Shown here: one piece after another, positions 1 to 54,100 of the stretch | How the letters are laid out: each line of letters begins with the position of its first letter | How positions within the stretch are numbered: the stretch's first letter is position 1 | Assembly: GCA_964421195.1 (NCBI GenBank) | Contig: CAYQWL010000002.1 | Span: 16,801-70,900 of the forward strand | Direction of reading: 5' to 3' | Origin: an uncultured bacterium | GTDB lineage: Bacteria; Muiribacteriota; UBA9980 | Length of the DNA stretch: 54,100 nt | Position numbers and translations under genes: made by a program | Notes under the pieces: generated by a model | Databases searched by the model: none | What the model was told of the DNA's origin: nothing | The model's input: the letters and a program-made list of their open reading frames with translations, nothing else

Positions 1-1
1 A

Positions 2-364
2 AATATTATAGCAACATTATGCATCCGGCTAAAAACATTTTTAAACGCCATTGAGGAATTATCATTAAATGAAGTATCCACGCGTTTAGCTAAATATCTT
101 ATACAGCTTGCAACCCCAAACAATACGGCACATAAAAACAATTTAGCAACCACGGCCTTAAAAAACGCCATCATTGATTCAAATACAGACACCGCCATGA
201 TCACTCTCAACATAAAAAAAAACATTCTGGCCGGCCAGCTTGGAACTATCCCTGAAACTCTTTCACGCACTTTCTCGAAATTAAAAAAGCAGGGCATTAT
301 TCAAATTAACGGTAAAACTATAACTATTTTAAGCCTGAAAAAACTCAGTTCGCTGTTCTTATGA
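2..364 (+). CDS. Crp/Fnr family transcriptional regulator, C-terminal HTH (5' truncated by window edge)
   Basis: Manual translation of frame 2 is open to TGA at 362-364 and gives ...LSLNEVSTRLAKYL...LAGQLGTIPETLSRTFSKLKKQGIIQINGKTITIL, a typical Crp-type HTH. Not in the ORF track. Confidence 0.85.
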   Translation, partial: NIIATLCIRLKTFLNAIEELSLNEVSTRLAKYLIQLATPNNTAHKNNLATTALKNAIIDSNTDTAMITLNIKKNILAGQLGTIPETLSRTFSKLKKQGIIQINGKTITILSLKKLSSLFL

Positions 365-680
365 ATATTACATAAAAAAACGATATTGATTATATCTATA
401 AATGCTTGACAAAATCCTGTCATTCTGTTATTTTAATTCCCGTCCGTTTCATCGAGCTATAAAACATTGCAGCTTTAATTTTTTAAAATCGCTTTGCCGT
501 AAACATTTTCAATAAACCGTCATTATCCGAATTTTATTGCGGCAGTTGTAATATACATTTTAACAATCACTAAATTATATAAGCAAACGTTAATTACATA
601 ATAATCGTCAGCACATCAATAATCATTTACAAAACAAATACAAAGCATAAAAACATTTTAATTAAAGAGAGGAAACATTT

Positions 681-2219
681 ATGAGTAAAAACCGGGCTAA
701 TTTTAAAATCACCTCAAAATTATTTTTTTTAATTTTATTCACCGCCGCAATTGTATTTACAGGCTGCTCAAGCGATAGCATCAACAACGCCACGCCCGCA
801 AAGGTAATTTATACCGACGCTAAAGCCATAGACGCTTCAGGCGGCTCCTTCAGTTCACCCGCGCATAAAATAGGCATAGAAATAACGCCTTCCACATTTT
901 ACCAGCAATCACAGGTAAGCCTGGAAGTGCTGGATATGCAACATTCAGACGTTCAAAAAGACGGATTTTTTTATTCACCAAACGGCGTCAATTTCACATT
1001 CGAGCCCGCTTCGCTTGACGGCATCGGCCGCGCAGCCAATTCTTCCGCTATACGTGAAATCAGGACGCGGCTGCCATATGCAGGCGTTTATAACGAAGAG
1101 CATCCTCCGCTTTTTATCGCCATGAATCAAAACGGCCTGTTTATCCCCGTGGATTATGTGACCGATACCGTTTCTGCCACATTGATCGGGCTCATCGACA
1201 CCATGGAAATAAATACGTTAATGGAAGACACTGCCGGAAAGCTCATTTTAAAATTATTCACCGCAAACCTTAACGCTACGCAAGACGCATCAGGCGCCAT
1301 ATCCGCATCAATCAAAATATTCAGCCGCGCGCACAATAAATTTGAGGCGGCGCCGATACCTTCGCTTGCCGGAAAACGAATAGCGCTCGTAGTTCACGGC
1401 ATAACCAGCAATTTAGACCAATCAAAAGCTATGGGCGAATTTTTGGCGACTTTCAAAAAAAACGGCGCCCTTTACTACGATCAGGTAATCGGTTTTGAAT
1501 ATTCATCTAACGCCCGCATTTCCGAACTCGGAGCCAGAATGGCTGCCACGGCTTATCCTCACGTCGCATCCTGCGCCCAGCTTGATATATTCGCCCACAG
1601 CATGGGCAATCTTGTAGCGCGTTACGCCATGACCACACAGAACGTCGAAAAAGTGCCAAACCGGTTAAACATGGTCAAACATTATGTGGCGCTCGGCGGG
1701 CCACACGAAGGCGTGCCGCTGGTAACTCTTTCCGGGTTTAAATTTTTCGATATGATGGCTTATATATTCGGAGTTGATACCATCTATTGCGTTTACGACT
1801 TACTTACCTATGTCGATCAGCTTGAGCCATACACCGCCTTTTTAAGAGATTTAAACGATTTTTCAAAAAACGGCGGCGTTGGCCCCGAATATAAAACCCT
1901 GCGCGTTTACTCAATGACCGGCCAGACTTATTCAAATTATAAAATGGCGGGAATCATTCCGGCCGGAAAAATATTTAATTACATGTATAAAAACGCCGTC
2001 GCAAACTCGAAAAAAACTCTGGTTTATAAAATAGATGGGATAGTCGCCGATTACAGCGCCGGCAGCACCACCCAGAAAAATCTCGAAAAGCTTTCCGAAT
2101 ACCACAAAAATACGCCGGCGGCGGCCATTATTTTCCCGGAGCTCAATCACGGCGAACTTTTCAGCAGTTTAAAATCTTTAAATCAGATAAGCGATTGGCT
2201 TAACAATTACTGGGATTAA
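681..2219 (+). CDS. Lipoprotein with C-terminal alpha/beta hydrolase (lipase/esterase-like) domain
   Basis: Lipobox-like IVFTG-C; oxyanion-type LVVHGI; nucleophile elbow AHSMG; ALGGPHEG; candidate catalytic D (DGIV) and H (NHGEL). SD-like GAGAGGA upstream. Confidence 0.8.
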   Translation: MSKNRANFKITSKLFFLILFTAAIVFTGCSSDSINNATPAKVIYTDAKAIDASGGSFSSPAHKIGIEITPSTFYQQSQVSLEVLDMQHSDVQKDGFFYSPNGVNFTFEPASLDGIGRAANSSAIREIRTRLPYAGVYNEEHPPLFIAMNQNGLFIPVDYVTDTVSATLIGLIDTMEINTLMEDTAGKLILKLFTANLNATQDASGAISASIKIFSRAHNKFEAAPIPSLAGKRIALVVHGITSNLDQSKAMGEFLATFKKNGALYYDQVIGFEYSSNARISELGARMAATAYPHVASCAQLDIFAHSMGNLVARYAMTTQNVEKVPNRLNMVKHYVALGGPHEGVPLVTLSGFKFFDMMAYIFGVDTIYCVYDLLTYVDQLEPYTAFLRDLNDFSKNGGVGPEYKTLRVYSMTGQTYSNYKMAGIIPAGKIFNYMYKNAVANSKKTLVYKIDGIVADYSAGSTTQKNLEKLSEYHKNTPAAAIIFPELNHGELFSSLKSLNQISDWLNNYWD

Positions 2220-2335
2220 AAAACATGGCGACTGCGTTTTTAATTCAAGCCGCCATATGGCTTCTTCCGACAATTAAACAATTATAGCAACCAAGCATAA
2301 AATATAAAAAATATTAAATATTAAAGGAACCCGCG

Positions 2336-3085
2336 ATGAACCGATATTTTTTTGAAATCCACAGCGGCAACGATCGTGAAGCGCCCGGCTGTGACAAATT
2401 CACGGCAAAAGCGCTTTCATATATAAAAACAAAATTAAAGCCAGGCGCGATTAACATATTAGATATAGGCTGCGGCCCCGGCGCCCAAACGCTGCAACTC
2501 GCATCGGAACTGCCAGACGCTTTTATTACGGCAATAGATACGCACCAGCCTTTCATAAACAGGCTTTCCATCACAGCTGAAAAGCGAGGATTCGCCGGCA
2601 GGATATCAGCCGTTAATATGTCGATGAACGCGATGAATTTTGCAAATGAAAATTTCGATTTAATATGGTCGGAAGGCGCCATATATAATCTGGGCTTTGA
2701 CGCCGGGCTTAAAGAATGCCGGCGGCTTTTAAAGCCGGGCGGCTTCGCTGCCATTTCAGAAGCCGCATGGCTTAAATCCAACGTCCCCGAAGAATGCAGA
2801 GAATTCTGGAGCGAATGTTATCCAGCGATGCGCACGGTAAATGAAAATATCGAGGCAATACAAAAAGCAGGATTCGAACTGATCGCTAATTTTACTCTTC
2901 CCGGCTACGCATGGCTCGACAACTACTACGCGCCGCTAAAATTGCGGGCAGCTGAAATGCTTAAAAATAACGCCGGCATCGCCGAAGCTAAAGCCGCATT
3001 CGACGCGGAAATGTATGAAATCGCCATATATGAAAAATACGGAAAATATTATGGATATGAATTTTTCGTAATACGCCGAAAATAA
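2336..3085 (+). CDS. Class I SAM-dependent methyltransferase
   Basis: ILDIGCGPG motif I, AID acidic motif, FDLIWSEGAIY, LLKPGG. Confidence 0.9.
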   Translation: MNRYFFEIHSGNDREAPGCDKFTAKALSYIKTKLKPGAINILDIGCGPGAQTLQLASELPDAFITAIDTHQPFINRLSITAEKRGFAGRISAVNMSMNAMNFANENFDLIWSEGAIYNLGFDAGLKECRRLLKPGGFAAISEAAWLKSNVPEECREFWSECYPAMRTVNENIEAIQKAGFELIANFTLPGYAWLDNYYAPLKLRAAEMLKNNAGIAEAKAAFDAEMYEIAIYEKYGKYYGYEFFVIRRK

Positions 3086-3118
3086 GCCGAAACAATGTTT
3101 CAAATTTATAATATAAAC

Positions 3119-4306
3119 TTATTCATATTTCCATACCATTATTTTATCGGAATTTTTTTTATCACGATAAGCTAAATAAGGCACTTTCTGACATACTGAA
3201 AGCGATAAATCGCAAACATCGTTCGAGCTAAAATCACGCCGTCCGATGACGCTCCAGTTTCCGGTTTCATTACTCATAACGGTTATGCGCTTTTCACTGG
3301 TATAATCACGGAACGCGACATATAAAACGCCGTTATAATCGGCAAGCGCGCAATCAGAAGCCGGTCCGTCAGAGACGCCTTCACCCGATATATTTTTCCA
3401 TACGGCGCCGTCATAAAGCATCACTTTAACACGAGAATTCGCCATACCGTCGCAATAAGCCATATACAGGCCGCCGTTAATCTGACGAAAATTAAGATAT
3501 GAAGCGTTTTCAGATGAAAATGCCTGCCCGCCTATATGTTCCCATATATCGAGAGTTTTGTTGAATTTAACGGCGCTTATTTTATTAGCGGCGGTTTTTT
3601 CAATATAAGCGGCATAAGGAACGCCGTCCAGAACGGCGAGTTTAATTTCTTTAACCTGCGAGCTGGATATGGCCGCCGCGCCAAGTTGCTTCCAATCGGC
3701 GCCATAGCGCATAAAAGCGTAAGGCCTATCAAAATTATCGCCATTACAATAAGCTACATAAAATTTATCATTGGTGTAATCAGAAATCTTAAAATCGAGA
3801 TAATTGGCTTTCTTATGCGTAAAACCGGCCGCTCCCACATATTGCCATGAACCGTTCACAAAACCGATTACGCTGATTTTATTTTCTAATGAAGACTCGG
3901 TATAAGCGCAATAAAGAACGTTTTTATATATTACAAATGAATGATATTCAGCGGCTGAAAAGCTCGCTCCGCCGTCATTCACGGTCTTCCACAAAAACCC
4001 GTCAAAACGTCCGACACTCACTTTTGAAGAATTCCCCTCATCGATAAAAGCGATATGCGGTACCAGATAATTAAAATATAAAACGGGAGCGCGGCCCGGT
4101 TTAAACATAAAATCGATATCGCCGGACATTTTCCATGAAGGCAAAGACGGTTTTTCTTCCGGCGAAGTACCGCCGCCGAAAAAATGATCGCTGGTACCGT
4201 CCGAACGGCAGCCGGCGGAACTAAATAAAAATAAAAGCAACGCCGGCAAATATATTAATAAGAAAAAAACCGCACGCATTTTAATTCTTTTTTTAAATAA
4301 AATCAT
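3119..4306 (-). CDS. Lipoprotein with about six ~48-aa repeats (probable beta-propeller)
   Basis: Hydrophobic N-terminus ending SSAG-C; repeats anchored on W-x-x-[VLI]-G ... S ... [LP]Y[VAM]A[YF]. Confidence 0.7.
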   Translation of the reverse strand: MILFKKRIKMRAVFFLLIYLPALLLFLFSSAGCRSDGTSDHFFGGGTSPEEKPSLPSWKMSGDIDFMFKPGRAPVLYFNYLVPHIAFIDEGNSSKVSVGRFDGFLWKTVNDGGASFSAAEYHSFVIYKNVLYCAYTESSLENKISVIGFVNGSWQYVGAAGFTHKKANYLDFKISDYTNDKFYVAYCNGDNFDRPYAFMRYGADWKQLGAAAISSSQVKEIKLAVLDGVPYAAYIEKTAANKISAVKFNKTLDIWEHIGGQAFSSENASYLNFRQINGGLYMAYCDGMANSRVKVMLYDGAVWKNISGEGVSDGPASDCALADYNGVLYVAFRDYTSEKRITVMSNETGNWSVIGRRDFSSNDVCDLSLSVCQKVPYLAYRDKKNSDKIMVWKYE

Positions 4307-4414
4307 ACGCAGCGCTCATTTTATTATTAGAGCCCGTCACTCCTCAATTAATCACCGAAAATTAACAACAATGGCAATATAAAGATAAAAGCATTTTACA
4401 ATATTATCATTTAA

Positions 4415-4444
4415 TTGACAAGCATTTATTATAATTATTATAAT
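4415..4444 (+). promoter_or_regulatory. Putative sigma-70 promoter for the 4726 gene
   Basis: TTGACA (4415-4420), 18-nt spacer, TATAAT (4439-4444). The region is very AT-rich, so a chance match is possible. Confidence 0.45.
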
Positions 4445-4725
4445 TTAATTATATTTTAACTATATTTTATTACAGCTTTGATTATAATTAATTTAAAAAT
4501 AAACTTTACAATTTTAACATTTTCGTTTATAATTAATTCATTAAATTAAAAATTTAATATAAGTTCCAGCCAATTTAAAGTAACAATAAACGATTAAATT
4601 AACCGGATTACATTAAAAAATAAGCTTTATTAAGCTTCATCAAGTTAAATAATCAAGTCAGGTAAATAATTAAAACAAAAATACTCATTAATTTAATCAT
4701 TATTTCAAATGGAGGTATTATCTCG

Positions 4726-5538
4726 ATGAAAAAAATTTTAATCGCCCTTGTTGTTCTATCCATGCTTTTTACCGTTAGTTCGGTTTTCGCGGCTTCAAAA
4801 GACGTAACGCAGCTTCAAAAAACGGCCGAACTCACCGCTCGCGCCGACGCGGCCGAAGACGAACCGCTTCCAGGCGATCAACTTCCGGGCGGCGAGCCTT
4901 CAGCTCCTTCGGTTCCGGTTCCTGACGATCCGTCGGCTCCTATCGATTCTAAAGTCAGCCAGTATTATTGCGTCATACCAAATGACCATGTCAAAAACTT
5001 AGAAGCTCTTTGCGCTAAATATAATGCGCCTATAAGCATTTACCGTTCATTCAACCAGCTTATAGTATTAAAAAGACTTGGCGTTCTCGTAAAAGTAGAT
5101 CCCACAAAAACATATTTCATCAAAAAACTTCGCGAAAATTATAATGCAAAACCATTAAGAAAATTATCGCTTAAAGTCAACGTATCGGTTAATTCGCTCA
5201 CCTACGGCATTAGCAAAGCGGCCGAAGCGTCGGTTAAAAACGAATTCGAACCTATCGAAGCGATACTCGAAGGCATGTTAAAAACCCCTTACGGCTATCA
5301 TAATACCATGTTTAAAACCATAGCTCTCAATTTTTCCGGCCTGCTCGATAAAGTAACCGTTAAAACCAATGATTACCTCGGCTTCGGCAAAAAACGCAAA
5401 ATATTATTCAATCCTGTCGTAACCATTGAGCTCACCGCTTTAAATATGAATGGAAAAAATAAACATGTAACCATGTTTTACAAACAATTCGCCTATAAAA
5501 CAATTAAACACGACGACAGCTATCAATGGGGCGAATAA
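4726..5538 (+). CDS. Secreted hypothetical protein with Pro/acidic linker
   Basis: GGAGG SD; Sec signal MKKILIALVVLSMLFTVSSVFA; EDEPLPGDQLPGGEPSAPSVPVPDDPSAP low-complexity segment. Confidence 0.8.
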   Translation: MKKILIALVVLSMLFTVSSVFAASKDVTQLQKTAELTARADAAEDEPLPGDQLPGGEPSAPSVPVPDDPSAPIDSKVSQYYCVIPNDHVKNLEALCAKYNAPISIYRSFNQLIVLKRLGVLVKVDPTKTYFIKKLRENYNAKPLRKLSLKVNVSVNSLTYGISKAAEASVKNEFEPIEAILEGMLKTPYGYHNTMFKTIALNFSGLLDKVTVKTNDYLGFGKKRKILFNPVVTIELTALNMNGKNKHVTMFYKQFAYKTIKHDDSYQWGE

Positions 5539-5585
5539 TAAAACCACATTTTCATAAAGAAAATCAATATAAACAATAAAATCAG

Positions 5586-5620
5586 CCGCGCATTCCGTGT
5601 TAGAATGCGCGGTTATTTAT
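5586..5620 (+). terminator. Intrinsic terminator-like hairpin after the 4726 gene
   Basis: 10-bp perfect stem CCGCGCATTC / GAATGCGCGG, 7-nt loop, followed by TTATTTAT. Confidence 0.7.
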
Positions 5621-5648
5621 AAATAAAATAAGTAATAAATAAAAAACT

Positions 5649-6548
5649 ATGAATGAAAATTACAAAATTAAATTTTTAACTCATATCCAGGCCGAAGATT
5701 TTAAAAATATGACTTACGGTCGTTATAAACCGTTTATCGCCTGGATGGATAATATTCTGGGAAAAATTTTCCCGGTGGGCCTTTATTACAAAAATCAGCC
5801 CGCGGGGTTTCTTCTGGCCCTGAATTCTTCATCTGAAAAAACGGCAGATATACTGTCGATATTCATAGAAAAACAACATCGCGGACAAAAAATAGCTATT
5901 GATATGATAAAATTTTTAATCGCCAGATGCCGCGAGGCCTCGATTAAAACTATCAGGACATTTTATTTTAGCAACCGCCCTTTCACGCCGATTATAAATA
6001 ACATTTTCAATAAATGCGAATTTTTTCCGGCCAGACCGGAAGTATTTTTCTGTAAATGCGATAAAAACATCACCAGAATGCCTTTAATAGAATATACCAA
6101 TCTGCCGGCCGGTTTTGAAACTTTTGACTGGAAAAGCATGAATTCAGAATTAAAAGAAAAGTTAAAATATGAATTGCAAAATAAAGATTGGTTCGATAAA
6201 AGGCTTTCGCCTTTTTCGCCGGAAGAAACCATAGTCGGCGGATTAAGCCTTGGACTTCGAAAAAAAAATAAAATAGCGGGATGGACTATATGCAATTATT
6301 TTAATGAAGACACGATATCATACACATCGATTTTTATAATGCCAGAATTTCAGGGCATGGCGCTCGGAATCGCCCTGCAAATGATTTCCATAAGAGCTCA
6401 TCTTCTCACGAACCTCGCCCAAAAATATCCATTCGGCATGTTCAATGTAAGATATGACAATCCAGCCCGGCTGAAAGCGGTTAAAAATAAAATAGCGAAA
6501 TACTCTATTGAACAATATGATCAGCTAATACGGGAAAAAAATCTTTAA
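5649..6548 (+). CDS. Tandem (two-domain) GNAT family acyltransferase
   Basis: Two acyl-CoA-binding motifs: SIFIEKQHRGQKIA and SIFIMPEFQGMALG. Lies directly upstream of lanM. Confidence 0.8.
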   Translation: MNENYKIKFLTHIQAEDFKNMTYGRYKPFIAWMDNILGKIFPVGLYYKNQPAGFLLALNSSSEKTADILSIFIEKQHRGQKIAIDMIKFLIARCREASIKTIRTFYFSNRPFTPIINNIFNKCEFFPARPEVFFCKCDKNITRMPLIEYTNLPAGFETFDWKSMNSELKEKLKYELQNKDWFDKRLSPFSPEETIVGGLSLGLRKKNKIAGWTICNYFNEDTISYTSIFIMPEFQGMALGIALQMISIRAHLLTNLAQKYPFGMFNVRYDNPARLKAVKNKIAKYSIEQYDQLIREKNL

Positions 6549-6589
6549 TGATAAAATGTAATTAAACATATATAATTTACAGGTCGAAC

Positions 6590-9500
6590 ATGAAAATAAG
6601 CGTTAACGACAAAAAAATGATAGCCGCAAAAGCCGCTTTTATAGAAGAACGCATATCCGGTTCCGTGATAGCGGCCGATTCAAACAATCACATAGAAAAC
6701 GTTTTGAACCGTGAAAATAACAAAAATAATATGCATTCAAAACTCATACGGCGATGGGCCGAATTAACTTCGGACGTTTTCGATGATAAAGGATTTGAAC
6801 GCCGCCTTAAATTAACATCAAAAAGCCTCGAAGCAATAAACGCCCTTACCGGCCCGGTCTTATGGAACGATGAAAAACCTTTACCAGAATGGATTTCAAC
6901 ATTAGAAGAATTTTTCAAAATTTTGCCCGCGTCTTATGATGAAATTATATCAGCGCTTCCTTCTAAATTAATGCCAGACGATTATTACGCTCCCTTTCAA
7001 CATGTCTGGGCGCCGTGGCTTTTAATATGTCGCCGGAAATTAAAACACTTCGCCGGCCGGGCTTTTAACCTTTTAAGCGTCAATGCTGAAATTTCATGGC
7101 TGCGGTATATATTAAATTCATTAAACACGGAATTCGCGCTCTGCCTCAATTCAGCCTTCGAACTTCTTAAATCTAATAATTTTATTTTTTTCAGCATGCC
7201 TCCGGCAGAATCATTTCCCGAAGGTTCTAAAACCCATTATAATAATTTTTCGAGGGTAATGCTCGAAGGCGGCTGGCTTGATTTTTTTAAAAAATACTCC
7301 GTAGCGGCCCGGCTTATATCCAATTTATGCGAATGCCAGGCGCTATATTTATCAGACGTTCTTAAAAATTACGAAAAAGACGCGGATAAAATCGAAAAAA
7401 CTTTCAACCAGAAAAGGAAGGCCGGCCGGATATCCGATTTAGAAGCCGGTCTTTCCGACTTTCACAACGGCGGAAAAAACGTCATTAAATTAAAATTTAA
7501 AAACGGACTCGCCGTTTATTACAAACCGCGCACCGGAAAAATCGACACTCTATGGGACGGAATTTTAAACTGGCTCGCGTCAAAAATAAAAAATATTAAA
7601 TTTAAAACGCCGGTTCGGCTGAATCGTCAAACGCATACCTGGGTTGAAAACATACAGGCAAACGATTTAATAAAAAAAGAAGAAACCGCGATTTTTTATT
7701 ATAAAGCCGGCGCCATATTAGCTTTAATATATGTTCTTGGCGGCACCGACTTTCATCAGGAAAATCTCATCGCCTGCGGCAGCGAACCCGTTTTAATAGA
7801 TCTTGAAACGCTATTAAGCCCGTCAGTCAAACCTTTTAATTACACAAACATGGACGATGAAGATAAAAAAAATTATCACGGCCTTGAAAGCGATTCCGTT
7901 TTAAGAACATGTATGCTGCCTCTCTGGACGGCTGTTTCAAAAAACATTTCAAGAGATTACGGCGCGCTCACGCCCGACGATGACTCTTTTTATTCGCGCA
8001 GAAAATGGCTGGATATAAACACCGATAAAATGAGACGCGGCTATATAGACCGAAAAAATACTTTTTCGCCCAACATCCCCCGGCTCAACGGAAAATATAT
8101 CGACACATTTAAATATAAAGAAAACATTATAAAAGGATTTAAAAACGCTTATAAAATAATTATGAATAACGGCGAAGAATTTTTAAACGAAACCGGACGG
8201 TTCGAAAAATTTAAAAACGCGCGCATACGTTATTTAACCAGACAATCGCAGGTATATGCCGATATGATCGACCGGCTGAGATCGCCGGCGTTAATGCGCG
8301 ACGGCGCGGCTTTTTCTATAGAATCCGAAGGTCTGGCAAAACCGTTTTTAAACTTCGCTTCCACTGAACGCATCGAAGCGCTCTGGAAATTATTCGAAGC
8401 CGAAAGAGGCGAAATTCTTTCTTTAAATATTCCATTATTCGAATTTACTTTAGACGGGCTTTCAATTTATGGGCCGTCTGGAAAAATACTGTCCGATTAT
8501 TTTTTGAAAACAGCTGTAGAACAGATTAAACGACGCACCATGAAATTGAGCGCAAAAGATCTCGAATTTCAATCAAATTTAATCGACGCTTCGTTTTTAT
8601 GCCGTTATCCAGATAAAATCAATAAAAATACTCCGGCTAAAAAGAAAAATAACAGATCCGCGATCGATCTTCCGTTGATTTCCGATAAAGAATATATTAA
8701 AACGGCTCGGTCCGCGGCCTATCAAATTGCTGAAAAAGCGGTTTATATCAAAGGAAAACCGCAATGGCTCACGCTTAAAACCGACCCGGAAAGCCGGAAA
8801 AATTTTATCGGCCCCATAGATTTAACTTTATATGAAGGCGCTTCAGGCATCGGCCTTTTTCTTTGCGCATACGAAAAACTGACGGGCGATCGAACCTATC
8901 GCACGCTCGCTATAGACTGCTTTTCAGAAATCGAAGAATTATTAAATGACCAATCAGCCGCAGTTGCGGCCGTAAAATCATCATGCGGTTACTGCGGAGG
9001 AATGCCCGGCATTTTCTGGGCGCTTTATAAATCGGGAAATTATATTCAGGACGAGCGGTTAATAGCAATGGCAAAAAAAGGCGAAAATTTATTAAACGCA
9101 AAAAACGTTAAAGATAGCGATGCGACGGATATAATCGGCGGCGCGGCAGGCGGCGCGCTTGCATTTTCAGCTTTATACGAAGCCCGCGGAAATGAACGGC
9201 TTATAGAGCTCGTTAAAATCCATGCTAAAAATTTAATTAACAAACGCTTTAAATACGATAAATGGAATTTATGGCCGTCAGACTACGCGTCAAAGCCTCT
9301 TACCGGATTCGCCCACGGCGCGGCAGGCTACGCTCTATCTTTAGCTAAAGCTTATGAACTGACCCGTATCGAAATTTTTAAAGAAGCCGCGCTCGAAGCC
9401 ATCGATTACGAAACTTCTAATTATATGCCCGAATATAATAACTGGCCGGATTTCAGACATAACCGGGCCTTAAAAACCGGAGAAACGGCTTTTATGGCCG

Positions 9501-9904
9501 GATGGTGTTCAGGAGCGCCTGGAATAGGGCTCGCGCGCATTAAAATGCCAAAATTTTTTCATGACCGAAAGATAAAAACCGATATCGAAAATGCTTTATC
9601 TTTTACTATAAATTTCAAGCATTTTTACAATTCACGCGATCACCTATGCTGCGGCGGCGCAGGCCGTATCGATTTTTTAATAGAAGCTTCCATAGCGCTT
9701 AATAGGCTCAATTTAATGGAAGACGCCAGAAAACAATTTTCATTTATAGTAAATAGAGCGGCTCTTAACGGCGGTTATACCCTGCCCGTCGAAGAATCAA
9801 AATCAATTTTTATGCCTGGACTTTTTACCGGCCTGTCGGGAATAGGATTAACCGCACTGAGACTTATCGATCCAAAAATAATTTCAAGCGCGTTAACCCC
9901 CTGA
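6590..9904 (+). CDS. lanM: Class II lanthipeptide synthetase LanM (dehydratase + LanC-like cyclase), CCG type
   Basis: Dehydratase motifs SDFHNGG, YYKPR, TDFHQENLIA, IDLETL, RYLTRQSQVY. Cyclase motifs LYEGASGI, GFAHGAAG, GWCSGAPG, HLCCGGAG, PGLFTGLSGIG. 1104 aa. Confidence 0.95.
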   Translation: MKISVNDKKMIAAKAAFIEERISGSVIAADSNNHIENVLNRENNKNNMHSKLIRRWAELTSDVFDDKGFERRLKLTSKSLEAINALTGPVLWNDEKPLPEWISTLEEFFKILPASYDEIISALPSKLMPDDYYAPFQHVWAPWLLICRRKLKHFAGRAFNLLSVNAEISWLRYILNSLNTEFALCLNSAFELLKSNNFIFFSMPPAESFPEGSKTHYNNFSRVMLEGGWLDFFKKYSVAARLISNLCECQALYLSDVLKNYEKDADKIEKTFNQKRKAGRISDLEAGLSDFHNGGKNVIKLKFKNGLAVYYKPRTGKIDTLWDGILNWLASKIKNIKFKTPVRLNRQTHTWVENIQANDLIKKEETAIFYYKAGAILALIYVLGGTDFHQENLIACGSEPVLIDLETLLSPSVKPFNYTNMDDEDKKNYHGLESDSVLRTCMLPLWTAVSKNISRDYGALTPDDDSFYSRRKWLDINTDKMRRGYIDRKNTFSPNIPRLNGKYIDTFKYKENIIKGFKNAYKIIMNNGEEFLNETGRFEKFKNARIRYLTRQSQVYADMIDRLRSPALMRDGAAFSIESEGLAKPFLNFASTERIEALWKLFEAERGEILSLNIPLFEFTLDGLSIYGPSGKILSDYFLKTAVEQIKRRTMKLSAKDLEFQSNLIDASFLCRYPDKINKNTPAKKKNNRSAIDLPLISDKEYIKTARSAAYQIAEKAVYIKGKPQWLTLKTDPESRKNFIGPIDLTLYEGASGIGLFLCAYEKLTGDRTYRTLAIDCFSEIEELLNDQSAAVAAVKSSCGYCGGMPGIFWALYKSGNYIQDERLIAMAKKGENLLNAKNVKDSDATDIIGGAAGGALAFSALYEARGNERLIELVKIHAKNLINKRFKYDKWNLWPSDYASKPLTGFAHGAAGYALSLAKAYELTRIEIFKEAALEAIDYETSNYMPEYNNWPDFRHNRALKTGETAFMAGWCSGAPGIGLARIKMPKFFHDRKIKTDIENALSFTINFKHFYNSRDHLCCGGAGRIDFLIEASIALNRLNLMEDARKQFSFIVNRAALNGGYTLPVEESKSIFMPGLFTGLSGIGLTALRLIDPKIISSALTP

Positions 9905-9910
9905 CACCCG

Positions 9911-9944
9911 AAAAAAAGAGACGCCTTTACTTTAAGCGTCTCTT
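9911..9944. terminator. Terminator hairpin between lanM and convergent small ORFs
   Basis: 9-bp stem AAGAGACGC (9916-9924) / GCGTCTCTT (9936-9944). The A-run at 9911-9915 gives a U-tract on the minus strand. Confidence 0.7.
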
Positions 9945-9976
9945 CTGGTTTTAATTATTAACCTGCTAATAATTAT

Positions 9977-10096
9977 TTATTTAAGCCTGTCGGCTTTTAT
10001 TTCCGCATTGTTCCACGATTCGCGCAGACGCGCTAAAAGAATATCGCGCATTACCTCGTGGGCCGTCTTCTTTTGTGCAGGGCGTTCGTTCAACAA
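9977..10096 (-). CDS. Putative 39-aa small protein (MLNERPAQKKTAHEVMRDILLARLRESWNNAEIKADRLK)
   Basis: Manual translation. TTG start preceded by AGGAG (10110-10106); follows the upstream sORF by 17 nt. Below the ORF-track length cutoff. Confidence 0.45.
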   Translation of the reverse strand: MLNERPAQKKTAHEVMRDILLARLRESWNNAEIKADRLK

Positions 10097-10113
10097 TCGA
10101 AACAACTCCTTTT

Positions 10114-10251
10114 TTAATTAGCCGAATGATACATTTCGCGTAAAACCGCTTTGATCAATAAATCTACTTTATCGCTCTGAATGCCTGTCATATTCATCTG
10201 TTTTGTATTATAAAGATTACCGAGAGCCAATACATAATTAGAATTTGTCAT
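10114..10251 (-). CDS. Putative 45-aa small protein (MTNSNYVLALGNLYNTKQMNMTGIQSDKVDLLIKAVLREMYHSAN)
   Basis: Manual translation. ATG with GGAGG SD 8 nt upstream. Below the ORF-track length cutoff. Confidence 0.6.
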   Translation of the reverse strand: MTNSNYVLALGNLYNTKQMNMTGIQSDKVDLLIKAVLREMYHSAN

Positions 10252-10357
10252 ATTACCATCCTCCATACATTTTAATTTTCATACTCTACGATGGTTAATT
10301 AAAAACTACGGCTTACTTAATAAGCGCTGCTACATACAAGTTTTACATACAAAACAT

Positions 10358-10384
10358 ATATCGGCGTAAATTTGATTTACCTTA
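10358..10384 (-). promoter_or_regulatory. Putative sigma-28 (FliA/SigD)-type promoter
   Basis: Minus strand reads TAAG-N15-GCCGATAT, matching the TAAA-N15-GCCGATAT consensus with one mismatch, about 100 nt upstream of the 45-aa sORF. Confidence 0.5.
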
Positions 10385-10397
10385 ATTATTTTTCTTC

Positions 10398-13300
10398 TTA
10401 ATATGGTATAAACTCCAATCCAGGGTTTGTGGCATGAACATCTTTAATTAAAGCTTCCCAGCCCGACATCGAACTTTTATAATAAATTTTTGACAGATAA
10501 ATATCTTTAATTCCATCATATACAGCCGGAGCATTACCTGTAAAATAATAATCCGCGACGGTTAAATTTGAAGAAAAAGCTTTCGCTGCTATATTAACTA
10601 TACTTGAGCCTATGGTAGCCTTTTTTAATTTACAACCTCCAAAAGCTTCACTTTCAATCATTTCAACGGAAGGAAGATTTATCTCAGTAAGGCCTGATTT
10701 ATAAAATACTTTCGACCTTATTATTTTAACGCTTTCCGGTATCACTATCGAAGAAAGATCAGGACATTCAGACAGGCATTCAGAAGGCAGAACCGTTATA
10801 TCGTTTGGAAGAACTACGGAACAAAGCTTATAGCAGCCCTTGCAGGAAAAAGTTTTGACACCGGAAGGCAAAGCCACTTTTTTAACGTAATCATTTTCGA
10901 CATAAACAGCCTCGATTCCCTGCGATATTCTTACGCCCTCGAACTTAGAGCCGACGCCCTGATATATGTAACAATCTCTCACTTTACGCACATTATTTAT
11001 ATACGGCTTAACAGGCCCCATAGAAGGAATGGTAAACGAAACCGTTTCAAGGCCGGGATATACTATAGCGGTTACCGCCGCCTCGCAAGTTTCCGGGCAA
11101 AGCTCACCGCCCCTGTGCACGGTACAGTAATACTCGATTTCATCTCCCGAAGGTTTCGCCGATGAAATAAAAACATCGCGAATAGCATAATCCGCGCTCG
11201 TTACGCTCGAAAAAACTTTTTCGCTCTTATATGCTATCGCTTTTACAGTCGCGCTCGAAGATAACTTGAACGGCGCCGAATAAATAACGCCGCCGGCCGG
11301 AGTTGGTTCGCTCGAATCAATAGTATAACGAATAGTCGCGCCTTCGCTTGAACAGGTTATGGTGATGGTCTGATCTTCGGCGAAACTTCCTCCGGGCGGC
11401 GTTATGATAGGAGTTGCCACGTAAAAATCCATACTGCGGCTATAAATTTCCCATGTAAGCGAAAACAGTTCGGCGTCAAATTCCGCGAGCGTCCACGACA
11501 TCACTTCCAGAACGAAAGCCACGCGCGCGGCGACGCCGGCGGAAACGCTTAAATCGACTTTATTGGCTACGCTCATTTCAGCCAGAAATGAAAGGAATAC
11601 GTCAAGATACACTTTAGGCCCCGCGAGCCCGACTATTTTTAAAGCGAGCCCGACGCTTATATAAGGCTTGATCTCCACGGCGCCGTTTAATTCATAATCG
11701 TCTTTCGCCGAAGAAGTCCGTTTTATATCATTTATTTTGTTCCACGACACGCCGTCGTATTCCGCCCCCACACGCACCGCGAAGGTCCAATCGTTAGAAT
11801 ATTTATAAGAGCCCGTAACGCTCGCGTACGCGTCTATTCCACAGGTAATATCCCATTCAAAGGAGAATGGGACCGGACCGACAGCGAATATATAAGGCAT
11901 CGAATGAAAAAGTTCAAGTTCCGATTTAAGCGGCAACGATGCAGCGAGCGTTACATCAACCTGAAATTCTATGCCGCATGCAAGGTTTCCACCAATAACG
12001 AACAAAAACCTTTTTAGCTTGAACCAGCCTATTTCGATATCGCATTCAATAATCGGATCGAAGGAAATATCAGCTTTCGTAAGTGAAACCGTTAAGCTCG
12101 CATGTTCTAATATATTTTTAAGCTTATCTTTAGACACTATGCTTCTATCAGGAGAAGGAGCCGGCATAACGCTTTTCGAACGCAAAAATTTCGCCACGGC
12201 CTTAGCTTCCGGGCTGCCCGGAGCGGTAGTGTCGGTAGCGTGCAGGGTTGAAAGTTTTCCTTTATATGAATAGTCGAGCTCTTCAAAGGCCGATTCGAGA
12301 CGTGATTGAGTGGTGGTTATATATACCCTGCCGTTTTGCGACGATACAGCCTCGACTCTTCTTAAATATCCATTTCCATGATAACCTATCAGGATATCGT
12401 TTTTTTCTGGAATATCAGACTGATTGAGCACGTTTAAAACAATCTGAGTATCAGACACCGATTCAGTCGTAATCGTTTCTTCGTCTATTATTTTAGCTTT
12501 GGCGGCGAGCTTATAGCTGCATCTATACGTCGTCGTTTGAACGGGGTCAGAGCCGGAATTCGCTACGGACAGAGTAAAATAACATTCCTTTGAAATTCCA
12601 GACGCAGTGTCGGTATATAAAATAGTTATAACAGCCGCTGTAGAGTATTTCGGGGCCGCATAAACCTTCCCTGAAATTTTTCCAACGCTGGCTGTAAAAG
12701 AAGAATTGGCGGTAACTTCTAAAGTTGATCCGTCTGAATAAACGGCATAAACTTTTATCTTATCAAGATCATACGTTCCCGACGCGGCAACGCTATCTGA
12801 TGACGGCAGACAGTAAAGTTCGGTTAATAATTTTTGAAATTTTATATCATCGTCATAATTTATTTTCGTGTCCTGCGATGTATTTACGAAATATGCCTCA
12901 CCCGGTTTAAGCGAAGGATCGCTTCCGTCAAGCGCGACAATATTTCCTTCGGAATCACGCACTACCTGAATAAAACTCCCGGCAACCTGGCTCCATTTAT
13001 ATATGCCTTTAACCGATAAGCTGGATTTCAATAAATTTGTAAAAGTTTTTGCCGATGACGAAGACGACAGCTTAGAAATGCCGAGAAGATTGAAACCCTG
13101 CTTCAGGACAATATCTCCTATAGAAGCCGCAGGAGGGCCGTTTATAGTTAAATTAAAATCGGCGTTCGATTTTATTATATAACCTTTGCCCGTTGAAAGA
13201 TTATTCAAAGTTCCGTCGCTGAAGCTTAAAAAATTTCCAGCCGCAGCGCTATATAAATAAATATCTTCTATGTTCAGATTTTTAGATTTTAGCTCTGATA

Positions 13301-13481
13301 CATTATCTGACGGGGTAACGGTAAAGCTGACGAAATTAAATCCTGTTTTTAAAGCAACTTTTTGTTCGACAACCGAAGTCTGCGCCATTCCAGTTAAAAC
13401 AGACGCATGTAAAAACAATAAAAATAAAAGTAAAAAAACGATAACAGCAAAACATTTTTTTTTATTAAACACTGTAACCAC
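10398..13481 (-). CDS. Large secreted mosaic surface protein (N-terminal repeats, Ig-like segment, chitobiase/Fn3-like domain, C-terminal BspA-type LRRs)
   Basis: Signal peptide; two GFN[FL][VL] repeats; VATPIITPPGGSF...EGATIRYTIDSSEPT (CHB_HEX_C/Fn3-assoc-like); IVIPESVKII, LPSVEMIESEAF, IGSSIVNIAAKAF (LRR_5-like). Confidence 0.8.
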   Translation of the reverse strand: MVTVFNKKKCFAVIVFLLLFLLFLHASVLTGMAQTSVVEQKVALKTGFNFVSFTVTPSDNVSELKSKNLNIEDIYLYSAAAGNFLSFSDGTLNNLSTGKGYIIKSNADFNLTINGPPAASIGDIVLKQGFNLLGISKLSSSSSAKTFTNLLKSSLSVKGIYKWSQVAGSFIQVVRDSEGNIVALDGSDPSLKPGEAYFVNTSQDTKINYDDDIKFQKLLTELYCLPSSDSVAASGTYDLDKIKVYAVYSDGSTLEVTANSSFTASVGKISGKVYAAPKYSTAAVITILYTDTASGISKECYFTLSVANSGSDPVQTTTYRCSYKLAAKAKIIDEETITTESVSDTQIVLNVLNQSDIPEKNDILIGYHGNGYLRRVEAVSSQNGRVYITTTQSRLESAFEELDYSYKGKLSTLHATDTTAPGSPEAKAVAKFLRSKSVMPAPSPDRSIVSKDKLKNILEHASLTVSLTKADISFDPIIECDIEIGWFKLKRFLFVIGGNLACGIEFQVDVTLAASLPLKSELELFHSMPYIFAVGPVPFSFEWDITCGIDAYASVTGSYKYSNDWTFAVRVGAEYDGVSWNKINDIKRTSSAKDDYELNGAVEIKPYISVGLALKIVGLAGPKVYLDVFLSFLAEMSVANKVDLSVSAGVAARVAFVLEVMSWTLAEFDAELFSLTWEIYSRSMDFYVATPIITPPGGSFAEDQTITITCSSEGATIRYTIDSSEPTPAGGVIYSAPFKLSSSATVKAIAYKSEKVFSSVTSADYAIRDVFISSAKPSGDEIEYYCTVHRGGELCPETCEAAVTAIVYPGLETVSFTIPSMGPVKPYINNVRKVRDCYIYQGVGSKFEGVRISQGIEAVYVENDYVKKVALPSGVKTFSCKGCYKLCSVVLPNDITVLPSECLSECPDLSSIVIPESVKIIRSKVFYKSGLTEINLPSVEMIESEAFGGCKLKKATIGSSIVNIAAKAFSSNLTVADYYFTGNAPAVYDGIKDIYLSKIYYKSSMSGWEALIKDVHATNPGLEFIPY

Positions 13482-13762
13482 ACTCCAGAAACACTTAACT
13501 ATATTAATTAAAAATTATACTTGTTTTCATTAAAAAATGTCAATTACTTTATACATATTTTATTTAAATATTCAGCCAAAGCATCAATATAAACTATTAT
13601 TCAATTATATTAAATTAAAATTAAATTATCAATTATTATTTAAGTTTATTAAGCTTGAATTAAAAAATATTAAAAATTTATTTAAGTTGAAACAAAAATA
13701 TTTATTTGATATAATATACTTTAAGTTCAAAGCATTTACATGAAATAAAATGGAGGGGTATC

Positions 13763-14578
13763 ATGAAGTCATTTATGACATTTTTTATAATTTTTTCGTT
13801 ATTTTTTAATTTATCAATTATATCAGCTTATGCGGCTGTAACTTCCGACGGCAGCGCGCCGGTTTATAAGCCTGAATTATTAAAAGAAATCCTTAAAGCG
13901 TGTGAAAAAGCAGTAGGTGAAAAGCAGCAACCTGTGGTAGTATTCGACCTTGATTCGACGCTTTATAACAACGCGCCGCGCAATCGCGCTATAATAGAAG
14001 AATTTGCGGCGGCAGTAACTGATAAATACCCGGAATTTTGCGCCGCCGTTAAAACCATGAAAGATGAACAACTCGCATATTCGCTTGACGACACGCTCAA
14101 AAATATAGGCATTAAAGATGAAAAAGTATTAAAAGATTTAAAAAAAGTATGGTACGATAAATTCTTTACCGATAAATACGTAATTTTAGATAAGCCTTAC
14201 GAAGGCGCGGTAGAATACGTTAAAACTCTACATTCCGCCGGCGTAAAAATAGTATATTTAACCGGCCGCGACACTCCCGATATGCGAAAAGGAACGTTGC
14301 AATCGCTTAAAAACGACGGTTTTCCAATTGACGATACCGCCAGCGTACTTTTAACCAAACCGGAAAAGAAAATTAAAGACGATGTATATAAAAGAAGCGC
14401 AGCGGCTGAAATACTAAAAATGGGAAAAATCATAGCCTCGTTCGACAACGAACCTAAAAACGTAAATCTTTTTAAAGAAGTATTTCCAGGCGCAATCGTC
14501 ATATTCATAGAAACAAACCATTCGCCAAAAGCCGTTCCCGTTGACGCTTCAATTCCCTGGATTAAATCCTGGAAATAA
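13763..14578 (+). CDS. Secreted HAD-superfamily phosphatase
   Basis: GGAGG SD; signal peptide; motif I FDLDSTL, motif II YLTGR, Lys in TKP, motif IV SFDNE. Confidence 0.85.
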   Translation: MKSFMTFFIIFSLFFNLSIISAYAAVTSDGSAPVYKPELLKEILKACEKAVGEKQQPVVVFDLDSTLYNNAPRNRAIIEEFAAAVTDKYPEFCAAVKTMKDEQLAYSLDDTLKNIGIKDEKVLKDLKKVWYDKFFTDKYVILDKPYEGAVEYVKTLHSAGVKIVYLTGRDTPDMRKGTLQSLKNDGFPIDDTASVLLTKPEKKIKDDVYKRSAAAEILKMGKIIASFDNEPKNVNLFKEVFPGAIVIFIETNHSPKAVPVDASIPWIKSWK

Positions 14579-14598
14579 AAAATAAAAATCCGGCTTAA

Positions 14599-15372
14599 TC
14601 ACGATAAACTTCTGAAAACCCGGTATAGTTTATACATAAATCCGGGCGGATGATTATTTCGCCTCACTATTATGCGCGGCATTTCAAGAAGACCGTCTTT
14701 TTTCGCATCATAAATCCGGTTGACTGTAGTAACCGCGCATCGAATATTATTTTTTTTTAATATTTCAAGGGTCTCCGCATTAAAATCGCGATAAGGGAAC
14801 GCGAAGATATCAACTTCGCGGCCCCTTATTTTTTTAGCGAAGTTAATAGACGATTCTATTTCAATTTCAGCGTCTTCACGCTTTAACGCCGATAATTTTT
14901 TATGATCCGCCGTATGAGGCGCTATAACTATATTGGAATCAGAGGCGAGCAAGCGAAGCTCATTTTCGCTCATTATATCAGATGTGCCGGTCAATTCGAT
15001 CCCTTCCCAATCGCCCTTCCTGCCGCACTGGCCTGTTACGCAAAAAACAGTGGCGGGAAACCCATATTTTTTAAGAACAGGATATGCGCAGGTATAAAAA
15101 TCGCGAAACCCGTCATCAAAAGTCAGTGCCACGCTATAAGGCGGGATTGGCCGGCCCTCCGCCGCCATTGCGCCTAATGCCTCTAATGATATGACATTAT
15201 ACCCTGCTTTTTTCAGGTACCACATTTGAAAAGCGAAATTAAGCCGCGATACGTATAACGCCCAGAGCTTAACGCCAGGAGGCGGATCGCCTATATGATG
15301 ATACATTAGAATCGCCGCGATATTTTTATTATCGCTTTCGCCGCCATTATTTCCGTTATTACTTACGCTCAT
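14599..15372 (-). CDS. Polysaccharide deacetylase (NodB/CE4 family)
   Basis: ILMYHH, LTFDDG, HTADH, FAFPY, MPRI motifs. Confidence 0.9.
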   Translation of the reverse strand: MSVSNNGNNGGESDNKNIAAILMYHHIGDPPPGVKLWALYVSRLNFAFQMWYLKKAGYNVISLEALGAMAAEGRPIPPYSVALTFDDGFRDFYTCAYPVLKKYGFPATVFCVTGQCGRKGDWEGIELTGTSDIMSENELRLLASDSNIVIAPHTADHKKLSALKREDAEIEIESSINFAKKIRGREVDIFAFPYRDFNAETLEILKKNNIRCAVTTVNRIYDAKKDGLLEMPRIIVRRNNHPPGFMYKLYRVFRSLS

Positions 15373-15558
15373 TTAACAACAACCAATCATATATTTTCGA
15401 TATAATTTTTATAAAATCCAGTTAATCCTCAACATTCCAGCATTCCGGCCTTTGTCTTTTACTTTCAAATAAAAATTTTTACATATATTAAAAATATAGG
15501 CTCTTTTCCACACGGAATGAAAAAGAACCAAAACATAAAAAAGGCTTAATGTTAAAAA

Positions 15559-18216
15559 TTATCTAAGTTTGCCAAATTTAATCTCGACCGATGAAAAATC
15601 ATCTCTTTTATTGCGCTCATAATCTTTAACAAACTGCTTTCCATCGATATTTTTTTTATTTTTATCGCGGCCGGCGCCGCTTTCTCCTGCGCTTCCGGCA
15701 TTTCTTACCGCAAACGGGTCTTTTTTTAAAGACAGAGAAACACGGCCGCGCTCAATATCTATAGCTATAACGGTAAATTCAAAAACATCGCCTATTTTAA
15801 GAACTTCGAGCGGATGTTTTATAAACTTATCTGCGCAATGTGAAAGATGACATAGCGCGTCATTTTTAATTCCGATATCCACAAAAACGCCAAAATCTAC
15901 TACATTACGAACGGTACCCGCTAATTTCATCCCGATTTTAATATCGCTGATCGAAAGCACATCTGATTTAAGCAAAATCGGCGGCATCTCATCACGTGGA
16001 TCGAGTCCGGGCTTTTTGAGCGCCGCCGTTATATCAAACGCTAATTGTGAAGAAATCGAAAGTTTTTCAGCTATTTCCAGCACCTTTTTATCATCTATAT
16101 TCAAAAATGCGCCGCGCACCTCCGCCAGCCCCTGCCGTCCTTTTAACCCGGCCGGGTCAAGCCCGAAAAGCTCTATCATTTTAAGCGCGGCATCATAAGA
16201 TTCAGGATGTACCCATGTATTATCAAGTATATTCGCAGATTCAGGCACCTTTAAAAAACCCGCGGCCTGTTCAAAAGCTTTATCGCCTATTTTCGGCACT
16301 TTTTTAAGCGCCCTGCGGCTCATAAATTGGCCATTCGCCTCCCTGTATTTAACTATTGATGACGCCTGCGTTTCATTCAAGCCTGAAATATGCTTCAAAA
16401 GCATCGACGATGCTGTATTTAAATTAACGCCGACGCGGTTAACGCAGGAAGCCACCACGTACTCAAGAGATTCATTGAGCCGTTTCTGGTTGACGTCATG
16501 CTGATATTCACCGACGCCGATGGCTTTCGGCTCTATTTTAACAAGCTCCGAAAGGGGATCCTGTACGCGCCGGGCGATCGAAATCGCGCCGCGCGCCAGA
16601 ACATCAAGATCAGGAAATTCCGCTGTAGCAACTTTACTCGCCGAATATACGGAAGCGCCCGCTTCAGACACAATGGCAAATTTTACGCTTAAATTTTCCT
16701 CTTTTATAGTCTGCGCAATAAAAGCTTCGGTTTCACGGGAAGCGGTTCCATTTCCAATAGCAATAAGCTCTACGCCATGCTTTTTAACAAGCGCCGACAC
16801 TATTTTTTTCGCGCGCGCCGAATCATTTTGAGGCGGATGCGGATAAATAGTCATATAATCAAGATATTTGCCGTTCTGATCCACTACAGATATTTTAGTC
16901 CCCGCACGATAACCGGGATCCACGCCCATAACCACACGATTAAAAAGCGGCGGCTGCAAAAGAAGGGCCTCAAGATTTTTAGAAAATATCTTAATAGCAT
17001 GCAATTCCGCATTAACGGTAAGATCGTTTCTTATTTCGTTAGTAATCGAAGGAATTACGAGCCGCTTTAAACCATCTGCAATAGCCTCTATATAATCGTT
17101 TGTAAATATCGAACGGCAATTTTTAATAAAAGCGCGTTCGGCTATTTCAGTTAATTTTAACTCGTTATCAAATTCAAGCGCTACTTTAACGGTAAGTATA
17201 TCTTCGTTTTCACCGCGATTAATAGCCAGAACCCTGTGCGGCGGTATTTTAGAAACCGCTTCTTTATAATCGAAATAATTTTGAAAATCAAGCGGATCAG
17301 CCTTGCGGCTTTTAATAAAATCGAAGTCGCGCCCCCGGACGTCTTCGGCGGAATTACCGCCGGCGGCATCCGCGGCCGTGCTTTTCTTCTGTTTTTTTTC
17401 TTTGCGAAGCGAATGTATAATTCCGTTCGCCTTATAAAATTCACGCACAGCGCTTCTAAATTCCGCATTATCAGATACATTTTCGGCTATTATATCGAGA
17501 GCGTACTTAAGGGCGTCGGCCGCCGAATTAATTCCTTTAGAAGCATCGATATAACATGCGGCATAATCATCAAGCGTTCCCGATTCGGTTTTTTGCTCTT
17601 CGATAATAAGCGCGAGCGGCTCCAATCCAAGTTCGCGCGCAATAGTGCCACGGGTGCGCTTTTTAGGTTTATAAGGAAGATAAAGATCTTCAAGCGTCTG
17701 CATTTTATCGCAGGCTATTATTTTAGCAAAAAGCTCATCAGTCATACGTTGCTGCTCAGTAATCGAGCGGACCACTTCATCTTTACGAGCCATCAATTTA
17801 AGCAAATATTCATAACGATCGAAAACATCTTTTAATACAGTTTCATCCAGGTTGCCGGTCTGTTCCTTACGATAACGCGCTATAAAAGGTATTGTATTTC
17901 CATCCCTTATAAGTTCAAGCGCAGCCCCGGCCTGCTTACTGCTTATGCCAAGCTCGGATGAAATTTTTTGGGCATAATCATAATCTTTAATAATTTCGCT
18001 TACAACCAGCTGGCCGGCTTCTTCGCCATTGCCATTGACGGAGGAGGCGGCGGCAGCGGCCAATGATTTTGACTTTGCCCTGGATTTCACGACGGTCCCC
18101 GTGGAAACCTTAACGTTATCTTCCCCTTTAATTTTTAAGCTAACATTTTTATTATTTGCTTCTACTTCCATATTTTCATTTATACCGTTATTTATATCAA
18201 TCACATCGCTATTCAT
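15559..18216 (-). CDS. tex: Tex family RNA-binding transcriptional accessory protein
   Basis: TIPFIARYRKEQTGNLDE, LEDLYLPYKPKKRTRG, GVDPGYRAGTK, IAIGNGTASRET, SEAGASVYSAS, RRVQDPLSELVKI, HhH motifs and C-terminal S1 (GTVRNVVDFGVFVDIG). Confidence 0.97.
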   Translation of the reverse strand: MNSDVIDINNGINENMEVEANNKNVSLKIKGEDNVKVSTGTVVKSRAKSKSLAAAAASSVNGNGEEAGQLVVSEIIKDYDYAQKISSELGISSKQAGAALELIRDGNTIPFIARYRKEQTGNLDETVLKDVFDRYEYLLKLMARKDEVVRSITEQQRMTDELFAKIIACDKMQTLEDLYLPYKPKKRTRGTIARELGLEPLALIIEEQKTESGTLDDYAACYIDASKGINSAADALKYALDIIAENVSDNAEFRSAVREFYKANGIIHSLRKEKKQKKSTAADAAGGNSAEDVRGRDFDFIKSRKADPLDFQNYFDYKEAVSKIPPHRVLAINRGENEDILTVKVALEFDNELKLTEIAERAFIKNCRSIFTNDYIEAIADGLKRLVIPSITNEIRNDLTVNAELHAIKIFSKNLEALLLQPPLFNRVVMGVDPGYRAGTKISVVDQNGKYLDYMTIYPHPPQNDSARAKKIVSALVKKHGVELIAIGNGTASRETEAFIAQTIKEENLSVKFAIVSEAGASVYSASKVATAEFPDLDVLARGAISIARRVQDPLSELVKIEPKAIGVGEYQHDVNQKRLNESLEYVVASCVNRVGVNLNTASSMLLKHISGLNETQASSIVKYREANGQFMSRRALKKVPKIGDKAFEQAAGFLKVPESANILDNTWVHPESYDAALKMIELFGLDPAGLKGRQGLAEVRGAFLNIDDKKVLEIAEKLSISSQLAFDITAALKKPGLDPRDEMPPILLKSDVLSISDIKIGMKLAGTVRNVVDFGVFVDIGIKNDALCHLSHCADKFIKHPLEVLKIGDVFEFTVIAIDIERGRVSLSLKKDPFAVRNAGSAGESGAGRDKNKKNIDGKQFVKDYERNKRDDFSSVEIKFGKLR

Positions 18217-18658
18217 ATATTATTACCTCATCTCCCGTTTTAACCGCGCCGCCCTTTATTACTCTGGCAAATATTCCTTCAGTCGGCATTACGCAATAAC
18301 CGACCTTCTTTTTAATTTCACACGAATCATGACATTGCTTTCCGAGCTGCGTAATTTCAAGAAGCGTTTCGCCGTTTATCATCATCTTCTGCCCGACTCT
18401 TACACCTTTAAAATCTATTCCAAACGTCGTTATATTCTCAGCGAAATCGCCTGGACCTATATCGGGCGCTATGGCACGCATTCTTTCCGCCGATTCGTCG
18501 GCAAGAAAAGAAATCTGCCGATGCCAGGCTCCCGCATGAGCGTCAGTAACTATGCCTTCTTCATTAATTTCAACTTTATCGACCGGCGTTTTTTTTACGC
18601 CTTTTTTCAAACTTATATTTATCGAGCGGATGCTTCCTCTCTGAATTATATTCAGCAT
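18209..18658 (-). CDS. MOSC domain-containing protein (YiiM-like)
   Basis: DAHAGAWHRQIS, PGDFAENITT, LEITQLGKQCH, CVMPTEGIFARVIKGG. Confidence 0.92.
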   Translation of the reverse strand: MLNIIQRGSIRSINISLKKGVKKTPVDKVEINEEGIVTDAHAGAWHRQISFLADESAERMRAIAPDIGPGDFAENITTFGIDFKGVRVGQKMMINGETLLEITQLGKQCHDSCEIKKKVGYCVMPTEGIFARVIKGGAVKTGDEVIIYE

Positions 18659-18744
18659 TACTTTATTTTTACCTTTCCATCGCTATTTTTATCCATACAT
18701 TTTTCATTGATCGCCATATAATATATTAATAAATTATATATCGC

Positions 18745-18784
18745 CTAAAACACGGGGCCGTCCGAAACTTTCCAGACGGCCCCG
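18745..18784 (-). terminator. Intrinsic terminator after the DUF3352-like genes
   Basis: 10-bp GC stem CGGGGCCGTC (18753-18762) / GACGGCCCCG (18775-18784), followed on the minus strand by TGTTTT. Confidence 0.75.
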
Positions 18785-18814
18785 CTAAAATATAGCGTAT
18801 GCTTACGCCTATTT

Positions 18815-20467
18815 TTAATGAGTAACTTTTATTTTAATATGCTGTCCGCCGCCTGTAATATAATTCGATACTCCCATATTTTTAAGTTTTAATTTAGACA
18901 GGTCGATATTATTAATATTTAATATGCCGCTGAAATAAGGAAGTATTTCAGAAAGCACGAGTTCGGTTTTAAACCATGACAATATCTTATATTTATTACC
19001 GGCGCGATAATCGCACGCTTCGATAAAACCCGGCGAAACGCGGACGGACGGTAAAAGATCATGGTATGTGTCTATTATGACTTTCGCCATTTCGGGCCGT
19101 GAAGTCATTACTATATAATCTCCGATTACAAAATAAGAGTTTACTATCTTTTTTTCGCCTTTTTTAACGCGCCTGGAAGCGGTTTTCACTTTAACGTCTT
19201 TATATTTATAACATTCGTTCAAACGATAATTAGTTGAATATAATTTATTTTCAACTTTTTTAAGAGCTTTTTCAAACGCCTTCATATCGTAGATCCTGGC
19301 GCCGGCCATAAAACCTTCGCCTTTCTGGAACTGCGCCGCGAAATATTCGTCGGCGGCCCACGGATATACTAAAACATCGAGGCCGGCTTTAAACTTTTTA
19401 ACGAGCCTGTCATTGAATTGTTTAATATCGAAATGTGCAATTTTAGAATTAGCGGCCTGCATTAATTCTTCAAAAGGCGGAAGTACTATATGCGCAGCGG
19501 CTACCGCATCGCACGCTTCGGGAACAAGCTTTAACGATTCAAGCTCGATGCCTTCATAATGAAGCTTTTTTAAACCCTTTGAAAAATTGATTTTCGATTT
19601 TATAACCTTCGCAACGGTTTCATTAAGTGAAATAAAAATATCGCTTTCAGCGCCGGATTCATTTAAGCTTTTTTTCATACCGATAAATTCCAGACCGTCA
19701 ATAAAATTATTAAATATTCTCATAACGGCTTCGCCTTTATTCATAAGCATAGCCGAATTCGCCGCGCCGAAAAGTTTAAGATAATCTGAAATAACGCGGC
19801 CTGAAATCCATACATAAAGGTTAGAATCTATATCGTATTTTCTTTTAATCTGCTGATAATAATATGATTTATAAAAATTTTTAGCGAAATCACGTTTAAT
19901 ATCGAGCGCCTTTGACAGGCCTTCGAGTTTATTAGACGAAATAACGATATTAGAAGTTATAAGATAAAAAAGCGGTGTTTTTATATCAGGCGAAGCCACT
20001 GAAAAAACATCGTGACCGGCTATTGAAGTTATTTTAAATCTTTTCGCCTGATAAGCATCAACGCCGCGGTCTATCAGATTTTTATACTTAGAAATATCTT
20101 TAACGGATAAAACGGTAATAAATTCGAAATCAAGCGCCACAGGATTTATTTCGCTTAAAGCAAGAAGATAGCAATTGGTTTCTTCAAATTCTTCAAATAA
20201 AGGAATACCCGATTTTTTTTCATAATTAAATATAAGCGCGCGTATATCGGGAAAAGCTTCTAAAAATCCATATCTTAAATAATTATCATAAGCTCGGGCG
20301 CCGTCCTGAGAAGCTACAAAAAACACGGACGAAGAAGGCACATACTGAAGGCAGTCTTCGATGGGAGTAAGAGCATGGGCCGATACAGCGAACGATAGCA
20401 TAAAAATAAGAACCAGAACAGTAACGGGAACTTTCATTTTAAACATTGGTAAACCATTCCTTTTCAT
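18815..20467 (-). CDS. Secreted DUF3352-like protein (paralog 2)
   Basis: Signal peptide ...AVSAHA; QYVPSSSVFF; internal LKLVPEACDA and PWAADEYFA motifs shared with the adjacent gene. The family name is from recalled motif resemblance. Confidence 0.6.
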   Translation of the reverse strand: MKRNGLPMFKMKVPVTVLVLIFMLSFAVSAHALTPIEDCLQYVPSSSVFFVASQDGARAYDNYLRYGFLEAFPDIRALIFNYEKKSGIPLFEEFEETNCYLLALSEINPVALDFEFITVLSVKDISKYKNLIDRGVDAYQAKRFKITSIAGHDVFSVASPDIKTPLFYLITSNIVISSNKLEGLSKALDIKRDFAKNFYKSYYYQQIKRKYDIDSNLYVWISGRVISDYLKLFGAANSAMLMNKGEAVMRIFNNFIDGLEFIGMKKSLNESGAESDIFISLNETVAKVIKSKINFSKGLKKLHYEGIELESLKLVPEACDAVAAAHIVLPPFEELMQAANSKIAHFDIKQFNDRLVKKFKAGLDVLVYPWAADEYFAAQFQKGEGFMAGARIYDMKAFEKALKKVENKLYSTNYRLNECYKYKDVKVKTASRRVKKGEKKIVNSYFVIGDYIVMTSRPEMAKVIIDTYHDLLPSVRVSPGFIEACDYRAGNKYKILSWFKTELVLSEILPYFSGILNINNIDLSKLKLKNMGVSNYITGGGQHIKIKVTH

Positions 20468-20602
20468 TTATTTTAACCGACATTCGAAGTTATAATTTTA
20501 CTCCGGCATCGGATAATATTATTTACCTGTAAAAACACCGGCAAAACGAGTTAAATAAAGACATAACGCATGCGCGGCCATAAAAAAAGTAAAACCTTTT
20601 AT

Positions 20603-22279
20603 TTATTTTTCATTTTTTTGAGCTTTTTCAACCCATTCGGGACTAAAAATTTTATCAATTATCGTATTATCTAAGTTTAAATTAAACCTGAACCGGAGCG
20701 CCGCGTCTTTAAAGGTAAAACCACCCGTAAAAGTTTTAACCGCCTTTAATAAATCGATCTCCTGATCTTTCAGCTTATATTCAGGTGAAATAGAAAACAT
20801 GCTCAAAATAAATTCAGACAGCAAAGCATTATTGCAATAAACCGTAAATAAAGCGGATTTAAGCAACGCCCCGCAGCCGGAAACAAAATTTTCCGCCGCG
20901 GCAAGCGATTTTTCATTTTTAGTAACGGAAGCAATCAAAGGCATAAGCGCATCTTTTGATGAAGCGAATATTAAAAAATCATTTACATAAGCTATGGTGA
21001 GGCCAAATTCAGGCATAATATTATTCGGAGTCGGAACCGGCGAAAAGAAATAATTAACCCCCGCAATCGAATCTTTCCGGAGCTCTTCGAGTTTAAACGC
21101 AGGAAGCATCCGCTGCATACATTTTTCGCAGGCCGCTTTATCTCTGGATTTTATACCGAAATAAATACGAGGCGCGGGAAGCACCGGAAGCGGCAGCGCT
21201 TTATAATTGGAAAAAGCCACAAAAAACTCTTCAGCAAGCCAGGGCATAATATCTTTTTCAAAATCAACGCCGAGATTTTCATTAATTTGTTTTTTAACTT
21301 CTTTAAGGCCGTCGTCTTCGGCGATCAATTTCGGATCCAGATGAAACCTTCCGCCCGAATAAAGCATCGTATCGCCATCAAGCATGGCGGGCGCCTTCAA
21401 TTCATCGCCTTCAAAGGTAAAATATTTCGTGAATGCGTTATTTTTATTATTTTTATCGGTAATAATCGCGCCGGCAAGCGTAACTCCGGCGGTATCGAAA
21501 TTAAGTGAAAAACATACGCTTTTAACGTAATCGAGATCGGGCAGAAGGCTTTCTTCGGCCGCGTATTTTTGAACGAACGGCCCCGCCGTATAAAAATAAA
21601 ACGGTACGCCGGGGGATAAAACCGCAAGCGCATTTTTGTAATCCGGCATATCACCCAGCGCTTTTTTTTCATCTTTTAATACTTCGAGCGTCTTCAATAT
21701 ATTACGTAAAGCGGCATCCGCGCCAAAAGCGCCTATCAAAAGATCGTCCCTGACTATAAAAGCAAAATATTCCGACTTATCTTTTTTTTCGACTATTTCA
21801 ATCTCTATGGAACCTTTACGAGCCAGAAGGCGATACTCGTTATCCGCCGAATTCTTCGATACAGCTGCTTTAAAATTCTGCAAATTAATCATAAAAGCGT
21901 TTTTATCCGCCATTTTTATAATTAATGCGACCGACGGCCCGCCCGCCTGCTTCGCCGCGCCCGCGTCAGCGTCGTAAAAAACGGCGGCAACACCGGCTAT
22001 GGTAGCAAGAAATTTAGGATCGCTAAATTCAAAACCCATTTTCTCGCTGAGCGCGGCGGTCATTTTTTTATCGTCGAGCGACGCGATACGATTAAAAAAA
22101 TTAACGCATTTTAAATAAAAATCATCTTTAACGTAATCGATAAACAAAACCGCCGAAGCATCTGACGGCACGGCTTTTTCAAGCTCATACGCGAAAACTG
22201 AACCGTAATATAAGAATAAACCCGCCGCCATCACGGCGAACAAAAATAAAAAGAACGCCGATTTTCTTTTAATATTCAT
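20603..22279 (-). CDS. Secreted/membrane-anchored DUF3352-like protein (paralog 1)
   Basis: N-terminal hydrophobic segment; KAVPSDASAVLF; IMPWLAEEFFVA; DFLIFASS. Confidence 0.65.
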   Translation of the reverse strand: MNIKRKSAFFLFLFAVMAAGLFLYYGSVFAYELEKAVPSDASAVLFIDYVKDDFYLKCVNFFNRIASLDDKKMTAALSEKMGFEFSDPKFLATIAGVAAVFYDADAGAAKQAGGPSVALIIKMADKNAFMINLQNFKAAVSKNSADNEYRLLARKGSIEIEIVEKKDKSEYFAFIVRDDLLIGAFGADAALRNILKTLEVLKDEKKALGDMPDYKNALAVLSPGVPFYFYTAGPFVQKYAAEESLLPDLDYVKSVCFSLNFDTAGVTLAGAIITDKNNKNNAFTKYFTFEGDELKAPAMLDGDTMLYSGGRFHLDPKLIAEDDGLKEVKKQINENLGVDFEKDIMPWLAEEFFVAFSNYKALPLPVLPAPRIYFGIKSRDKAACEKCMQRMLPAFKLEELRKDSIAGVNYFFSPVPTPNNIMPEFGLTIAYVNDFLIFASSKDALMPLIASVTKNEKSLAAAENFVSGCGALLKSALFTVYCNNALLSEFILSMFSISPEYKLKDQEIDLLKAVKTFTGGFTFKDAALRFRFNLNLDNTIIDKIFSPEWVEKAQKNEK

Positions 22280-22315
22280 TTTTCACCCATCCCTTAAACC
22301 CGCCGCCCGCAATGA

Positions 22316-23428
22316 TTACACTATGGTATTTTCATCTTCGGTATCACATTCAAATAAATGCAGCTTATCGGTAATAACGCGGACCTTTATCTTATCGCCT
22401 TCCTGCACTCCGCAGCCCGATTCGAATTTAGCCACGGCATTATCGTCGCCGATCTTAAAATGAACGCAGCGTTCACTGCCAAGCAATTCTACAAGCTCGG
22501 CATTGATCTCTATTAAATTATCCGCAGCTGAAGAATCTTTATAAAGTTCAAAACATTCCGGACGGACACCGAGCGTCATTTTTTTATCGTTATATTTAGA
22601 TAATTTAGAGCCTTTATCGTTATATTTAATTTTAAATTCTCCATTAAGGCCGCATATATCAAAATTTTGACCGCCAGCGTTTTTAATCGTGCATTTAATA
22701 AAATTCATGGCGGGCGAACCAATAAAACCGGCGACAAATTTATTGGCCGGATGATCATAAACTTTTTGCGGCTCATCGGCCTGCTGAACGCGGCCTTTAT
22801 TGAATATAGCTATGCGGTCGCCCATCGTCATAGCCTCGGTCTGATCATGAGTTACATATATCGTTGTAGAATCGAGACGTTTATGCAATTTTCGAATCTC
22901 GGCCCGCATCGATACGCGCAATTTAGCGTCAAGGTTCGAAAGCGGTTCGTCCATTAAAAACACCTTGGGATCACGCACTATAGCTCGTCCAAGGGCCACG
23001 CGCTGACGCTGGCCGCCGGAAAGCTGCTTGGGCTTTTTTTCGAGATACGAAGTCAAATCGAGTATTTTCGCGGCATTTTCAACGCGTTTTTTAATTTCAT
23101 CTTTAGCGAAATTCCTGAGAGTAAGGCCGAAAGCCATGTTATCGAATATATTCATGTGCGGATACAGCGCGTAATTTTGAAACACCATCGCTATGTCGCG
23201 GTCCTTCGGTTGAAGATCATTCACGAGAGTTTCGCCGATAAATATTTTTCCTTCAGTTATTTCCTCGAGTCCGGCGATCATTCTTAAAGTGGTGGTTTTA
23301 CCGCAGCCCGACGGGCCTACCATTACTAAAAACTCTTTGTCCTTAATATGCAGATCGGTGGGAAATATAGTATATTCGGCATTACCTTCATACTTTTTAG
23401 TCACCTGCTGCAATATAACTTGAGCCAT
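22316..23428 (-). CDS. ugpC: CUT1 sugar/glycerol-3-phosphate ABC ATPase (MalK/UgpC/MsmX family)
   Basis: Walker A GPSGCGKT, signature LSGGQ, Walker B FLMDEP, YVTHDQ, C-terminal TOBE-like region. Start set at ATG 23428 (AAGGGTG upstream); the track gives 23437. Confidence 0.93.
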   Translation of the reverse strand: MAQVILQQVTKKYEGNAEYTIFPTDLHIKDKEFLVMVGPSGCGKTTTLRMIAGLEEITEGKIFIGETLVNDLQPKDRDIAMVFQNYALYPHMNIFDNMAFGLTLRNFAKDEIKKRVENAAKILDLTSYLEKKPKQLSGGQRQRVALGRAIVRDPKVFLMDEPLSNLDAKLRVSMRAEIRKLHKRLDSTTIYVTHDQTEAMTMGDRIAIFNKGRVQQADEPQKVYDHPANKFVAGFIGSPAMNFIKCTIKNAGGQNFDICGLNGEFKIKYNDKGSKLSKYNDKKMTLGVRPECFELYKDSSAADNLIEINAELVELLGSERCVHFKIGDDNAVAKFESGCGVQEGDKIKVRVITDKLHLFECDTEDENTIV

Positions 23429-23487
23429 GCAATTCACCCTTTCGTCATGCTTTATTTATTAACGCGTACTTTTAAATTTTATGGTTG

Positions 23488-23516
23488 ATTATATATCATT
23501 TTTTTCGATATGTCAA
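23488..23516 (-). promoter_or_regulatory. Consensus sigma-70 promoter for the ABC ATPase operon
   Basis: Minus strand TTGACA-N17-TATAAT, a perfect match. Confidence 0.75.
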
Positions 23517-23695
23517 ATTTAATTCAACCAATTAATCACGAATTATTTTATTTTTCTAAAATTTATTCTCCAGTTGTTTATTATCATAAAAAAAAATGAT
23601 AAAATATAGCCGATAATAAAAACTTAAAAATTATAATCATCGAATAGACTATCAAAAATCTTTTATACAGATATAAATATAATAACCGCAACGGA

Positions 23696-24424
23696 GTGAT
23701 AAATTTAGTCATGAAAATTAAATTCAAAGGATTTTCGACGAAAGCATTCAAATTTTTAAATGAACTTAAAAATAATAATAATAAAGAATGGTTTGAAAAC
23801 AACCGTGAAACTTATCAGGCGGAATTAGTAACGCCGATGCGTTCTTTAGTATGTGATATTAGCGAATTCATGCTGGCGCTTGATTATAATCTCGATGTTA
23901 CCCCGGCCATAGGTAAAACTATATCGAGAATTTACAAAGACGCAAGACGCCTGCGGGGCGGACCCCCATATAAAAAAAGTATGTGGATCGCCTTCAAGAG
24001 GCCATTCGAAGAATGGAAAGAATCGCCGGCTTTTTATATAGAATTAAACGCCGGTTACTATGAATATGGCATGGGATTTTACAGCGCGCCGCGCGACATG
24101 ATGGATCTTATGCGGCGCGACATAATAAACGGCGCGCCTGATTTTTTCGAAGCAATCGACTTTTATAAAACCGAAAAAAAATTCAAACTCAACGGTGATT
24201 ATTATAAAAAAATAAAAGCGGATAAAATTCCAGATTATATTTTTGAATGGTACCGTAAAAAAAGTTTTTATCTTTCAATCGAAAGGCCCGTGGATAAAAT
24301 TATAACCTCGCCCGGATTTACCGATGCACTGATGAACGATTTCGCTCGATTAGCGCCGCTTTATCATTACTTATGGAAGTTAAAATTAAAAGCGCGTAAC
24401 CCGGAAAAAAGCAGCAATCAATAA
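23696..24424 (+). CDS. DUF2461 family protein
   Basis: FKFLNELKNNNNKEWFENNRETY, SRIYKDARR...PYK, YGMGFY. Confidence 0.85.
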   Translation: MINLVMKIKFKGFSTKAFKFLNELKNNNNKEWFENNRETYQAELVTPMRSLVCDISEFMLALDYNLDVTPAIGKTISRIYKDARRLRGGPPYKKSMWIAFKRPFEEWKESPAFYIELNAGYYEYGMGFYSAPRDMMDLMRRDIINGAPDFFEAIDFYKTEKKFKLNGDYYKKIKADKIPDYIFEWYRKKSFYLSIERPVDKIITSPGFTDALMNDFARLAPLYHYLWKLKLKARNPEKSSNQ

Positions 24425-24533
24425 AAACATAAAAATTGAATTAAGACATAATCCGGATAAATAAAATAAATAAGAATAATACTTAACTAAACTAAATTAT
24501 AAAACACAAAGCCGGACCGGCAAAAAATCAATA

Positions 24534-25964
24534 TTAATGCTGAGTTTTATGCATTTTCCCGCGGGCAAGCGAACAAAATATTCCCGCCGCGCAAAGCCCC
24601 GCGAAAATAATAAAAGCGGCCTTCATACCGCATAAAAAATCTCCGTAATTAGACGACGTTATTTTTTGCCGTCCGACATATAAAGCTATAATCATGCTCG
24701 AAATACCCATGCTCAAAGCCTGCCCGACAATTCTCATGGTTGACAGCACGCCGGACGCCACTCCATAATACCGGCTTTCGACCGAACTCATAACCGCATT
24801 TATATTAGGCGACGAAAATAAAGCAAAACCGAATCCTATCATCAATAAATTTGCTATTATATAAACCGTCGGCGTAGAAGCCGTCAGAGGAATAAAAAAA
24901 ACAAGCCCCACGCCCGTAAGCGCCATTCCGGACGAAGCAAGAACGGCAGGCTCTATTTTTTCAGAAAGCCTTCCCACTAAAGGCGAAAAAACCGCCATCA
25001 TCAAAGGCTGCGCTATAAGCACCGCTCCGGCTTCCCGCGGAGTCATTCCTTTATTATATTGAAGATAAAGGCTTAAAAGAAAAGTAAGTCCGAAAGTGGC
25101 GCTATAATGAATAAGCGCCGCAAGATTGGAGAGCGTAAAAGCCCTGCTCGTTTTAAATAAATTTACGTTCAGCAGAGGGGCCGCGCTGATAGATTCGTGC
25201 CTGAAAAAAAATATAAAAAACGCAAATGAAATCAGAACCATATAAATACCCGCGGCCTCCGGAAAACGAATAAAACCGTATAATGCGAATGCGGATGCGC
25301 ATATATAAGCGCCGGAGCCGAAATAATCGTACTTTTCGTTGCAATGACAGCCGGCGGCGGAATCCGGCCGAACCCGGAAATAAGTCAATAACGCGGCATA
25401 AACGCTTACCGCCGCTGAAAACCAGAATATAACCCGCCAGCCTGAATATTGCGTAATAATTCCGCCGATAAACGGCCCTGCCGAAAGTCCGGTATAAGTA
25501 GAAGCCACGGTCAAACCGAGCGCGCGGCCGCGGCCTTTTCCGGGATAAGCCGAAACGAGAATAGCCATCGAAGTCGAAAAAATCATAGCCGATCCGGCTC
25601 CCTGCAAAGCTCTGGCGACTATAAGCATAAACGCGGAAGAACTTATAGCGCATAATAAACTTGCGGCGGAAAATATGCTCATACCGATTAAGTATAATTT
25701 TCTACGGCCGTACACGTCCGCAAAACCGCCAGAAGGAAGCGTGAACACGGCGGAAACCAGCAGATAAGAAGCCGCGACCCAGCTTATCAGGACGGCATCC
25801 GCGGAAAATTCCGAAGCTATAACTGGAAGCGCTACGTTTACCGCCGACGCTACAAACGGATTGATGAAAGCCGTCGAAACGGCCATTAAAAGAACGGCGC
25901 GTCCATAACTTTCATCGCAAAAACTATCCGCGTCCGTTTGAACACAGCCATCCGTAACGTTCAT
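24534..25964 (-). CDS. MFS transporter, DHA2 (EmrB/QacA-like, 14 TMS)
   Basis: VNVALPVIA, motif A GFADVYGRR, ARALQGAG, antiporter motif GPFIGG, many TM helices. Confidence 0.93.
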   Translation of the reverse strand: MNVTDGCVQTDADSFCDESYGRAVLLMAVSTAFINPFVASAVNVALPVIASEFSADAVLISWVAASYLLVSAVFTLPSGGFADVYGRRKLYLIGMSIFSAASLLCAISSSAFMLIVARALQGAGSAMIFSTSMAILVSAYPGKGRGRALGLTVASTYTGLSAGPFIGGIITQYSGWRVIFWFSAAVSVYAALLTYFRVRPDSAAGCHCNEKYDYFGSGAYICASAFALYGFIRFPEAAGIYMVLISFAFFIFFFRHESISAAPLLNVNLFKTSRAFTLSNLAALIHYSATFGLTFLLSLYLQYNKGMTPREAGAVLIAQPLMMAVFSPLVGRLSEKIEPAVLASSGMALTGVGLVFFIPLTASTPTVYIIANLLMIGFGFALFSSPNINAVMSSVESRYYGVASGVLSTMRIVGQALSMGISSMIIALYVGRQKITSSNYGDFLCGMKAAFIIFAGLCAAGIFCSLARGKMHKTQH

Positions 25965-26119
25965 AATCGTAAACCTTTCTATTAAAAGCCATTAATCTAT
26001 AATCTATACAAGAGGTCGGGGTAAAGTATTTTATCAAAAATTAAAAGAAAAAAAAAGATTTTTTTATAAATAGTTTTATGTTATAATTAGATAACTTTAA
26101 TAAACTACGGAGGCTGACA

Positions 26120-26602
26120 ATGGCATCATCATTAAATAAAGTACAATTAATCGGGCGTCTCGGCAAAGACCCCGAAGTGCGTTCCACGCCGACCGGGCGT
26201 ACTGTAACCACCATAACGCTCGCCACTTCTGAAACTTTCGGTAAAGACGCGGATCGAAAAGAAAAAACCGAATGGCATAAAATAATTTTATGGGATAAAT
26301 TAGGGCAGATTGCCGGCAATTATCTGCGCAAGGGCAGGCAGGTATATATCGAAGGGCGCATAACCTACCGCGACTATATGGATCGCGACAATAACAAACG
26401 CTACGTAACGGAAATCGTCGCAACCACGATGGTATTCCTCGGCTCTAAAGACGAATCGGCCGGCGGCAAAAGCAACGCTTACGGCGCCGACCCCGGCTCC
26501 GAATACGCCGCCGAACCAGCCGCCGATTTTTCAATGCAGGATATCGATAAATATGCCGCATCCATGCAGGTCCCCGGCGGCGATGACGAGGTGCCGTTTT
26601 AA
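26120..26602 (+). CDS. ssb: Single-stranded DNA-binding protein
   Basis: NKVQLIGRLGKDPE, TEWH, KGRQVYIEGRI, acidic tip DDEVPF; GGAGG SD. Confidence 0.98.
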   Translation: MASSLNKVQLIGRLGKDPEVRSTPTGRTVTTITLATSETFGKDADRKEKTEWHKIILWDKLGQIAGNYLRKGRQVYIEGRITYRDYMDRDNNKRYVTEIVATTMVFLGSKDESAGGKSNAYGADPGSEYAAEPAADFSMQDIDKYAASMQVPGGDDEVPF

Positions 26603-26604
26603 AA

Positions 26605-27066
26605 ATGCCCCTGCGTTCGATCGAAGACATAGAAAATCAAATAGAGCAGGAAATAATCTCCGGCGCAAACGAACGATATAAAGACGAAGACGACCGCGAA
26701 TACATACTGGTTTTTGACGCTAAAAATTCGATAGCCGCTGAAATGGCGGCGGGCCTTCTTGCCGATAATCATATCGAAACTCTTAAAAAATCGAACGACG
26801 CGCGCGGCGTTTTCGGCGTCGCCATGTTTCCGCCCGCATTATATGTTCCCGCCGAAGATTTTGAACGCGCCTTCGATATACTTTCCGAATGCGGATTCTT
26901 CGACGAACCGGGCGCGGACGAAAACGAACCGGGCGGCGGCGAAGCCGGATCTTTCGAAAGCAATCCCAATAACGGCCCTGACGCGAACGAACAGGATGAT
27001 AACGGCGAAACCGTTATCGAAGAAACCGGAACCGGCGGTGATAATAACGATTCCGATAAGATATAA
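26605..27066 (+). CDS. DUF2007-like (putative signal-transducing) protein with acidic tail
   Basis: A..AAGLLADNHIET...LYVPAEDFERAFDIL pattern followed by a D/E/G/N-rich tail; 2 nt after the ssb stop. Confidence 0.65.
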   Translation: MPLRSIEDIENQIEQEIISGANERYKDEDDREYILVFDAKNSIAAEMAAGLLADNHIETLKKSNDARGVFGVAMFPPALYVPAEDFERAFDILSECGFFDEPGADENEPGGGEAGSFESNPNNGPDANEQDDNGETVIEETGTGGDNNDSDKI

Positions 27067-29275
27067 AATAATCATCCCGCATGTCCGGGCATATTCAAAC
27101 GTTGCCGCCTTCAATCATTACGACAGGGCTCGCATAATAAAAAAACAGCCGTTTAAAACAGCCGTTTCTTTTTTTATTTTCATTTTATTTTTTATGCCGG
27201 CATCGATTCTATTCACTTTAACGTCCGGCGGAATATCGGGATTCAGCCCCGCCCGCCGGGCCTTAGCCTCGCCGTTAACTGAAAATACCCGTACGCTCGA
27301 AGTAAAACTCAAATATAAAACGATTAACGAAATAAACGTTTCCTCGGCTTTCGGTGAACAGGATTCGAGACAGCGCGATGCATCGCTATTTAGCATTCAT
27401 AGAAATAACCACATCATAAACGATTTTTTAATTCATTCCAGCGCGGCGGTTATAGCGGGCGACTTCGGCGTACGGCTTTTATACGGCCCCGATACCGGAT
27501 CATACGGCGAATGGCCCGATCAGAATGACGCAAACCACAAAACTAAAACCGAAATGATTAAATACCTTAATTCATTTAAAGCGCTTTCCGATAATTCCTT
27601 TTTCGGCGCCGAAGCAAATGCGGTAGAATTTGACGGAGAACATTTTTATTTCGGCACGAAAGGCGGCGATATTATAGAAGCCGGCCCGATATCGGTCAGG
27701 CATATTTCTATAATCAGCGCGGCGGGACGTTACCGTATTAATAAATTAAAGTACCGCCGTAAAATCTTATTAATTCTTACCGAAGGCGGCGGCGTTTATA
27801 CTTTTTATAAAAATAGATTTTTTAAAATCAGCAGCCGTTCTCACCGGCTTACATCGGACGACATAAACGACATCGAAATATTCGATATTCACGGAATAAC
27901 ATATGCCGCCATAGCCGCTTCTAACGGCGCCACAATACTCAGGGTGAATGGATTCCACGATAACGACTTCGAATACGTTTATTCGTATAAAACGCCGTCG
28001 CCCATAGAAACGATCGCCTTCGCGAACGGCGTTTTATATACAGGCGGCGCTTTTGGAATAGACAGAATCGAACCCGACCGGTCAACTTTTATTAAAAGCT
28101 CTGTTTTAAAAGATGTTTACATTACCTCGATCGTCAGAAACCTAAATAATAGCGACGCTTTAACAGCGTCTTCTTATTCATCCGGAATTTACCGGTTCAG
28201 CCGCTCGATCGCCCCCATTAAAATTATTCCACAATCCAGATTACAACCGGCCGGAATCGAAAGCGGAATAAAAAAAATTATACCCGCCGCCGAAAGTATT
28301 TTCATACTTTCGAATAAAAATCTTTATGAATATAAAAACGGCCGTCTATTAGCCGCCGCCGAAAGTTCAAACGGATTTTCAGATAAAATCACGGCGGTTT
28401 GCGAATATCAAAATTATTTGTTCTGCGCTACGTTCAATGGCGGCGTTTTCATTTACGACGAAGGCCGTATAAACGGTTTTGAAGCTTTTTATAACCAGAA
28501 ACTCAGCGGAGCGCGAGTCAACGCGCTCGAGGCTTTTAATAATTATTTACTTATTGGATCTACTAATGGTTTAGACATACTGGATGGCGCGCGCCGTACG
28601 CTTATAAATTTAAAAAAACCGCTTTCAAACGACAGAATTAATGCCATACACGTTAAAAACGGCAGAGCCTTCATCGGCACTTCTTCGGGAATATCGGTCC
28701 TGCATGACGATTTAAGCGTTGAAAACATCGATTTAAATCCTGAAACAATCGATAAAAGAGTTTATTGTCTTTATTATGACGAACCTTCATCGACGATATA
28801 TTTTGGCACTTACCGCGGCTTCGGCGAAATGCATTATCCATCGAGACGTTTAAAAACTTATTTTACAATAAATTCCGCAATCGCCGATAACTGGATAACA
28901 TCGATCGCCGATTACGGCCCGGACCGCCTGCTTGTCGCCACTTATGACCGCGCCATTTCTATTTTCGATAAACACGAAAAAAAATTCGGGCCATTCGGGA
29001 CGCGAAACACGCTGCCGTCAAAAATGATAAACGCCAACGCCTTATTCGATTATAAAAATTATATCTTCGCCGGAACCTATAACGGCGGATTGGCTTTAAT
29101 AAATAAAACACTCGCCAATAAAGGTAAAAGCGGCTCGCTCCATTTCAATACGCGCAATGGGCTTTGCTCAAACATGGTAACTTCGTTCGCTTCTTACAAA
29201 GATCGAATCGCAATAGCCACTTTTGGCGGATTAGCTTTTATAAAAATAAAAGATATCATTCGCGCTTTCGAATAA
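26996..29275 (+). CDS. Large secreted beta-propeller protein (two-component regulator propeller-like repeats); start uncertain
   Basis: Repeats such as SDDINDI, NDRINAI, DNWITSI, SNMVTSF, each followed by hydrophobic-[AG]T-x-x-G. The track start at 26759 overlaps the upstream gene by about 300 nt; in-frame ATGs are at 26996 and 27194. Confidence 0.7.
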   Translation: MITAKPLSKKPEPAVIITIPIRYKIIIPHVRAYSNVAAFNHYDRARIIKKQPFKTAVSFFIFILFFMPASILFTLTSGGISGFSPARRALASPLTENTRTLEVKLKYKTINEINVSSAFGEQDSRQRDASLFSIHRNNHIINDFLIHSSAAVIAGDFGVRLLYGPDTGSYGEWPDQNDANHKTKTEMIKYLNSFKALSDNSFFGAEANAVEFDGEHFYFGTKGGDIIEAGPISVRHISIISAAGRYRINKLKYRRKILLILTEGGGVYTFYKNRFFKISSRSHRLTSDDINDIEIFDIHGITYAAIAASNGATILRVNGFHDNDFEYVYSYKTPSPIETIAFANGVLYTGGAFGIDRIEPDRSTFIKSSVLKDVYITSIVRNLNNSDALTASSYSSGIYRFSRSIAPIKIIPQSRLQPAGIESGIKKIIPAAESIFILSNKNLYEYKNGRLLAAAESSNGFSDKITAVCEYQNYLFCATFNGGVFIYDEGRINGFEAFYNQKLSGARVNALEAFNNYLLIGSTNGLDILDGARRTLINLKKPLSNDRINAIHVKNGRAFIGTSSGISVLHDDLSVENIDLNPETIDKRVYCLYYDEPSSTIYFGTYRGFGEMHYPSRRLKTYFTINSAIADNWITSIADYGPDRLLVATYDRAISIFDKHEKKFGPFGTRNTLPSKMINANALFDYKNYIFAGTYNGGLALINKTLANKGKSGSLHFNTRNGLCSNMVTSFASYKDRIAIATFGGLAFIKIKDIIRAFE

Positions 29276-29343
29276 ATTATTAAACGGTTTCAACAAAAAA
29301 TAATTTATAATATAACAAAAATTAATTAAAATTTAAAAACAAT

Positions 29344-29372
29344 TTGACTATAAAAAATTAAACTGGTATAAT
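29344..29372 (+). promoter_or_regulatory. Sigma-70 promoter of the riboswitch-pruA operon
   Basis: TTGACT-N17-TATAAT with extended -10 TG (29364-29365). Confidence 0.75.
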
Positions 29373-29423
29373 ACATTAAAAAAAAGCGGATGCTTCCGGC
29401 TTCCGCTGCATATTTTCTTCGAC

Positions 29424-29530
29424 CCTTTCATTCTAAAGCATAAGCCATGAATAAAGGGCGATTTCGGAAAAATTTCCGTAATAAGGGTATGAATGGAAAC
29501 GCTCATGCCTCCCGTGTTTGGAAAGAAGAA
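29424..29530 (+). ncRNA. Moco (molybdenum/tungsten cofactor) riboswitch aptamer
   Basis: Contains the Moco-RNA 3' signature GCCTCCCGTGTTTGGAAAG (29507-29525) and a P4 stem GGGTATGA/TCATGCCT (29485-29492/29503-29510) enclosing GGAAAC. Two upstream hairpins; tupA lies downstream in the operon. Confidence 0.8.
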
Positions 29531-29643
29531 AAAGCGCGCGACCGTGTTTTTTCGACTTATGTTTTTATTCAAACTAAAAACGTTTTGTTTTGTTGCGCCT
29601 TCTTACTTTAAACACGAAAAAAATAAGAAGGGATGGTAATGTA

Positions 29644-31275
29644 ATGTTCGGATTGTTTGAAATACCAAAACCGGTCAATGAACCAATTCTCGATTATTCT
29701 AAAGGCGGAAGCGCCGTCGTGGAACTTAAAAGCAGAATCACCGAATTAAAATCAGAAACTATCGAAATACCGCTTATAATAAACGGTAAAGAAGTGCGCA
29801 CCGGAAACTTCGGCTACTGCGTATCGCCGCACGATCACGGCCGCACTCTCGCTAAATTTCACAAAGCCGGCGAAAAAGAAATAGAAGCCGCTATTTCAGC
29901 CGCTATGAACGCGAAAAAAATATGGGACACTTTTACTTATGCTGAAAGGGCCGCGATATTTATGAGAGCGGCCCATCTTCTCTCAACCTCATGGCGCGCG
30001 ACCATTAACGGCGCGACCATGCTCGGTCAGAGTAAAAATGTTTTCCAGGCCGAAATCGATGCCGCATGCGAATCTATAGATTTTTTTAATTTCAACGCTT
30101 ATAACATGGCGTGCATTTATAAAAATCAACTTGATTCGACTAAAGGCGTCTGGAATTATACGGAATACAGGCCGCTCGATGGTTTTGTATTCGCGGTAAC
30201 GCCGTTTAATTTTACGGCCATCGCGTCAAATCTAATTTCAGCCCCGGCGGTAATGGGAAATACGATTGTCTGGAAACCGGCCGTTACAGGCATTTATTCA
30301 TCTTATTTCATAATGAAACTCTTCCAGCAGGCTGGATTGCCGGACGGCGTCGTAAATATGATACCGGGTCCGGGAGCGCTCATCGGTCCCATGGTTATGA
30401 AAAATGAAAACATGGCCGGCATTCATTTTACCGGCAGTACCACGGTGTTTAACGATATGTATAAAACGGTCGGAACGAATATAGCCGGCTATAAATCTTA
30501 TCCGCGCTTAGTCGGCGAAACCGGCGGTAAAGATTTCATATTCGCCCATCCAAGCGCCGATAGAAAAGCCCTCTGTACCGCGCTTATCAGAGGCGCATTC
30601 GAATATCAGGGCCAGAAATGCTCCGCGGCTTCGAGAGCATATATCGCCGAATCGATATGGAAAGAATTAAAAGACATGCTCATATCTGAAGTTAAAACCA
30701 TAAAAATGGGCGATGTGGAAGATTTTTCAGTATTTATGGGCGCCGTCATCGATAAAAGCTCATTCGAAAATATTAAATCATATATCGAGTTCGCCAGAAA
30801 TTCTTCGGACGCCGAAATAATAGCCGGCGGCGGATGCGATATGAGCAAAGGATATTTCGTCGAACCTACCGTCATACTTACTACGAATCCAGAATTTAAA
30901 ACCATGGAAGAGGAAATATTCGGGCCTGTTTTAACCATATATGTTTATAAAGACAATGAATTCGAGAAAACTTTAAAGCTTTGCGACGAAACTTCACCTT
31001 ATGCCCTGACCGGCGCGATATTCGCCGAAGACCGCATCGCGGTCAAAAAAGCTTATGACGCTTTAAGATACAGCGCCGGCAATTTTTATATAAACGACAA
31101 ATGCAGCGGAGCGGTAGTAGGGCAGCAGCCATTCGGCGGAGCGAGAAAATCAGGTACAAATGATAAAGCCGGATCATGGCTTAATTTAGTAAGATGGACA
31201 TCGGCGCGCACCGTAAAAGAAACTTTCTGCCCGCCGCAAAATTATACTTACGATTATATGAACACATGGAGGTAA
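29644..31275 (+). CDS. pruA: Delta-1-pyrroline-5-carboxylate dehydrogenase (L-glutamate gamma-semialdehyde dehydrogenase)
   Basis: NEPILDY, QAEIDAACE, PFNFTAI, HFTGST, ETGGKDF (catalytic E), FEYQGQKCSA (catalytic C), EEIFGP, SGTNDKAG. Start set at ATG 29644; the track gives 29590. Confidence 0.95.
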   Translation: MFGLFEIPKPVNEPILDYSKGGSAVVELKSRITELKSETIEIPLIINGKEVRTGNFGYCVSPHDHGRTLAKFHKAGEKEIEAAISAAMNAKKIWDTFTYAERAAIFMRAAHLLSTSWRATINGATMLGQSKNVFQAEIDAACESIDFFNFNAYNMACIYKNQLDSTKGVWNYTEYRPLDGFVFAVTPFNFTAIASNLISAPAVMGNTIVWKPAVTGIYSSYFIMKLFQQAGLPDGVVNMIPGPGALIGPMVMKNENMAGIHFTGSTTVFNDMYKTVGTNIAGYKSYPRLVGETGGKDFIFAHPSADRKALCTALIRGAFEYQGQKCSAASRAYIAESIWKELKDMLISEVKTIKMGDVEDFSVFMGAVIDKSSFENIKSYIEFARNSSDAEIIAGGGCDMSKGYFVEPTVILTTNPEFKTMEEEIFGPVLTIYVYKDNEFEKTLKLCDETSPYALTGAIFAEDRIAVKKAYDALRYSAGNFYINDKCSGAVVGQQPFGGARKSGTNDKAGSWLNLVRWTSARTVKETFCPPQNYTYDYMNTWR

Positions 31276-31281
31276 TATAAA

Positions 31282-32394
31282 ATGCTCAATAAGTTGATTT
31301 TAATTTCAGGCGCGCTTTTACTGACAATTTCATTATATCTGATTTCCGTTACAAACACGGACAACGGTCATAGCGGAATAATAAAAATAAAAGGCGCGGT
31401 TAAAAACGAAATCAACTTAAGCTTTAATGACCTCGAAGGCATTAAATCCGCTGCAAGGCGGATAAAAATATACGACGATAAAAACGAATATCTCGGTAAT
31501 TACGAATTAGACGGCGTAGCGCTCGGCGAATTACTTTCGCTTGCGGGCGTCGCTAAAAAAACGGACGACGGCTTCGACCGCGAACTCGACATGTACGTCG
31601 TTGTGCGCGGCCGAAGCGGCCGTTCCGCGCTTTTTTCTTACGGCGAAATATTTCTCGACGCAAATTTTAATTCCGTTATTTTAACGAAAAACGCCCGTTT
31701 CATTCTTCCGGACAAACACGAAGATTTAAAGCCGTTTAATTTCAACGACCGCCTCTGGCACAAAGCGCCCGGCGCCCATAACATCGATCTTAAAAATTGC
31801 GCCGCGTGCCATAACGCAAAAGATGAAAGAAAACTTTACTTTCCTCGCGGCTACTGCGTTTATCCCACCTCCGATTCGAGCTCCGAGCGCTTTATCGAAG
31901 ACGCATACGAAATCGAAATTTGCCAGATTGCGCCGCGTGCCATAAAAATGGAAAAGCATAAGGAAAATATGTGGAGCGAATCGATAATTATTAATATTTG
32001 CGGTAAAAACAGCATGGAAATATGGACCGGCTCATTATCCACTTTCTATAAAACCCGATTCATTGAAAATACCATAGGATTGGGAAAAGGATTTCATGGT
32101 AAAAGTGAATTCGAAGGTTATAACATGGCATGCGTTTTAAATCAATTTTGCCCTCCAGCGGATTACGCCATGTCTTATTACGTCATAACCGCAGACGACG
32201 GTTACAGAAGCCTTTTTTCGGCGGCCGAAATTTTTAATTCATCAAAAGGCGCTAATTTATTTCTGGTAGATATCGAAAACGGAGCGGCTCTTAAAAAAGG
32301 CAGCGGCCGTTTTAGAGCATTCATCCGGGAAGACTTTTTTATAGATCGCTGTGTACGGGCGGTAAAAGAAATTCATTATAACCATGCGCAATAA
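31282..32394 (+). CDS. Exported protein with two molybdopterin-oxidoreductase-like domains and one CxxCH motif
   Basis: N-terminal TM/signal; GVALGELLSLAGV and ALFSYGEI in the first half; ADDGYRSLFSAAEI and DRCVRAVKEI in the second; central CAACH. The domain call is by motif resemblance only. Confidence 0.55.
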   Translation: MLNKLILISGALLLTISLYLISVTNTDNGHSGIIKIKGAVKNEINLSFNDLEGIKSAARRIKIYDDKNEYLGNYELDGVALGELLSLAGVAKKTDDGFDRELDMYVVVRGRSGRSALFSYGEIFLDANFNSVILTKNARFILPDKHEDLKPFNFNDRLWHKAPGAHNIDLKNCAACHNAKDERKLYFPRGYCVYPTSDSSSERFIEDAYEIEICQIAPRAIKMEKHKENMWSESIIINICGKNSMEIWTGSLSTFYKTRFIENTIGLGKGFHGKSEFEGYNMACVLNQFCPPADYAMSYYVITADDGYRSLFSAAEIFNSSKGANLFLVDIENGAALKKGSGRFRAFIREDFFIDRCVRAVKEIHYNHAQ

Positions 32395-32423
32395 TACATA
32401 CAATAAAATAAGGAGATAATATA

Positions 32424-33272
32424 ATGAAAAAAAAGAACGCCATACTTTCAATACTATTTTTATCCATGTTAATCCTGTTTTTTTGCCCGAACCGCTTTAT
32501 CGCCGCGCAGGCCGCCGGCGGCGGACTGACTGATGAAACCATAATATTAGCCACGACATACAGCGTTTTCGATACCGGTCTGTTAGACGAACTATTAAAA
32601 GAATTTAAAAGCAAAACCGGCATTTCCGTAAAACCTATCGTCGCAGGATCCGGCGAATCATTAAAACTCGGCGAACGCGGAGAATGCGATATAATTCTCG
32701 CTCATTCTCCGGCGCTCGAAGAAAAATTCATGGAAGAAAAATACGGTAAAGACCGCAAATCATTCGCCCGGAACGAATTTTATATAATAGGCCCGGAATC
32801 CGATCCGGCGGGCGTTAAAAACGCAGCCGATGTTTTTGCGGCTTTTGCCAGACTTGACAGCGCCGGCGTATTTATTTCACGCGGCGATAATTCTGGAACG
32901 CATAATCGTGAAATGTCTATATGGAAGAAAACTGGCGTTTCGAAAAAAGCAGGCTCAAATTACATAATAACGGGGCAGGGAATGGCTGAAACACTTAAAA
33001 TAGCGGATGAAAAACAGGCGTACACGCTCTGTGATTCAGCCACGTTTACCTATATGAATGAAAAGCTGACATTAAAAAAAATATACTCCGATATTAAAAA
33101 TTTATCAAATATTTACAGCGTTATTACAATAAATCCCGAAAAAAACAAACACGCAAAATACGAGCCCGCTAAAAAGTTATACGATTACATACTTTCGGCC
33201 GAAACGCTAAAATTCATAGGTGAATTTGGAAAAGAAAAATTCAATAAACCGCTTTTTAATTTAATGGAGTAA
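32424..33272 (+). CDS. tupA: Tungstate ABC transporter substrate-binding protein TupA (variant TTYS)
   Basis: LATTYSVFDTGLL, GSGESLKLGERGECD, FISRGDNSGTH, GQGM, YTLCD, NIYSVI; signal peptide; AGGAG SD. Confidence 0.88.
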   Translation: MKKKNAILSILFLSMLILFFCPNRFIAAQAAGGGLTDETIILATTYSVFDTGLLDELLKEFKSKTGISVKPIVAGSGESLKLGERGECDIILAHSPALEEKFMEEKYGKDRKSFARNEFYIIGPESDPAGVKNAADVFAAFARLDSAGVFISRGDNSGTHNREMSIWKKTGVSKKAGSNYIITGQGMAETLKIADEKQAYTLCDSATFTYMNEKLTLKKIYSDIKNLSNIYSVITINPEKNKHAKYEPAKKLYDYILSAETLKFIGEFGKEKFNKPLFNLME

Positions 33273-33306
33273 TTAACTGACGGTTTTATTTATCTAATAA
33301 TAAGGC

Positions 33307-33346
33307 TAAAATAAAAAGACGGGTTATAACCCGTCTTTTTATTTTA
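33307..33346. terminator. Bidirectional terminator (perfect 40-bp palindrome)
   Basis: TAAAATAAAAAGACGGGTTA / TAACCCGTCTTTTTATTTTA between convergent tupA and the 33801 gene. Confidence 0.85.
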
Positions 33347-33360
33347 ATTATTCAATTGTT

Positions 33361-33801
33361 TTATTTTTTATCGCCGGCCGCTTCTTTTGCAGGAGGAGTA
33401 TAACTCGAAAGTTTTTCATAAACTCCTTTAGCTTTATCTCTGGTTTCTTCGGCTATTTTAATATTAGATTCGAGCATTTTAATTGTTTCTTTCATTTCAT
33501 CGAGAAGCATCTGTGAATTATCGAGTCTTTTTTTCATATTTTCAAGCATTTTTGCTTTCCGTTTTTCATTAATTTTATTTTCGGAAATAGCGGCTTCGAT
33601 TTTAGTAATCATTTCAGTAATATTAGCGATTCTTTTTTTAAACTGCTCATCTCTTTTGGCCTGCATTTTATCGATTTTTTCTTTTTTTTCTTCAATCGAT
33701 TTTTTTTCTCCGCCCGTCGCCGGCGCCGCATCCTGAGCTAACGCCGCCGTGGAAAAAGACAATAAAAGAGCCGCCGCGATTAATAACCTGAAAAATTTCA
33801 T
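33361..33801 (-). CDS. Secreted coiled-coil hypothetical protein
   Basis: GGAGTGG SD; signal MKFFRLLIAAALLLSFSTAALA; K/E-rich heptads. Confidence 0.8.
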   Translation of the reverse strand: MKFFRLLIAAALLLSFSTAALAQDAAPATGGEKKSIEEKKEKIDKMQAKRDEQFKKRIANITEMITKIEAAISENKINEKRKAKMLENMKKRLDNSQMLLDEMKETIKMLESNIKIAEETRDKAKGVYEKLSSYTPPAKEAAGDKK

Positions 33802-33872
33802 TAAAAAACCACTCCTTTTATATTTTACGCCAGCTTCATTATAAAAATGAAACCCTGCATTTTATAAAAATA

Positions 33873-33902
33873 ATTTTAGCACATAATTTTCTTAATTGTC
33901 AA
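33873..33902 (-). promoter_or_regulatory. Putative sigma-70 promoter for the 33801 gene
   Basis: Minus strand TTGACA-N18-TAAAAT with TG extended -10. Confidence 0.5.
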
Positions 33903-33968
33903 TAAATTTACATATAAAATAAAAAAATCAATGAAAATACGAATTATATCGAAATCTTTTTCTTTATT

Positions 33969-34145
33969 TCAAGACGGCTGTTCTTTTTTTCCAAAAAAAA
34001 TACCGCTTATATCGTCTTTATCGATAAATTCAACCATAAGCTCCCTGAATTTATCCATTATGCCGCATTCGTCAATATCCTGAAAATAAATTGTCGGCTC
34101 TATTTTATCTTTAAAAACCACTTTACAATAAAATTTTTTTTTCAT
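33969..34145 (-). CDS. 58-aa small protein (MKKKFYCKVVFKDKIEPTIYFQDIDECGIMDKFRELMVEFIDKDDISGIFFGKKEQPS)
   Basis: Manual translation. ATGA 4-nt overlap with the stop of the upstream oxidoreductase; protein-like composition; absent from the track (<60 aa). Confidence 0.65.
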   Translation of the reverse strand: MKKKFYCKVVFKDKIEPTIYFQDIDECGIMDKFRELMVEFIDKDDISGIFFGKKEQPS

Positions 34146-35239
34146 GGCCGATACCTCGCCAGCGCGTCACGAATTTCAAACGCAAACTTTTCACATTCAT
34201 CTATGCCTAAACTTTCCGGATAATTTATGTGAAAAACATTTTTCATTTTATCTATTACATCACCGGTAAAATAAATACGACCGGCGGCTATTTTTCGAAT
34301 ACCGTCAAATTCAAGGCTCCGACAATTAATATCTATCGCGCTTTCTAACGTAACTTCCGGCGGCAGTTCTATAGACGCGCCCGAAGCGGAAACGCGCGCG
34401 GGATATCCACCGCACAGGCCAAGTAATCCGGGTATATGCATAAAATAATTTTCATTAAAAATCATAGCCTGTATTATTTTAACTATATCGGAAGCGATCA
34501 TCATATTACGCGGCGGGCCGGACGCGGTTTCGATACGCGACAGATCGAATATTTTCTCATCGCTTAATTCATCGAATTTAGAGCCGTTGACTGTTATACG
34601 CATAAAATAAGGCGAACCTTTAGCCGAAGCTTCGCGCGAAACATAGGTATTTAAAAAATGGCTGCCTATCATTTCCACTTTTACGCTCTCCACCGATATT
34701 TTTTTATAACGCGCAACCGCGGCCTGAATACGCGGAACAAGATGATTAAGATTTCCCGCGCCGCAATGAGGCGCCAACCCGGCGCTCGCAAGAAGCGGAC
34801 ACACTCCGTCGGGAAAGCTCGAATTAATAACTTTAGTTTTAACGCCCGAAATTTTAACGGCGCGCATTAATTTATATATCAGCGGCAGCGAAAGCGCTAT
34901 CCATGCGCCGTAACCGATTCCATTGGGATAGGAATAACCTCCATATTTAACGCCCTTAATAAAACGCGCCGTATAAGCTATTATATCGGGACGATGCGCC
35001 GCAATAATTTCAGCGGTTGAATCGATATCGTTTAAATCCATTTTAATTAAATTTATATCAGGATAAAAACCCATTATAGCGGCCGAAATTTTAATGGTGT
35101 TAACTACGGGCGCGGCGGCTTCTATCGAACGGGTGCCTATAATTATTTTATGGCAGCCGATGCCAGGCACGCGCGACAGATATTCAGTAACGAAAGCGCC
35201 GGCGCTTCCAAAACCAGCGATCAATATTTTTTTATCCAT
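34142..35239 (-). CDS. NAD(P)-binding Rossmann-fold oxidoreductase of uncertain family
   Basis: ILIAGFGSAG dinucleotide-binding motif; VINSSFPD and GAGNLNH loosely resemble LDH/MDH or saccharopine-dehydrogenase-like folds. Confidence 0.65.
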   Translation of the reverse strand: MDKKILIAGFGSAGAFVTEYLSRVPGIGCHKIIIGTRSIEAAAPVVNTIKISAAIMGFYPDINLIKMDLNDIDSTAEIIAAHRPDIIAYTARFIKGVKYGGYSYPNGIGYGAWIALSLPLIYKLMRAVKISGVKTKVINSSFPDGVCPLLASAGLAPHCGAGNLNHLVPRIQAAVARYKKISVESVKVEMIGSHFLNTYVSREASAKGSPYFMRITVNGSKFDELSDEKIFDLSRIETASGPPRNMMIASDIVKIIQAMIFNENYFMHIPGLLGLCGGYPARVSASGASIELPPEVTLESAIDINCRSLEFDGIRKIAAGRIYFTGDVIDKMKNVFHINYPESLGIDECEKFAFEIRDALARYRP

Positions 35240-36009
35240 TCGCAGCTGTTTCCTTTCGCTATATCGTCAATAGTATTTAAATTGATCCATCGGTCATCAT
35301 CGATAAATACCGGAGTAAGCGGATAACGGGCGGCGGCCCTGTTAATCGAAAAAAGACCGTTACGTTTATCCGGCGTTAAACAATTATTGCCTATAACATT
35401 ATACATATAATCATCGAACATTTCAATTAAATACTTCAGGGCGGCGCCGCCGAATTTCCATACCTGCAGGCTTTCGCCCGCGACGTCAAAACCGGGCCGC
35501 ACGAATTTAAAAGCGTCTATATGCGCCTCATCGTATGCGAATTCCCGGATAAAACCTTCGGCGCCGCAGGCAACGACGCTTCGCGCGGGATCGATCGGCG
35601 CGTTTTTACGTACAAGAACGCAGCTATCCGAAGGATGATCGGTTATAAGCCTGAAATTTTCATACGGCATCAATAAATCGGCCTCTACGATCAAAACGGA
35701 ATCAGCATCCACAAGCGATTTTGCAGATAAAGCCATCGAATACTCACAACCGTGAAAATTATAATAACGATTGTAAACGGTGGTAATTTTCATACCATAA
35801 TCTTTCGGCCGGACGAATTTTTCAATAGCATCGCCAAAATGACCGGTAATAATAATTGTTTCTGAAATTAAACGACGCGAAAGACAGTTTAATATATAAT
35901 CAAGAGAATTAGCGCCGCCTACATTTATAAGACATTTAGGCGACATATCCGTAAGCTCGCCCATGCGGCTTCCGACACCCGCCGCAAGAATTAAAGCCTT
36001 TTTATTCAA
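35221..36009 (-). CDS. Nucleotidyltransferase (LicC/phosphocholine cytidylyltransferase-like)
   Basis: LILAAGVGSRMGELTDMSPKCL signature, VEADL, WININTIDD. Confidence 0.85.
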   Translation of the reverse strand: MNKKALILAAGVGSRMGELTDMSPKCLINVGGANSLDYILNCLSRRLISETIIITGHFGDAIEKFVRPKDYGMKITTVYNRYYNFHGCEYSMALSAKSLVDADSVLIVEADLLMPYENFRLITDHPSDSCVLVRKNAPIDPARSVVACGAEGFIREFAYDEAHIDAFKFVRPGFDVAGESLQVWKFGGAALKYLIEMFDDYMYNVIGNNCLTPDKRNGLFSINRAAARYPLTPVFIDDDRWINLNTIDDIAKGNSCEWIKKY

Positions 36010-37355
36010 TCATACCACCCCGCTTTTTCCACTATAGAAATAAATTTTCCGCCGCGCGCGATAAATTTAGCGCAGGAATTCATTATCTCATCGGCATATC
36101 CCGTGGCAAATATTATAATAGTATTTATTTCACGATAATTTTCAAGAATTTCGGGAGCTTTTATAACGATATCAGAACCGGGAATGAATTTATCGTTATA
36201 AAAAGGATTCACGTCGATTACAAATTTTATATCGCCGGAGTCGAAATTGCATGCATTAATAAGTGAAACGCCCCGCTGCCCGGCGCCCCAACCGCATATC
36301 ACGGCGCCTTCACGTCTGGCGCCGGATATAAATTTCTTTAAATTATCATAATATGATTTCATTTCCGAAGCAAAAATCTTTAGCCTGTCAGGGCTTAGCA
36401 ATTCCGGCTCACAGGAAAATACGGGCGCGATATTAAAAACGGCATTTCGAGCGTAAATACTATCGTTAAAAACCGCGTATATTAAAACGGAACCGCCTTC
36501 GAGATTGTTTTTTACGGCTTCGATAACCTGTAAACCATGTTTTTCGAGAAGAAATTTAAGGTTCGTCAGGGAAAAATATGAAAGATGTTCATGAAAAAAA
36601 GCATAAAACTGTTTTTGCGCTATAATATCGCCGGCCCATGGGACTTCAAGCGCGAAAACCCCGTAAGAGCGATTAAGCAAACATTTAACGCCCCGCATAA
36701 CGGAATCGAAATCGTTTAAATGTTCGAGAACATGACGCATTATAATCACATCCGCGCACGCGCGGCCGGGAGATGATATTCCGCTTTCTTTAGAAGAAAC
36801 AGCGTACTTTAAAAATAATCGCGAAAGTTTCCGTACGGAGTCTTTAGTAAAATAATCATTTATTATATGCACATTCTCGCCGGCGGCGGCGCTCAATCCT
36901 GAAGAAGGCTCGAAACCCGAAGCGAAAACGCCGCGCGAGGCGAAACATTCAAGCAACGCGCCTTCACCGCAGCCAATTTCAACGGCCGAACAGGGTGAAA
37001 ATTTATTAATTATATCCGCGCAAAGCCATTCGGCGTATTTTTTAAAACCGCCGGCATAGGCCGGAGTATAAATATATTTTTTATAAATATCGGGAGGCAC
37101 TATATCTACGAGCTGGATCAACCCGCAGCGGCGGCAATAATAAACATCGAGCGGAAAGCATCTGCCGCCGGCGTCTTCATCTGATGCCGCCGGGGAATTT
37201 AAAAAAATACCGGCACGCCGGCCGTTTTCAATTTTAAGCGCGCGCGCGGGTTTATCAACCGGTTCACCCGCCAGCGCAGCCGCGGGAAGAGAAAGAAACA
37301 GCGATAAACTTTTTCCGCCGCAAAGACGGCATTTTTCATTTTTATCAAATATCAC
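36006..37355 (-). CDS. NDP-sugar C-methyltransferase-like SAM methyltransferase (Zn-binding N-terminus)
   Basis: CRLCG and CRRCGLIQL Zn sites, EIGCGEG, HVLEH, HEHLSYFS, C-terminal GWGAGQRG. Confidence 0.85.
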   Translation of the reverse strand: MIFDKNEKCRLCGGKSLSLFLSLPAAALAGEPVDKPARALKIENGRRAGIFLNSPAASDEDAGGRCFPLDVYYCRRCGLIQLVDIVPPDIYKKYIYTPAYAGGFKKYAEWLCADIINKFSPCSAVEIGCGEGALLECFASRGVFASGFEPSSGLSAAAGENVHIINDYFTKDSVRKLSRLFLKYAVSSKESGISSPGRACADVIIMRHVLEHLNDFDSVMRGVKCLLNRSYGVFALEVPWAGDIIAQKQFYAFFHEHLSYFSLTNLKFLLEKHGLQVIEAVKNNLEGGSVLIYAVFNDSIYARNAVFNIAPVFSCEPELLSPDRLKIFASEMKSYYDNLKKFISGARREGAVICGWGAGQRGVSLINACNFDSGDIKFVIDVNPFYNDKFIPGSDIVIKAPEILENYREINTIIIFATGYADEIMNSCAKFIARGGKFISIVEKAGWYD

Positions 37356-38568
37356 AACCGCCTCCGTCGGACATACGTTTTATAATATATTTCGATGCCT
37401 CGCACGATGAATTCATAAAATTATAAAGATAAATTTTCCGCAAGCGTTCAAACTCAGTTCGATATTCATTACGCCGCAGCATCAATTCTTCGATAGAAGA
37501 CAAAAGTAAGGAACGAACTTCGCCGGGTTTTATTATCTTTCCGCATAGCGGCCTTAATAAAAGCTCTACGGGCTCTAATTCGAGTTTTTCATATTCCTTA
37601 TTATCCACGCGGCATGGAGTGTCGATGAAAAGCGCCGGCCTTGAAGTACCGAAAGTATATTCCAGATATATTCCGGACCAATCGGTAATTAAAACATCTG
37701 CTTTATGAAGATTTTCATCTTTAAGCATATCGAGTTCAAGCGATATGTTTGAAATTGTCTCAATATAACGCGCTATTCGAGCAACGGCTCCGGGAAAACG
37801 TTTTATAAATTCAGGATGCGGCCTTATTACCGCATTAATATCAGGCGCATTCCTTAAACTTTCAATCATGTCGAATACCGCCGAATCGAGTATATTTCCA
37901 TCCGTCCAGGTAGGCGCTATCATTACCGAAATTTTTCTTCCGGCCGCGTCGCCGCCCGATACGCTTTGCATCCGTTCAAACTCGATATGATCTGAAAAAA
38001 TCTTTTCTATTCTATGATAACCGCATTCGACAAGTGTTTTGGATTTAAGGCCGTATATTTCTTCAGACCGGCGCAATTCGTTTTTTTGATGAGATCCGGT
38101 GCATAAAACGGCGTCATAATGATCGAACGCATTTTTACGATATTGAAGATGAGTGCTGCCGGCGGAATGAAAAACATATATATAATGAACCGGATTTATC
38201 GAACGTTTAATATAAAAATTATCAAGATCCGGCATTGTCATTAAAAAAACTTTAGAATCGAGATAAACCATAATAAAAGCAAGCAAATAATTTATATAAA
38301 ATGTCTTTATACCGCTTCCCGGATTTTTACGGGATTCAGAAATTTTCGCCGCCCGCGCGAATATGGAATCATTTATATCAGACGTAATATAAGCTATTTC
38401 AATATCATTATCAGCACGCAATAATTCGTTTATTATGCCTTCATAATACTGGTAATAAATATCGCTTTCCGAATAAAAAACGATGCGTCTGGCCTTCGCG
38501 GACGCCGCCGAAAAAAGCCTGACGCAATCTTTTATTTCTTTAATTAAATTAAAGAAACCTTTAAACAT
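37345..38568 (-). CDS. CDP-glycerol/polyol phosphotransferase family (TagB/TagF-like)
   Basis: YVFHS, ECGY, IAPTW, IRPHP, ADVLITDWSGIYLEY. Start set at ATG 38568 because the track start (38700) lies inside hydG. Confidence 0.8.
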   Translation of the reverse strand: MFKGFFNLIKEIKDCVRLFSAASAKARRIVFYSESDIYYQYYEGIINELLRADNDIEIAYITSDINDSIFARAAKISESRKNPGSGIKTFYINYLLAFIMVYLDSKVFLMTMPDLDNFYIKRSINPVHYIYVFHSAGSTHLQYRKNAFDHYDAVLCTGSHQKNELRRSEEIYGLKSKTLVECGYHRIEKIFSDHIEFERMQSVSGGDAAGRKISVMIAPTWTDGNILDSAVFDMIESLRNAPDINAVIRPHPEFIKRFPGAVARIARYIETISNISLELDMLKDENLHKADVLITDWSGIYLEYTFGTSRPALFIDTPCRVDNKEYEKLELEPVELLLRPLCGKIIKPGEVRSLLLSSIEELMLRRNEYRTEFERLRKIYLYNFMNSSCEASKYIIKRMSDGGGCDI

Positions 38569-39937
38569 AAATATCCCGTTCGCCCTTATCAAAGCGTTCG
38601 ATATATCCCGCAAAACGCTTCCGCTCTTCTTCTTCGAGCAATTCGTTTTTAAGTTTATCGATAAGCGCCATACCGATTTTTTTAGTATCAGGCGAAGCAA
38701 AATCTATTAAATACTCATAAAAAGTCAAAAGCCCATTTATATTACAGAATTCATGTATATGTCCCGTTTTAGAAAGCGCCATAAACGATTCTCCGGTTCG
38801 AAGACTGCGGTAACACGAAGTGCAAAACGACGGCAGAAAACCTTTAAAAGCAAGCGCCGATATTACCTCGTCGAGAGAACGCTCATCGGAAACGACGAAC
38901 TGCCCGGCGGCTTCTTTCGGATTGGAATAACCGCCGGGTTCAGTTTTAGAACCGGCGGAAAGCTGCGAAACGCCGAGAGTAACCAGTTCATCACGCAGTT
39001 CCGGAGCTTCACGCGTGGATAAAATCATTCCCGTATAAGGCACCGCAAGACGCAAAACGGCCACCGCTAATTTAAATTGTTCATCGGTAAGCCTGTATTT
39101 ATTCATATCGTTTATATCAAAACCGGCGGCCGGTTCAAGACGGGGAATCGAAATGGTATGCGGTCCGACGCCATACTTATCATCGAGATATTTAGCCTGG
39201 CTCAAAAGTGCGAGCGTTTCAAACTTATAATCATAAAGACCGTATAAAACACCTATTCCCACGTCATCAATGCCGGCCTGATAACATTTATCGAATATGC
39301 TTATACGCCTGTCATAATCTCTTTTAGGGCCGGATGGATGCATCTTCATATACGTTTCCCGGTGAAAAACCTCGTGAAATAGTTGATAAGTACCGATATT
39401 CGCATTTTTTATCTTTACGAGATCATCATGTTCGACCGGCGCTAAATTAACGTTAACGCGTCTGATTTTATTGCCTTTATAATCGACTTTATATATAGTT
39501 TCAATAGCGGCGGTAATATGATCCACGCCGCATTTATTTAAATCTTCGCCGGCGACGAGCAAAATACGTTTATGCCCGCTTTTTAATATATTTAAAGTCT
39601 CTTCCGCCACTTCTTCGAGGGAAAGAGTCTTACGGGCGATATCTTGATTGGATTTTTTAAAACCGCAATAAACGCAATTATTGATACAATAATTTGAAAT
39701 ATATAACGGCGCGAATAAAACCATACGCCTGCCGTATATTTTTTCTTTAACCGCCCGCGCGGCTTTTTTTATAGCGGCGATCATTTCAGAATCTTCACAA
39801 TTTAAAAGAACTGCCGCTTCTGATATTTTAAGCGGCTTCATTTCCATGCTCTTTTCTATTATGTTTAAAATCTCTGACCGGGCTGTATTTTTAGTCATTT
39901 CGATCGATTCGTTAATTTTATTTTCATCAATAACCAT
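38561..39937 (-). CDS. hydG: [FeFe]-hydrogenase H-cluster radical SAM maturase HydG
   Basis: FAPLYISNYCINNCVYCGF (CxxxCxxC), GTYQLFHE, DDVGIGVLYGL, GPHTISIPR, SAGSKT, C-terminal SFCTSCYR...FC auxiliary cluster. Start is 39937 or 39955. Confidence 0.97.
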   Translation of the reverse strand: MVIDENKINESIEMTKNTARSEILNIIEKSMEMKPLKISEAAVLLNCEDSEMIAAIKKAARAVKEKIYGRRMVLFAPLYISNYCINNCVYCGFKKSNQDIARKTLSLEEVAEETLNILKSGHKRILLVAGEDLNKCGVDHITAAIETIYKVDYKGNKIRRVNVNLAPVEHDDLVKIKNANIGTYQLFHEVFHRETYMKMHPSGPKRDYDRRISIFDKCYQAGIDDVGIGVLYGLYDYKFETLALLSQAKYLDDKYGVGPHTISIPRLEPAAGFDINDMNKYRLTDEQFKLAVAVLRLAVPYTGMILSTREAPELRDELVTLGVSQLSAGSKTEPGGYSNPKEAAGQFVVSDERSLDEVISALAFKGFLPSFCTSCYRSLRTGESFMALSKTGHIHEFCNINGLLTFYEYLIDFASPDTKKIGMALIDKLKNELLEEEERKRFAGYIERFDKGERDIYV

Positions 39938-39969
39938 AAAAACCCACCATTCCATTTCTAAGTGCGATA

Positions 39970-41481
39970 TTATTTATAAAGCGGCAGCCGGACTGTAAAC
40001 ACGCTTCCTTTCTGGTATTCACTATCAACGGTTACAGTTCCTTTCTGGGCCGTCACCAATTTTTTTACGACCGATAATCCAAGGCCGGTGCCGGATATTT
40101 TTGAAGTTTCTTTAGTCTTACACCTGAAAAACTCCGTAAACAATTTCGGCAGGTCTTCTTTTCTGATGCCGTAGCCTGTATCTTTAACGGATATTACGCC
40201 ATAACCGCCTTCACCGAAATAACTCACGCGTATTAAACCGCCTTCAGGCGTATATTTGATGGCGTTAGATATTAAATTATTAAGTATCATTTCCAGAGAT
40301 TTTCCATCGGCTAATATTTGATTATCAACCATTTTCAAATCTTTTTCCAGAATTATTTTTTTCTTTTTCATTTCCTGCGCAAAAAATTCAAGCACGTTTT
40401 CAAGTTTTTCAGTAATATCGACGGGTTTAATTTCAAGATTAAGACGATTGGTCTGATGCCGCGATATTTGAAGCAGATCGTTAACCATTTCAAGCAAAGT
40501 CTCCGAACGTTCTTTACAGCGGCCAAGTTTTTCAATGATTTTATCGCGGTCGGTTATATAACCGTCAAGTATCAAATAAATATATCCAAGCGAAGCGGAT
40601 ATCGGGGCTTTTATTTCATGCGCCACCATTGAAACAAACTGATTTTTAAGATTTTCTATTTCTTTAAGTTTGGTTATATCATTTAAAACAACGCAATAAC
40701 CTTCAATTTCATGATCGGTAACGACGGCCGCGCAGGTTGCCTGATAAAACATCTCGTTTATCCTTATTTCTTTTTGAATCATCGTAAGAGATTTATTTTC
40801 AATCATGGAATTAACGAGGGCCTTAATCTGATTAATAAATTCAGAATCGTAATCGGAAATTTTAGTATATAATTTTATTCTAACGTTTAAATCAATATTT
40901 TCAAAGCAAGGATTATAAAGCACTATTTCAAGCTTACTGTTTAATACTATAAGCGGATTGGCCATGCACTGAACTACGGTATGCATTTTTGACTTTTCCT
41001 GGCCGAGAATTTTAAGCGAACTTTCAGCTTCTTCTTTTAACTTTTTATTCTGTACAAGAAGCGTGCGGCGCGTCATAGATTTTTGAACCGCGTATAATAT
41101 TTGTTCAGGGCTGAAAGGTTTGGAAATAAAATCGAAAGCGCCGTGTTTAATGGAATTAACGGCGGTATCTATAGAAGAGTAAGCCGTAACCATAATAGGA
41201 ACGATAGTCGGATATAATTCATTTATGCGGGTAATAAATTCGATGCCGTCCATACCGTCCATTTTCATATCGACAACCGTTATATCGACGCCGGCATGAT
41301 TTTTTTCGAGATAATCGAGCGCTTCAAAGGCCGACGGAAAAGGAATCGCGTCATAGCCGTTTTTTCTGATAACTTTCGTAAGAGCGATTCTAAACTGATC
41401 TTCATCGTCTATTACCAGAATTCTACCTGAAAAATTTTGCGTATCCATGAGTGCTCCTTTTAAATCCGGTTTTATTTTCAA
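39970..41481 (-). CDS. Hybrid response regulator-histidine kinase (REC, PAS-like, HisKA, HATPase)
   Basis: ILVIDDE, VDMKMDGMDG, VAHEIKAP, NLISNAIKY, DTGYGI, GTGLGL. Confidence 0.93.
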   Translation of the reverse strand: MKIKPDLKGALMDTQNFSGRILVIDDEDQFRIALTKVIRKNGYDAIPFPSAFEALDYLEKNHAGVDITVVDMKMDGMDGIEFITRINELYPTIVPIMVTAYSSIDTAVNSIKHGAFDFISKPFSPEQILYAVQKSMTRRTLLVQNKKLKEEAESSLKILGQEKSKMHTVVQCMANPLIVLNSKLEIVLYNPCFENIDLNVRIKLYTKISDYDSEFINQIKALVNSMIENKSLTMIQKEIRINEMFYQATCAAVVTDHEIEGYCVVLNDITKLKEIENLKNQFVSMVAHEIKAPISASLGYIYLILDGYITDRDKIIEKLGRCKERSETLLEMVNDLLQISRHQTNRLNLEIKPVDITEKLENVLEFFAQEMKKKKIILEKDLKMVDNQILADGKSLEMILNNLISNAIKYTPEGGLIRVSYFGEGGYGVISVKDTGYGIRKEDLPKLFTEFFRCKTKETSKISGTGLGLSVVKKLVTAQKGTVTVDSEYQKGSVFTVRLPLYK

Positions 41482-41602
41482 AAATTTATAACTTTCGCTT
41501 TATCGCTTTTATTTATTTTATATCATATCCGCGATATATTCAAGTAAAAAAAACGATAATTATATAAAACCGGAAATACGTAAAACCGCCGCATTAAATG
41601 AA

Positions 41603-43606
41603 CTATCCGAGAAGCCCTGCGCTCAAATTAGATTTAACGGGTAAAGTTATCTTAAAAGTAGTGGATTCGCCATAAACACTATCGACGGTAATTTTACCTC
41701 GATGCATTTTTATTATCCCATAAACGACGGGCAATCCAAGTCCCGTTCCCTTGCCATAACCTTTAGTAGTAAAAAATGGAGTAAACAATTTCGGCATTTT
41801 ATCTTTAGGAATGCCGATACCGTTATCATTAAAAGATATTATGACTTCTTCATCATGTTTTACCACGTGCACATTAATAATTCCCGGAGAACGTTTAGCC
41901 TCGATCAAAGCGTCTTTCGAATTAGAAATCAAGTTAGTAAAAACCTGAAGCAGCGCCGTTTGATCGGCTTCGATAACAAGCGAATCAGGGCAATCGACTT
42001 TAATAGAAATATTAATGCCGATAGAAACATAATCATTTCTTATTTTAGTGCATAAGTCTTTTATAAAAGCGGAAAAATCAAATTCAATTATAGTAAGTTT
42101 ATTTTCTCTGGAAAAATTAAGCATTCCGGTTATAATTTCTTTAGTACGGTTAATTTCGCTAATAATAGTTTTAACGTCATCTTTCAGTTCGTCGTTTTCG
42201 ATCTGCTCGTTCAGCATGTGCGCATACAGCAGAACCGTGCCGAGAGGATTATTTATTTCATGCGCGACTCCGGCAGCCATCTGACCGAGCGAAACTAATT
42301 TTTCTTTCTGTATAAGCTCATTTTGCGTAGATTTAAGCATTTGATTCGACTGTTGTAACAAATTAAGATTTTCTTCAAGTTTTTCTATAACATAAGGCAG
42401 GCACATTTCTTTTTCGGCGAGGCCGGCTATTATAGCGCGCGCCTTGGCGCGGCACGAAGGATAACCGCATGCGCCGCAATTTAGTTCATCTTTAGGCTGG
42501 GTTTTTCCCATTTCTATAAGCACTTTTTTTATTTCCGCCGAATCGGCTTCTTTAATTTCCGATACTTCTTCCGATTCAAATACCACGCTTAAATCAATAT
42601 TTTTATATTTTTCAATTTCTATTTTCCAGCGTTGCTGATTACTTTGAGACATACGGCTTTTAATATATTCAGACATTTGAGATTTTTTTTCAAAATAATT
42701 AAGCTCGGAACATATTTTAGGACCGTCGATGCAGCCGAGGCAAAAGAGCATATCAATAAATTTACCGTCAAGCGAACCTTTTTTAATCGAATCGAGCACC
42801 ATTAAAACACGGTCTTTGCCCTCTGTAACTATAGTTTCGTTATCTACTATATCCTCAGTTTTTTCGGCGCATTTTAACAGCCCTCCGGTAACCGGGTAAA
42901 TAGCTCCAAGATTGGCGTGCGGCGGATCAAAATCGATTTTATTGAGCTTTTCTATATCAATTTTATTTTCAATAATCCATAACTTTAATTCTTCAAATGT
43001 AATAACGTAATCAATGTCACGGATATAATTGCTTCTTTCATCTATTTTCGCTATGCACGGCCCGATAAACGCGGTTCGGCGGCCGGGGTTTTTCAATCTG
43101 GCCACGCGCGCGGAAGCCACCATAGGGCTGACTATCGGCGCTAAATATTTGATCAATTCGGGCTCGTATTTTTGAACGTATTTAACTATGGCAGGGCATG
43201 GAGTTGCAATTACGGTTTTTCCTTTATTTTCGGAAAGATATTTTTTATAAGCCAGAGTTACGAGATCGGCGCCAAAACCCACTTCATAAACATTTTTAAA
43301 GCCAAGCGCCTTTAAAACGCTGACGAGTTTAACGCCCACGTCCATAAAACTTACGACAAAAGACGGCGCAACCAATGCGTCTATATCTTTAAACGCGATA
43401 TCATTTTTAAGTTCGTTAAAATATGAAAGCACCACTTTAGCGTTTTGCGAACAAACCGTAGTGCAATGGCCGCATGAAATACAACGGAAGCTGATAACGC
43501 TCGCCTTGCCGTCTTTAACTTTAATGGCATGCGCCGGGCAGCTTTTTATACATGCATAACATTTTTTACATTTCTCTCCGATAGTGGATACTACTGACAC
43601 GCTCAT
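41603..43606 (-). CDS. Sensory group C [FeFe]-hydrogenase-like domain fused to histidine kinase (HydS-HK)
   Basis: 2x[4Fe-4S] CKKCYACIKSC and CISCGHC; variant H-cluster motifs TPCP, GPCIAKIDE, MLFCLGCIDG; FeS domain NCGACGYPSC; AHEINNPL, NLISNS, DNGIGI, GTGLGL. Confidence 0.9.
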   Translation of the reverse strand: MSVSVVSTIGEKCKKCYACIKSCPAHAIKVKDGKASVISFRCISCGHCTTVCSQNAKVVLSYFNELKNDIAFKDIDALVAPSFVVSFMDVGVKLVSVLKALGFKNVYEVGFGADLVTLAYKKYLSENKGKTVIATPCPAIVKYVQKYEPELIKYLAPIVSPMVASARVARLKNPGRRTAFIGPCIAKIDERSNYIRDIDYVITFEELKLWIIENKIDIEKLNKIDFDPPHANLGAIYPVTGGLLKCAEKTEDIVDNETIVTEGKDRVLMVLDSIKKGSLDGKFIDMLFCLGCIDGPKICSELNYFEKKSQMSEYIKSRMSQSNQQRWKIEIEKYKNIDLSVVFESEEVSEIKEADSAEIKKVLIEMGKTQPKDELNCGACGYPSCRAKARAIIAGLAEKEMCLPYVIEKLEENLNLLQQSNQMLKSTQNELIQKEKLVSLGQMAAGVAHEINNPLGTVLLYAHMLNEQIENDELKDDVKTIISEINRTKEIITGMLNFSRENKLTIIEFDFSAFIKDLCTKIRNDYVSIGINISIKVDCPDSLVIEADQTALLQVFTNLISNSKDALIEAKRSPGIINVHVVKHDEEVIISFNDNGIGIPKDKMPKLFTPFFTTKGYGKGTGLGLPVVYGIIKMHRGKITVDSVYGESTTFKITLPVKSNLSAGLLG

Positions 43607-43699
43607 CCCGCCCCGTCATATAAAAAATGATCAGGCTCAAAGCGGGACGGCATATAACCGGCGCGCTTCGAGGCCTGATATATCAGGTGTTCGTTATTT

Positions 43700-44107
43700 T
43701 TAATGACCGTGAGAATTATTGACCGCGGTATTTAATATACCGTTGACCTTTTCAAGTAAAATACCGGGATTAATCGGTTTATCAAGAAACATATCCGCTT
43801 TGATCCATTGCCGTTCCTTGGCTTCGTTCAAATCGAACTGGATTTCAGATTCCTGATTAACCGAAGTAGCGAGTATAACCGGAACGTCGGGACGCGCTTT
43901 TTTAATTTTATAAGCGAGTATAAAACCGGCATCGTAAGTTTCCATAATTAAATCGAGTATTACGAGATCGGGGGTGAATTTTTCGAATTTTTCCCAGCCT
44001 TCCTCGCCGGTTTCAGCGGTTTCTATTGAATATCCATTAGATGATAATGTTTCCGTAATTATTTCCCTTACATCGGAATCGTCGTCAACTATCAATATTT
44101 TCTTCAT
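43700..44107 (-). CDS. Single-domain response regulator (REC)
   Basis: ILIVDDD, LVILDLIM, ILATS, LDKP. Confidence 0.93.
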   Translation of the reverse strand: MKKILIVDDDSDVREIITETLSSNGYSIETAETGEEGWEKFEKFTPDLVILDLIMETYDAGFILAYKIKKARPDVPVILATSVNQESEIQFDLNEAKERQWIKADMFLDKPINPGILLEKVNGILNTAVNNSHGH

Positions 44108-44109
44108 GA

Positions 44110-45831
44110 TTATTTATCCCCCTTATACCTTGTGTGTAATAGCTCGTGCGCGTCATGTTCGTTTATATGCTTTTCATAAAGTTCTTTAACGTCGGGATTT
44201 TCATGTGAACGGCGGATGACGGAATTTTCATCGACTTTATAAGTGGTTTTAGTTCGCGATTTCAAAAGATCGGCATCGGTGTTAAACGGCTGACCGGCGC
44301 CTCCAACGCAACCCGCGGGGCAGCTCATAATTTCGACGAAATGAAGATCGGATTTTCCGGCGGAAATATCTTCTAATATCTCTACGGCGTTTCCAAGCCC
44401 ATTCACGACGCCTACGTTAATCTTTGTTCCATCTATATCGACCGTGGCGCGTTTAATTCCGGCCATACCACGAACCGGCTTGCAATCGATATTTTCAAGT
44501 TCTTTTCCCGTAACCATATTATACGCGGTTCTGATAGCGGCTTCCATAACGCCGCCCGTCGCGCCGAATATTTTACCCGCGCCTGAGGCATGAGCGAAAG
44601 GCCTGTCAAAATCAGAACTCTGTATTTTTTCATATTGTATGCCGAATTCATCGAGCAGCGAAAACAGTTCACGCGTGGTTAAAACGGCATCCACATTGGC
44701 CATGCCTTCATTTTGAAGCTGAGGCCGAACTATTTCAGATTTTTTAGCGACGCAGGGCATTACCGATACCACAAAAAGATCTTTCGCTTTAACTTTCAAC
44801 AGTTTTTCACTGAGATGTTTAAGCAGCGCGCCCTTCATTATATGGGGCGATTTGCAGCTCGACAGATGTTTTGTATGCTTCGGATAAAACGTTTCAATAA
44901 AATTAATCCATGCGGGACAGCACGAAGTAAACATCGGAAGCGGCTTATGTTTTTTAGTCAGCCGTTCGACGAGTTCTTTAGCTTCTTCCATAATAGTTAT
45001 ATCCGCCGCCGTACAGGTGTCAAAAACAAAATCAACGCCTATGCCGCGCAACGCGCCGATTATTTTACCGACAGCCTCTTCGACCGGTATCGATTTTTTA
45101 AAATATTCTGGAAATGTTACATGACATGCGGGCGCGAATTGAAAAGCCACCTTTTTTCCAGGATTGATTATCGCATCGATAACCGTTTTTTTATGAGGAA
45201 TTTCACGTAAAGCGCCGACGGGGCAAGCCATAATACACTGTCCGCAGGAAACGCAATTACCTTCAGCGAGAGATTTATAACTTCCCGGCGCTACATGCGT
45301 GCTGAAGCCGCGATTAGCGAAATCAATAGCCGACACTCTTTGCTTTTCGGCGCATACGGTAACGCAGCGGCCGCAAAGTATGCATTTCGCCATATCGCGT
45401 TCAACGGCGGGCGACGCTTTATCGATAACCATTTTCTTTTTAGCTCCGCCCTTAAAGGCGACTTCGTCAACGCCGTATTGTTTTGAAAGATCCTGCAACA
45501 GGCAATTTCCGCTTTTTGAACATGTAAGGCAGTCCTGTGGATGGTTAGAAAGTAAAAGTTCGATTATTTTCTTACGCGACATTCTAACCTGCGGCGAATC
45601 GGTGCGCACCTGCATTCCAGCTTCGGCCGGATACGAACAGGAAGCTATAAGGCGGCCGGTTTTAACGTCTTCGACCACGCAGATCCGGCATGCGCCTGAA
45701 GGCTTATAGCCTTCCATATAACAGAGTGTTGGAATAAACAGGCCGGCTTTTTTAGCAACCTGATAGATAGTTTCGCCTTTAATAAACTCGACTTCTTTAT
45801 TATTTATTGTCATTTTCAATTTCGTCTTCAC
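44110..45831 (-). CDS. hydA: [FeFe]-hydrogenase catalytic subunit HydA (group A, multimeric/bifurcating type)
   Basis: [2Fe-2S] C..GACRIC, His-ligated HPQDCLTC, 2x[4Fe-4S], canonical L1 TSCCPAW, L2 MPCVAKKSE, L3 EIMSCPAGCVGG; small-subunit RRSHENP...LLHT. Confidence 0.97.
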   Translation of the reverse strand: MKTKLKMTINNKEVEFIKGETIYQVAKKAGLFIPTLCYMEGYKPSGACRICVVEDVKTGRLIASCSYPAEAGMQVRTDSPQVRMSRKKIIELLLSNHPQDCLTCSKSGNCLLQDLSKQYGVDEVAFKGGAKKKMVIDKASPAVERDMAKCILCGRCVTVCAEKQRVSAIDFANRGFSTHVAPGSYKSLAEGNCVSCGQCIMACPVGALREIPHKKTVIDAIINPGKKVAFQFAPACHVTFPEYFKKSIPVEEAVGKIIGALRGIGVDFVFDTCTAADITIMEEAKELVERLTKKHKPLPMFTSCCPAWINFIETFYPKHTKHLSSCKSPHIMKGALLKHLSEKLLKVKAKDLFVVSVMPCVAKKSEIVRPQLQNEGMANVDAVLTTRELFSLLDEFGIQYEKIQSSDFDRPFAHASGAGKIFGATGGVMEAAIRTAYNMVTGKELENIDCKPVRGMAGIKRATVDIDGTKINVGVVNGLGNAVEILEDISAGKSDLHFVEIMSCPAGCVGGAGQPFNTDADLLKSRTKTTYKVDENSVIRRSHENPDVKELYEKHINEHDAHELLHTRYKGDK

Positions 45832-45837
45832 GCTAAA

Positions 45838-47658
45838 TCACTCCTTCACGATAGCTGAGAATTTACATGTGCTCAGGCAGAGCAGACAGCCTGTGCATTT
45901 ATCGGCCGCGATAACATAAGGCGTGCCGGGCTTTCCGTAAATCGCGCCCTGCGGGCATTTACGAGCGCAAAGACTGCATCCTCTACATTTTTCGGTAACT
46001 ATAACGCATTTAACCATCGATGAGCAAACGTGAGTGGGGCATTTTTTTTCAAAAATATGAGCTTCATATTCGTCACGAAAATGTTTGAGCGTGGATAAAA
46101 CCGGGTTGCTCGCGGTCTGTCCGAGGCCGCAGAGCGAACTATTTTTAATAACTGAACATAGTTCTTCGAGTTCGAGAACGCCTTTAAATCTAAGAAGCTC
46201 ATCGGAAGATTTTTTCTGATTCGACACATTGAGCACTATTCTATCGAGTATTTCATAAAGCCTTTTCGTGCCTTCACGGCAGGGGATACATTTACCGCAG
46301 GATTCGTTCTGGATAAAATTCATGAAAAAACGAGCCACATCGACCATACAGGTGGTATCGTCCATTACGACCATACCGCCGGAGCCCATTATTGCGCCGT
46401 TTTCTTTAAGAGATTCATAAGTTATTTTAGTATCCATAAGTTTTTCCGGCATACATGCGCCGGAAGGGCCGCCGATCTGTACGGCTTTAAATTTACGGCC
46501 TTCAGGAACGCCGCCGGCTATATCGTTAATCAGGGTCCTCAATGTAATTCCCATCGGCACTTCTATAAGGCCGGAATATTTAACGCGGCCCGTTACGGCA
46601 AAAACTTTCGTGCCGAGCGATTTTCCTTCGCCGAACGCCGCGAATTTAGAGGAGCCTTCACGCAATATCCAGGGAACGTTAGCAAAAGTTTCGACGTTAT
46701 TAATAACGGTCGGCTTACCAAAAAGGCCTTTTTCGGCAGGATATGGCGGGCGCGGAGTCGGCATTCCACGTTTACCTTCTATAGAAGCGAGAAGCGCGGT
46801 TTCTTCACCGCATACAAAAGCTCCTGCGCCCTTTTTAACTTTAAGTTCAAAGCAAAACTTAGAATTAAGAATATTTTTACCGAGCACGCCTTTTTCTTTA
46901 CACTGCTTGATAGCGTTTTCGAGGCGTTCGATAGCGAGCGGATATTCGGCCCTCGCATAAATATATCCGAAAGAAGCGCCGATAGCGTAAGCGCCGATAA
47001 TTATACCTTCTATAACTCTGAACGGATCGCTTTCGAGCACGGCGCGATCCATAAACGCGCCGGGATCGCCTTCGTCGGCGTTCATAACTATATATTTTTT
47101 ATTACCAGGCTGTTTATACGCCAGGTCCCATTTAATGGAAGTCGGAAACCCGCCGCCGCCGCGGCCCCTTAATCCGGATTTTTTTATCTCGTCTATAACA
47201 TCCTCCGGTTTCATAGCTGAAAGCACTTTCTTTAAAGCCACGAATCCAAGAGCTTTTGAATAATCATCAAACGAATAAGGGTTTATTATACCGCAATTTT
47301 CAAGCGCCACTCTTTTTTGACGGGCAAAATAAGGCGTTTCATAAACGCATGGCATATTCGGAGTTTTTTTATAAGTGCCGAGAAGCCATTTATTGGAATA
47401 ATTTTTATTATCGATCATTTCGATTAAAAACTCGGTAACGTTTTGAGGAGTTATTTCGCAATAAGCCATACGCGGCATGGAAGAAAATTCGAAATCGACC
47501 ATAACCTCGCGCGAGCAATAACCGATACAACCGACCGGTATCATTTCAAAAGCCATTTTACGAACATCGAGAAAATCTTCGATTGTTTTTTTTATTTCGA
47601 GCGCTCCCTGCGCAAGACCGCAGGTACCCATCCCGATATATACCTTTAACTTATCCAT
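45838..47658 (-). CDS. hydB: NADH-binding flavin subunit HydB (NuoF-like)
   Basis: N-terminal thioredoxin-like FeS, SGLRGRGGGGFPT, NADEGDPGAFMDR, GAFVCGEET, ESCGKCIPCREG, C-terminal 2x[4Fe-4S]; GGAGG SD. Confidence 0.96.
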   Translation of the reverse strand: MDKLKVYIGMGTCGLAQGALEIKKTIEDFLDVRKMAFEMIPVGCIGYCSREVMVDFEFSSMPRMAYCEITPQNVTEFLIEMIDNKNYSNKWLLGTYKKTPNMPCVYETPYFARQKRVALENCGIINPYSFDDYSKALGFVALKKVLSAMKPEDVIDEIKKSGLRGRGGGGFPTSIKWDLAYKQPGNKKYIVMNADEGDPGAFMDRAVLESDPFRVIEGIIIGAYAIGASFGYIYARAEYPLAIERLENAIKQCKEKGVLGKNILNSKFCFELKVKKGAGAFVCGEETALLASIEGKRGMPTPRPPYPAEKGLFGKPTVINNVETFANVPWILREGSSKFAAFGEGKSLGTKVFAVTGRVKYSGLIEVPMGITLRTLINDIAGGVPEGRKFKAVQIGGPSGACMPEKLMDTKITYESLKENGAIMGSGGMVVMDDTTCMVDVARFFMNFIQNESCGKCIPCREGTKRLYEILDRIVLNVSNQKKSSDELLRFKGVLELEELCSVIKNSSLCGLGQTASNPVLSTLKHFRDEYEAHIFEKKCPTHVCSSMVKCVIVTEKCRGCSLCARKCPQGAIYGKPGTPYVIAADKCTGCLLCLSTCKFSAIVKE

Positions 47659-47808
47659 AAAATTTTTCCTCCAGGATTATATTTATGATATATTTTTATT
47701 TATTCATAACTTCATGCTTTATATTTTACATTATGTTTTATATCTTACATTTTATAAAAACAATAAAGCATTAGATGTTTTTCAATCATCCGAAATTCGG
47801 AATTTAAA

Positions 47809-48969
47809 TTAATGCGCCGCGGCCTGACTTTTATTAGAATCTTTTTCATTAAGATAATCGACTTTAAGCTTATCTACTATTGCAAGAGTCTTTGCGACGT
47901 CGAGATGCCCGTAAAATTTATCATTAATCATAATAACCGGCGCGATAGAGCACGCGCCAAGGCAGGCGACCTGCTGAAGTGAAAATATTTTATCGCGGGT
48001 AGTCTGACCGACCTCTATCTTTAAATGCTCTTTAAGCGCATTTAATATATTAAGAGAGCCTTTAACGTGACATGCGGTGCCGCGGCATACGGCTATTTGA
48101 AAATGCCCCGGCGGAGTGAGTTTAAATTGATTATAAAAAGTCGCCACTCCATATACTTTAGAATCGGCTATACCGAGATATTCCGAAATTTTGATTATAT
48201 CGTCTTTCGAGATATAACCTCTTATATCCTGAACATCCTGCAATATTGGAATTAAGTTATCCCTTGATTTAGCGTATTTATTAAACGCCTCATAAATTCG
48301 TTTTTCGATGTCACCGTTAACCATTTCAATTTTCCCTCCATTGTTTCTATAGTTGTTCAGATTAATTTGATATGACAGGAACATATAACTTGCGGCCAGA
48401 TTCTCGTTTTTAACGATCGCGTCGTCCGGCAGTTTTAAATGAACCGGCGCGAAATTCCAGAAATAACGAACACCAAGTTCATATAATTTAGCCGCTACTT
48501 TAGCCGCGCCATTCGCGGGCAATGTCAAAACGGCAAGCTTAACGCCAAGCGTACTGATTACTTCTGAAAGATTGTCAAGCGGTAATATTTTAAAAGTTTC
48601 AACCGTAGTGCCGATAACCTGTGGTGAATGATCGAATATCGCGACTATTTTCAAACCGTAATTAAAAAAATTCGAATAATTACTCACGGCCCTGCCAAGG
48701 TTGCCGGCCCCGATGACTATCGCTTTATTAACGGTAGTCGTACCAAGAACCATTTTAATCGCCGAAATAAATTCATTTATTTCATAGCCCTTATTAGGCT
48801 TTCCATTCAAATTAAGAAATGAAAGGTCTTTTTTTATATTATTCTGGTCTATAAAAAAATGTTTTGAAAGAATCGACGAGCTTATAAATTCATGGCCCTG
48901 CTCTTTTAAATGACACGCTAACTGAAGATACCTGGGCAATCTTTCAACGATTCTAAGACTGAAATCCAT
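47809..48969 (-). CDS. rex-hydC: In-frame fusion of redox-sensing repressor Rex (aa ~1-205) and HydC/NuoE-like [2Fe-2S] subunit (aa 216-386)
   Basis: Rex: ERLPRY, IKKDLS, GKPNKGY, GAGNLGRA, NFAP. HydC: LIPILQDVQ, VATFYNQF, VCRGTACHVKG, CLGACSIAPV. No stop codon between the two parts. Confidence 0.9.
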   Translation of the reverse strand: MDFSLRIVERLPRYLQLACHLKEQGHEFISSSILSKHFFIDQNNIKKDLSFLNLNGKPNKGYEINEFISAIKMVLGTTTVNKAIVIGAGNLGRAVSNYSNFFNYGLKIVAIFDHSPQVIGTTVETFKILPLDNLSEVISTLGVKLAVLTLPANGAAKVAAKLYELGVRYFWNFAPVHLKLPDDAIVKNENLAASYMFLSYQINLNNYRNNGGKIEMVNGDIEKRIYEAFNKYAKSRDNLIPILQDVQDIRGYISKDDIIKISEYLGIADSKVYGVATFYNQFKLTPPGHFQIAVCRGTACHVKGSLNILNALKEHLKIEVGQTTRDKIFSLQQVACLGACSIAPVIMINDKFYGHLDVAKTLAIVDKLKVDYLNEKDSNKSQAAAH

Positions 48970-48992
48970 ATATCGTTCGCCCCATTAAAGAT

Positions 48993-49010
48993 TAGTTATT
49001 TTTTTCACTA
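48993..49010. promoter_or_regulatory. Putative Rex operator
   Basis: The 18-bp site reads TAGTGAA-AAAA-ATAACTA on the minus strand, an imperfect palindrome resembling TTGTGAA-N4-TTCACAA / TTGTTAA-N4-TTAACAA. It lies just downstream of the -10 box. Confidence 0.6.
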
Positions 49011-49015
49011 TCAAA

Positions 49016-49044
49016 ATGATACACTTTTTTCAAATTAATGTCAA
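49016..49044 (-). promoter_or_regulatory. Sigma-70 promoter of the rex-hydC operon
   Basis: Minus strand TTGACA (49044-49039), N17, TATCAT (49021-49016). Confidence 0.7.
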
Positions 49045-49495
49045 GTTAATTTCGAGCATTTTTTGGTATTTTTTAGTTTTTTTTACAAAAAAGAGAAAAA
49101 AAATATCCAATTTATTTTATAACATTATTAATACAATATTTTTGAAAAAATATGTATTTTTTCACGCTAATCATTTAAATAAACTTAATATAACAACTAT
49201 AAAAACTTCTGGAACCGATTACGAATTTCCCTGTAAACACATTATTTTTTTTAAAAAAAATCAGCCTTTTTTTAATTAAGCTTATTTTTAGATTAATTAT
49301 ATTCATGTATATAATTTTAAAAATTATATTTTTATACATTTTTTTGATTTTTTTCTTGATTTTTTTATTTTATATGGTATAATTAATTTAACCTGAGTTA
49401 TGTTACTTTTTTCAACTCATTCGGAAACAGTGCAAGGGTTCGTTATTCTTTGAAAATTTGGGCTGGCCATTATAGCGGTCCGGGGATGGTGCAGT

Positions 49496-49942
49496 ATGTT
49501 AGAAAAAGTGAAAATCCTGCTTGCCGAAGACGATTTGAAAACAGCTTCATTAATTTACGAGCTGCTTTCTTCGAACTCCATCTACGAAATAAAGTGGGTA
49601 GAAAACGGGGCTGTAGCGGTAGAATCCGCTCTCAAAGAGAAGTTCGATATTATTTTCATGGACATTCAAATGCCGGTAATGGACGGCATCGAAGCCGTTA
49701 AAAAGCTTCGTTCTTCGGGCTATTCAGGCTTAATAGTCGCCCTGACAGCTTATTTTGAAAAAGAAAGATGCATGGCCGCCGGAATGAACGATTATATTCA
49801 AAAACCCTTTTCCATAAAAGATTTCATAAAAAAAATGAATGAAATAAATTATAAAAAAGGCGCAAACGAAGAACTGCGCCCCGCCTCGCCGCTTGAGCAG
49901 AGCGAAGCGCCCGTCGATCTTGAAAAATTTTTAAATCAATAA
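49496..49942 (+). CDS. Single-domain response regulator (REC)
   Basis: ILLAEDD, IIFMDIQMPVMDG, ALTA, YIQKP. Confidence 0.93.
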   Translation: MLEKVKILLAEDDLKTASLIYELLSSNSIYEIKWVENGAVAVESALKEKFDIIFMDIQMPVMDGIEAVKKLRSSGYSGLIVALTAYFEKERCMAAGMNDYIQKPFSIKDFIKKMNEINYKKGANEELRPASPLEQSEAPVDLEKFLNQ

Positions 49943-49969
49943 TATCAACGGTAATGGAACCGGGCGGCA

Positions 49970-50791
49970 ATGAACGAAAGATTCAATTTTGACAATTATG
50001 TTGACAGGGCATACGTAACCGGCAATATGCTCTTAGAAGCCGGCGAGCATGACCGCGCGCTCGAATGTTTCAATAAAGCTCTTGAATTAGACGAAGGATT
50101 TACCTGCGCCATGTTTCATAAAGGATTAGCTTTAGTGAACCTCAAGCGTTATGACGAAGCTATATGCTGCTACAATATGCTTCTTGACATAGACCCGAAA
50201 GACACAGGAGTGCTCGAACACAAGGGCGTCGCGCTCATTGAAATAAATCATTACGAAGAAGCCGCGAAATGCTATAAAAAACTTCTCGAATTAGAGCCTG
50301 ACAATTCCCGCGCATATCTAAAAATGGGGCATATTTATCAAATATATGGCAATTACAAAGAAGCCTTATCATATTTTGACAAATCGCTCGAATTAAATTA
50401 CGGCGACAGGCGGGCCTGGTATCTTAAAGGCATCGTTCTTGCCGAGCAGGGTTTACTTTCCTCGATAAAACATAAATTCAACGAAGCGCTTAAATGTTTT
50501 GAAAAAGCTTTAGAATGCGCCCCACGCGATACGGACGTATTAAAGGACAAAGCTAAGGTTCTGACTTATCTCGGCGACAACGAACGCGCTCTTATAATCT
50601 ATCATAAAATCAGCGATATAATTCCCGGCGATCCTATCGCCATTACCGCTCTTGCAAAACTTTACAAAAAAATGAACCGTCTCGAAGATTCGTTAGCATA
50701 TTACAAAAAACTTCTCGAAATAAATACGGATACAACCATAACCGCCGAAATAGAATATCTTACCAACCGCCTCAAAAACAAACATTATTAA
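49970..50791 (+). CDS. Tetratricopeptide repeat protein
   Basis: Repeated A..C[FY].KALEL.P/ KG.AL motifs at about 34-aa spacing. Confidence 0.92.
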   Translation: MNERFNFDNYVDRAYVTGNMLLEAGEHDRALECFNKALELDEGFTCAMFHKGLALVNLKRYDEAICCYNMLLDIDPKDTGVLEHKGVALIEINHYEEAAKCYKKLLELEPDNSRAYLKMGHIYQIYGNYKEALSYFDKSLELNYGDRRAWYLKGIVLAEQGLLSSIKHKFNEALKCFEKALECAPRDTDVLKDKAKVLTYLGDNERALIIYHKISDIIPGDPIAITALAKLYKKMNRLEDSLAYYKKLLEINTDTTITAEIEYLTNRLKNKHY

Positions 50792-51007
50792 TATGTATTT
50801 TTAATATTCATAACGCGGCTTATCTAACATACAATCCCGGCCACGCCGTCCGGCCGCATTATCTTATCCGGCCTTTAAAATTTTTCACACCTCAAAATTT
50901 CAATCACAAACAATTCTATAAGCTTATTAAACTTATTTATAAGCTTAAATTATAAACTTAATTAACAAGTTTTTAATAAGCCCATTACTAAAATTCAAAA
51001 TTTTTCA

Positions 51008-51036
51008 TTGACAAAAGGCCCGCGATTATCTATAAT
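51008..51036 (+). promoter_or_regulatory. Consensus sigma-70 promoter
   Basis: TTGACA-N17-TATAAT perfect match upstream of the 51134 gene. Confidence 0.75.
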
Positions 51037-51133
51037 ACATTATGTATATGTATCGAAAATATTACAGCATTCGTACCGAATGATTTAATATTAATAACAT
51101 GCAAACAAGCAACATCTCATTCAGGAGGAACAA

Positions 51134-51919
51134 ATGTATTTATTTAATTCTAAAAAAATCAAACTCTCCCTGTTAACCGCCGCGGTATTCATTTTTACGC
51201 TTGCATTAACCACCGGCGCATACGCCGCCGAAAAAATAAGCCTTGAATATAAATATAAGCCAGGCGATAAGTTTAAATACGACATTACAATGGACGGCAA
51301 AACCATTATGGAAACCGCCGGCAATAAAGGCGAAGCTCCGGTGGACGTTAAAATGCAAATAGAACAGAATGTTTTATTCGTAAACAAAAAAAACGGCAAT
51401 ATTGATATACAGACGAAAATACTGTCAGGAAAAGCCAGAAACGCCGAAGGCGCATTCGAAGACCTTAAAAATGTCGGCAATACTGTTTATATGACCATAA
51501 CGAAACGCGGAGAACTGCTCGGAGCCACTTCTTATGATTCAAATTACGATCCCATATCGGTATCGATCAGTTTTCCTGAAGGCCCGATAGAAGTCGGAAA
51601 AAAATGGTCCACCGAAGTAAAGCAGCCTATTCCAATGAAAATCAACTATCAACTTAAAGAATTAAGAACGATTAAAGGCCGTAAATGCGCCGTTATAGAA
51701 CAAAATATAGAAGTCGAAGCCGGCGTTAAAAATATCGCCGCGAAAGGCAGCGGCAAAATATTTTTTGACATCGAAAAGGGCCAGATGGTAATGGTAGAAA
51801 CTACGAACGACATGAAGATGGACCAGCAAATAGAAAACGACTCACCAAACCTCGGACCGGCCGTAAAAAAAGTTAAAACAACCGTAAATCTTAAAACAAA
51901 GATGGAACTAATCAAATAA
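51134..51919 (+). CDS. Secreted beta-rich hypothetical protein (DUF6263-like)
   Basis: AGGAGG SD; signal ...TGAYA; LEYKYKPGDKFKY, FPEGPIEVGKKW, IFFDIEKG. The family name is tentative. Confidence 0.65.
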   Translation: MYLFNSKKIKLSLLTAAVFIFTLALTTGAYAAEKISLEYKYKPGDKFKYDITMDGKTIMETAGNKGEAPVDVKMQIEQNVLFVNKKNGNIDIQTKILSGKARNAEGAFEDLKNVGNTVYMTITKRGELLGATSYDSNYDPISVSISFPEGPIEVGKKWSTEVKQPIPMKINYQLKELRTIKGRKCAVIEQNIEVEAGVKNIAAKGSGKIFFDIEKGQMVMVETTNDMKMDQQIENDSPNLGPAVKKVKTTVNLKTKMELIK

Positions 51920-51931
51920 ATATGGAATAAA

Positions 51932-53941
51932 ATGTCAATCGATTTCGATAAATTAGAAAAAAACATCGCCGCGGGTTCCGGCGAAGCTTCGAAGCGCGCC
52001 GTACTGGCGGAGCTTTCTGATTCAAACGACCCGCGGGCGAAAAAAATATTAGAAAACCTCGCGCGCGATAAGAGCATGGCTATTAAGCTGCTCGCCTCTT
52101 CGTATATAAAAAAAAATTTTTCGGAAGGCGCCCAACCCGAAAACTCTTCCACGGCAACTTATAACGCCGCGAGCGGTTCGAGCGCAAGGCAGGCGGCACC
52201 GTCCGTTTCATCCGCCGTATCCTCGCAGGCGGCGGGCGGCGATCTTTTGCAAAACCTTTTTAACGCCGATTTCGTTAAATTCGTCGCCGCGCCGCTCGGA
52301 ATAATAGCCATTTTGGGTTTGTTTTCACCCGCGATACCGGCTTTTTTCTTTTTCGGCGCATACCTTTTACTGGTAATCACCGTTTCTTTATTTTATGATA
52401 AACAAATAGCTATTCCATCGGTTTTAGTAATATGTATGATAGCCATGCTTTTTTATGCCGCTGGCCTCATCGTAAATTTCAAGCCGACCTTTCTTTTAAT
52501 GGCCGTTTTTACAATCGCGGGAACGTATATATCTTTCGTTACGACCGAACTGCGAGAAAAAAACATCAACTCGCGCTCAACGGTAGAAGATTTAAAATCA
52601 CAGGTCATGCAGCTCAAAAGGCTTCTTGACAAACGTAAAGATTTTAATGAAGCGCAAAAAGACATGGATATTATCACTAAAATGAAAAACGATCTTAACG
52701 TTAAATCGCGGCGTCTCGGCGAAACGATGATTCAGATACACGAGCTTATTTCCAGCCAGAAAACCGATGAAATTATAGAACGAGTGACCAAACTGCTTAC
52801 AAGGCAGCTCGGCGCCCGATCGGTATCCGTCTGGATAGCCAACTCAAAATTTCATTCAATATACCCGCTCGGCTGTTCCGAAAAGCATATAGATCCACAA
52901 AGCTACATGAACATGAACATCTCCCTCGACGAAGAGACTATCATTACCAAAGTATCGCGTGAAGGCGGATTTTATACGGGGGAAGAACTGAAAAAAATAT
53001 CCGAATACGAACCATTTTCGACGGAATACGACATCAAAAGTGAATTCAGCGTATCGATGGATGCCGGTAATAAAATAATCGGGGTAATTAACTGTGAAGA
53101 AATCACCGACATGTTCGAATTAAACGATGAAAATAAGAAATTAATAAAATTAATCGCCGACGTTGCGGCATGGGCGTTAAAAAATGCGGGTGATCTGGAG
53201 TTATCGAAACGCGATCTACAAAACATCAAACAGCTTTCAGACAGAGAGCGGGAAGAAAAAAAGAAAATTAGAAGCATATTCGATAAATTCGTATCGCCGA
53301 AGGTAATCGAAGAAATTATGAATAACCCGGCAAGTCTTTCTCTCGGCGGCAAGCGGCGCGCCATAACTATGTTTTTCGCCGACATACGCGGTTTTACTTC
53401 GATGAGTGAAACCCTCGCCGGCAATCCTGAAGTAGTTTTAGATGTGGTCAACCGTTTTCATTCCTCGATGACCGATATAATAATCGACCACGGCGGAACT
53501 ATCGATAAATATATAGGCGATGCTTTAATGGCGCTTTTCGGGGCCCCGATGAGCAGCTCTAAAATGGAAGACGACGCTTTTAATACCATTGCGGCCGCGC
53601 TATCCATTAAAAGCGAGTGCGTAAAAATACGTGAAAAACTTATTCATGAAGGAAAAACCCCCGTTAATGTCGGAATTGGCATTAACACCGGTGAAGTGGT
53701 AGTCGGCATGGTCGGCTCTACAAAAATGATGAACTATACGGCTATTGGCGACGCCGTAAACACGGCGGCGCGTATCGAGGCCAATGCAGGCGGCGGACAG
53801 GTTTTAATATCACGCGCCACTTACGAGCTCGTTAAAGACCGCATAGAAGCCAACGCACTTGAAGCCATAACGGTAAAAGGAAAACGCGAGCCCGTCGAAA
53901 TATTTGAAGTTATCAGCTTAAAACAATCGACGGATATGTAA
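51932..53941 (+). CDS. Membrane class III adenylate cyclase (HEAT-like N-terminus, TM helices, coiled coil, GAF, cyclase)
   Basis: FFADIRGFT, TIDKYIGDALMA, NYTAIGDAVNTAARIE, VKGKREPV; hydrophobic block at aa ~115-200; GAF-like IIGVINCE. Confidence 0.92.
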   Translation: MSIDFDKLEKNIAAGSGEASKRAVLAELSDSNDPRAKKILENLARDKSMAIKLLASSYIKKNFSEGAQPENSSTATYNAASGSSARQAAPSVSSAVSSQAAGGDLLQNLFNADFVKFVAAPLGIIAILGLFSPAIPAFFFFGAYLLLVITVSLFYDKQIAIPSVLVICMIAMLFYAAGLIVNFKPTFLLMAVFTIAGTYISFVTTELREKNINSRSTVEDLKSQVMQLKRLLDKRKDFNEAQKDMDIITKMKNDLNVKSRRLGETMIQIHELISSQKTDEIIERVTKLLTRQLGARSVSVWIANSKFHSIYPLGCSEKHIDPQSYMNMNISLDEETIITKVSREGGFYTGEELKKISEYEPFSTEYDIKSEFSVSMDAGNKIIGVINCEEITDMFELNDENKKLIKLIADVAAWALKNAGDLELSKRDLQNIKQLSDREREEKKKIRSIFDKFVSPKVIEEIMNNPASLSLGGKRRAITMFFADIRGFTSMSETLAGNPEVVLDVVNRFHSSMTDIIIDHGGTIDKYIGDALMALFGAPMSSSKMEDDAFNTIAAALSIKSECVKIREKLIHEGKTPVNVGIGINTGEVVVGMVGSTKMMNYTAIGDAVNTAARIEANAGGGQVLISRATYELVKDRIEANALEAITVKGKREPVEIFEVISLKQSTDM

Positions 53942-53975
53942 AACATATAACCAGATATATGAAATAACAAAGAAT

Positions 53976-54100
53976 ATGATAATTTTTTATAAAAACGGCA
54001 GAAAAAACGATAAAGGTTTTTTTATAAGCGGCGCCGAGATTGTCTGTTTTATTATTATAAATGTTTTAATGCTCGCCTCATTCGGCCTCGGTTCATCCAT
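53976..54100 (+). CDS. Possible N-terminus of a membrane/exported protein (3' truncated)
   Basis: Open frame MIIFYKNGRKNDKGFFISGAEIVCFIIINVLMLASFGLGSS... with a basic stretch followed by a hydrophobic one; no clear SD. Confidence 0.4.
   Translation, partial: MIIFYKNGRKNDKGFFISGAEIVCFIIINVLMLASFGLGSS

Follow-up and report, generated by a model that had tools for sequence, protein, structure and literature searches.

In Nostoc punctiforme PCC 73102, the nostolysamide (npu) cluster (L015) encodes a Nif11 precursor (NpuA), a LanM of the ProcM clade (NpuM) and a GNAT (NpuN) (PMC8784127, PMC13060382). NpuN has a tandem-GNAT fold with its P-loop in the N-terminal domain, takes its acyl group from acyl-CoA and attaches it to Lys1 of the NpuA core; acyl-CoAs of C2–C18 serve as donors in vitro (PMC13060382). 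The side chains of Orn or Lys are fatty-acylated by KspN, PhaN and NpuN (PMC8784127), and acyltransferases of this type are guided by the leader and accept varied cores (PMC13647313). As prochlorosins are presented in PMC8784127 and PMC10783134, a single promiscuous ProcM acts on many Nif11/NHLP precursors scattered through the genome. Lipolanthines, goadvionins and lipoavitides, as cited in PMC13060382, are class III lanthipeptides in which the N-terminus is acylated by a GNAT.

We analysed a 54-kb stretch of DNA (the window) that carries a GNAT gene followed by a LanM gene. The lineage had been described as H2-using; [FeFe]-hydrogenase genes are indeed present in the window, and it is from these genes only that we infer the use of H2. 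The features of the locus are listed below.

5586..5612, + strand: G+C-rich hairpin, terminator-like site, 11 pairs of which 7 are G-C
5649..6548, + strand: tandem-GNAT protein assigned to the NpuN (selidamide) family from the ORF, Pfam, BLASTP, hhalign, a profile and a model
5877..5897, + strand: N-domain motif A, the pyrophosphate-binding loop HRGQKIA (aa 77–83), aligned with the NpuN P-loop HRCAGIG
6348..6374, + strand: C-domain motif-A-like segment FQGMALGIA (aa 234–242), from sequence and alignments
6549..6589, + strand: intergenic spacer of 41 nt between the GNAT and LanM genes
6590..9904, + strand: class II lanthipeptide synthetase LanM, ProcM/NpuM-like, 1104 aa, from Pfam, TIGR03897 and alignment with NpuM
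7748..7810, + strand: kinase-like dehydratase motifs DFHQEN (aa 387–392) and IDLET (aa 403–407), aligned with DCHNEN and VDMET of NpuM
9305..9658, + strand: cyclase motifs GFAHGAAG (aa 906), WCSGAPG (aa 972) and HLCCGG (aa 1018)
9983..9996, + strand: weak terminator-like hairpin 79 nt past the LanM stop, 5 pairs of which 3 are G-C

The ORF list of the window gives an ATG start for both the 299-aa and the 1104-aa reading frame, and the original prediction of a 299-aa GNAT lying 41 nt upstream of a complete LanM on the same strand is correct. A terminator scan found no terminator-like site in the spacer, and the two genes are probably co-transcribed. The G+C-rich hairpin sits between an upstream gene (4726–5538) and the GNAT gene; it is likely to be the terminator of that upstream gene, marking the 5′ edge of the module. 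The weak hairpin beyond the LanM gene, a match to the consensus only, is a possible 3′ edge.

Pfam reported a single GNAT domain in the 299-aa protein (Acetyltransf_1, aa 39–102, E 3.6e-10), and the two-domain architecture that had been claimed was borne out by structure. An AlphaFold2 model (mean pLDDT 85.5, pTM 0.80) displayed two alpha/beta GNAT-like halves, and its best Foldseek matches in the PDB were all tandem GNATs (E 1e-14 to 1e-9), namely the clavulanate-pathway protein 2wpw, MAB_4324 (7q3a), VipF (7wx7/6wqb), the glucosamine N-acetyltransferase 5kga and MshD (1ozp). These solved proteins share the two-domain architecture (Foldseek TM-score 0.55–0.67) but have only 10–16% identity to the window GNAT, no significant sequence match and unrelated substrates. 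In contrast, NpuN has a 26% identity to the window GNAT over 241 aa spanning both domains (BLASTP, E 8e-34), and hhalign aligned the two over 276 columns with a probability of 99.8%. A profile of the window GNAT clade, searched against 1.84 billion proteins, found 1447 family representatives and scored NpuN at 150.2 bits, at approximately rank 19 among the matches. These comparisons, made directly with NpuN alone, support the placing of the window GNAT as a distant member of the NpuN/KspN/PhaN family of selidamide acyltransferases, and the protein is predicted from its sequence to be a peptide Lys N-acyltransferase.

The window GNAT retains each of the nine positions with 90% or higher conservation across 138 family members (G53, S70, R78, W161, P188, F189, S200, G211 and W212), and R78 is conserved in 98% of the family. 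Compared to the canonical acyl-CoA P-loop (Q/R-x-x-G-x-G/A), the N-domain loop retains R78 and A83, but its central Gly, present in 87% of the family, is replaced by K81. The C-domain segment has A238 at a position that is Gly in 74% of the family; G240, A242 and L243 are invariant across the 18-member clade. Some clade members keep canonical loops (e.g., RRRGLA, RGKGLS).

The 1104-aa protein contains DUF4135 (E 1.7e-96) and LANC_like (E 2.6e-59) domains and scored 717 bits against the NCBIfam model for LanM (TIGR03897; cut-off 304), compared to 68 bits for the class III synthetase LanKC (cut-off 575). The protein's full-length alignment with NpuM spans 1120 columns at 27% identity (E 1e-116). 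The DxHxxN, D-x-E, HG, WCxG and CCG motifs are all intact. DFHQEN, which together with IDLET we take to be the catalytic motifs of the LanM dehydratase domain, was identical in 10 of 10 orthologues checked. HLCCGG corresponds to the zinc motif characteristic of ProcM-type enzymes, Cys-Cys-Gly in place of Cys-His-Gly, and HLCCG is also present in NpuM.

The pairing of the two genes was conserved, as the original prediction required. Of the 11 related loci whose downstream sequence was long enough, 10 had the order GNAT then LanM, and the identities of the two proteins to the window pair rose and fell jointly across relatives. LanM lies directly 3′ of the GNAT in the window and in L001, L003, L005, L006, L007, L008, L018 and L023, and a single precursor gene separates the two in L010. 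Wherever the source gives a name, the related loci come from Candidatus Wallbacteria. HlyD-like, C39-ABC and second ABC genes lie around the pair in L003, L005 and L006, and genes of the same three kinds come after NpuN in the npu locus.

The original prediction named Nif11-leader peptides as a search target. Such peptides, containing Cys, Ser/Thr and a conserved N-terminal Lys, are present in orthologous loci but absent from the window itself, where a motif scan and tblastn with nine precursor queries found no precursor gene. Six of 13 distinct loci carry Nif11-leader precursors, with the genes lying beside or around the GNAT (L001, L010, L018, L019/L020, L024, L025); in L019 nine such genes form an array that encloses the GNAT. 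This precursor family numbers at least 138 members, all from Candidatus Wallbacteria wherever named. Among 119 cores of precursors from related loci, 113 have a Lys within their first eight residues, and core positions 4 (60/119) and 5 (31/119) are occupied by Lys more often than by any other residue. At least three Cys are present in 110 of the 119 cores, and Ser and Thr together average 9.3. The conserved core Lys precedes a long hydrophobic stretch. In one assembly (GCA_964551445.1) the GNAT–LanM pair is located on contig 21 (L003), and contig 51 (L016) carries an array of 10 or more called genes whose products are as long as Nif11 precursors (122–161 aa), several with Nif11 matches; neither a LanM nor a GNAT lies within 20 kb of it. 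The location of array and enzyme pair on different contigs of this assembly makes action in trans likely and suggests that separation of precursors from the pair is normal for this system. A second, more NpuN-like LanM–GNAT module (L017) was found within the same kind of precursor array, so a share of the Nif11 precursors may belong to the L017 type rather than to the window type.

The locus shares with npu a minimal set of a tandem GNAT of approximately 295–300 aa and a CCG-type LanM, both full-length homologues of their npu counterparts. The precursors of the related Wallbacteria loci have VAGG-ending Nif11 leaders and a Lys at the start of the core, and the export genes in related loci are of the same kinds as in npu. 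The two systems differ in gene order (GNAT, LanM in the window; LanM, precursor, GNAT in npu), in the lack of a precursor or exporter in the window, in the low sequence identity and in the Lys that replaces the P-loop Gly. The cores of the related precursors are also much longer (mean 47 vs 25 aa) and more hydrophobic, the precursors are encoded in large diversified arrays, and the source of the window is probably an uncultivated anaerobic lineage, Candidatus Wallbacteria, rather than a cyanobacterium. The kamptornamide (ksp) and phaeornamide (pha) systems likewise combine a GNAT side-chain N-fatty-acyltransferase that follows the leader and tolerates different cores with a LanM and with a Gly-Gly junction in the precursors, but their descriptions set them apart by NHLP leaders and an arginase that makes the Orn acceptor (PMC8784127, PMC13647313); no arginase or hydroxylase gene was found in the window or the related loci. 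The CCG zinc motif and the many diversified Nif11 precursors per genome, some far from the synthetase, are shared with the prochlorosins; the prochlorosin systems as described in PMC8784127 and PMC10783134 are without a GNAT, whereas here the LanM is always partnered by one. Lipolanthines, goadvionins and lipoavitides, as portrayed in PMC13060382, are also lanthipeptides lipidated by a GNAT-superfamily enzyme, but with a LanKC, dedicated PKS/FAS genes and an alpha-amine acceptor, whereas the window has a LanM. No PKS, FAS or ACP family match was found among the window ORFs scanned.

We propose, with a probability of roughly 0.7, that the GNAT and LanM make up a conserved module of two enzymes that matures ribosomal peptides, with Nif11 substrates encoded elsewhere in the genome, as prochlorosin precursors are for ProcM. 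The LanM would phosphorylate and eliminate Ser/Thr of the core and then add Cys thiols to form (methyl)lanthionine rings. The tandem GNAT would take an acyl group from an acyl thioester and, before the leader is removed, attach it to the epsilon-amine of a Lys close to the N-terminal end of that core. Most likely, the substrates would be Nif11-leader precursors, having an 86-aa leader ending in VAGG and cores averaging approximately 47 aa, with a scaffold of G-x-x-K, a hydrophobic stretch, S...G-I-x-C-A-x-x-S and then ...C...S-T-T..C; short-leader double-Gly peptides may be a second class. A C39-peptidase ABC transporter encoded outside the window would export the product and remove the leader. 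The homology to NpuN, the conserved pairing and the Nif11 precursors in orthologous loci all support the selidamide-like reading of the original prediction. Since an NpuN-related acyltransferase adjoins a LanM, acylated ring peptides of a kind already described are the most likely product of this genome, and nothing observed gives any indication of the new chemistry that had been anticipated.

Other explanations differ from this proposal mainly in what the GNAT does. With the same enzymes and substrates, it might add a short acyl group (e.g., acetyl), or mask the Lys charge until export for self-protection or regulation, and no lipopeptide would be formed. NpuN takes acetyl-CoA in vitro and acylation leaves the bioactivity of nostolysamide unaltered (PMC13060382), nothing in the sequence fixes the chain length, and the P-loop variants K81 and A238 could alter donor binding; however, all three characterised family members select C10–C16 acyl groups in vivo (PMC8784127), and NpuN has been argued to be unlikely as a resistance enzyme (PMC13060382). 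We consider this explanation unlikely. The conserved core Lys could also be kept because it interacts with the membrane, and not because it accepts an acyl group. It is highly improbable that the GNAT-like protein is a non-catalytic partner binding the leader or substrate for LanM: both P-loop-like motifs have another residue in place of the central Gly and one domain is non-catalytic in several tandem GNATs (PMC13060382), but R78 is retained along with the rest of the near-invariant family residues, canonical loops persist in some clade members and the characterised relatives are active enzymes. That the protein is a generic housekeeping N-acetyltransferase lying beside a LanM by chance is refuted. 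The generic Acetyltransf_1 domain was its only Pfam match, but it scored only 24 bits against RimI (TIGR01575; cut-off 86), generic GNATs in the PDB reached at most 16 bits (E 0.05 for the best), compared to 150 bits for its full-length homologue NpuN, and its place beside LanM is conserved. We thus rejected a housekeeping identity, and the GNAT falls outside the housekeeping acetyltransferases, in line with the original prediction.

The pair might instead be an orphan remnant, split by rearrangement from its precursors and exporter and now lacking a substrate. Within the 54-kb window there is no precursor, C39 transporter, HlyD, OEP or other exporter gene, no sigma factor gene and no DUF7005 gene, whereas one or more of the precursor, transporter, sigma factor and DUF7005 genes are present in most related loci. 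However, both genes are intact with all catalytic motifs kept, and rough dN/dS values against orthologues, for which dS is near saturation, are well below 1 (approximately 0.14–0.17 for the GNAT and 0.22 for the LanM). The closest relatives (L005, L006, L007) are likewise without adjacent precursors, and one assembly, as noted above, has its precursor array on a contig other than that of the pair. This orphan reading is quite improbable.

The proposed two-enzyme module may extend to a 'lipo-prochlorosin' system, in which a leader-guided acyltransferase and a promiscuous LanM act in trans on at least 10 hypervariable Nif11 precursors per genome that share a Lys acceptor at approximately core position 4. 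We offer this fuller reading tentatively, with the odds leaning against it as a whole. If true, it would mean that an uncultivated anaerobic phylum makes a combinatorial family of side-chain-acylated, membrane-active lanthipeptides, and that the module works beside a paralogous LanM–GNAT module of the L017 type and a sigma-factor-linked short-leader peptide.

The GNAT–LanM pair was encoded on the forward strand:

5649-6548, + strand, GNAT open reading frame of 299 aa with an ATG start
6590-9904, + strand, LanM open reading frame of 1104 aa with an ATG start

The shorter protein displayed a single Pfam match to Acetyltransf_1 (aa 39-102), and the longer one contained DUF4135 and LANC_like domains and scored 717 bits against the NCBIfam LanM model TIGR03897 (cut-off 304). 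When the 299-aa protein was modeled with AlphaFold2 from an alignment of 18 sequences, the model had a mean pLDDT of 85.5 and consisted of two GNAT-like halves, and its top structural matches in the PDB were all tandem GNATs (2wpw, 7q3a, VipF, 5kga, MshD). The original prediction of a two-domain GNAT located 41 nt upstream of a complete LanM was right in every respect, because the open reading frames, families, structural model and PDB matches agree.

A word-indexed search recovered 18 close relatives of the GNAT (50-100% identity), those carrying a name all being labeled Candidatus Wallbacteria. Such names on homologues, here and among the precursors described below, are the sole ground for the window's probable assignment to Wallbacteria. 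This should not be read as a tiny family, since the 18 matches reflect the word-index search, and 1447 members were returned when 1.84 billion representative proteins were searched exhaustively with a profile; most of the best 150 of these were approximately 290-320 aa and covered nearly the full profile length. Seven tandem GNATs of the NpuN family (P0037, P0039, P0054, P0153, P0038, P0145, P0143) carried a further fused domain, which was DUF4915, a SAM methyltransferase, a cytochrome P450 or a family-2 glycosyltransferase, with P0037, one of the DUF4915 fusions, named "TIGR03032 family" at source.

The npu locus of Nostoc punctiforme was obtained via its precursor NpuA, and NpuN was the one characterized acyltransferase compared; a scan of the genome collection with NpuA gave only three unrelated Nif11 loci (L012-L014) and not the npu locus itself. 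Acylation of nostolysamide at Lys1 by NpuN has been demonstrated (PMC8784127, PMC13060382). The window GNAT has 26% identity to NpuN over 241 residues (E 8e-34), with an hhalign probability of 99.8% across 276 columns spanning both domains and the linker. NpuN scored 150 bits against the profile of the window GNAT's close relatives and would rank about 19th in the exhaustive search, whereas the best PDB GNAT chain reached only 16 bits and RimI scored 24 bits for the window GNAT against a cut-off of 86. The protein is thus a member of the selidamide (NpuN) family, as originally proposed, and not a generic GNAT. When 138 family members were aligned, nine positions reached 90% conservation or more, and the window protein retains all of them. 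The N-domain P-loop has lysine (K81) where its central Gly would be, and the equivalent position in the C-domain has alanine (A238) instead of Gly; NpuN, also a tandem GNAT, has a clear P-loop in its N-terminal domain (PMC13060382). With both residues substituted and so low an identity to NpuN, the enzyme could use another donor or be only weakly active.

The window LanM aligned to NpuM over its whole length (27% identity, E 1e-116) and kept the motifs DFHQEN, IDLET, GFAHGAAG, WCSGAPG and HLCCGG. The Cys-Cys-Gly motif, a mark of ProcM-type enzymes, was common to the window LanM, NpuM and all orthologues checked. NpuM itself has been placed in the ProcM clade (PMC13060382). The LanM of related locus L007 (7292-10486) was shorter (1064 aa) and lacked the GxxHGxxG motif that the other orthologues have, which may reflect damage to this copy or a fault in the assembly.

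After duplicates were merged, 13 distinct loci with a window-type GNAT were compared (the window and related loci L001, L003, L005, L006, L007, L008, L010, L018, L019, L023, L024, L025). A LanM directly followed the GNAT in nine, and in L010 one precursor gene was inserted between the two. In L019 the GNAT was followed by six precursor genes and then the contig end, and the contigs of L024 and L025 end too soon after the GNAT to show whether a LanM follows. The pairing is therefore conserved, directly in nine loci and via the inserted precursor gene in L010. Identities to the window pair covaried across loci (GNAT 58-75%, LanM 48-68%), and rough dN/dS values lay near 0.15 (GNAT) and 0.22 (LanM). 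The pair in L018 was 70% and 67% identical to that of the window; a 470-aa open reading frame upstream of it (L018:13-1425), transposase-like by eye, lay beside a Nif11 precursor gene.

Export genes (OEP, a periplasmic-binding protein, HlyD-like, C39-ABC and a second ABC) flanked the pair in L003, L005 and L006, and HlyD-like, C39-ABC and second ABC genes were also present at the npu locus. A tblastn search of the window with DUF7005, C39-ABC, HlyD, OEP, sigma-factor and FrsA-like queries detected no counterpart, its sole match being a generic ABC ATPase at 22316-23437. The DUF7005 gene (approximately 360 aa), absent from the window, adjoined the pair in six related loci:

L003:7691-8770, DUF7005 gene
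L005:14267-15364, DUF7005 gene
L006:14366-15463, DUF7005 gene
L007:10481-11575, DUF7005 gene
L008:17-1126, DUF7005 gene
L018:8360-9439, DUF7005 gene

The pair was flanked in the window by three genes, none of which was conserved beside it in the other loci:

3119-4306, - strand, gene with a hydrophobic N-terminus and no family match
4726-5538, + strand, gene with a hydrophobic N-terminus and no family match
10398-13481, - strand, 1027-aa BspA-type leucine-rich-repeat surface protein

The first two of these, together with an esterase-like gene at 681-2219, were considered and rejected as module members, having no link to a RiPP family and no conserved position beside the pair elsewhere. The description of the lineage as "H2-using" derives solely from predicted [FeFe]-hydrogenase genes at 41603-48969:

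41603-43606, - strand, [FeFe]-hydrogenase-like domain fused to HisKA/HATPase domains, suggesting a sensory hydrogenase-kinase
44110-48969, - strand, HydABC-like genes

A response-regulator gene also adjoined the hydrogenase-kinase fusion.

No plausible precursor was identified in the window, as a motif scan of all 25-140-aa open reading frames returned only noise, and so did nine precursor sequences, NpuA among them, used as tblastn queries. Nif11-type precursors of approximately 130 aa were, however, encoded next to the GNAT or on both sides of it in L001, L010, L018, L019, L024 and L025, with L018:1547-1966 and L010:5014-5400 as examples. A profile search extended this family to at least 138 proteins, many on shared contigs, and every named member came from Wallbacteria. 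An 86-aa leader ending in ELSDxDLxxVAGG precedes a highly variable core (mean 47 aa) with the scaffold G-x-x-K, a hydrophobic stretch, S...G-I-x-C-A-x-x-S and then ...C...S-T-T..C. Lysine occurred among the first eight core residues in 113 of 119 cores, most commonly at position 4, and at least three Cys in 110 of the 119. Selidamides carry Lys or Arg at core ends (PMC8784127), a pattern that the N-terminal Lys, as a putative acceptor, fits.

Short-leader double-Gly peptides (76-87 aa) were encoded directly upstream of the GNAT in four loci:

L003:9613-9876, short-leader peptide
L008:1971-2201, short-leader peptide
L010:3778-4008, short-leader peptide
L019:2073-2303, short-leader peptide

The last 17 or so residues of the short leader match the end of the Nif11-type leader. 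In L003, L008 and L019 the peptide gene was immediately preceded by a sigma-70-family factor gene; in L010 it was not. Three of the cores were Lys-rich with four Cys each; that of L003 had no Cys and resembled a WW domain (LPPGW...). A tblastn match of the short leader to GNAT aa 157-214 (E 0.004) was dismissed as chance (hhalign probability 0.7%). In L001 (1-9583), five B12-binding radical-SAM genes and a 92-aa Nif11 precursor (2879-3157; core LTFVGIDYAFVSIQTAKH, no Cys) adjoined the GNAT–LanM pair, and this group looks like a separate proteusin-like cluster.

In GCA_964551445.1 the GNAT–LanM pair (L003) and a precursor array (L016) were located on separate contigs. The array comprised at least 10 called genes as long as Nif11 precursors, several of them matching Nif11, mixed with alpha/beta-hydrolase genes, and neither a LanM nor a GNAT was encoded within 20 kb. 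Adjacent precursors were likewise absent from L005, L006 and L007, the closest relatives of the window; given both observations, a bare enzyme pair like that of the window is normal for the system. FrsA-like/Peptidase_S15, other alpha/beta-hydrolase, metallo-beta-lactamase-fold and Peptidase_M15 genes among the precursors (L016:1577-16127; L010:683-1954) could be leader peptidases or deacylases. A second, paralogous module (LanM then a 286-aa GNAT) was found inside a Wallbacteria-type precursor array at L017 (5072-9220), with 34% and 31% identity to NpuM and NpuN compared to 29% and 25% to the window pair, and some Nif11-type precursors may belong to it.

In the proposed pathway the LanM would dehydrate Ser/Thr and then form thioether rings in the core, and the GNAT would acylate the conserved N-terminal core Lys from an acyl thioester, guided by the leader. 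Leader guidance has been shown for KspN and PhaN (PMC13647313), the acyltransferases of the kamptornamide and phaeornamide pathways. A C39-ABC transporter encoded elsewhere would cut the leader after Gly-Gly and export the product. The direct observations are of the enzyme families, their motifs, the synteny and the precursor features; we infer the acylation reaction, its acceptor, donor and chain length, and the substrates in the source genome.

To our knowledge, selidamides are the only ribosomal peptides fatty-acylated on side chains, with only three pathways characterized. Among known systems the minimal npu cluster (Nif11 precursor, LanM, GNAT) comes closest, and the present one differs from it in gene order, precursor length and number, precursor–enzyme separation and probable source lineage. 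Such clusters have been stated to be widespread across phyla (PMC8784127), and no paper linking Wallbacteria with lanthipeptides or RiPPs was found in the literature library searched. The enzyme pairing, leader type and likely chemistry are already described and open no new question; coupling of the acyltransferase to a prochlorosin-like precursor library is possibly a feature that differs from the known kind. The system would bring the selidamide family into a candidate phylum without cultured members and tie it to precursor arrays that are large and diversified. Should the acyltransferase accept different cores as readily as KspN does, the genomes would contain a natural library of lipidated lanthipeptides; they would also supply a divergent acyltransferase for peptide-lipidation tools.

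Follow-up and report, generated by a model that had tools for sequence, protein, structure and literature searches.

Gene content and layout of the locus

Within the 54 kb window (i.e., the whole stretch of DNA that was analysed), a promoter, a Moco/Wco riboswitch aptamer, pruA, a second open reading frame (ORF2), a tupA-like gene and a terminator form a predicted single transcription unit on the + strand. The promoter-like site (29344..29372, + strand), predicted by a consensus scan, was TTGACT-17 nt-TATAAT with an extended -10 TG, and matched the consensus at 11 of 12 positions. The scan returned no sigma-70-like site on the + strand from 29373 to 31919, so a riboswitch-independent pruA promoter, an option raised in the initial annotation, was not predicted. 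The operon was closed by a bidirectional intrinsic terminator (33306..33347) with a 19-pair stem and A/T runs on both sides. Promoter and terminator were found as initially annotated, and the gaps given there, 6 nt between pruA and ORF2 and 29 nt between ORF2 and the tupA-like gene, were exact.

The first gene, pruA (29644..31275, + strand), runs from an ATG at 29644 to a stop at 31275 and confirms the initial pruA call. Its 543 aa product, a group 1 L-glutamate gamma-semialdehyde (P5C) dehydrogenase, scored 773 bits against TIGR01236 (cutoff 613.6) and 342 bits against Pfam Aldedh; the catalytic-site motifs VGETGGKD and QKCSA were invariant. PruA is an NAD-dependent enzyme that is free of metal cofactors.

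ORF2 (31282..32394, + strand) begins 6 nt past the pruA stop, with a GGAGG within the end of pruA. Homologues, an AF2 model (pLDDT 83.5) and Foldseek indicated an exported 370 aa protein in which two sulfite-oxidase/PruR-like domains lie in tandem and residues 173-177 form a CxxCH motif. Foldseek matches included SorA/SoxC/SO (E 1e-8 to 1e-5) and PruR 7kom (TMt 0.77), and the score against Pfam Oxidored_molyb (18.9 bits) fell under the gathering score of 24. The family is rare and uncharacterised: among 5.8e9 proteins 39 homologues were found, 38 of which carried the CxxCH and none a Tat motif, the signal being Sec-type. Family members lay beside tupA, moeA, genes for TonB-dependent receptors and AOR genes of the tungsten type. 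The initial label of a molybdopterin-domain-like protein is borne out for the sulfite-oxidase/PruR fold only; a Mo/W enzyme was ruled out by the lack of a Mo-ligand cysteine, the Sec-type signal and the conserved CxxCH.

The third gene (32424..33272, + strand) begins behind AAGGAG and encodes a TupA-like periplasmic oxyanion-binding protein (orphan SBP). The tupA assignment was upheld in part, by a PBP_like_2 match of 113 bits and a match to the Geobacter TupA structure 3lr1 (E 4e-54); the score against the NCBIfam TupA equivalog NF041772 was 185.7, below the cutoff of 400. No tupBC, AOR, proline dehydrogenase (PRODH) or Moco-synthesis genes were found within the 54 kb window.

The aptamer and its expression platform

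The aptamer (29405..29544, + strand) was the sole Rfam match in the window. It matched RF01055 over model positions 1-135, untruncated, at 76.7 bits (gathering score 36; E 6.9e-17), in agreement with the Moco motif proposed from the sequence, and scored 127 bits with the covariance model R1 built in the present analysis. It contained a P3 hairpin (AUUUCGGAAAAAUUUCCGUAAU; 29461..29482, + strand), assigned from the Rfam alignment and a P1-constrained fold; P3 was missing from the Acidobacteriota aptamers and from that of an unrelated metagenomic contig (L095). Aptamers with P3 correlate with Moco and those lacking it with the tungsten cofactor (Regulski et al., 2008; PMC2408646), by which the window aptamer is of the Moco type and not the W type. 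The cues to the ligand conflict, as the binding protein and the AOR context speak for tungsten. In the published survey, genes regulated by RF01055 were limited to transport, biosynthesis and cofactor-using genes (PMC2408646), matching the usual targets named in the initial annotation. In the literature searched, no instance of a Moco riboswitch paired with a P5C dehydrogenase (P5CDH) or another aldehyde dehydrogenase (ALDH) was found.

Downstream, the P1 3' strand (GAAAAAGCGCG) was predicted by folding to form a helix with the U-rich CGUGUUUUUUC (29528..29553, + strand), the antiterminator pairing of relatives. In relatives a terminator stem, CCUGUCCG...CGGGCAGG plus a U-run, follows (L011, L012, L015, L016, L013 and L014); in the window its counterpart, GCGACCG...CGACUUAUG, was eroded to non-complementary arms. 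A hairpin sequestering the ribosome-binding site (RBS) (29596..29633, + strand) was in the MFE of every fold. In it the anti-RBS CCUUCUUA (29599-29606) pairs with UAAGAAGG (29625-32) at -10.7 kcal/mol, and the alternative partner of the anti-RBS is the P1 3' strand, at -11.5 kcal/mol. Anti-RBS:RBS helices were present in all six pruA leaders (the window and five others). The P1-3':anti-RBS pairing was modestly better than in shuffled controls, the fraction of shuffles that attained the value of the real sequence being 0.04 in the window and 0-0.275 across leaders.

All platforms in the relatives were of the OFF type, with either a terminator after P1 and antiterminator pairing of the P1 3' strand, or a Shine-Dalgarno sequence (SD) within P1. 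By analogy with these, the window riboswitch is probably an OFF switch as well. Binding of the cofactor would form P1, which in relatives would release the intrinsic terminator. In the window genome, where the terminator has decayed, P1 formation would instead free the anti-RBS segment to occlude the pruA SD. ORF2 translation may be coupled to that of pruA (6-nt gap, SD inside pruA), and with an OFF switch and this coupling the operon would be expressed when Moco/Wco is scarce.

Relatives and origin of the gene order

The initial annotation had suggested looking for synteny, and the order aptamer-pruA-ORF2-tupA recurred in four other species-level lineages: L001/L011 (UBP16_UBA6123), L012, L015 and L007/L016. 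Their PruA sequences were 80-85% identical to that of the window, and their ORF2 sequences just 48-58%. Candidatus Wallbacteria (L004-6, L013, L014) contained the aptamer directly ahead of ORF2-tupA, and their terminator aligned with the post-aptamer terminator of the pruA-bearing relatives. Because pruA is missing from these Wallbacteria loci, it was probably inserted in the window lineage, supporting the first of two explanations offered initially, namely insertion of pruA into a W-uptake operon.

Two further arrangements placed an aptamer ahead of pruA. In another Wallbacteria assembly (L043/L044), a stand-alone pruA (67% identity) lay behind its own 70-bit aptamer, in a terminator-less leader whose anti-RBS arrangement resembles that of the window. 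In L095, a P3-less aptamer (70.7 bits, SD inside P1) was followed by a DcuR-like response regulator, a generic 477 aa ALDH and then pruA (758.6 bits). Judged by these two gene arrangements, pruA is not a passenger. A plausible history starts with a pruA that belonged to the Moco regulon through an aptamer of its own, as in Wallbacteria, and was then joined to the aptamer-ORF2-tupA operon in the window lineage.

In other phyla, P5CDH genes of two different subfamilies were located <6 kb from ORF2-family genes (L009, L036, L027, L031, L022). AOR-family genes stood just ahead of ORF2 in 11 loci of Acidobacteriota and directly beside pruA in two of 80 unselected pruA loci (L052, L069); besides L043/L044 and L095, three contexts had AOR genes next to pruA or P5CDH.

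Interpretation and comparison with known systems

These findings suggest that a Moco/Wco sensor turns off a cofactor-free ALDH here and in several unrelated uncultured anaerobes, so that metal-independent enzymes come on at cofactor shortage. With a probability of about one half, the operon responds to low cofactor levels, and its PruA stands in for tungsten-dependent oxidation of aldehydes. The second of the initial explanations, a cofactor-independent ALDH turned on when Moco/Wco is scarce, may also be true: it fits the OFF-type relatives, the stand-alone aptamer-pruA, L095 and the AOR contexts. Scavenging of W/Mo would fall to the TupA-like protein and to ORF2, which is periplasmic and combines a CxxCH with two pterin-domain-like modules, and PruA would take over the oxidation of glutamate-gamma-semialdehyde, an amino-acid-derived aldehyde. 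With plentiful cofactor, that oxidation would be the task of ferredoxin-linked tungsten aldehyde oxidoreductases (AOR/FOR family). For the tungsten enzyme FOR, the lowest Km is that for a C5 dialdehyde, and a semialdehyde was proposed as its native substrate (PMC12096430). The source organism is a fermentative anaerobe with a HydABC-type hydrogenase and would benefit from linking aldehyde oxidation to ferredoxin.

Several observations count against the low-cofactor reading: the lack of AOR, PRODH, tupBC and Moco-synthesis genes in the window, the P3 of an aptamer expected to sense Moco and not the tungsten cofactor, the degeneration in the window of a terminator stem kept by all close relatives, the modest margin of the P1-3':anti-RBS pairing over shuffled controls, and the absence of an aptamer from 79 of 80 generic pruA loci. 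Nor is any tungsten enzyme known that acts on glutamate semialdehyde. The co-directional AOR and pruA of L052 and L069 likewise suggest co-expression in one pathway, not alternation.

An unlikely alternative builds on that adjacency: PruA would be needed together with the ORF2/TupA/AOR system, the whole module being cofactor-regulated. PruA and AOR might belong to one amino-acid-fermentation module, or PruA might process cargo of the uptake system. In favour of this alternative, L069 also holds an aminotransferase and a Liv-type transporter, and P5CDH lay near ORF2/tupA even where no riboswitch was present (L009, L027, L031, and L036 with the order ORF2-DUF364-FecCD-ABC-TupA-pruA). Under OFF logic, however, PruA would rise just when W/Mo enzyme maturation fails, which is hard to fit with an AOR partnership, and PruA acts in the cytoplasm on a well-defined substrate, with no known metal or pterin role.

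It is improbable that the aptamer is a relic in the window genome, leaving pruA-ORF2-tupA largely constitutive. The eroded terminator and an RBS hairpin that forms in P1-enforced and P1-blocked folds alike would agree with such decay, but the aptamer has the top score of the whole set with its conserved positions intact, and the anti-RBS design is present, as in the terminator-less L043 leader. Neutral hitch-hiking, in which a chance rearrangement put pruA behind the aptamer and cofactor control has no adaptive meaning, is already disfavoured and quite improbable: the ancestral Wallbacteria unit and the aptamer-free generic pruA loci would allow it, but independent aptamers precede pruA in L043/L044 and L095, and the layout was kept in at least five lineages despite the divergence of ORF2. 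Drift of the aptamers to another ligand, e.g., a non-metal pterin, which would make the regulon one of pterin signalling or salvage rather than Mo/W status, is highly improbable. In its favour, the best single-domain structural match of ORF2 is the periplasmic pterin-binding protein PruR (PMC11194511), and P3-plus and P3-less aptamers alike control the same gene family; against it, Moco-model scores are high, the conserved core is intact, and the genes under control or nearby include those for TupA-like SBPs, MoeA, MoeB/ThiF, a TupB-like permease and AOR.

Among known systems, the Moco RNA motif (RF01055; E. coli moaABCDE leader) shares with the window a full-length aptamer with P1-P5 and a GAAA tetraloop, the 5' leader position, and an oxyanion-uptake gene in the operon; the OFF-type platforms described for it (terminator; SD-in-P1) both occur in the present set of leaders too. 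The window differs in that its first gene, an NAD-dependent ALDH, has no part in making or carrying the cofactor and does not use it, and in that a P3 aptamer accompanies a TupA-like gene, contrary to the published correlation.

Relative to the TupABC tungstate ABC transporter (TupA 3lr1, 5my5), the binding protein is homologous over its full length and conserves the SGTH and GQGM segments; TTTS is TTYS, the equivalog cutoff is not reached, tupB and tupC are not nearby, and the L036 orthologue accompanies a FecCD-type permease and a DUF364 protein. With PruR (PDB 7kom, 7rkb, 7kos; PMC11194511), ORF2 shares the SUOX-like fold lacking the Mo-ligand cysteine and the N-terminal secretion signal, and the aromatic residue of its DG[YF] motif resembles, by unaligned motif, the pterin-stacking Tyr. 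No sequence similarity between the two was detectable; unlike PruR, ORF2 has two tandem domains and a near-invariant CxxCH, no DcpA-type GGDEF-EAL gene follows it, and its family neighbours tupA, moeA, AOR and TonB receptors.

PruA exceeds the trusted cutoff for group 1 P5C dehydrogenases (ALDH4A1/Thermus type), has their catalytic motifs and shares 62-68% identity with many annotated members from bacteria. Their usual context is proline dehydrogenase, e.g., the DAO-type complex in L129, whereas the window pruA has no PRODH nearby and is probably riboswitch-controlled.

Cobalamin riboswitches repress B12-independent isozymes (metE, nrdDG/nrdEF). RNA class and cofactor differ, and the cofactor-dependent counterpart here would be an AOR/FOR-type enzyme, not a sequence-related isozyme. 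The logic would be shared: a cofactor-sensing OFF switch ahead of a cofactor-independent enzyme, a costly or inferior substitute made only when the cofactor is missing, often with co-regulated uptake genes.

Operon structure and genes of the window

The 5' leader of pruA, the gene for P5C (glutamate gamma-semialdehyde) dehydrogenase (P5CDH), contains a Moco/Wco aptamer at 29405-29544, and the pruA start codon (ATG) follows at 29644 on the same + strand. The aptamer matched Rfam family RF01055 over all 135 model positions (1-135), without truncation, and was the sole Rfam match within the 54 kb window. Its score of 76.7 bits (E 6.9e-17) lies above the gathering score of 36, which confirms the aptamer called in the initial annotation. 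A sigma-70-like site predicted by consensus scan (29344-29372, + strand; TTGACT, 17 nt, TATAAT, extended TG) sits 33 nt 5' of the aptamer start, and the scan found no + strand promoter-like site between the aptamer and position 31919. pruA (29644-31275; TIGR01236) is followed on the + strand by ORF2 (31282-32394; 370 aa), which starts 6 nt past the pruA stop with a GGAGG inside pruA, and by a gene for a TupA-like binding protein (SBP; 32424-33272), 29 nt past ORF2. A bidirectional terminator with a 19-pair stem (33306-33347) closes the operon. Promoter, aptamer, pruA, 6-nt gap, ORF2, 29-nt gap, tupA-like gene and terminator were all confirmed at the positions first assigned to them, and the description of the operon was therefore correct in every particular. 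The composition profile gave no sign of a foreign island in the operon.

The P3 stem of the aptamer is present (29461-29482, + strand). By a published correlation, aptamers with P3 are Moco-type and those without it are W-type (PMC2408646), so that the window aptamer is assigned to the Moco-type on this criterion. The ligand of Moco riboswitches was unstable even in the original study (PMC2408646). Additionally, the predicted transcript has a stable hairpin (GCGGAUGCUUCCGGCUUCCGC, 29386-29407) at its extreme 5' end, which extends into the start of the aptamer match; similar 5' hairpins occur in the folds of two relative loci, L011 and L013. A three-codon mini-ORF (ATG GTA ATG TAA, 29633-29644) lies in the RBS region. 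Its stop and the start codon of pruA overlap (TAATG); the mini-ORF is not conserved in L011.

The Mo/W-linked gene of the operon is that of the TupA-like SBP; pruA itself has no such link. Across its whole length the SBP is homologous to the solved TupA of Geobacter (3lr1; E 4e-54), with TTYS in place of TupA's TTTS. The initial annotation had named the gene tupA, which holds for homology over the full length but not for equivalog status (185.7 bits on NF041772; cutoff 400) or gene context, as neither a tupB permease (BPD_transp_1) nor a tupC ATPase was found beside it in the 54 kb window. A MalK-like protein (22316-23437) is the single ABC ATPase that the window encodes. Genes for tungsten aldehyde:ferredoxin oxidoreductases (AOR), PRODH and Moco synthesis were likewise not found in the 54 kb.

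Elsewhere, the window encodes a class II lanthipeptide synthetase (LanM; DUF4135 and LANC_like, 1104 aa; 6590-9904) in a candidate-phylum anaerobe. On the - strand, 41603-48969 contains a hydrogenase-like sensor histidine kinase (Fe_hyd_lg_C, FeS, HisKA and HATPase domains) adjoining genes of a HydABC-type bifurcating [FeFe]-hydrogenase, and a NuoE-like subunit fused to a Rex-like N-terminus (Put_DNA-bind_N and CoA_binding).

pruA behind Moco aptamers and the polarity of the switch

PruA scored 773 bits on TIGR01236 (curated cutoff 613.6) and is 62-68% identical to thousands of annotated enzymes. The VGETGGKD (E292) and QKCSA (C326) motifs are invariant in the PruA alignment; from general ALDH knowledge, E292 and C326 are taken here to be the catalytic Glu and Cys. 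The protein is thus classed as a typical group-1 P5C/glutamate-semialdehyde dehydrogenase.

Relative loci were sought with an alignment of 11 sequences. The order aptamer-pruA-ORF2-tupA was found in four further lineages: 'bacterium UBP16_UBA6123' (L001/L011), L012, L015, and L007/L016. Identity to the window proteins in these lineages was 80-85% for PruA and 48-58% for ORF2. In Candidatus Wallbacteria (L004-6, L013, L014) the aptamer directly precedes ORF2-tupA, without pruA, and the terminator 3' of this aptamer aligns with that of the pruA-bearing relatives. For these two reasons the aptamer-ORF2-tupA unit looks ancestral and pruA appears to have been inserted later behind the riboswitch, in agreement with the earlier proposal that pruA was inserted into a W-uptake operon.

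A different Wallbacteria assembly carries a stand-alone pruA, 67% identical, behind its own Moco aptamer (L043, 6706-6840, 70.2 bits; also L044). The window aptamer is 70% identical to this pruA aptamer and 72% to the Wallbacteria ORF2 aptamer, so that by identity either of the two could be its ancestor. An NTPase_1 gene and a Peripla_BP_2-FecCD-ABC transporter lie 3' of the stand-alone pruA (L043, 9033-12696). A covariance model built from ten relative aptamers was run on 80 unselected metagenomic group-1 pruA loci (55-63% identical) and detected an aptamer in one, L095, with Rfam confirmation at 70.7 bits. There the aptamer is followed by a DcuR-like response regulator, a generic 477-aa ALDH and pruA (758.6 bits). 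No aptamer was found in the other 79 loci, in L045 or in L127-L130. Altogether, predicted Moco aptamers precede pruA in three distinct architectures, a rare but recurrent association. The aptamer-less L129 comes from an unrelated lineage and has pruA behind a set of four DAO/sarcosine-oxidase-like genes (Fer2_4, Pyr_redox, SO_alpha_A3, DAO; 2635-7623) that resembles archaeal-type proline dehydrogenase complexes; this would be the 'normal' context of pruA in an anaerobe.

A platform coupling P1 to termination or RBS access was clear in several relatives. A GC-rich terminator with a U-run lies directly 3' of P1 in six of them (L011, L012, L013, L014, L015, L016), and the P1 3' strand can pair with the loop and 5' arm of this terminator, the predicted design of a classical antiterminator/terminator OFF switch. 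The P1 3' strand contains the Shine-Dalgarno sequence (SD) in L019, L024 and L095, all three without P3; the SD in L095 is that of the regulator gene. E. coli moaA likewise has its SD in the P1 3' strand (PMC2408646). The L043 leader has a three-part translational design of P1 3' strand, anti-RBS and RBS. The switch logic predicted for the family is OFF, i.e., bound cofactor represses.

The window leader has lost the complementarity between its terminator arms, and the terminator stem is eroded. A helix involving the P1 3' strand is retained (29528-29553, + strand), and the pruA SD is buried in a + strand hairpin in which CCUUCUUA (29599-29606) pairs with UAAGAAGG (29625-29632; -10.7 kcal/mol). 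The alternative pairing of the anti-RBS with the P1 3' strand has -11.5 kcal/mol, which 4% of shuffles equal. The predicted output in the window genome is most likely translational. An ON switch, in which ligand would prevent termination at a scan-called 'terminator' overlapping the P1 3' strand (29528-29553), was rejected because in the six relatives this pairing acts as antiterminator to a strong terminator further downstream and because three other relatives hide the SD in P1.

The ORF2 family and its genomic company

ORF2 had 39 relatives among 5.8 billion clustered proteins, none of them named, from Wallbacteria, Riflebacteria, Acidobacteriota and similar MAGs. A sequence-profile search against the PDB returned nothing; fold comparison alone was informative. 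The AlphaFold model (pLDDT 83.5) consists of two beta-rich domains that resemble each other, with a low-confidence linker between them. Foldseek matched it to the Moco domains of sulfite dehydrogenase, SoxC, sulfite oxidase and YedY (2c9x, 2blf, 2xts, 1sox, 1xdy; E 6e-9 to 1e-4, probability 1.0), and the best single-domain fit was PruR (7kom; TMt 0.77, rmsd 2.8 Å). The linker contains a CxxCH, found at the equivalent position in 38 of the 39 homologues. These are the only conserved cysteines of the family, and three homologues have no other Cys at all. The N-termini of all 39 are plain hydrophobic and signal-like, with no twin-arginine (RR-x-hydrophobic) motif in any. ORF2 is accordingly read as a Sec-exported protein with two SUOX/PruR-like modules, and the CxxCH in an exported protein probably attaches a haem c. 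A role as a Mo/W enzyme was rejected because the Pfam match is sub-threshold (Oxidored_molyb, PF00174; 18.9 bits, gathering 24; residues 34-95 only), no Mo-ligand cysteine is conserved in the family and the signal is of Sec rather than Tat type. The initial annotation's 'molybdopterin-domain-like' protein is thus apt for the SUOX/PruR fold but does not denote a molybdoenzyme.

TupA-like SBPs adjoin ORF2-family genes in many loci, and genes for MoeA, a MoeB/ThiF protein and a TupB-like permease were also found beside them. An AOR-family gene (about 3400-5660 in each locus; best PDB match 1aor, E 8e-53) lies directly 5' of ORF2 on the same strand in 11 Acidobacteriota loci (L020-L023, L026-L028, L030-L032, L039). 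No aptamer was found at about 20 Acidobacteriota ORF2 loci. In MAGs of Holophagales and Thermoanaerobaculia the AOR proteins are 90-99% identical to each other; for the neighbouring ORF2 homologues, identity to the window ORF2 is about 33-38%. With MoeA, MoeB/ThiF, TupB-like and TupA-like genes, this forms an unusually conserved tungsten-enzyme island.

Four further arrangements place P5CDH genes of two subfamilies no more than 6 kb from ORF2: group 1 in L009 and L036, and group 2 in L027 and L031 (NF002852, 686-693 bits) and, provisionally, in L022. Among the 80 unselected pruA loci, two have AOR as the immediate neighbour of pruA, in the order pruA, AOR in L052 and aminotransferase, AOR, pruA, Liv-type transporter in L069. 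By rough estimate a single-copy gene falls within 6 kb of another by accident in ~0.4% of cases, so that three or four independent arrangements appear far above chance, as an informal judgement.

Several single loci add to this picture of the family's neighbours. In an Acidobacteria MAG (L019, 2321-7095), an aptamer with its SD in P1 directly precedes the gene of a TonB-dependent receptor; next come genes for a membrane protein with weak CcsA similarity, a 377-aa protein and an ORF2 homologue. This placing of a TonB receptor behind a Moco riboswitch is a hint that complexed W/Mo or a pterin may be taken up. A Solibacteraceae locus (L036, 100-6464) encodes on one strand ORF2, DUF364/DUF4213 (described as 'putative heavy-metal chelation'), a FecCD permease, an ABC ATPase, a TupA-like SBP and pruA, pairing the SBP with a siderophore/B12-type permease. 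In L131 (2839-6668), distant ORF2 relatives (P0036-P0039, 27-28% identity) have a tetrapyrrole-methylase (CbiF-like) domain fused at the C-terminus and lie directly 3' of a TonB-dependent receptor, and Rfam found no riboswitch at this fusion locus. Two loci of the Riflebacteria group, one labelled Ozemobacteraceae, have a LysR regulator and a 507-512-aa ALDH 2-4 kb from an ORF2 homologue (L008, 607-3160; L009, 11712-16063). The two ALDHs are 59.5% identical to each other; L009 also has the group-1 pruA, and no aptamer is present in either locus.

Proposed cofactor sparing, its alternatives and known systems

The best-supported interpretation is that pruA truly belongs to a regulon repressed by the cofactor, in which the other genes would serve W/Mo scavenging. 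In functional terms this membership is most economically read as cofactor sparing, with a probability of about 0.5: PruA, an NAD-dependent ALDH without metal cofactor, would substitute when Moco/Wco is short. The same logic applies to B12 riboswitches, which sit before B12-independent isozymes. Under shortage, tungsten-dependent aldehyde oxidoreductases could not be matured, and PruA would then take over the oxidation of glutamate semialdehyde. The chemistry is plausible, as the tungsten enzyme FOR has a preference for C4-C6 dialdehydes or semialdehydes and is considered to act natively on a semialdehyde (PMC12096430). From the HydABC-type hydrogenase encoded in the window the host is read as a hydrogen-producing fermenter, for which ferredoxin-linked oxidation would normally be preferable. 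The initial annotation had suggested that a cofactor-independent ALDH is turned on when Moco/Wco is scarce; the OFF-type relatives fit this, but the eroded platform of the window counts against it. Also counted against cofactor sparing are the P3-containing aptamer (Moco-type by correlation) in a tungsten-flavoured context and the failure to find AOR in the 54 kb window. Finally, the adjacency of AOR and pruA in L052 and L069 could equally mean enzymes working together, i.e., that PruA and AOR belong to one pathway instead of alternating, which is a good deal less probable than sparing.

An inactive, decayed switch in the window genome, to which the loss of complementarity between the terminator arms would point, is improbable but a real alternative; the anti-RBS of the leader, like that of L043, stands on the other side. 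Neutral hitch-hiking of pruA behind the riboswitch is harder still to credit, as aptamers also precede the stand-alone pruA of L043/L044 and occur in L095. A change of aptamer ligand is very unlikely.

The RNA class, P5CDH and TupA are already known. To our knowledge, Moco riboswitches have so far been linked only to the control of genes for Mo/W import and for making or using the cofactor, and cofactor sparing is established for B12, zinc and iron and not for Mo/W. In the original survey all listed genes belong to transport, cofactor synthesis or cofactor use (PMC2408646), and the searchable literature contained no paper linking a Moco riboswitch to P5CDH or to ALDHs. New here are the recurrence of a cofactor-free ALDH under the Moco aptamer, the implied sparing logic and the ORF2 family. 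At least three lineages appear to have independently put the sensor before a cofactor-free NAD-dependent ALDH, which would extend the regulon logic to cofactor sparing. The prediction is that tungsten AOR/FOR-type enzymes and P5CDH are interchangeable for glutamate semialdehyde in anaerobic amino-acid fermentation. Because its neighbours include tupA, moeA, moeB, AOR, TonB receptors and Moco aptamers, the rare exported CxxCH family with tandem pterin-like domains is marked as a candidate player in W/Mo acquisition in uncultured anaerobes of digesters and sediments.

Compared with known systems, ORF2 shares the Moco-domain fold of the sulfite-oxidase-family enzymes but differs in having neither the Mo-ligand Cys nor a Tat signal, and it shares the CxxCH haem-attachment motif and signal-like N-termini with c-type cytochromes. 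PruR is a periplasmic SUOX-fold protein without the Mo cysteine that binds small pterins (PMC11194511). PruR-type proteins are single small domains with a secretion signal, encoded upstream of a DcpA-type GGDEF-EAL gene, whereas ORF2 has two domains and a CxxCH and is followed by tupA instead. In the PruA/PruR system of Agrobacterium the name 'PruA' denotes a pteridine reductase, which has no relation to the pruA (P5CDH) gene described here. In TupABC, TupA is encoded with tupB and tupC, both of which the window SBP lacks. By analogy, the ORF2 family might, rather doubtfully, be the periplasmic part of a scavenging system for the cofactor, a pterin precursor, or chelated/thiolated W/Mo. The idea arises because the family has two pterin-domain modules, equal to the pterin count of the W-bis-pyranopterin cofactor, and a putative haem c site; because it recurs with TonB receptors, FecCD-type permeases, DUF364 and TupA-like SBPs; and because it lies under a cofactor-sensing OFF riboswitch in several lineages. 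PruA and the other ALDHs would then form the cofactor-sparing arm of the same regulon, and the scavenging system could correspond, for Mo/W, to BtuB-BtuFCD with its B12 riboswitch.

Follow-up and report, generated by a model that had tools for sequence, protein, structure and literature searches.

A tandem SUOX-fold protein with a single heme c motif, encoded behind a Moco riboswitch: a candidate accessory in tungsten and molybdenum acquisition

A stretch of 54,100 nucleotides from an uncultured bacterium (the window, taken at its whole length) carries the gene of a protein that we interpret, with moderate confidence, as a periplasmic heme protein for the acquisition of molybdenum or tungsten, here tungsten; its ligand and chemistry are inferred. 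The open reading frame at 31282-32394 on the forward strand is real and codes for 370 amino acids. The product would be a monoheme c-type cytochrome of the periplasm, exported via Sec and probably tethered to the membrane, with a body of two tandem Cys-less domains of the SUOX/PruR type. As far as the literature search shows, this family of tandem SUOX-fold cytochromes is undescribed: we found no paper on a heme-bearing SUOX or PruR relative, on a TonB-dependent route for tungsten or molybdenum, or on a Moco riboswitch beside a TonB-dependent receptor. A preliminary description of the gene had seen in its product a cytochrome c of the periplasm, linked to Mo/W and possibly of a new type, for scavenging or redox work. 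This part is supported by the riboswitch and the neighbouring importer genes, whereas the likeness to MsrP and sulfite oxidase enzymes, put forward together with it, needs correction, the Mo-ligating cysteine being absent and the export signal of the Sec type.

The operon and its Moco riboswitch

The order of the operon is promoter, Moco riboswitch, aldehyde dehydrogenase gene, SUOX-fold cytochrome gene and TupA-like gene (Table 1). The intergenic gaps are 6 and 29 nt, and a terminator-like site was observed only after tupA. The position of the gene between pruA and tupA under a Moco riboswitch, claimed earlier, was confirmed by the matches to TIGR01236 and RF01055 and by the TupA-like match, the last of which lies below its equivalog cut-off (400 for NF041772). 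In the TupA-like protein of the window TTYS replaces TTTS, and RGDNSGT is retained. The match to TIGR01236 (cut-off 613.6) starts at residue 30 of the dehydrogenase, the true start of which is probably the ATG at 29641. When residues 31-370 of the SUOX-fold protein were co-folded with the TupA-like protein, the score was 0.00; without controls, this speaks neither for nor against binding.

Table 1. Features of the operon and of the encoded 370-aa protein (positions in the window)
Feature	Position	Strand	Evidence
Sigma-70-like promoter (TTGACT, 17 nt, TATAAT, with TG), 5' of the riboswitch	29344..29372	+	11/12 matches, consensus scan only
Moco/Tuco riboswitch aptamer RF01055	29405..29544	+	76.7 bits against a gathering score of 36, full model 1-135
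Terminator-like hairpin and T-run overlapping the 3' end of the aptamer; putative OFF expression platform	29528..29553	+	Sequence; function inferred by analogy
L-glutamate gamma-semialdehyde (P5C) dehydrogenase, Aldedh family, operon gene 1	29590..31275	+	PF00171 342 bits; TIGR01236 772.9 bits
Tandem SUOX-fold monoheme cytochrome c candidate, exported, 370 aa	31282..32394	+	ORF, AlphaFold model, homologue alignment
N-terminal hydrophobic helix (residues 1-23): Sec signal peptide or signal anchor, without twin-arginine motif	31282..31350	+	AlphaFold helix 2-23
SUOX-fold domain 1 (residues 31-215), diverged; without hairpin Cys and DGY tyrosine; hosts the heme loop	31372..31926	+	Structure matches, PF00174 18.9 bits, internal repeat
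Inserted loop (residues 142-200), lower pLDDT (55-75); carries invariant H146 and the heme motif	31705..31881	+	Homologue alignment, AlphaFold model
CAACH, a CxxCH heme c attachment motif (C173, C176, H177)	31798..31812	+	Homologue conservation
SUOX/PruR-like domain 2 (residues 222-370)	31945..32391	+	Matches to chicken sulfite oxidase and PruR 7kom; homologue alignment
TupA-like tungstate-type binding protein	32424..33272	+	PF12849 113 bits; NF041772 185.7 bits
Terminator-like 19-bp hairpin with T-runs, operon end	33306..33347	.	Sequence scan

The aptamer is the single RF01055 match in the whole 4.29-Mb assembly. The function of its expression platform was inferred from the OFF switch of E. 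coli moaA (PMC2408646). If this analogy holds, the cytochrome would be made at low levels of the Mo/W cofactor, because the repression exerted by the terminator-type riboswitch is then lifted, and it would be made along with TupA, with which it is co-transcribed. Such control would also suit a consumer of the cofactor, that is, a true Mo/W-cofactor enzyme, either a single-chain periplasmic sulfite dehydrogenase or an MsrP-like protein with a built-in cytochrome c. Some Moco-using enzymes do sit behind Moco riboswitches and are controlled by them (Regulski et al., PMC2408646), and the aptamer in the window has a P3-like stem, the class linked to Moco (PMC2408646). The properties of the protein itself, described below, make us regard an enzyme of this kind as very unlikely.

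SUOX-fold domains, heme motif and export signal

The AlphaFold model of the 370-aa protein (mean pLDDT 84.9, pTM 0.83) comprises two domains of the SUOX/PruR type. Two sulfite-oxidase-like repeats had been suspected before, and the SUOX fold was indeed observed in both halves, in the AlphaFold model, by structure superposition and in a Foldseek run. Matches of the fold to SorA, SoxC, sulfite oxidase and YedY gave Z-scores of 12-16 overall. In the superposition of domain 1, SoxC reached Z 16.0, YedY Z 11.9 and 9a64 Z 11.7 (over residues 31-214); domain 2 was superposed on residues 140-312 of chicken sulfite oxidase with Z 15.0 and an rmsd of 2.9 Å over 144 aligned residues. The repeat is visible in the sequence as well, with residues 105-124 opposite residues 299-318. 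The strings quoted earlier as resembling motifs of molybdopterin-binding oxidoreductases were located at residues 78-90 (GVALGELLSLAGV) and 304-317 (ADDGYRSLFSAAEI). DDGFDR (residues 95-100) was ruled out as the domain-1 equivalent of DGY by the internal alignment just given. A library of solved structures, searched by sequence with both the protein and the family profile, returned nothing usable; the sole match, to the heme motif of NrfA, was insignificant (E 0.86).

The fold matches to SUOX enzymes are what an enzyme would give, and a heme c next to a SUOX domain is reminiscent of SorAB, but the Mo ligand is missing. Apart from C173 and C176, no Cys is conserved in 23 homologues, the next most frequent Cys columns reaching 48%; only the Cys pair of CxxCH is thus conserved, and both domains are without the defining Mo ligand of SUOX enzymes. 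The hairpin loop of domain 2 is Gly-rich, with G266, G268, G270 and G273 invariant in the 23 homologues, and we infer from the aligned ranges, without a residue-level superposition, that it occupies the place of the Mo-ligand Cys (the Cys185 loop). In addition, PF00174 matched with only 18.9 bits, below its gathering threshold of 24, and over residues 34-95 only; a genome-wide search with the same profile gave no match, and no dimerisation domain was found in the 370-aa protein by profile search. The protein is not a canonical molybdoenzyme.

Domain 2 is also similar in fold to PruR, a periplasmic pterin-binding SUOX-fold protein (PMC11194511). Four PruR structures matched it with Z 13-15 and an rmsd of 2.1-2.3 Å, the PruR chain being covered almost entirely (7kom: Z 15.1, 2.2 Å, 124 aligned of 134 residues; 7rkb: Z 14.1), and Foldseek gave a TM-score of 0.77 by target. 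D306-G307-Y308-R309 is invariant in the 23 homologues. Compared with the pterin sandwich of PruR (Tyr104/Trp160, Asn102), D306-G307-Y308 fits N-x-Y, and we tentatively equate Y308 with the SUOX-conserved pterin-stacking Tyr (Y104), by motif position alone; the Trp partner could not be placed, there is no residue-level superposition, and domain 1 has no counterpart of the stacking Tyr. PruR, too, is exported via Sec and without the Cys (PMC11194511); the protein could be a periplasmic pterin sensor that passes a signal from excreted reduced pterin, possibly gated by the redox state of the heme, to a membrane partner. We consider this scarcely probable: the PW motif of PruR is absent from the homologue alignment, neither in the window nor in the examined loci does a DcpA-type GGDEF-EAL protein or another fixed signalling partner adjoin the gene, its surroundings consist of uptake genes, and monapterin signalling has no link to Moco-riboswitch control.

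The motif NCAACHN, pointed out earlier, corresponds to residues 172-178. C173, C176 and H177 are invariant across 23 homologues of 30-55% identity, as is H146, and there is no conserved Met. A single CxxCH was present at the identical place in all 35 unfused family proteins found and in 44 of 46 genomic relatives. This conservation, as read from the sequences, is far above chance, and it answers the earlier proposal that the motif should be followed in homologues, since all close relatives keep it. No cytochrome c domain family of Pfam or NCBIfam (e.g. PF00034, PF13442) matched the protein. A cytochrome c maturation system was also to be looked for, and the genome has one: CcsA (PF01578, 147 bits) and ResB (PF05140, 85.9 and 43.8 bits) are neighbours on one contig (C63) and constitute System II. 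In 14 loci of relatives, a small CcsA-like gene, a small ResB-like gene or both are clustered with the CxxCH-bearing family member. The label 'ResB-like' for these small membrane genes is no more than a lead: when the 258-aa membrane protein encoded in the acidobacterial locus L030 was compared with the ResB of this genome by BLASTP, no match was obtained, and only a language-model look-alike search set it beside short ResB-like clusters. Given CcsA and ResB in the genome and the CcsA-like and ResB-like genes in the loci, covalent heme c on the protein is very likely, although attachment itself is inferred. None of the outcomes that were to refute the first interpretation (loss of CxxCH, no sulfite-oxidase-like fold, no ccm/ccs genes) was met with.

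The N-terminal anchor noted before is a hydrophobic helix at residues 2-23 of the AlphaFold model; the protein begins with MLNKLILISG. A Tat motif of the S/T-R-R-x-F-L type was found in none of 71 CxxCH-bearing relatives of 300-420 aa, and judged by these N-termini the predicted signal peptides of the family are all of the Sec type. Periplasmic Moco enzymes known so far receive their cofactor in the cytoplasm, and attachment of heme c requires an unfolded chain exported via Sec. With Sec-type signal peptides, the usual Tat route is therefore closed to cytoplasmic Moco for this protein, which is a further point against a cofactor enzyme. The missing Mo-ligating Cys and the Sec export together make the protein more akin to Cys-less domains of the PruR type than to the enzymes MsrP and sulfite oxidase.

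Conserved neighbours and the proposed function

The family comprises about 60 clusters of close relatives, and the superfamily about 1,670 representatives at 50% identity. RF01055 was observed 5' of the family gene in eight loci of relatives, six from the Wallbacteria clade, all six with the riboswitch upstream on the same strand, and two from Acidobacteriota (L009 and L030); these loci represent two phyla. In loci L024 and L025 it lies about 125 nt before the family gene, with no dehydrogenase between. Apart from one TPP riboswitch match in locus L066, which lies some 2.3 kb away from the family gene on the other strand, the Moco riboswitch is the only riboswitch beside family members, in the window and in the eight other loci. 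It counts against our reading that no riboswitch was found in the loci of Riflebacteria, Holophagae and Desulfobacterota.

TonB-dependent receptors and importer genes of the TupA/TupB/WtpB type are the commonest neighbours of the family. Of 46 loci, 26 carry a related receptor no more than 6 kb away, usually as the gene directly upstream, and 14 carry a TupA-like binding protein; TonB and ExbD genes recur. These are transport genes and not the electron acceptors that a cofactor enzyme would lead one to expect. The order in L030 is riboswitch, TonB-dependent receptor, CcsA-like gene, ResB-like gene and family gene. In L055 it is receptor, family member, small ORF, TupA (240 bits, with the canonical TTTS), TupB (200 bits) and ATPase. 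In L064 (Bacteroidales) a receptor is followed by a heme-less family member, a WtpB-like permease (280 bits) and an ATPase, and no binding protein was found in this 7-kb locus; in this one locus the heme-less relative fills the slot of the binding protein before the WtpB-like permease. The Bacteroidales module may itself be the binding protein, and certain relatives that lack the heme might use an ApbE-attached flavin in its place. No TonB-dependent receptor lies beside the operon of the window, the only receptor-like gene found being on another contig (C138), and this too counts against our reading.

The same neighbours could be taken to indicate uptake of iron, heme or corrinoid, the protein being a periplasmic reductase or holder of a tetrapyrrole or ferric chelate and the link to Mo/W a secondary one in some lineages. 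The relatives' receptors score best against models of heme, hemoglobin and B12 receptors, three outer-tier loci contain permeases and ATPases of the FecCD type, in many Desulfobacterota relatives the family module is joined to a tetrapyrrole-methylase-like domain, a possible hint at a tetrapyrrole as cargo, and CcsA-like proteins handle heme. Nevertheless, every receptor score is far below the family cut-offs, partners of the Mo/W type (TupA-like in 14 loci, WtpB-like in L064) outnumber the FecCD type, and the sole riboswitch beside family members is that for Moco, the TPP match being on the opposite strand. We therefore give this explanation little credence. The heme- and B12-like receptor scores, the FecCD permeases, the fusions to a tetrapyrrole-methylase-like domain and the acidic nature of many invariant residues (D96, D103, E122, D198, D306, E316, D351 and D355), more fitting for a pterin or cation than for an oxyanion, all the same weigh against a role in Mo/W acquisition.

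The genome encodes two enzymes of the tungsten-type AOR family, and no PF00384 enzyme was found in it. MoeA, MoaA and MoaC were found; MoaE was not, in an assembly that is only 91% complete. From MoaA, MoaC, MoeA and the AOR-family enzymes it follows that the cell builds its own pterin and requires the metal. TupB/TupC-like genes lie on contig C20, unlinked to the operon, and a second copy of the SUOX-fold gene or of tupA was not found in this genome.

These data bear on a salvage function, in which the protein would catch ready-made Moco, Tuco, molybdopterin or cPMP entering by a TonB-dependent receptor, comparable to BtuB/BtuF for B12. TonB-dependent receptors typically import cargo exceeding the porin size. 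Such a function would agree with a cofactor-holding fold without the catalytic Cys, with Sec export, because of which any ligand must come from outside, with the receptor as the commonest neighbour and its closeness to heme and B12 receptor models, and with repression by Moco, sensible for a salvage route. As the main reading, however, salvage was set back by the presence of MoaA, MoaC and MoeA, by which the cell makes its own pterin cofactor. Moreover, the inner-membrane partners are importers of the oxyanion type (TupA/TupB, WtpB) and not cofactor importers, and the heme is left unexplained; we find salvage unlikely.

In the mechanism that we favour, the cytochrome would be an accessory in Mo/W acquisition, in this organism of tungsten, and would act in the periplasm between a TonB-dependent receptor (in most relatives) and a TupA-TupBC or Wtp-type importer of the inner membrane. 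A Mo/W species or a pterin-type ligand would be held in a remnant cofactor pocket, best kept in domain 2, and the heme, with H146 and H177 as its two probable His ligands, would perform a one-electron step by which the Mo/W species becomes an oxyanion acceptable to the binding protein. Against this mechanism stands that neither a receptor nor a redox step is known to be required by small oxyanions. The Mo/W import genes beside the family in several phyla suggest an unrecognised redox or binding step in the metal acquisition of anaerobes. A complete high-affinity W/Mo route of undescribed type, with a chelate, thiometalate or pterin-bound form imported by the receptor, transferred to the pocket of the cytochrome and released by the heme as oxyanion to TupA or Wtp, is possible, but we put it forward only tentatively.

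Comparison with known systems

SorAB of Starkeya novella (2blf) and SoxCD share with the window protein a periplasmic SUOX-fold domain and a c-type heme (fold Z 14-16). The Mo domain and the cytochrome of SorAB belong to two different chains, and SorA is exported via Tat, carries the Mo-ligand Cys and includes a dimerisation domain. The window protein, in contrast, is one Sec-exported chain with two SUOX domains, no Mo-Cys and no dimerisation domain, and its heme motif lies in an inserted loop, not in a class I cytochrome c domain. YedY/MsrP of E. coli (1xdq/1xdy) is likewise a periplasmic SUOX fold (Z about 12). MsrP, a Moco enzyme exported via Tat, has a Cys ligand and is supplied with electrons by MsrQ, a heme b protein of the membrane; no Tat export, Moco Cys ligand or MsrQ-type electron supply was found for the window protein.

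Closest to domain 2 is PruR (Agrobacterium tumefaciens Atu3496; homologues 7kom, 7kp2 and 7rkb), also a Sec-exported Cys-less SUOX fold, of about 130-150 residues. PruR is a single-domain protein of about 150-170 aa without heme, has the PW motif at the Cys position and works with the cyclase/phosphodiesterase DcpA (PMC11194511). The window protein has two domains, a CxxCH loop, a Gly-rich loop at the Cys position, transport genes around it and a Moco riboswitch.

A functional parallel is offered by reductases of the FoxB type. FoxB is a PepSY-type ferric-siderophore reductase, concerned with release of the metal in the periplasm or membrane after TonB-dependent uptake. Both follow one logic, the gene of a heme protein standing beside those of a TonB-dependent receptor and an inner-membrane importer, although the fold is unrelated, the hemes of these reductases are membrane-bound and of b type, and their cargo is iron. 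The structure of FoxB (7ABW) is cited in PMC11334425. The parallel would be one of presumed analogy in function only.

Should the proposal be true, W/Mo uptake would gain one step at the outer membrane and another, of redox or binding nature, in the periplasm, and the proposal would bear on the supply of W/Mo enzymes of anaerobes in sulfidic, metal-poor habitats. It would also extend the uses of the sulfite-oxidase fold past enzymes and the pterin sensor PruR, and the family is a concrete, purifiable target. Tungsten and molybdenum uptake is usually viewed as plain oxyanion import by ModABC, TupABC or WtpABC. In the literature searched, no heme protein, SUOX-fold protein or TonB-dependent receptor was reported within the TupABC, WtpABC or Moco-riboswitch systems. 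It is to these systems and the Moco-riboswitch regulons (PMC2408646) that the gene is nevertheless tied, being co-transcribed with a TupA-like gene behind RF01055 in the window and standing beside TupA/TupB or WtpB-like genes in its relatives.

A three-gene run behind a Moco riboswitch

The preliminary description placed the target, an exported protein, between pruA and tupA under a Moco riboswitch. The open reading frame proved to be real, with all the quoted strings present in its product, and the setting was borne out: TIGR01236 is matched upstream, a TupA-like protein lies downstream and RF01055 was detected. The gaps within the run are only 6 and 29 nt. Given these gaps, the promoter-like site, the hairpin overlapping the aptamer and the hairpin past tupA, it is likely that the dehydrogenase, the target and tupA form a single transcription unit. 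The TupA-like protein carries TTYS where the tungstate motif has TTTS.

Features of the target operon (positions in the window)
Feature	Position	Strand	Details
Promoter-like site	29344-29372
RF01055 Moco riboswitch	29405-29544		76.7 bits
Terminator-like hairpin	29528-29553		overlaps 3' end of aptamer
P5C (glutamate-semialdehyde) dehydrogenase	29590-31275		5' neighbour; TIGR01236, 773 bits
Target	31282-32394	+	370 residues
Codon of C192	31855-31857
Codon of C214	31921-31923
TupA-like binding protein	32424-33272		3' neighbour; NF041772, 186 bits (cut-off 400)
Strong hairpin	33306-33347		3' of tupA

This riboswitch is the only Moco riboswitch in the organism's own genome, and the single cofactor-sensing switch of that genome governs the target operon. 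In the assembly, which is 91% complete, MoeA, MoaC and MoaA were present; MoaE (PF02391) was not found, which may be a gap because the assembly is incomplete. Two AOR-family tungsten-type enzymes were identified, and neither a PF00384 molybdopterin enzyme nor a further PF00174 protein was found in the assembly. It seems that the cell synthesizes its own pterin and is tungsten-dependent; a rival explanation, weakened by this inventory, is that the target catches external cofactor. The target gene and tupA are present in one copy each; TupB/TupC-like genes are on contig C20, unlinked to the operon, and contig C303 carries a Mod/Wtp-like permease with an ATPase. Homologue names suggest that the organism is an uncultured member of the Wallbacteria. 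Since the two AOR-family proteins are the only pterin enzymes found, one may speculate that the NAD-dependent aldehyde dehydrogenase, if the riboswitch turns it on when cofactor is scarce, substitutes for them without tungsten.

Fold and probable heme site of the target

Database models hardly recognize the target: PF00174 stays below threshold (18.9 bits, cut-off 24; residues 34-95 only) and NCBIfam gave no match. An AlphaFold model built with 23 homologues has high confidence (pLDDT 84.9, pTM 0.83) outside residues 23-30 and 140-190. In this model, residues 222-370 (domain 2) can be overlaid on chicken sulfite oxidase, where they match the Moco domain (residues 140-312) at Z 15.0 and rmsd 2.9 Å, and on nearly the entire chain of PruR, a periplasmic pterin-binding protein of the sulfite-oxidase (SUOX) fold (7kom; Z 15.1, rmsd 2.2 Å, 124/134 residues). 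Domain 1 (about 30-215) matches SoxC and YedY (Z 12-16). The duplication is still traceable in the sequence, residues 105-124 pairing with 299-318. Both the superpositions and this residual repeat uphold the initial reading of two sulfite-oxidase-like repeats around a heme motif; more exactly, the CxxCH site lies in a loop (about 142-200) inserted within domain 1.

C173, C176 and H177 of this site, together with H146, are invariant across the 23 homologues (30-55% identity), in which no other cysteine and no methionine is conserved. This pattern, seen in the alignment alone, suggests bis-His ligation of the heme. A single CxxCH occupies the same relative position in all 35 unfused family proteins from a word-index search and is present there in 44 of 46 genomic relatives, family N-termini are Sec-type signal sequences, and an adjacent CcsA/ResB gene pair is found on contig C63 of the organism's own genome. 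Two of the checks proposed at the outset, on CxxCH conservation and on cytochrome c maturation genes, thus came out positive. Covalent heme c on the target is very likely, although attachment has not been shown. C192 and C214, each in 48% of the aligned homologues, may form a clade-specific disulfide bracing the heme loop against domain 1; their co-occurrence per sequence is not established.

Relatives and their gene neighbourhoods

The word-index search returned only 39 relatives, four of them tetrapyrrole-methylase-domain fusions of about 588 aa and the others from Wallbacteria, Riflebacteria, Ozemobacteraceae, Acidobacteriota and Holophagaceae. When 1.84 billion representatives were searched with a profile, 1,670 reached E <= 1e-3, of which 135 also passed E <= 1e-30, and the two-domain shape also occurs in Atlas clusters of Bacteroidota, Pseudomonadota and Thermodesulfobacteriota.

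The 46 genomic loci were examined for riboswitch, neighbours and importer type; neighbours were assigned from basic ORF calls clustered with BLAST, a procedure that merged the dehydrogenase into the target cluster through one run-on ORF. All six Wallbacteria-clade loci have RF01055 upstream of the family gene and on its strand; in two of them (L024, L025) the riboswitch directly precedes the gene without a dehydrogenase. It was found further in L030 (Acidobacteriota) and L009, and not in the Riflebacteria, Holophagae, Desulfobacterota and Bacteroidales loci examined. The order riboswitch, Aldedh, family gene, TupA-like gene recurs in L022, L026, L027 and probably L023, and is lacking in L024 and L025; Aldedh genes occur within 3-5 kb in Riflebacteria loci. 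The TupA-like protein has ATTYS in all six Wallbacteria-clade relatives (L022-L027); in other phyla, canonical TTTS (L034, L055, L057, L060) or an ATGSP variant (L041, L054, L056, L062) was seen.

Within 6 kb of the family gene, a related TonB-dependent receptor was found in 26/46 loci, usually as the immediate upstream gene, a TupA-like protein in 14, a ResB-like protein in 14 and a CcsA-like protein in 11; TonB, ExbD, an amino-acid-permease-like protein and ABC permease and ATPase genes also recur. The order in L055 is receptor, family member, small ORF, TupA (canonical TTTS, 240 bits), TupB (200 bits) and ATPase. In a Bacteroidales MAG (L064:1885-7020), a TonB-dependent receptor is followed by a heme-less tandem SUOX lipoprotein, a WtpB-like permease (280 bits) and an ATPase; no binding protein (WtpA or TupA) was found in this 7-kb locus, and the SUOX module may substitute for it.

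FecCD-type permeases are present instead in three outer-tier loci, and another rival explanation is that the target helps in tetrapyrrole or iron uptake. Methylase-like fusions, heme/B12-like receptors and CcsA-like genes are real hints in this direction, and they remain unexplained. A CxxCH-bearing family member shares its gene cluster with a small CcsA-like gene, a gene for a short membrane protein, or both in 14 of the relatives' loci. The CcsA-like product aligns with the own genome's CcsA over the Trp-rich region (E 3e-7), and the closest Atlas clusters of the membrane protein are short ResB-like proteins; the two may constitute a minimal, dedicated synthase for cytochrome c or serve other heme handling. 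The CcsA-like protein has about 250 aa and an altered Trp-rich motif, the ResB-like protein about 260-340 aa; their genes, usually paired, adjoin the receptor and family member in L030:4418-5948, where the order is riboswitch, receptor, CcsA-like, ResB-like, family member, and in 13 further loci (L041, L043, L045-L048, L051, L054, L056, L057, L062, L063, L067).

In Desulfobacterota, the fusion partner of the tandem module (signal peptide, mostly CxxCH) is a C-terminal tetrapyrrole-methylase domain (PF00590) that keeps a GxGxGD-type motif (P0036-P0039; L041, L043, L045, L049, L051-L054, L056, L059, L062, L067). It is odd for an exported heme c protein to carry a SAM-dependent methylase fold, and the role of this combination is unexplained. 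In addition, of 65 heme-less superfamily members with at least 300 aa, 12 (P0098, P0106, P0115, P0126, P0134, P0139, P0144, P0146, P0151, P0164, P0168, P0177) have D-x-x-[ST]-G-[AS]-[ST] directly after the signal peptide (positions 16-41), as have none of 89 CxxCH-bearing members. Judged by sequence, this motif resembles the ApbE flavinylation site, [S/T]GA[S/T] (PMC11334425). On the motif alone, covalent FMN could have taken the place of heme c in these 12 members.

Possible role and comparison with SUOX enzymes and PruR

The best-supported reading, which we hold to be somewhat more probable than its negation, is that the target belongs to the Mo/W-starvation regulon as a heme protein of the periplasm and has an acquisition role, accessory to uptake. 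Its place would be after the outer-membrane receptor seen in relatives and before an importer of the TupA/TupBC or Wtp type. Its remnant cofactor pocket might bind a pterin-type ligand or some Mo/W species, and its heme might drive a one-electron step yielding an importable oxyanion; this specific chemistry is the mechanism we favour, though with low confidence. The target is assembled from known parts (SUOX/PruR fold, heme c, Moco riboswitch, TupA), and a literature search found no paper on its architecture or gene cluster. There is a fair chance that the family marks a new acquisition route.

The fold would also suit a rival explanation, a true Moco/Tuco enzyme. The Mo-ligating cysteine, the defining feature of SUOX enzymes, is missing from both domains in the 23-homologue alignment; by aligned ranges, the domain 2 hairpin expected to hold it is an invariant Gly-rich loop (G266, G268, G270, G273). 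The target is not a canonical molybdoenzyme. The periplasmic Moco enzymes known so far take up their cofactor in the cytoplasm before Tat exports them, whereas heme c attachment needs an unfolded chain exported by Sec, so any pterin-type ligand would be met outside the cytoplasm; a twin-arginine motif was found in none of 71 relatives.

The target might otherwise be a PruR-like sensor. D-G-Y-R is invariant in domain 2, its Tyr being probably the pterin-stacking Tyr common to PruR and SUOX enzymes, and this Tyr is lost from domain 1. PruR meets its pterin outside the cytoplasm (PMC11194511), and the two proteins are alike in that a pterin-type ligand, if the target has one, is encountered extracytoplasmically.

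Follow-up and report, generated by a model that had tools for sequence, protein, structure and literature searches.

A hydrogenase operon of uncultured Wallbacteria with Rex joined to the HydC subunit and a widespread HydS-kinase module

The locus between positions 38561 and 49942 of the window (the whole analysed stretch of 54,100 nucleotides) brings together an [FeFe] hydrogenase and several putative sensors, and it raises the question whether these parts belong together and what in their arrangement is new. The initial annotation regarded them as the best candidate for an undescribed system in the window. Judged by its sequence, the locus is a hydrogenase operon of uncultured Wallbacteria with a widespread HydS-kinase module for which H2 sensing is putative, and the one unusual feature of this operon is Rex joined to the enzyme subunit HydC. 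All genes of the hyd locus are present at the coordinates given below and the ends of the interval are ends of open reading frames (ORFs). Pfam and NCBIfam agree with the earlier domain calls (Rex–HydC fusion, catalytic HydAB, hydrogenase-like sensor kinase, second kinase, receiver and maturase), so that the gene observation stands, while its interpretation found support in part only.

The hydrogenase and its cassette in other phyla

The gene hydB (45838-47658, minus strand; Pfam and NCBIfam) codes for a NuoF-like flavoprotein that has an NADH/FMN site and, besides an N-terminal domain, a C-terminal one for two [4Fe-4S] clusters, and its product aligns in full length with the electron-bifurcating subunits 9n5u_B, 7q4v_B, 8a6t_B and 7p5h_B (E 1e-177 to 1e-211). 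The catalytic [FeFe] hydrogenase subunit is encoded by hydA (44110-45831, minus strand; PF02906, PF02256 and N-terminal FeS domains). Among solved structures its product comes closest to 8a6t_A, named “electron bifurcating hydrogenase subunit HydA1” (541 bits over the full length), it aligns in full length also with 7q4v_A, and the H-cluster motifs TSCCP, MPCVAK (MPCxxK) and EIMSCPAGC (ExMxCxxGC) are intact. A complete HydA, a NuoF-like HydB and a NuoE-like HydC with four cysteines are the features of HydABC of the Bfu type (group A3). The NCBIfam model NF040763 for NADH-dependent [FeFe] hydrogenases of group A6 reached 727.1 bits, under its cut-off of 765. From these sequence features HydABC is assigned to the NADH/ferredoxin-linked [FeFe] hydrogenases of the electron-bifurcating Bfu family, with bifurcation as a predicted property.

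In more than 12 other phyla 38 loci with a HydS-kinase were found, which belong to Ignavibacteriales, Bacteroidales, Planctomycetota, Verrucomicrobiota, Elusimicrobiota and Calditrichota as well as to Acidobacteriota, Actinomycetota, Desulfobacterota, Myxococcota, Spirochaetota and Hydrogenedentes. HydABC is located upstream in 29 of them, a receiver (REC) is adjacent in 32, a receiver-kinase follows downstream in 36, and Rex (counted if within 10 kb of the HydS-kinase) is present in 17. The recurring cassette reads [Rex]-HydC-HydB-HydA-HydS/HK-REC-REC/HK-[HydE/G/F], with the HydS-kinase directly 3′ of hydA in 30 of the 38 loci and with maturases at its flanks in 15. The order HydA-REC-HydS/HK is common only to the window locus and three others (L018, L021, L042). 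No DNA-binding response regulator is encoded in the core cassette. Since the cassette recurs in so many loci and phyla, the joint occurrence of the enzyme with an NADH sensor and an H2-sensor-like kinase at one locus is a conserved trait and not accidental; the synteny for which the initial annotation proposed to search is clearly there.

The kinase-linked type as such, on the other hand, was already described. HydDB names its group C1 “histidine kinase-linked (putative)” (PMC5037454), and Meheust et al. [quoted passage not shown] This type shows the same architecture and the same neighbours as the window. The homologues from these phyla are 38–47% identical and are accompanied by the cassette HydCBA-HydS/HK-REC-REC/HK, often with Rex; there, however, rex is a separate gene where it occurs, whereas in the window it is fused to hydC. 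The Elusimicrobia work was a genomic note without experiments, and our literature search returned neither an experimental study of a kinase-fused [FeFe] hydrogenase nor a paper on an in-frame Rex–HydC fusion. The supposed undescribed system therefore narrows to the in-frame joining of Rex to HydC as its new element, as the HydS-kinase module was noted before and is widespread across phyla.

Rex joined to HydC

The fused gene (47809-48969, minus strand; 386 amino acids; Pfam and NCBIfam) consists of a Rex part (48352-48969), a flexible linker (about 48325-48351) and a HydC part (47809-48324). The Rex half (residues 4-206; NF003994, 195 bits) aligns over residues 4-205 with the full length of Thermotoga maritima Rex 3wg9 (E 1.7e-34), and the HydC/NuoE half (residues 220-369; PF01257, 170 bits) aligns over residues 224-370 with T. 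maritima HydC 7p5h_C (E 2.5e-39) and matches also 8a6t_C. A winged helix (PF06971) at residues 6-50 aligns to the Rex structures 3wg9, 5zz5, 2vt2 and 1xcb. Invariant among the fusions are the winged-helix residues Arg10, Asp48, Lys60, Gly61 and Tyr62, the NAD(H)-pocket motifs G87-A-G89-N-L-G92 (GxGxxG), F112-D113 and N172-F-A-P175 (NFAP), and the [2Fe-2S] ligands Cys295, Cys300, Cys336 and Cys340 of the HydC domain. The C-terminal swapped helix of Rex is retained as well (helix 191-209 in the AlphaFold2 model, alignment up to residue 205 of 206). In this model both domains have mostly pLDDT values of 85–98, and values below 50 occur only at residues 212-218.

Among 5.8 billion, about 20 protein clusters contain the fusion, nearly all from Wallbacteria. 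It is genuine because the uninterrupted ORF recurs in about 17 clusters whose assemblies come independently from NCBI, JGI, ENA and Logan, and because the reading frame is kept through linker indels; an assembly error is ruled out on the same grounds. Its origin can be deduced from other phyla, where rex immediately precedes hydC in 10–12 loci and the two ORFs either overlap by 4 nt (L020, L022) or are 2–19 nt apart (L019, L007), so that one lost stop codon would give a fusion. Neighbouring, translationally coupled rex and hydC would thus have merged into one ORF in the Wallbacteria lineage. It is conceivable that this was a tolerated accident, i.e. that Rex works normally with a passenger, that the enzyme uses only HydC from an internal start and that nothing new arose. 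The narrow spacing of the ORFs elsewhere, the variable and disordered linker, the rarity of the fusion and the retained internal Shine–Dalgarno sequence with its ATG fit such an explanation. We nevertheless consider it unlikely: the fusion persists across Wallbacteria down to 67% identity with a frame that outlives the linker indels, and combinations of Rex with a [2Fe-2S] domain arose in at least four lineages, including one (P0241, L090) without a hydrogenase nearby, which hints at a selectable property.

The internal ribosome-binding site (48322-48339, minus strand) comprises GGAGG (48339-48335), 10 nt and an ATG (48324-48322) that corresponds to Met216 of the fusion and would give a HydC of 171 amino acids. 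It equals the hydB site in strength and exceeds the site at the rex start. The pattern GGA GGK ... ATG does not vary among five loci of Wallbacteria despite differing linker residues, and a second fusion lineage keeps an equivalent AAGGGAGA...ATG. This suggests that free HydC may also be made from Met216, and most of the HydC for the enzyme would probably come from there. Each Rex molecule would then bear a tethered HydC domain.

The promoter of the hyd operon (49016-49044, minus strand) is situated in the intergenic region 48970-49495 with a GC content of 0.22–0.26. It is composed of TTGACA (49044-49039), a 17-nt spacer and TATCAT (49021-49016), and with matches at 11 of 12 positions it ranks first among the sigma-70-like sites between 38000 and 50000. 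CTTGACA-N17-TAT(C/G)AT is kept in five Wallbacteria loci whose Rex–HydC proteins are 67–90% identical. Just 3′ of the -10 element the candidate operator O1 follows, a 20-bp dyad (48992-49011, minus strand) of the form (A/T)TAGTGAA-AAAA-ATAACTAA. All five divergent Wallbacteria loci have the core GTGAAAAAAATAAC unchanged, with varying flanks. The 16-mer TAGTGAAAAAAATAAC (48995-49010) is exact in four of the five and differs by one change in L093, where the dyad carries a symmetric, compensatory replacement (TTGGT...ACCAA instead of TTAGT...ACTAA). Each half-site of O1 equals a Rex half-site with one inserted base; without this insertion the dyad has four mismatches to either Rex consensus. The canonical Rex box (TTGTGAAN4TTCACAA or TTGTTAAN4TTAACAA, up to 3 mismatches) was not detected at the fusion-gene promoters of the window, L001 and L004. 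In a second fusion lineage of independent origin (L088, L089) the Rex box TTGTGAATTGTTTCACAA is found without any mismatch at the corresponding place relative to the promoter. We infer that the fused Rex binds O1, which could alternatively be the target of another factor or form a small 5′-UTR hairpin.

Is the fused Rex still a repressor? Its altered recognition helix and wing (IKKDLSxLNLNGKPNKGY instead of canonical (I/V)R(K/R)DLSYFGxxGxxGxGY) count against this. The Rex domain might rather be an allosteric sensor, bound to HydABC via HydC, that does not repress transcription and tunes activity or oligomerisation of the enzyme by the NADH/NAD+ ratio. Besides the missing canonical box, the flexible tether is compatible with such a role, and neither the operon nor the rest of the 54-kb window contains a separate hydC gene. 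Regulatory domains are moreover found repeatedly N-terminal to HydC-type domains, such as REC–HydC (P0384), DUF3786–HydC (P0339) and Rex joined to a short [2Fe-2S] domain (P0279, P0341). Yet the winged helix shows the strongest conservation within the fusions (mean pairwise identity 83.7%, compared with 65.1% for the Rossmann part and 81.2% for HydC), which would hardly be expected if the protein did not bind DNA. The conserved dyad at the transcription start and the perfect Rex box in the other fusion lineage also speak for a DNA-binding protein, and the internal ribosome-binding site could supply HydC free of Rex. A purely enzyme-bound sensor seems thus quite improbable to us.

Most likely the Rex part, as a sensor of the NADH/NAD+ ratio, is still an autorepressor. 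At low NADH a Rex dimer would occupy the dyad, a diverged Rex box that overlaps the transcription start; NADH would free Rex, more hydrogenase would be produced and NADH would be reoxidised. No free Rex paralogue is encoded within the 54-kb window, and one elsewhere in the genome is possible. Autoregulation by Rex has a precedent in Caldicellulosiruptor bescii, where Rex represses [FeFe] hydrogenase genes together with hydG and regulates itself (PMC6391272). Rex of this Firmicutes type is, however, a free protein of about 210 amino acids acting on TTGTGAAN4TTCACAA, whereas Rex of the window is tied to HydC and its presumed operator is the diverged 20-bp dyad. Trigger enzymes such as PutA are bifunctional enzyme–repressor proteins. 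Like Rex–HydC they unite a DNA-binding repressor domain and a domain of the regulated enzyme in one polypeptide, but there is no sequence relationship between PutA and Rex–HydC, and it is only putative that the latter alternates between binding to DNA and to the enzyme complex.

The HydS-kinase and its receivers

The gene hydS-HK (41603-43606, minus strand; 667 amino acids; Pfam and NCBIfam) codes for a sensory-type [FeFe] hydrogenase with a kinase, in the domain order 2x[4Fe-4S], H-domain, PF04060 FeS domain, HisKA and HATPase. The N-terminal cluster motifs are CKKCYACIKSCP and CISCGHCTTVC, and the H-cluster cysteines Cys137, Cys184, Cys289 and Cys292 are kept. If compared to CpI (reference residues from PMC8163306), C299 is replaced by Pro136, M353 by Gly182 and M497 by Leu287. 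The C-terminal Cx2Cx4Cx16C motif (C377-x2-C380-x4-C385-x16-C402) is invariant in 16 sequences. Invariant are also His449 of the H-box AHEINNPL and the N, G1 and G2 boxes for ATP (Asn558, Asn562, Asp594-x-Gly596-x-Gly598 and Gly620-Thr-Gly-Leu-Gly624). No Pfam match to a PAS domain was obtained after the C-terminal cluster; HisKA begins at residue 440, and the AlphaFold2 model has a single continuous helix (403-468) that connects Cys402, the last ligand of the cluster, with His449.

The closest known counterparts are the putative sensory hydrogenases TmHydS from T. maritima (group C, M2f) and TamHydS from Thermoanaerobacter mathranii (group D, M2e). All three have N-terminal 2x[4Fe-4S], no proton-relay cysteine and the C-terminal Cx2Cx4Cx16C motif, and the HydS-kinase shares M353G with TmHydS and M497L with TamHydS (PMC8163306). 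In contrast with both, which are devoid of a kinase domain, it carries HisKA and HATPase after the cluster via a single helix, and it has no PAS domain, the feature that defines subclass M2f of group C. A sensory role is putative for all [FeFe] hydrogenases of groups C and D.

Two further signalling proteins accompany this kinase. REC135 (43700-44107, minus strand; 135 amino acids; PF00072) is a dedicated single-domain receiver with Asp52, Thr81 and Lys109. It starts 2 nt past the hydA stop, is orthologous to the HydS-kinase-linked receivers of other phyla (87–103 bits) and still follows hydA in L001, whose locus has no HydS-kinase. The receiver-kinase (39970-41481, minus strand; Pfam) has an N-terminal receiver, a middle region of about 130 amino acids and then HisKA and HATPase. 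Its start is probably Met12 (nt 41448), which is preceded by AAAGGAG-N5-ATG, and its orthologue in L006 gives weak PAS matches.

H2 would be bound at a slow, sensor-type H-cluster without proton-relay cysteine, and the signal may pass from the C-terminal cluster domain through the continuous helix to His449 and alter autophosphorylation, with subsequent transfer of phosphoryl groups to REC135 and the receiver-kinase. [quoted passage not shown] This behaviour of TamHydS, the putative status of sensing in groups C and D and the core cassette without a DNA-binding output could also indicate that the protein is a ferredoxin or iron–sulfur redox reporter or simply a slow hydrogenase, and that the two-component module controls something other than the hydrogenase. 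We see little likelihood in this, as Lys358 and all ligands of the H-cluster are the same in every phylum compared, the gene mostly follows hydA directly and often has maturases at its side, and the sensor-type substitutions are common to TmHydS and TamHydS. A separate input of the Fe-S redox state, as proposed initially, was not supported. We regard as fairly probable a model in which the Wallbacteria form of a widespread cassette ties HydABC to two sensing devices, namely NADH-responsive autorepression by Rex and H2 sensing by the HydS-kinase with a putative phosphorelay. What we infer within it is that the fused Rex binds DNA, that the internal start is used, that the kinase depends on H2, and the order of phosphotransfer.

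Related arrangements are known from other organisms. In Ruminococcus albus a sensory hydrogenase is paired with regulatory genes beside the enzyme (PMC6776011). The [NiFe] system HoxBC/HoxJ/HoxA of Ralstonia eutropha (cited in PMC5665086 and PMC5037454) is similar in that a hydrogenase of low activity senses H2 and feeds a kinase controlling hydrogenase genes, but its metal centre and family are unrelated, sensor and kinase are separate proteins, and the output HoxA binds DNA whereas the window cassette encodes no such regulator. In R. albus a Ser/Thr phosphatase and a PAS domain are the signalling partners, not a two-component relay. Rex is reportedly listed in the R. albus cluster too, by Zheng et al. 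in 2014.

The edges of the locus

At the downstream end hydG (38561-39955, minus strand) encodes the radical SAM H-cluster maturase (TIGR03955, 505 bits, cut-off 312), and at the opposite end a receiver-only protein of 148 amino acids is divergently transcribed (49496-49942, plus strand). Both adjoin the locus only in relatives whose Rex–HydC shows about 89% identity (L094) and are absent as neighbours in loci with 82%, 70% and 67% identity. The maturase that was counted to the module is present, but its linkage is lineage-specific within Wallbacteria and confined to close relatives. As to the two free receivers proposed as parts of the module, REC135 is conserved, with an adjacent receiver in 32 of the 38 loci, while the divergent one was rejected: it scores only 17–36 bits against the hydrogenase-linked receiver family (members 87–103 bits) and is the first gene of another operon, separate from the hyd operon, with the order receiver-TPR-unknown-cyclase.

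Gene content and distribution of the hyd cassette

Judged by its sequence, the hyd locus falls into a known and widespread family of hydrogenase cassettes that was noticed earlier but is uncharacterised. ORF listing and profile searches recovered every gene named in the initial annotation at its assigned coordinates. The minus strand encodes the fusion protein Rex-HydC (47809-48969, 386 aa) with Rex at residues 4-206 and an in-frame NuoE/HydC domain at 220-369, HydB, HydA with intact H-cluster motifs, the dedicated receiver REC135 (43700-44107, 135 aa), a HydS-type [FeFe] hydrogenase fused to a histidine kinase (HydS-kinase, 41603-43606, 667 aa), a protein with receiver-HisKA-HATPase architecture (receiver-kinase, 39970-41481) and HydG. 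HydS-kinase comprises two [4Fe-4S] motifs, the [FeFe] H-domain, a C-terminal FeS motif, HisKA and HATPase. Past an AT-rich spacer (GC 0.22-0.26) a further receiver of 148 aa is found on the plus strand. HydABC is a putative bifurcating-family enzyme according to alignments of HydA, whose closest solved chain is an “electron bifurcating hydrogenase subunit HydA1”, and of HydB, which aligns over its full length to bifurcating-family flavoproteins; the score for the NCBIfam A6 model lies under its cut-off.

The start of the receiver-kinase gene was probably called too early (41448-41481) and Met12, with the site AAAGGAG-N5-ATG, is likelier. ORF 37345-38700 overlaps hydG by 140 nt (38561-38700), so its start was probably also called too early and the real one likely lies further downstream. 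The AT-rich spacer between rex-hydC and hydB (47659-47808, minus strand, 150 nt) contains a short hairpin TCCGAATTTCGGA (47789-47801) after the rex-hydC stop codon and a weak promoter-like site (47758-47730); in related Wallbacteria loci its length is 64 nt (L004), 111 nt (L001), 291 nt (L094) or 35 nt (L093). An Rfam scan of 37000-51000 with E up to 1 returned zero RNA families and thus gives no riboswitch or leader explanation.

Comparison of gene order bears out the initial annotation in that its core components are syntenic elsewhere, namely in at least 38 loci from more than 12 phyla. For this survey one genome per species was scanned and ORFs were annotated against the domains of the window, which yielded at least 36 full-length HydS-kinase loci in addition to two found earlier. 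HydC-HydB-HydA lies directly upstream of HydS-kinase in 29 of the 38 listed loci, an adjacent receiver of the special subfamily of REC135 occurs in 32 and a downstream receiver-kinase in 36, while Rex within 10 kb (17 loci) and maturases (15 loci) are less frequent. No Wallbacteria locus is among the matches listed from the species-representative scan, the best of which is 45% identical. Proteins with the architecture of HydS-kinase are very common. All Wallbacteria loci examined contain the block RexHydC-HydB-HydA-REC. It is followed by HydS-kinase and receiver-kinase in loci with 89%, 82% and 70% identical fusion protein; the 67%-identical locus has neither of them, and its receiver is succeeded by HydF. 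Only at 89% fusion identity do HydG and the divergent receiver adjoin the hyd block.

The reading of the locus as a self-regulating module that integrates NADH, Fe-S redox state and H2 is upheld in its gene observations and only partly in its interpretation. An “undescribed system” it is not, since the kinase-fused form was already noted in HydDB as putative histidine-kinase-linked group C1 (PMC5037454) and by Meheust et al. (2020), who reported precisely this type of group C hydrogenase with a fused kinase, next to trimeric group A enzymes and close to Rex.

In loci of Ignavibacteria type or from some Thermoleophilia (L006, L008-L013, L015, L018, L021 and L040) a second hydrogenase cluster stands right after the cassette (e.g., L010 13968-19553). 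Its products are a small receiver, a HydC of 157 aa, a HydB that is short at ~400 aa, a HydA that is long at ~640 aa and, in most cases, a histidine kinase; the receiver gene abuts or overlaps hydC.

The Rex-HydC fusion and its candidate operator

The novel feature of this otherwise known cassette is the Rex-HydC fusion. A literature search for Rex-HydC or Rex-NuoE fusions and for Wallbacteria hydrogenases found nothing relevant, and only ~20 clusters with this architecture came out of a search through 5.8 billion clustered proteins, the remaining matches being free Rex or free NuoE/HydC. Seventeen of these clusters share 67-90% identity with the window protein and belong to Candidatus Wallbacteria wherever the organism is named; two further ones are distant (32-33% identity). 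The fusion is real because the ORF recurs in independent assemblies and its frame survives linker indels. In cassette loci of other phyla rex is located immediately 5' of hydC in 10-12 cases; L020 and L022 show an overlap of 4 nt, L019 and L007 a gap of 2-19 nt. A single stop-codon loss would explain the fusion.

When 1.84 billion representatives were searched exhaustively by a profile-free method, one more Rex plus NuoE-like protein (P0241) was found, together with two Rex proteins whose [2Fe-2S] domain is short, a REC-HydC fusion (P0384) and a DUF3786-HydC fusion (P0339). The contigs of P0021, P0022 and P0384 do not extend far enough to show gene context. P0241 (L090 3033-4184) is a Rex with full NuoE-like [2Fe-2S] domain; no hydrogenase is encoded near it, its neighbours being UPF0164, MazG, radical SAM and cell-shape genes, and its Fe-S domain may serve Rex itself in this lineage. 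P0279 (L091 3574-10584) combines Rex and a short thioredoxin-like [2Fe-2S] domain in 301 aa; its gene directly follows hydC-hydB-hydA (HydA of 677 aa, T. maritima type) and precedes genes for a PAS protein and a SpoIIE/PP2C phosphatase. Apparent HydC-Rex proteins with two matched stretches (P0242, P0270, P0292 and P0309) were rejected as tandem Rex-Rex proteins of 394-443 aa, and so was an apparent fusion in L033, where the frames of Rex and HydC differ and high GC content accounts for the artefactual long ORF.

The Rex part aligns end-to-end to solved Rex structures and its NAD(H)-binding motifs are invariant in the Rex-HydC alignment. Among 13 Wallbacteria-type fusions the mean pairwise identity is 83.7% for the winged helix, 81.2% for HydC, 80% for the C-terminal helix, 65.1% for the Rossmann domain and 56.9% for the linker, which marks the DNA-binding part as most strongly constrained. 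In the AlphaFold2 prediction both domains are confident and the tether between them (212-218) is disordered.

A canonical Rex box was not found upstream of the Wallbacteria fusion genes. Subsequent comparison of promoters across species revealed a diverged dyad (48992-49011, minus strand): five loci have in common CTTGACA-N17-TAT(C/G)AT and, after it, an invariant core GTGAAAAAAATAAC, which is embedded in the 20-bp dyad TTAGTGAA-AAAA-ATAACTAA, and in L093 the dyad is changed symmetrically (TTGGT...ACCAA). In the two GC-rich distant fusions a perfect TTGTGAATTGTTTCACAA occupies the equivalent place just past the promoter. In Caldicellulosiruptor bescii, [FeFe] hydrogenase genes and hydG are repressed by Rex, which also autoregulates (PMC6391272). 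From the conserved dyad, the Rex box of the distant lineage and these known targets we interpret the dyad as a diverged Rex operator, which Rex would bind, and the fused Rex as a putative autorepressor. Regulon search in the 54-kb window gave only chance-level copies of the 16-mer with 3 mismatches, and an inverted-repeat scan of the AT-rich spacer gave only low-complexity pairs. A weaker copy of the motif GTGAAAAAAATA(A/T/G)C, which lies on the opposite strand some 95 bp further upstream than the main dyad, may serve as an auxiliary operator; L004 (9862-9877) and L094 (9864-9879) each show 2 mismatches in this copy, and in the window (about 49100-49120) it is degenerate.

The linker also contains GGAGG, 10 nt and ATG (Met216), with DNA invariant in five loci despite differing encoded residues. 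This site equals the ribosome-binding site of hydB in strength, is stronger than the rex start site and has a retained equivalent in the distant fusion lineage. Because of this strength and invariance free HydC is probably made too; free Rex cannot be made from the rex-hydC gene.

The putative HydS-kinase relay and its possible targets

Aligned to the reference hydrogenase CpI, HydS-kinase retains the cluster ligands and shows C299 -> Pro, M353 -> Gly and M497 -> Leu, sharing the second replacement with TmHydS and the third with TamHydS (PMC8163306). Its C-terminal Cx2Cx4Cx16C and all kinase boxes are invariant, and a PAS domain is absent. The structure model has a single helix (403-468) between the last cysteine ligand and His449. 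As the C-terminal cluster of TamHydS does not respond to H2 (PMC13104023), a conformational signal is by analogy more likely than one carried by a change in the redox state of this cluster.

None of the 38 loci has a DNA-binding response regulator in the core cassette, and a REC-HTH protein within ~2.5 kb upstream of hydC is found only in L027, L034 and L042. The relay may possibly act via an unlinked regulator, or directly on the enzyme or Rex-HydC. In one elaboration of the latter, which we regard as rather unlikely, HydC docks regulators and hydrogenase control is partly post-translational. Phosphorylation of REC135 downstream of the H2-sensing kinase would make it bind HydABC or Rex-HydC and alter activity, and Rex-HydC would be a trigger enzyme that represses the operon only when outside HydABC; transcription would thereby report the NADH level and the degree of enzyme assembly. 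The lack of a cassette-borne DNA-binding regulator is no more than suggestive of this whole reading, as are the receiver still next to hydA in L001, a Wallbacteria locus without kinase genes, the translational coupling of receiver gene and hydC in the second cluster of Ignavibacteria-type loci, and the existence of REC-HydC and several Rex-[2Fe-2S] fusions. If true, this would be the first case of an electron-bifurcating hydrogenase being itself the target of signal-dependent regulation.

[quoted passage not shown] Kinase-fused HydS offers one, i.e. autophosphorylation and phosphotransfer under H2 versus inert gas, in a cassette carried by many uncultured anaerobes from over 12 phyla. Rex-HydC could show whether an enzyme-tethered redox repressor binds DNA and couples assembly to transcription. 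Both questions would bear on how fermenters and syntrophs adjust the amount of H2 they produce to NADH load and H2 back-pressure.

The plus-strand receiver and flanking genes

The divergent receiver, counted as a system component in the initial annotation, was rejected as such. Receivers of other loci score 87-103 bits with REC135 versus 17-36 bits with the plus-strand protein, and the linkage of the plus-strand set to the hyd locus is not conserved, being kept only in L094, the closest relative. Given these low scores and the genes downstream, i.e. those of a TPR protein, a 261-aa protein without Pfam match and a 669-aa adenylate/guanylate cyclase, the set 49496-53941 (plus strand) was treated as a separate operon and looks like a signalling operon of its own.

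In L004 (18917-20953) a 370-aa protein without Pfam match and a PBP-like binding protein are encoded directly after the receiver-kinase. Their counterparts by size and Pfam content lie in the window at 31282-33272 on the other (plus) strand, ~7 kb away, and this displacement indicates local rearrangement. Between this pair and the receiver-kinase gene, hydG as well as cell-wall glycosyl and methyl transferase genes are located.
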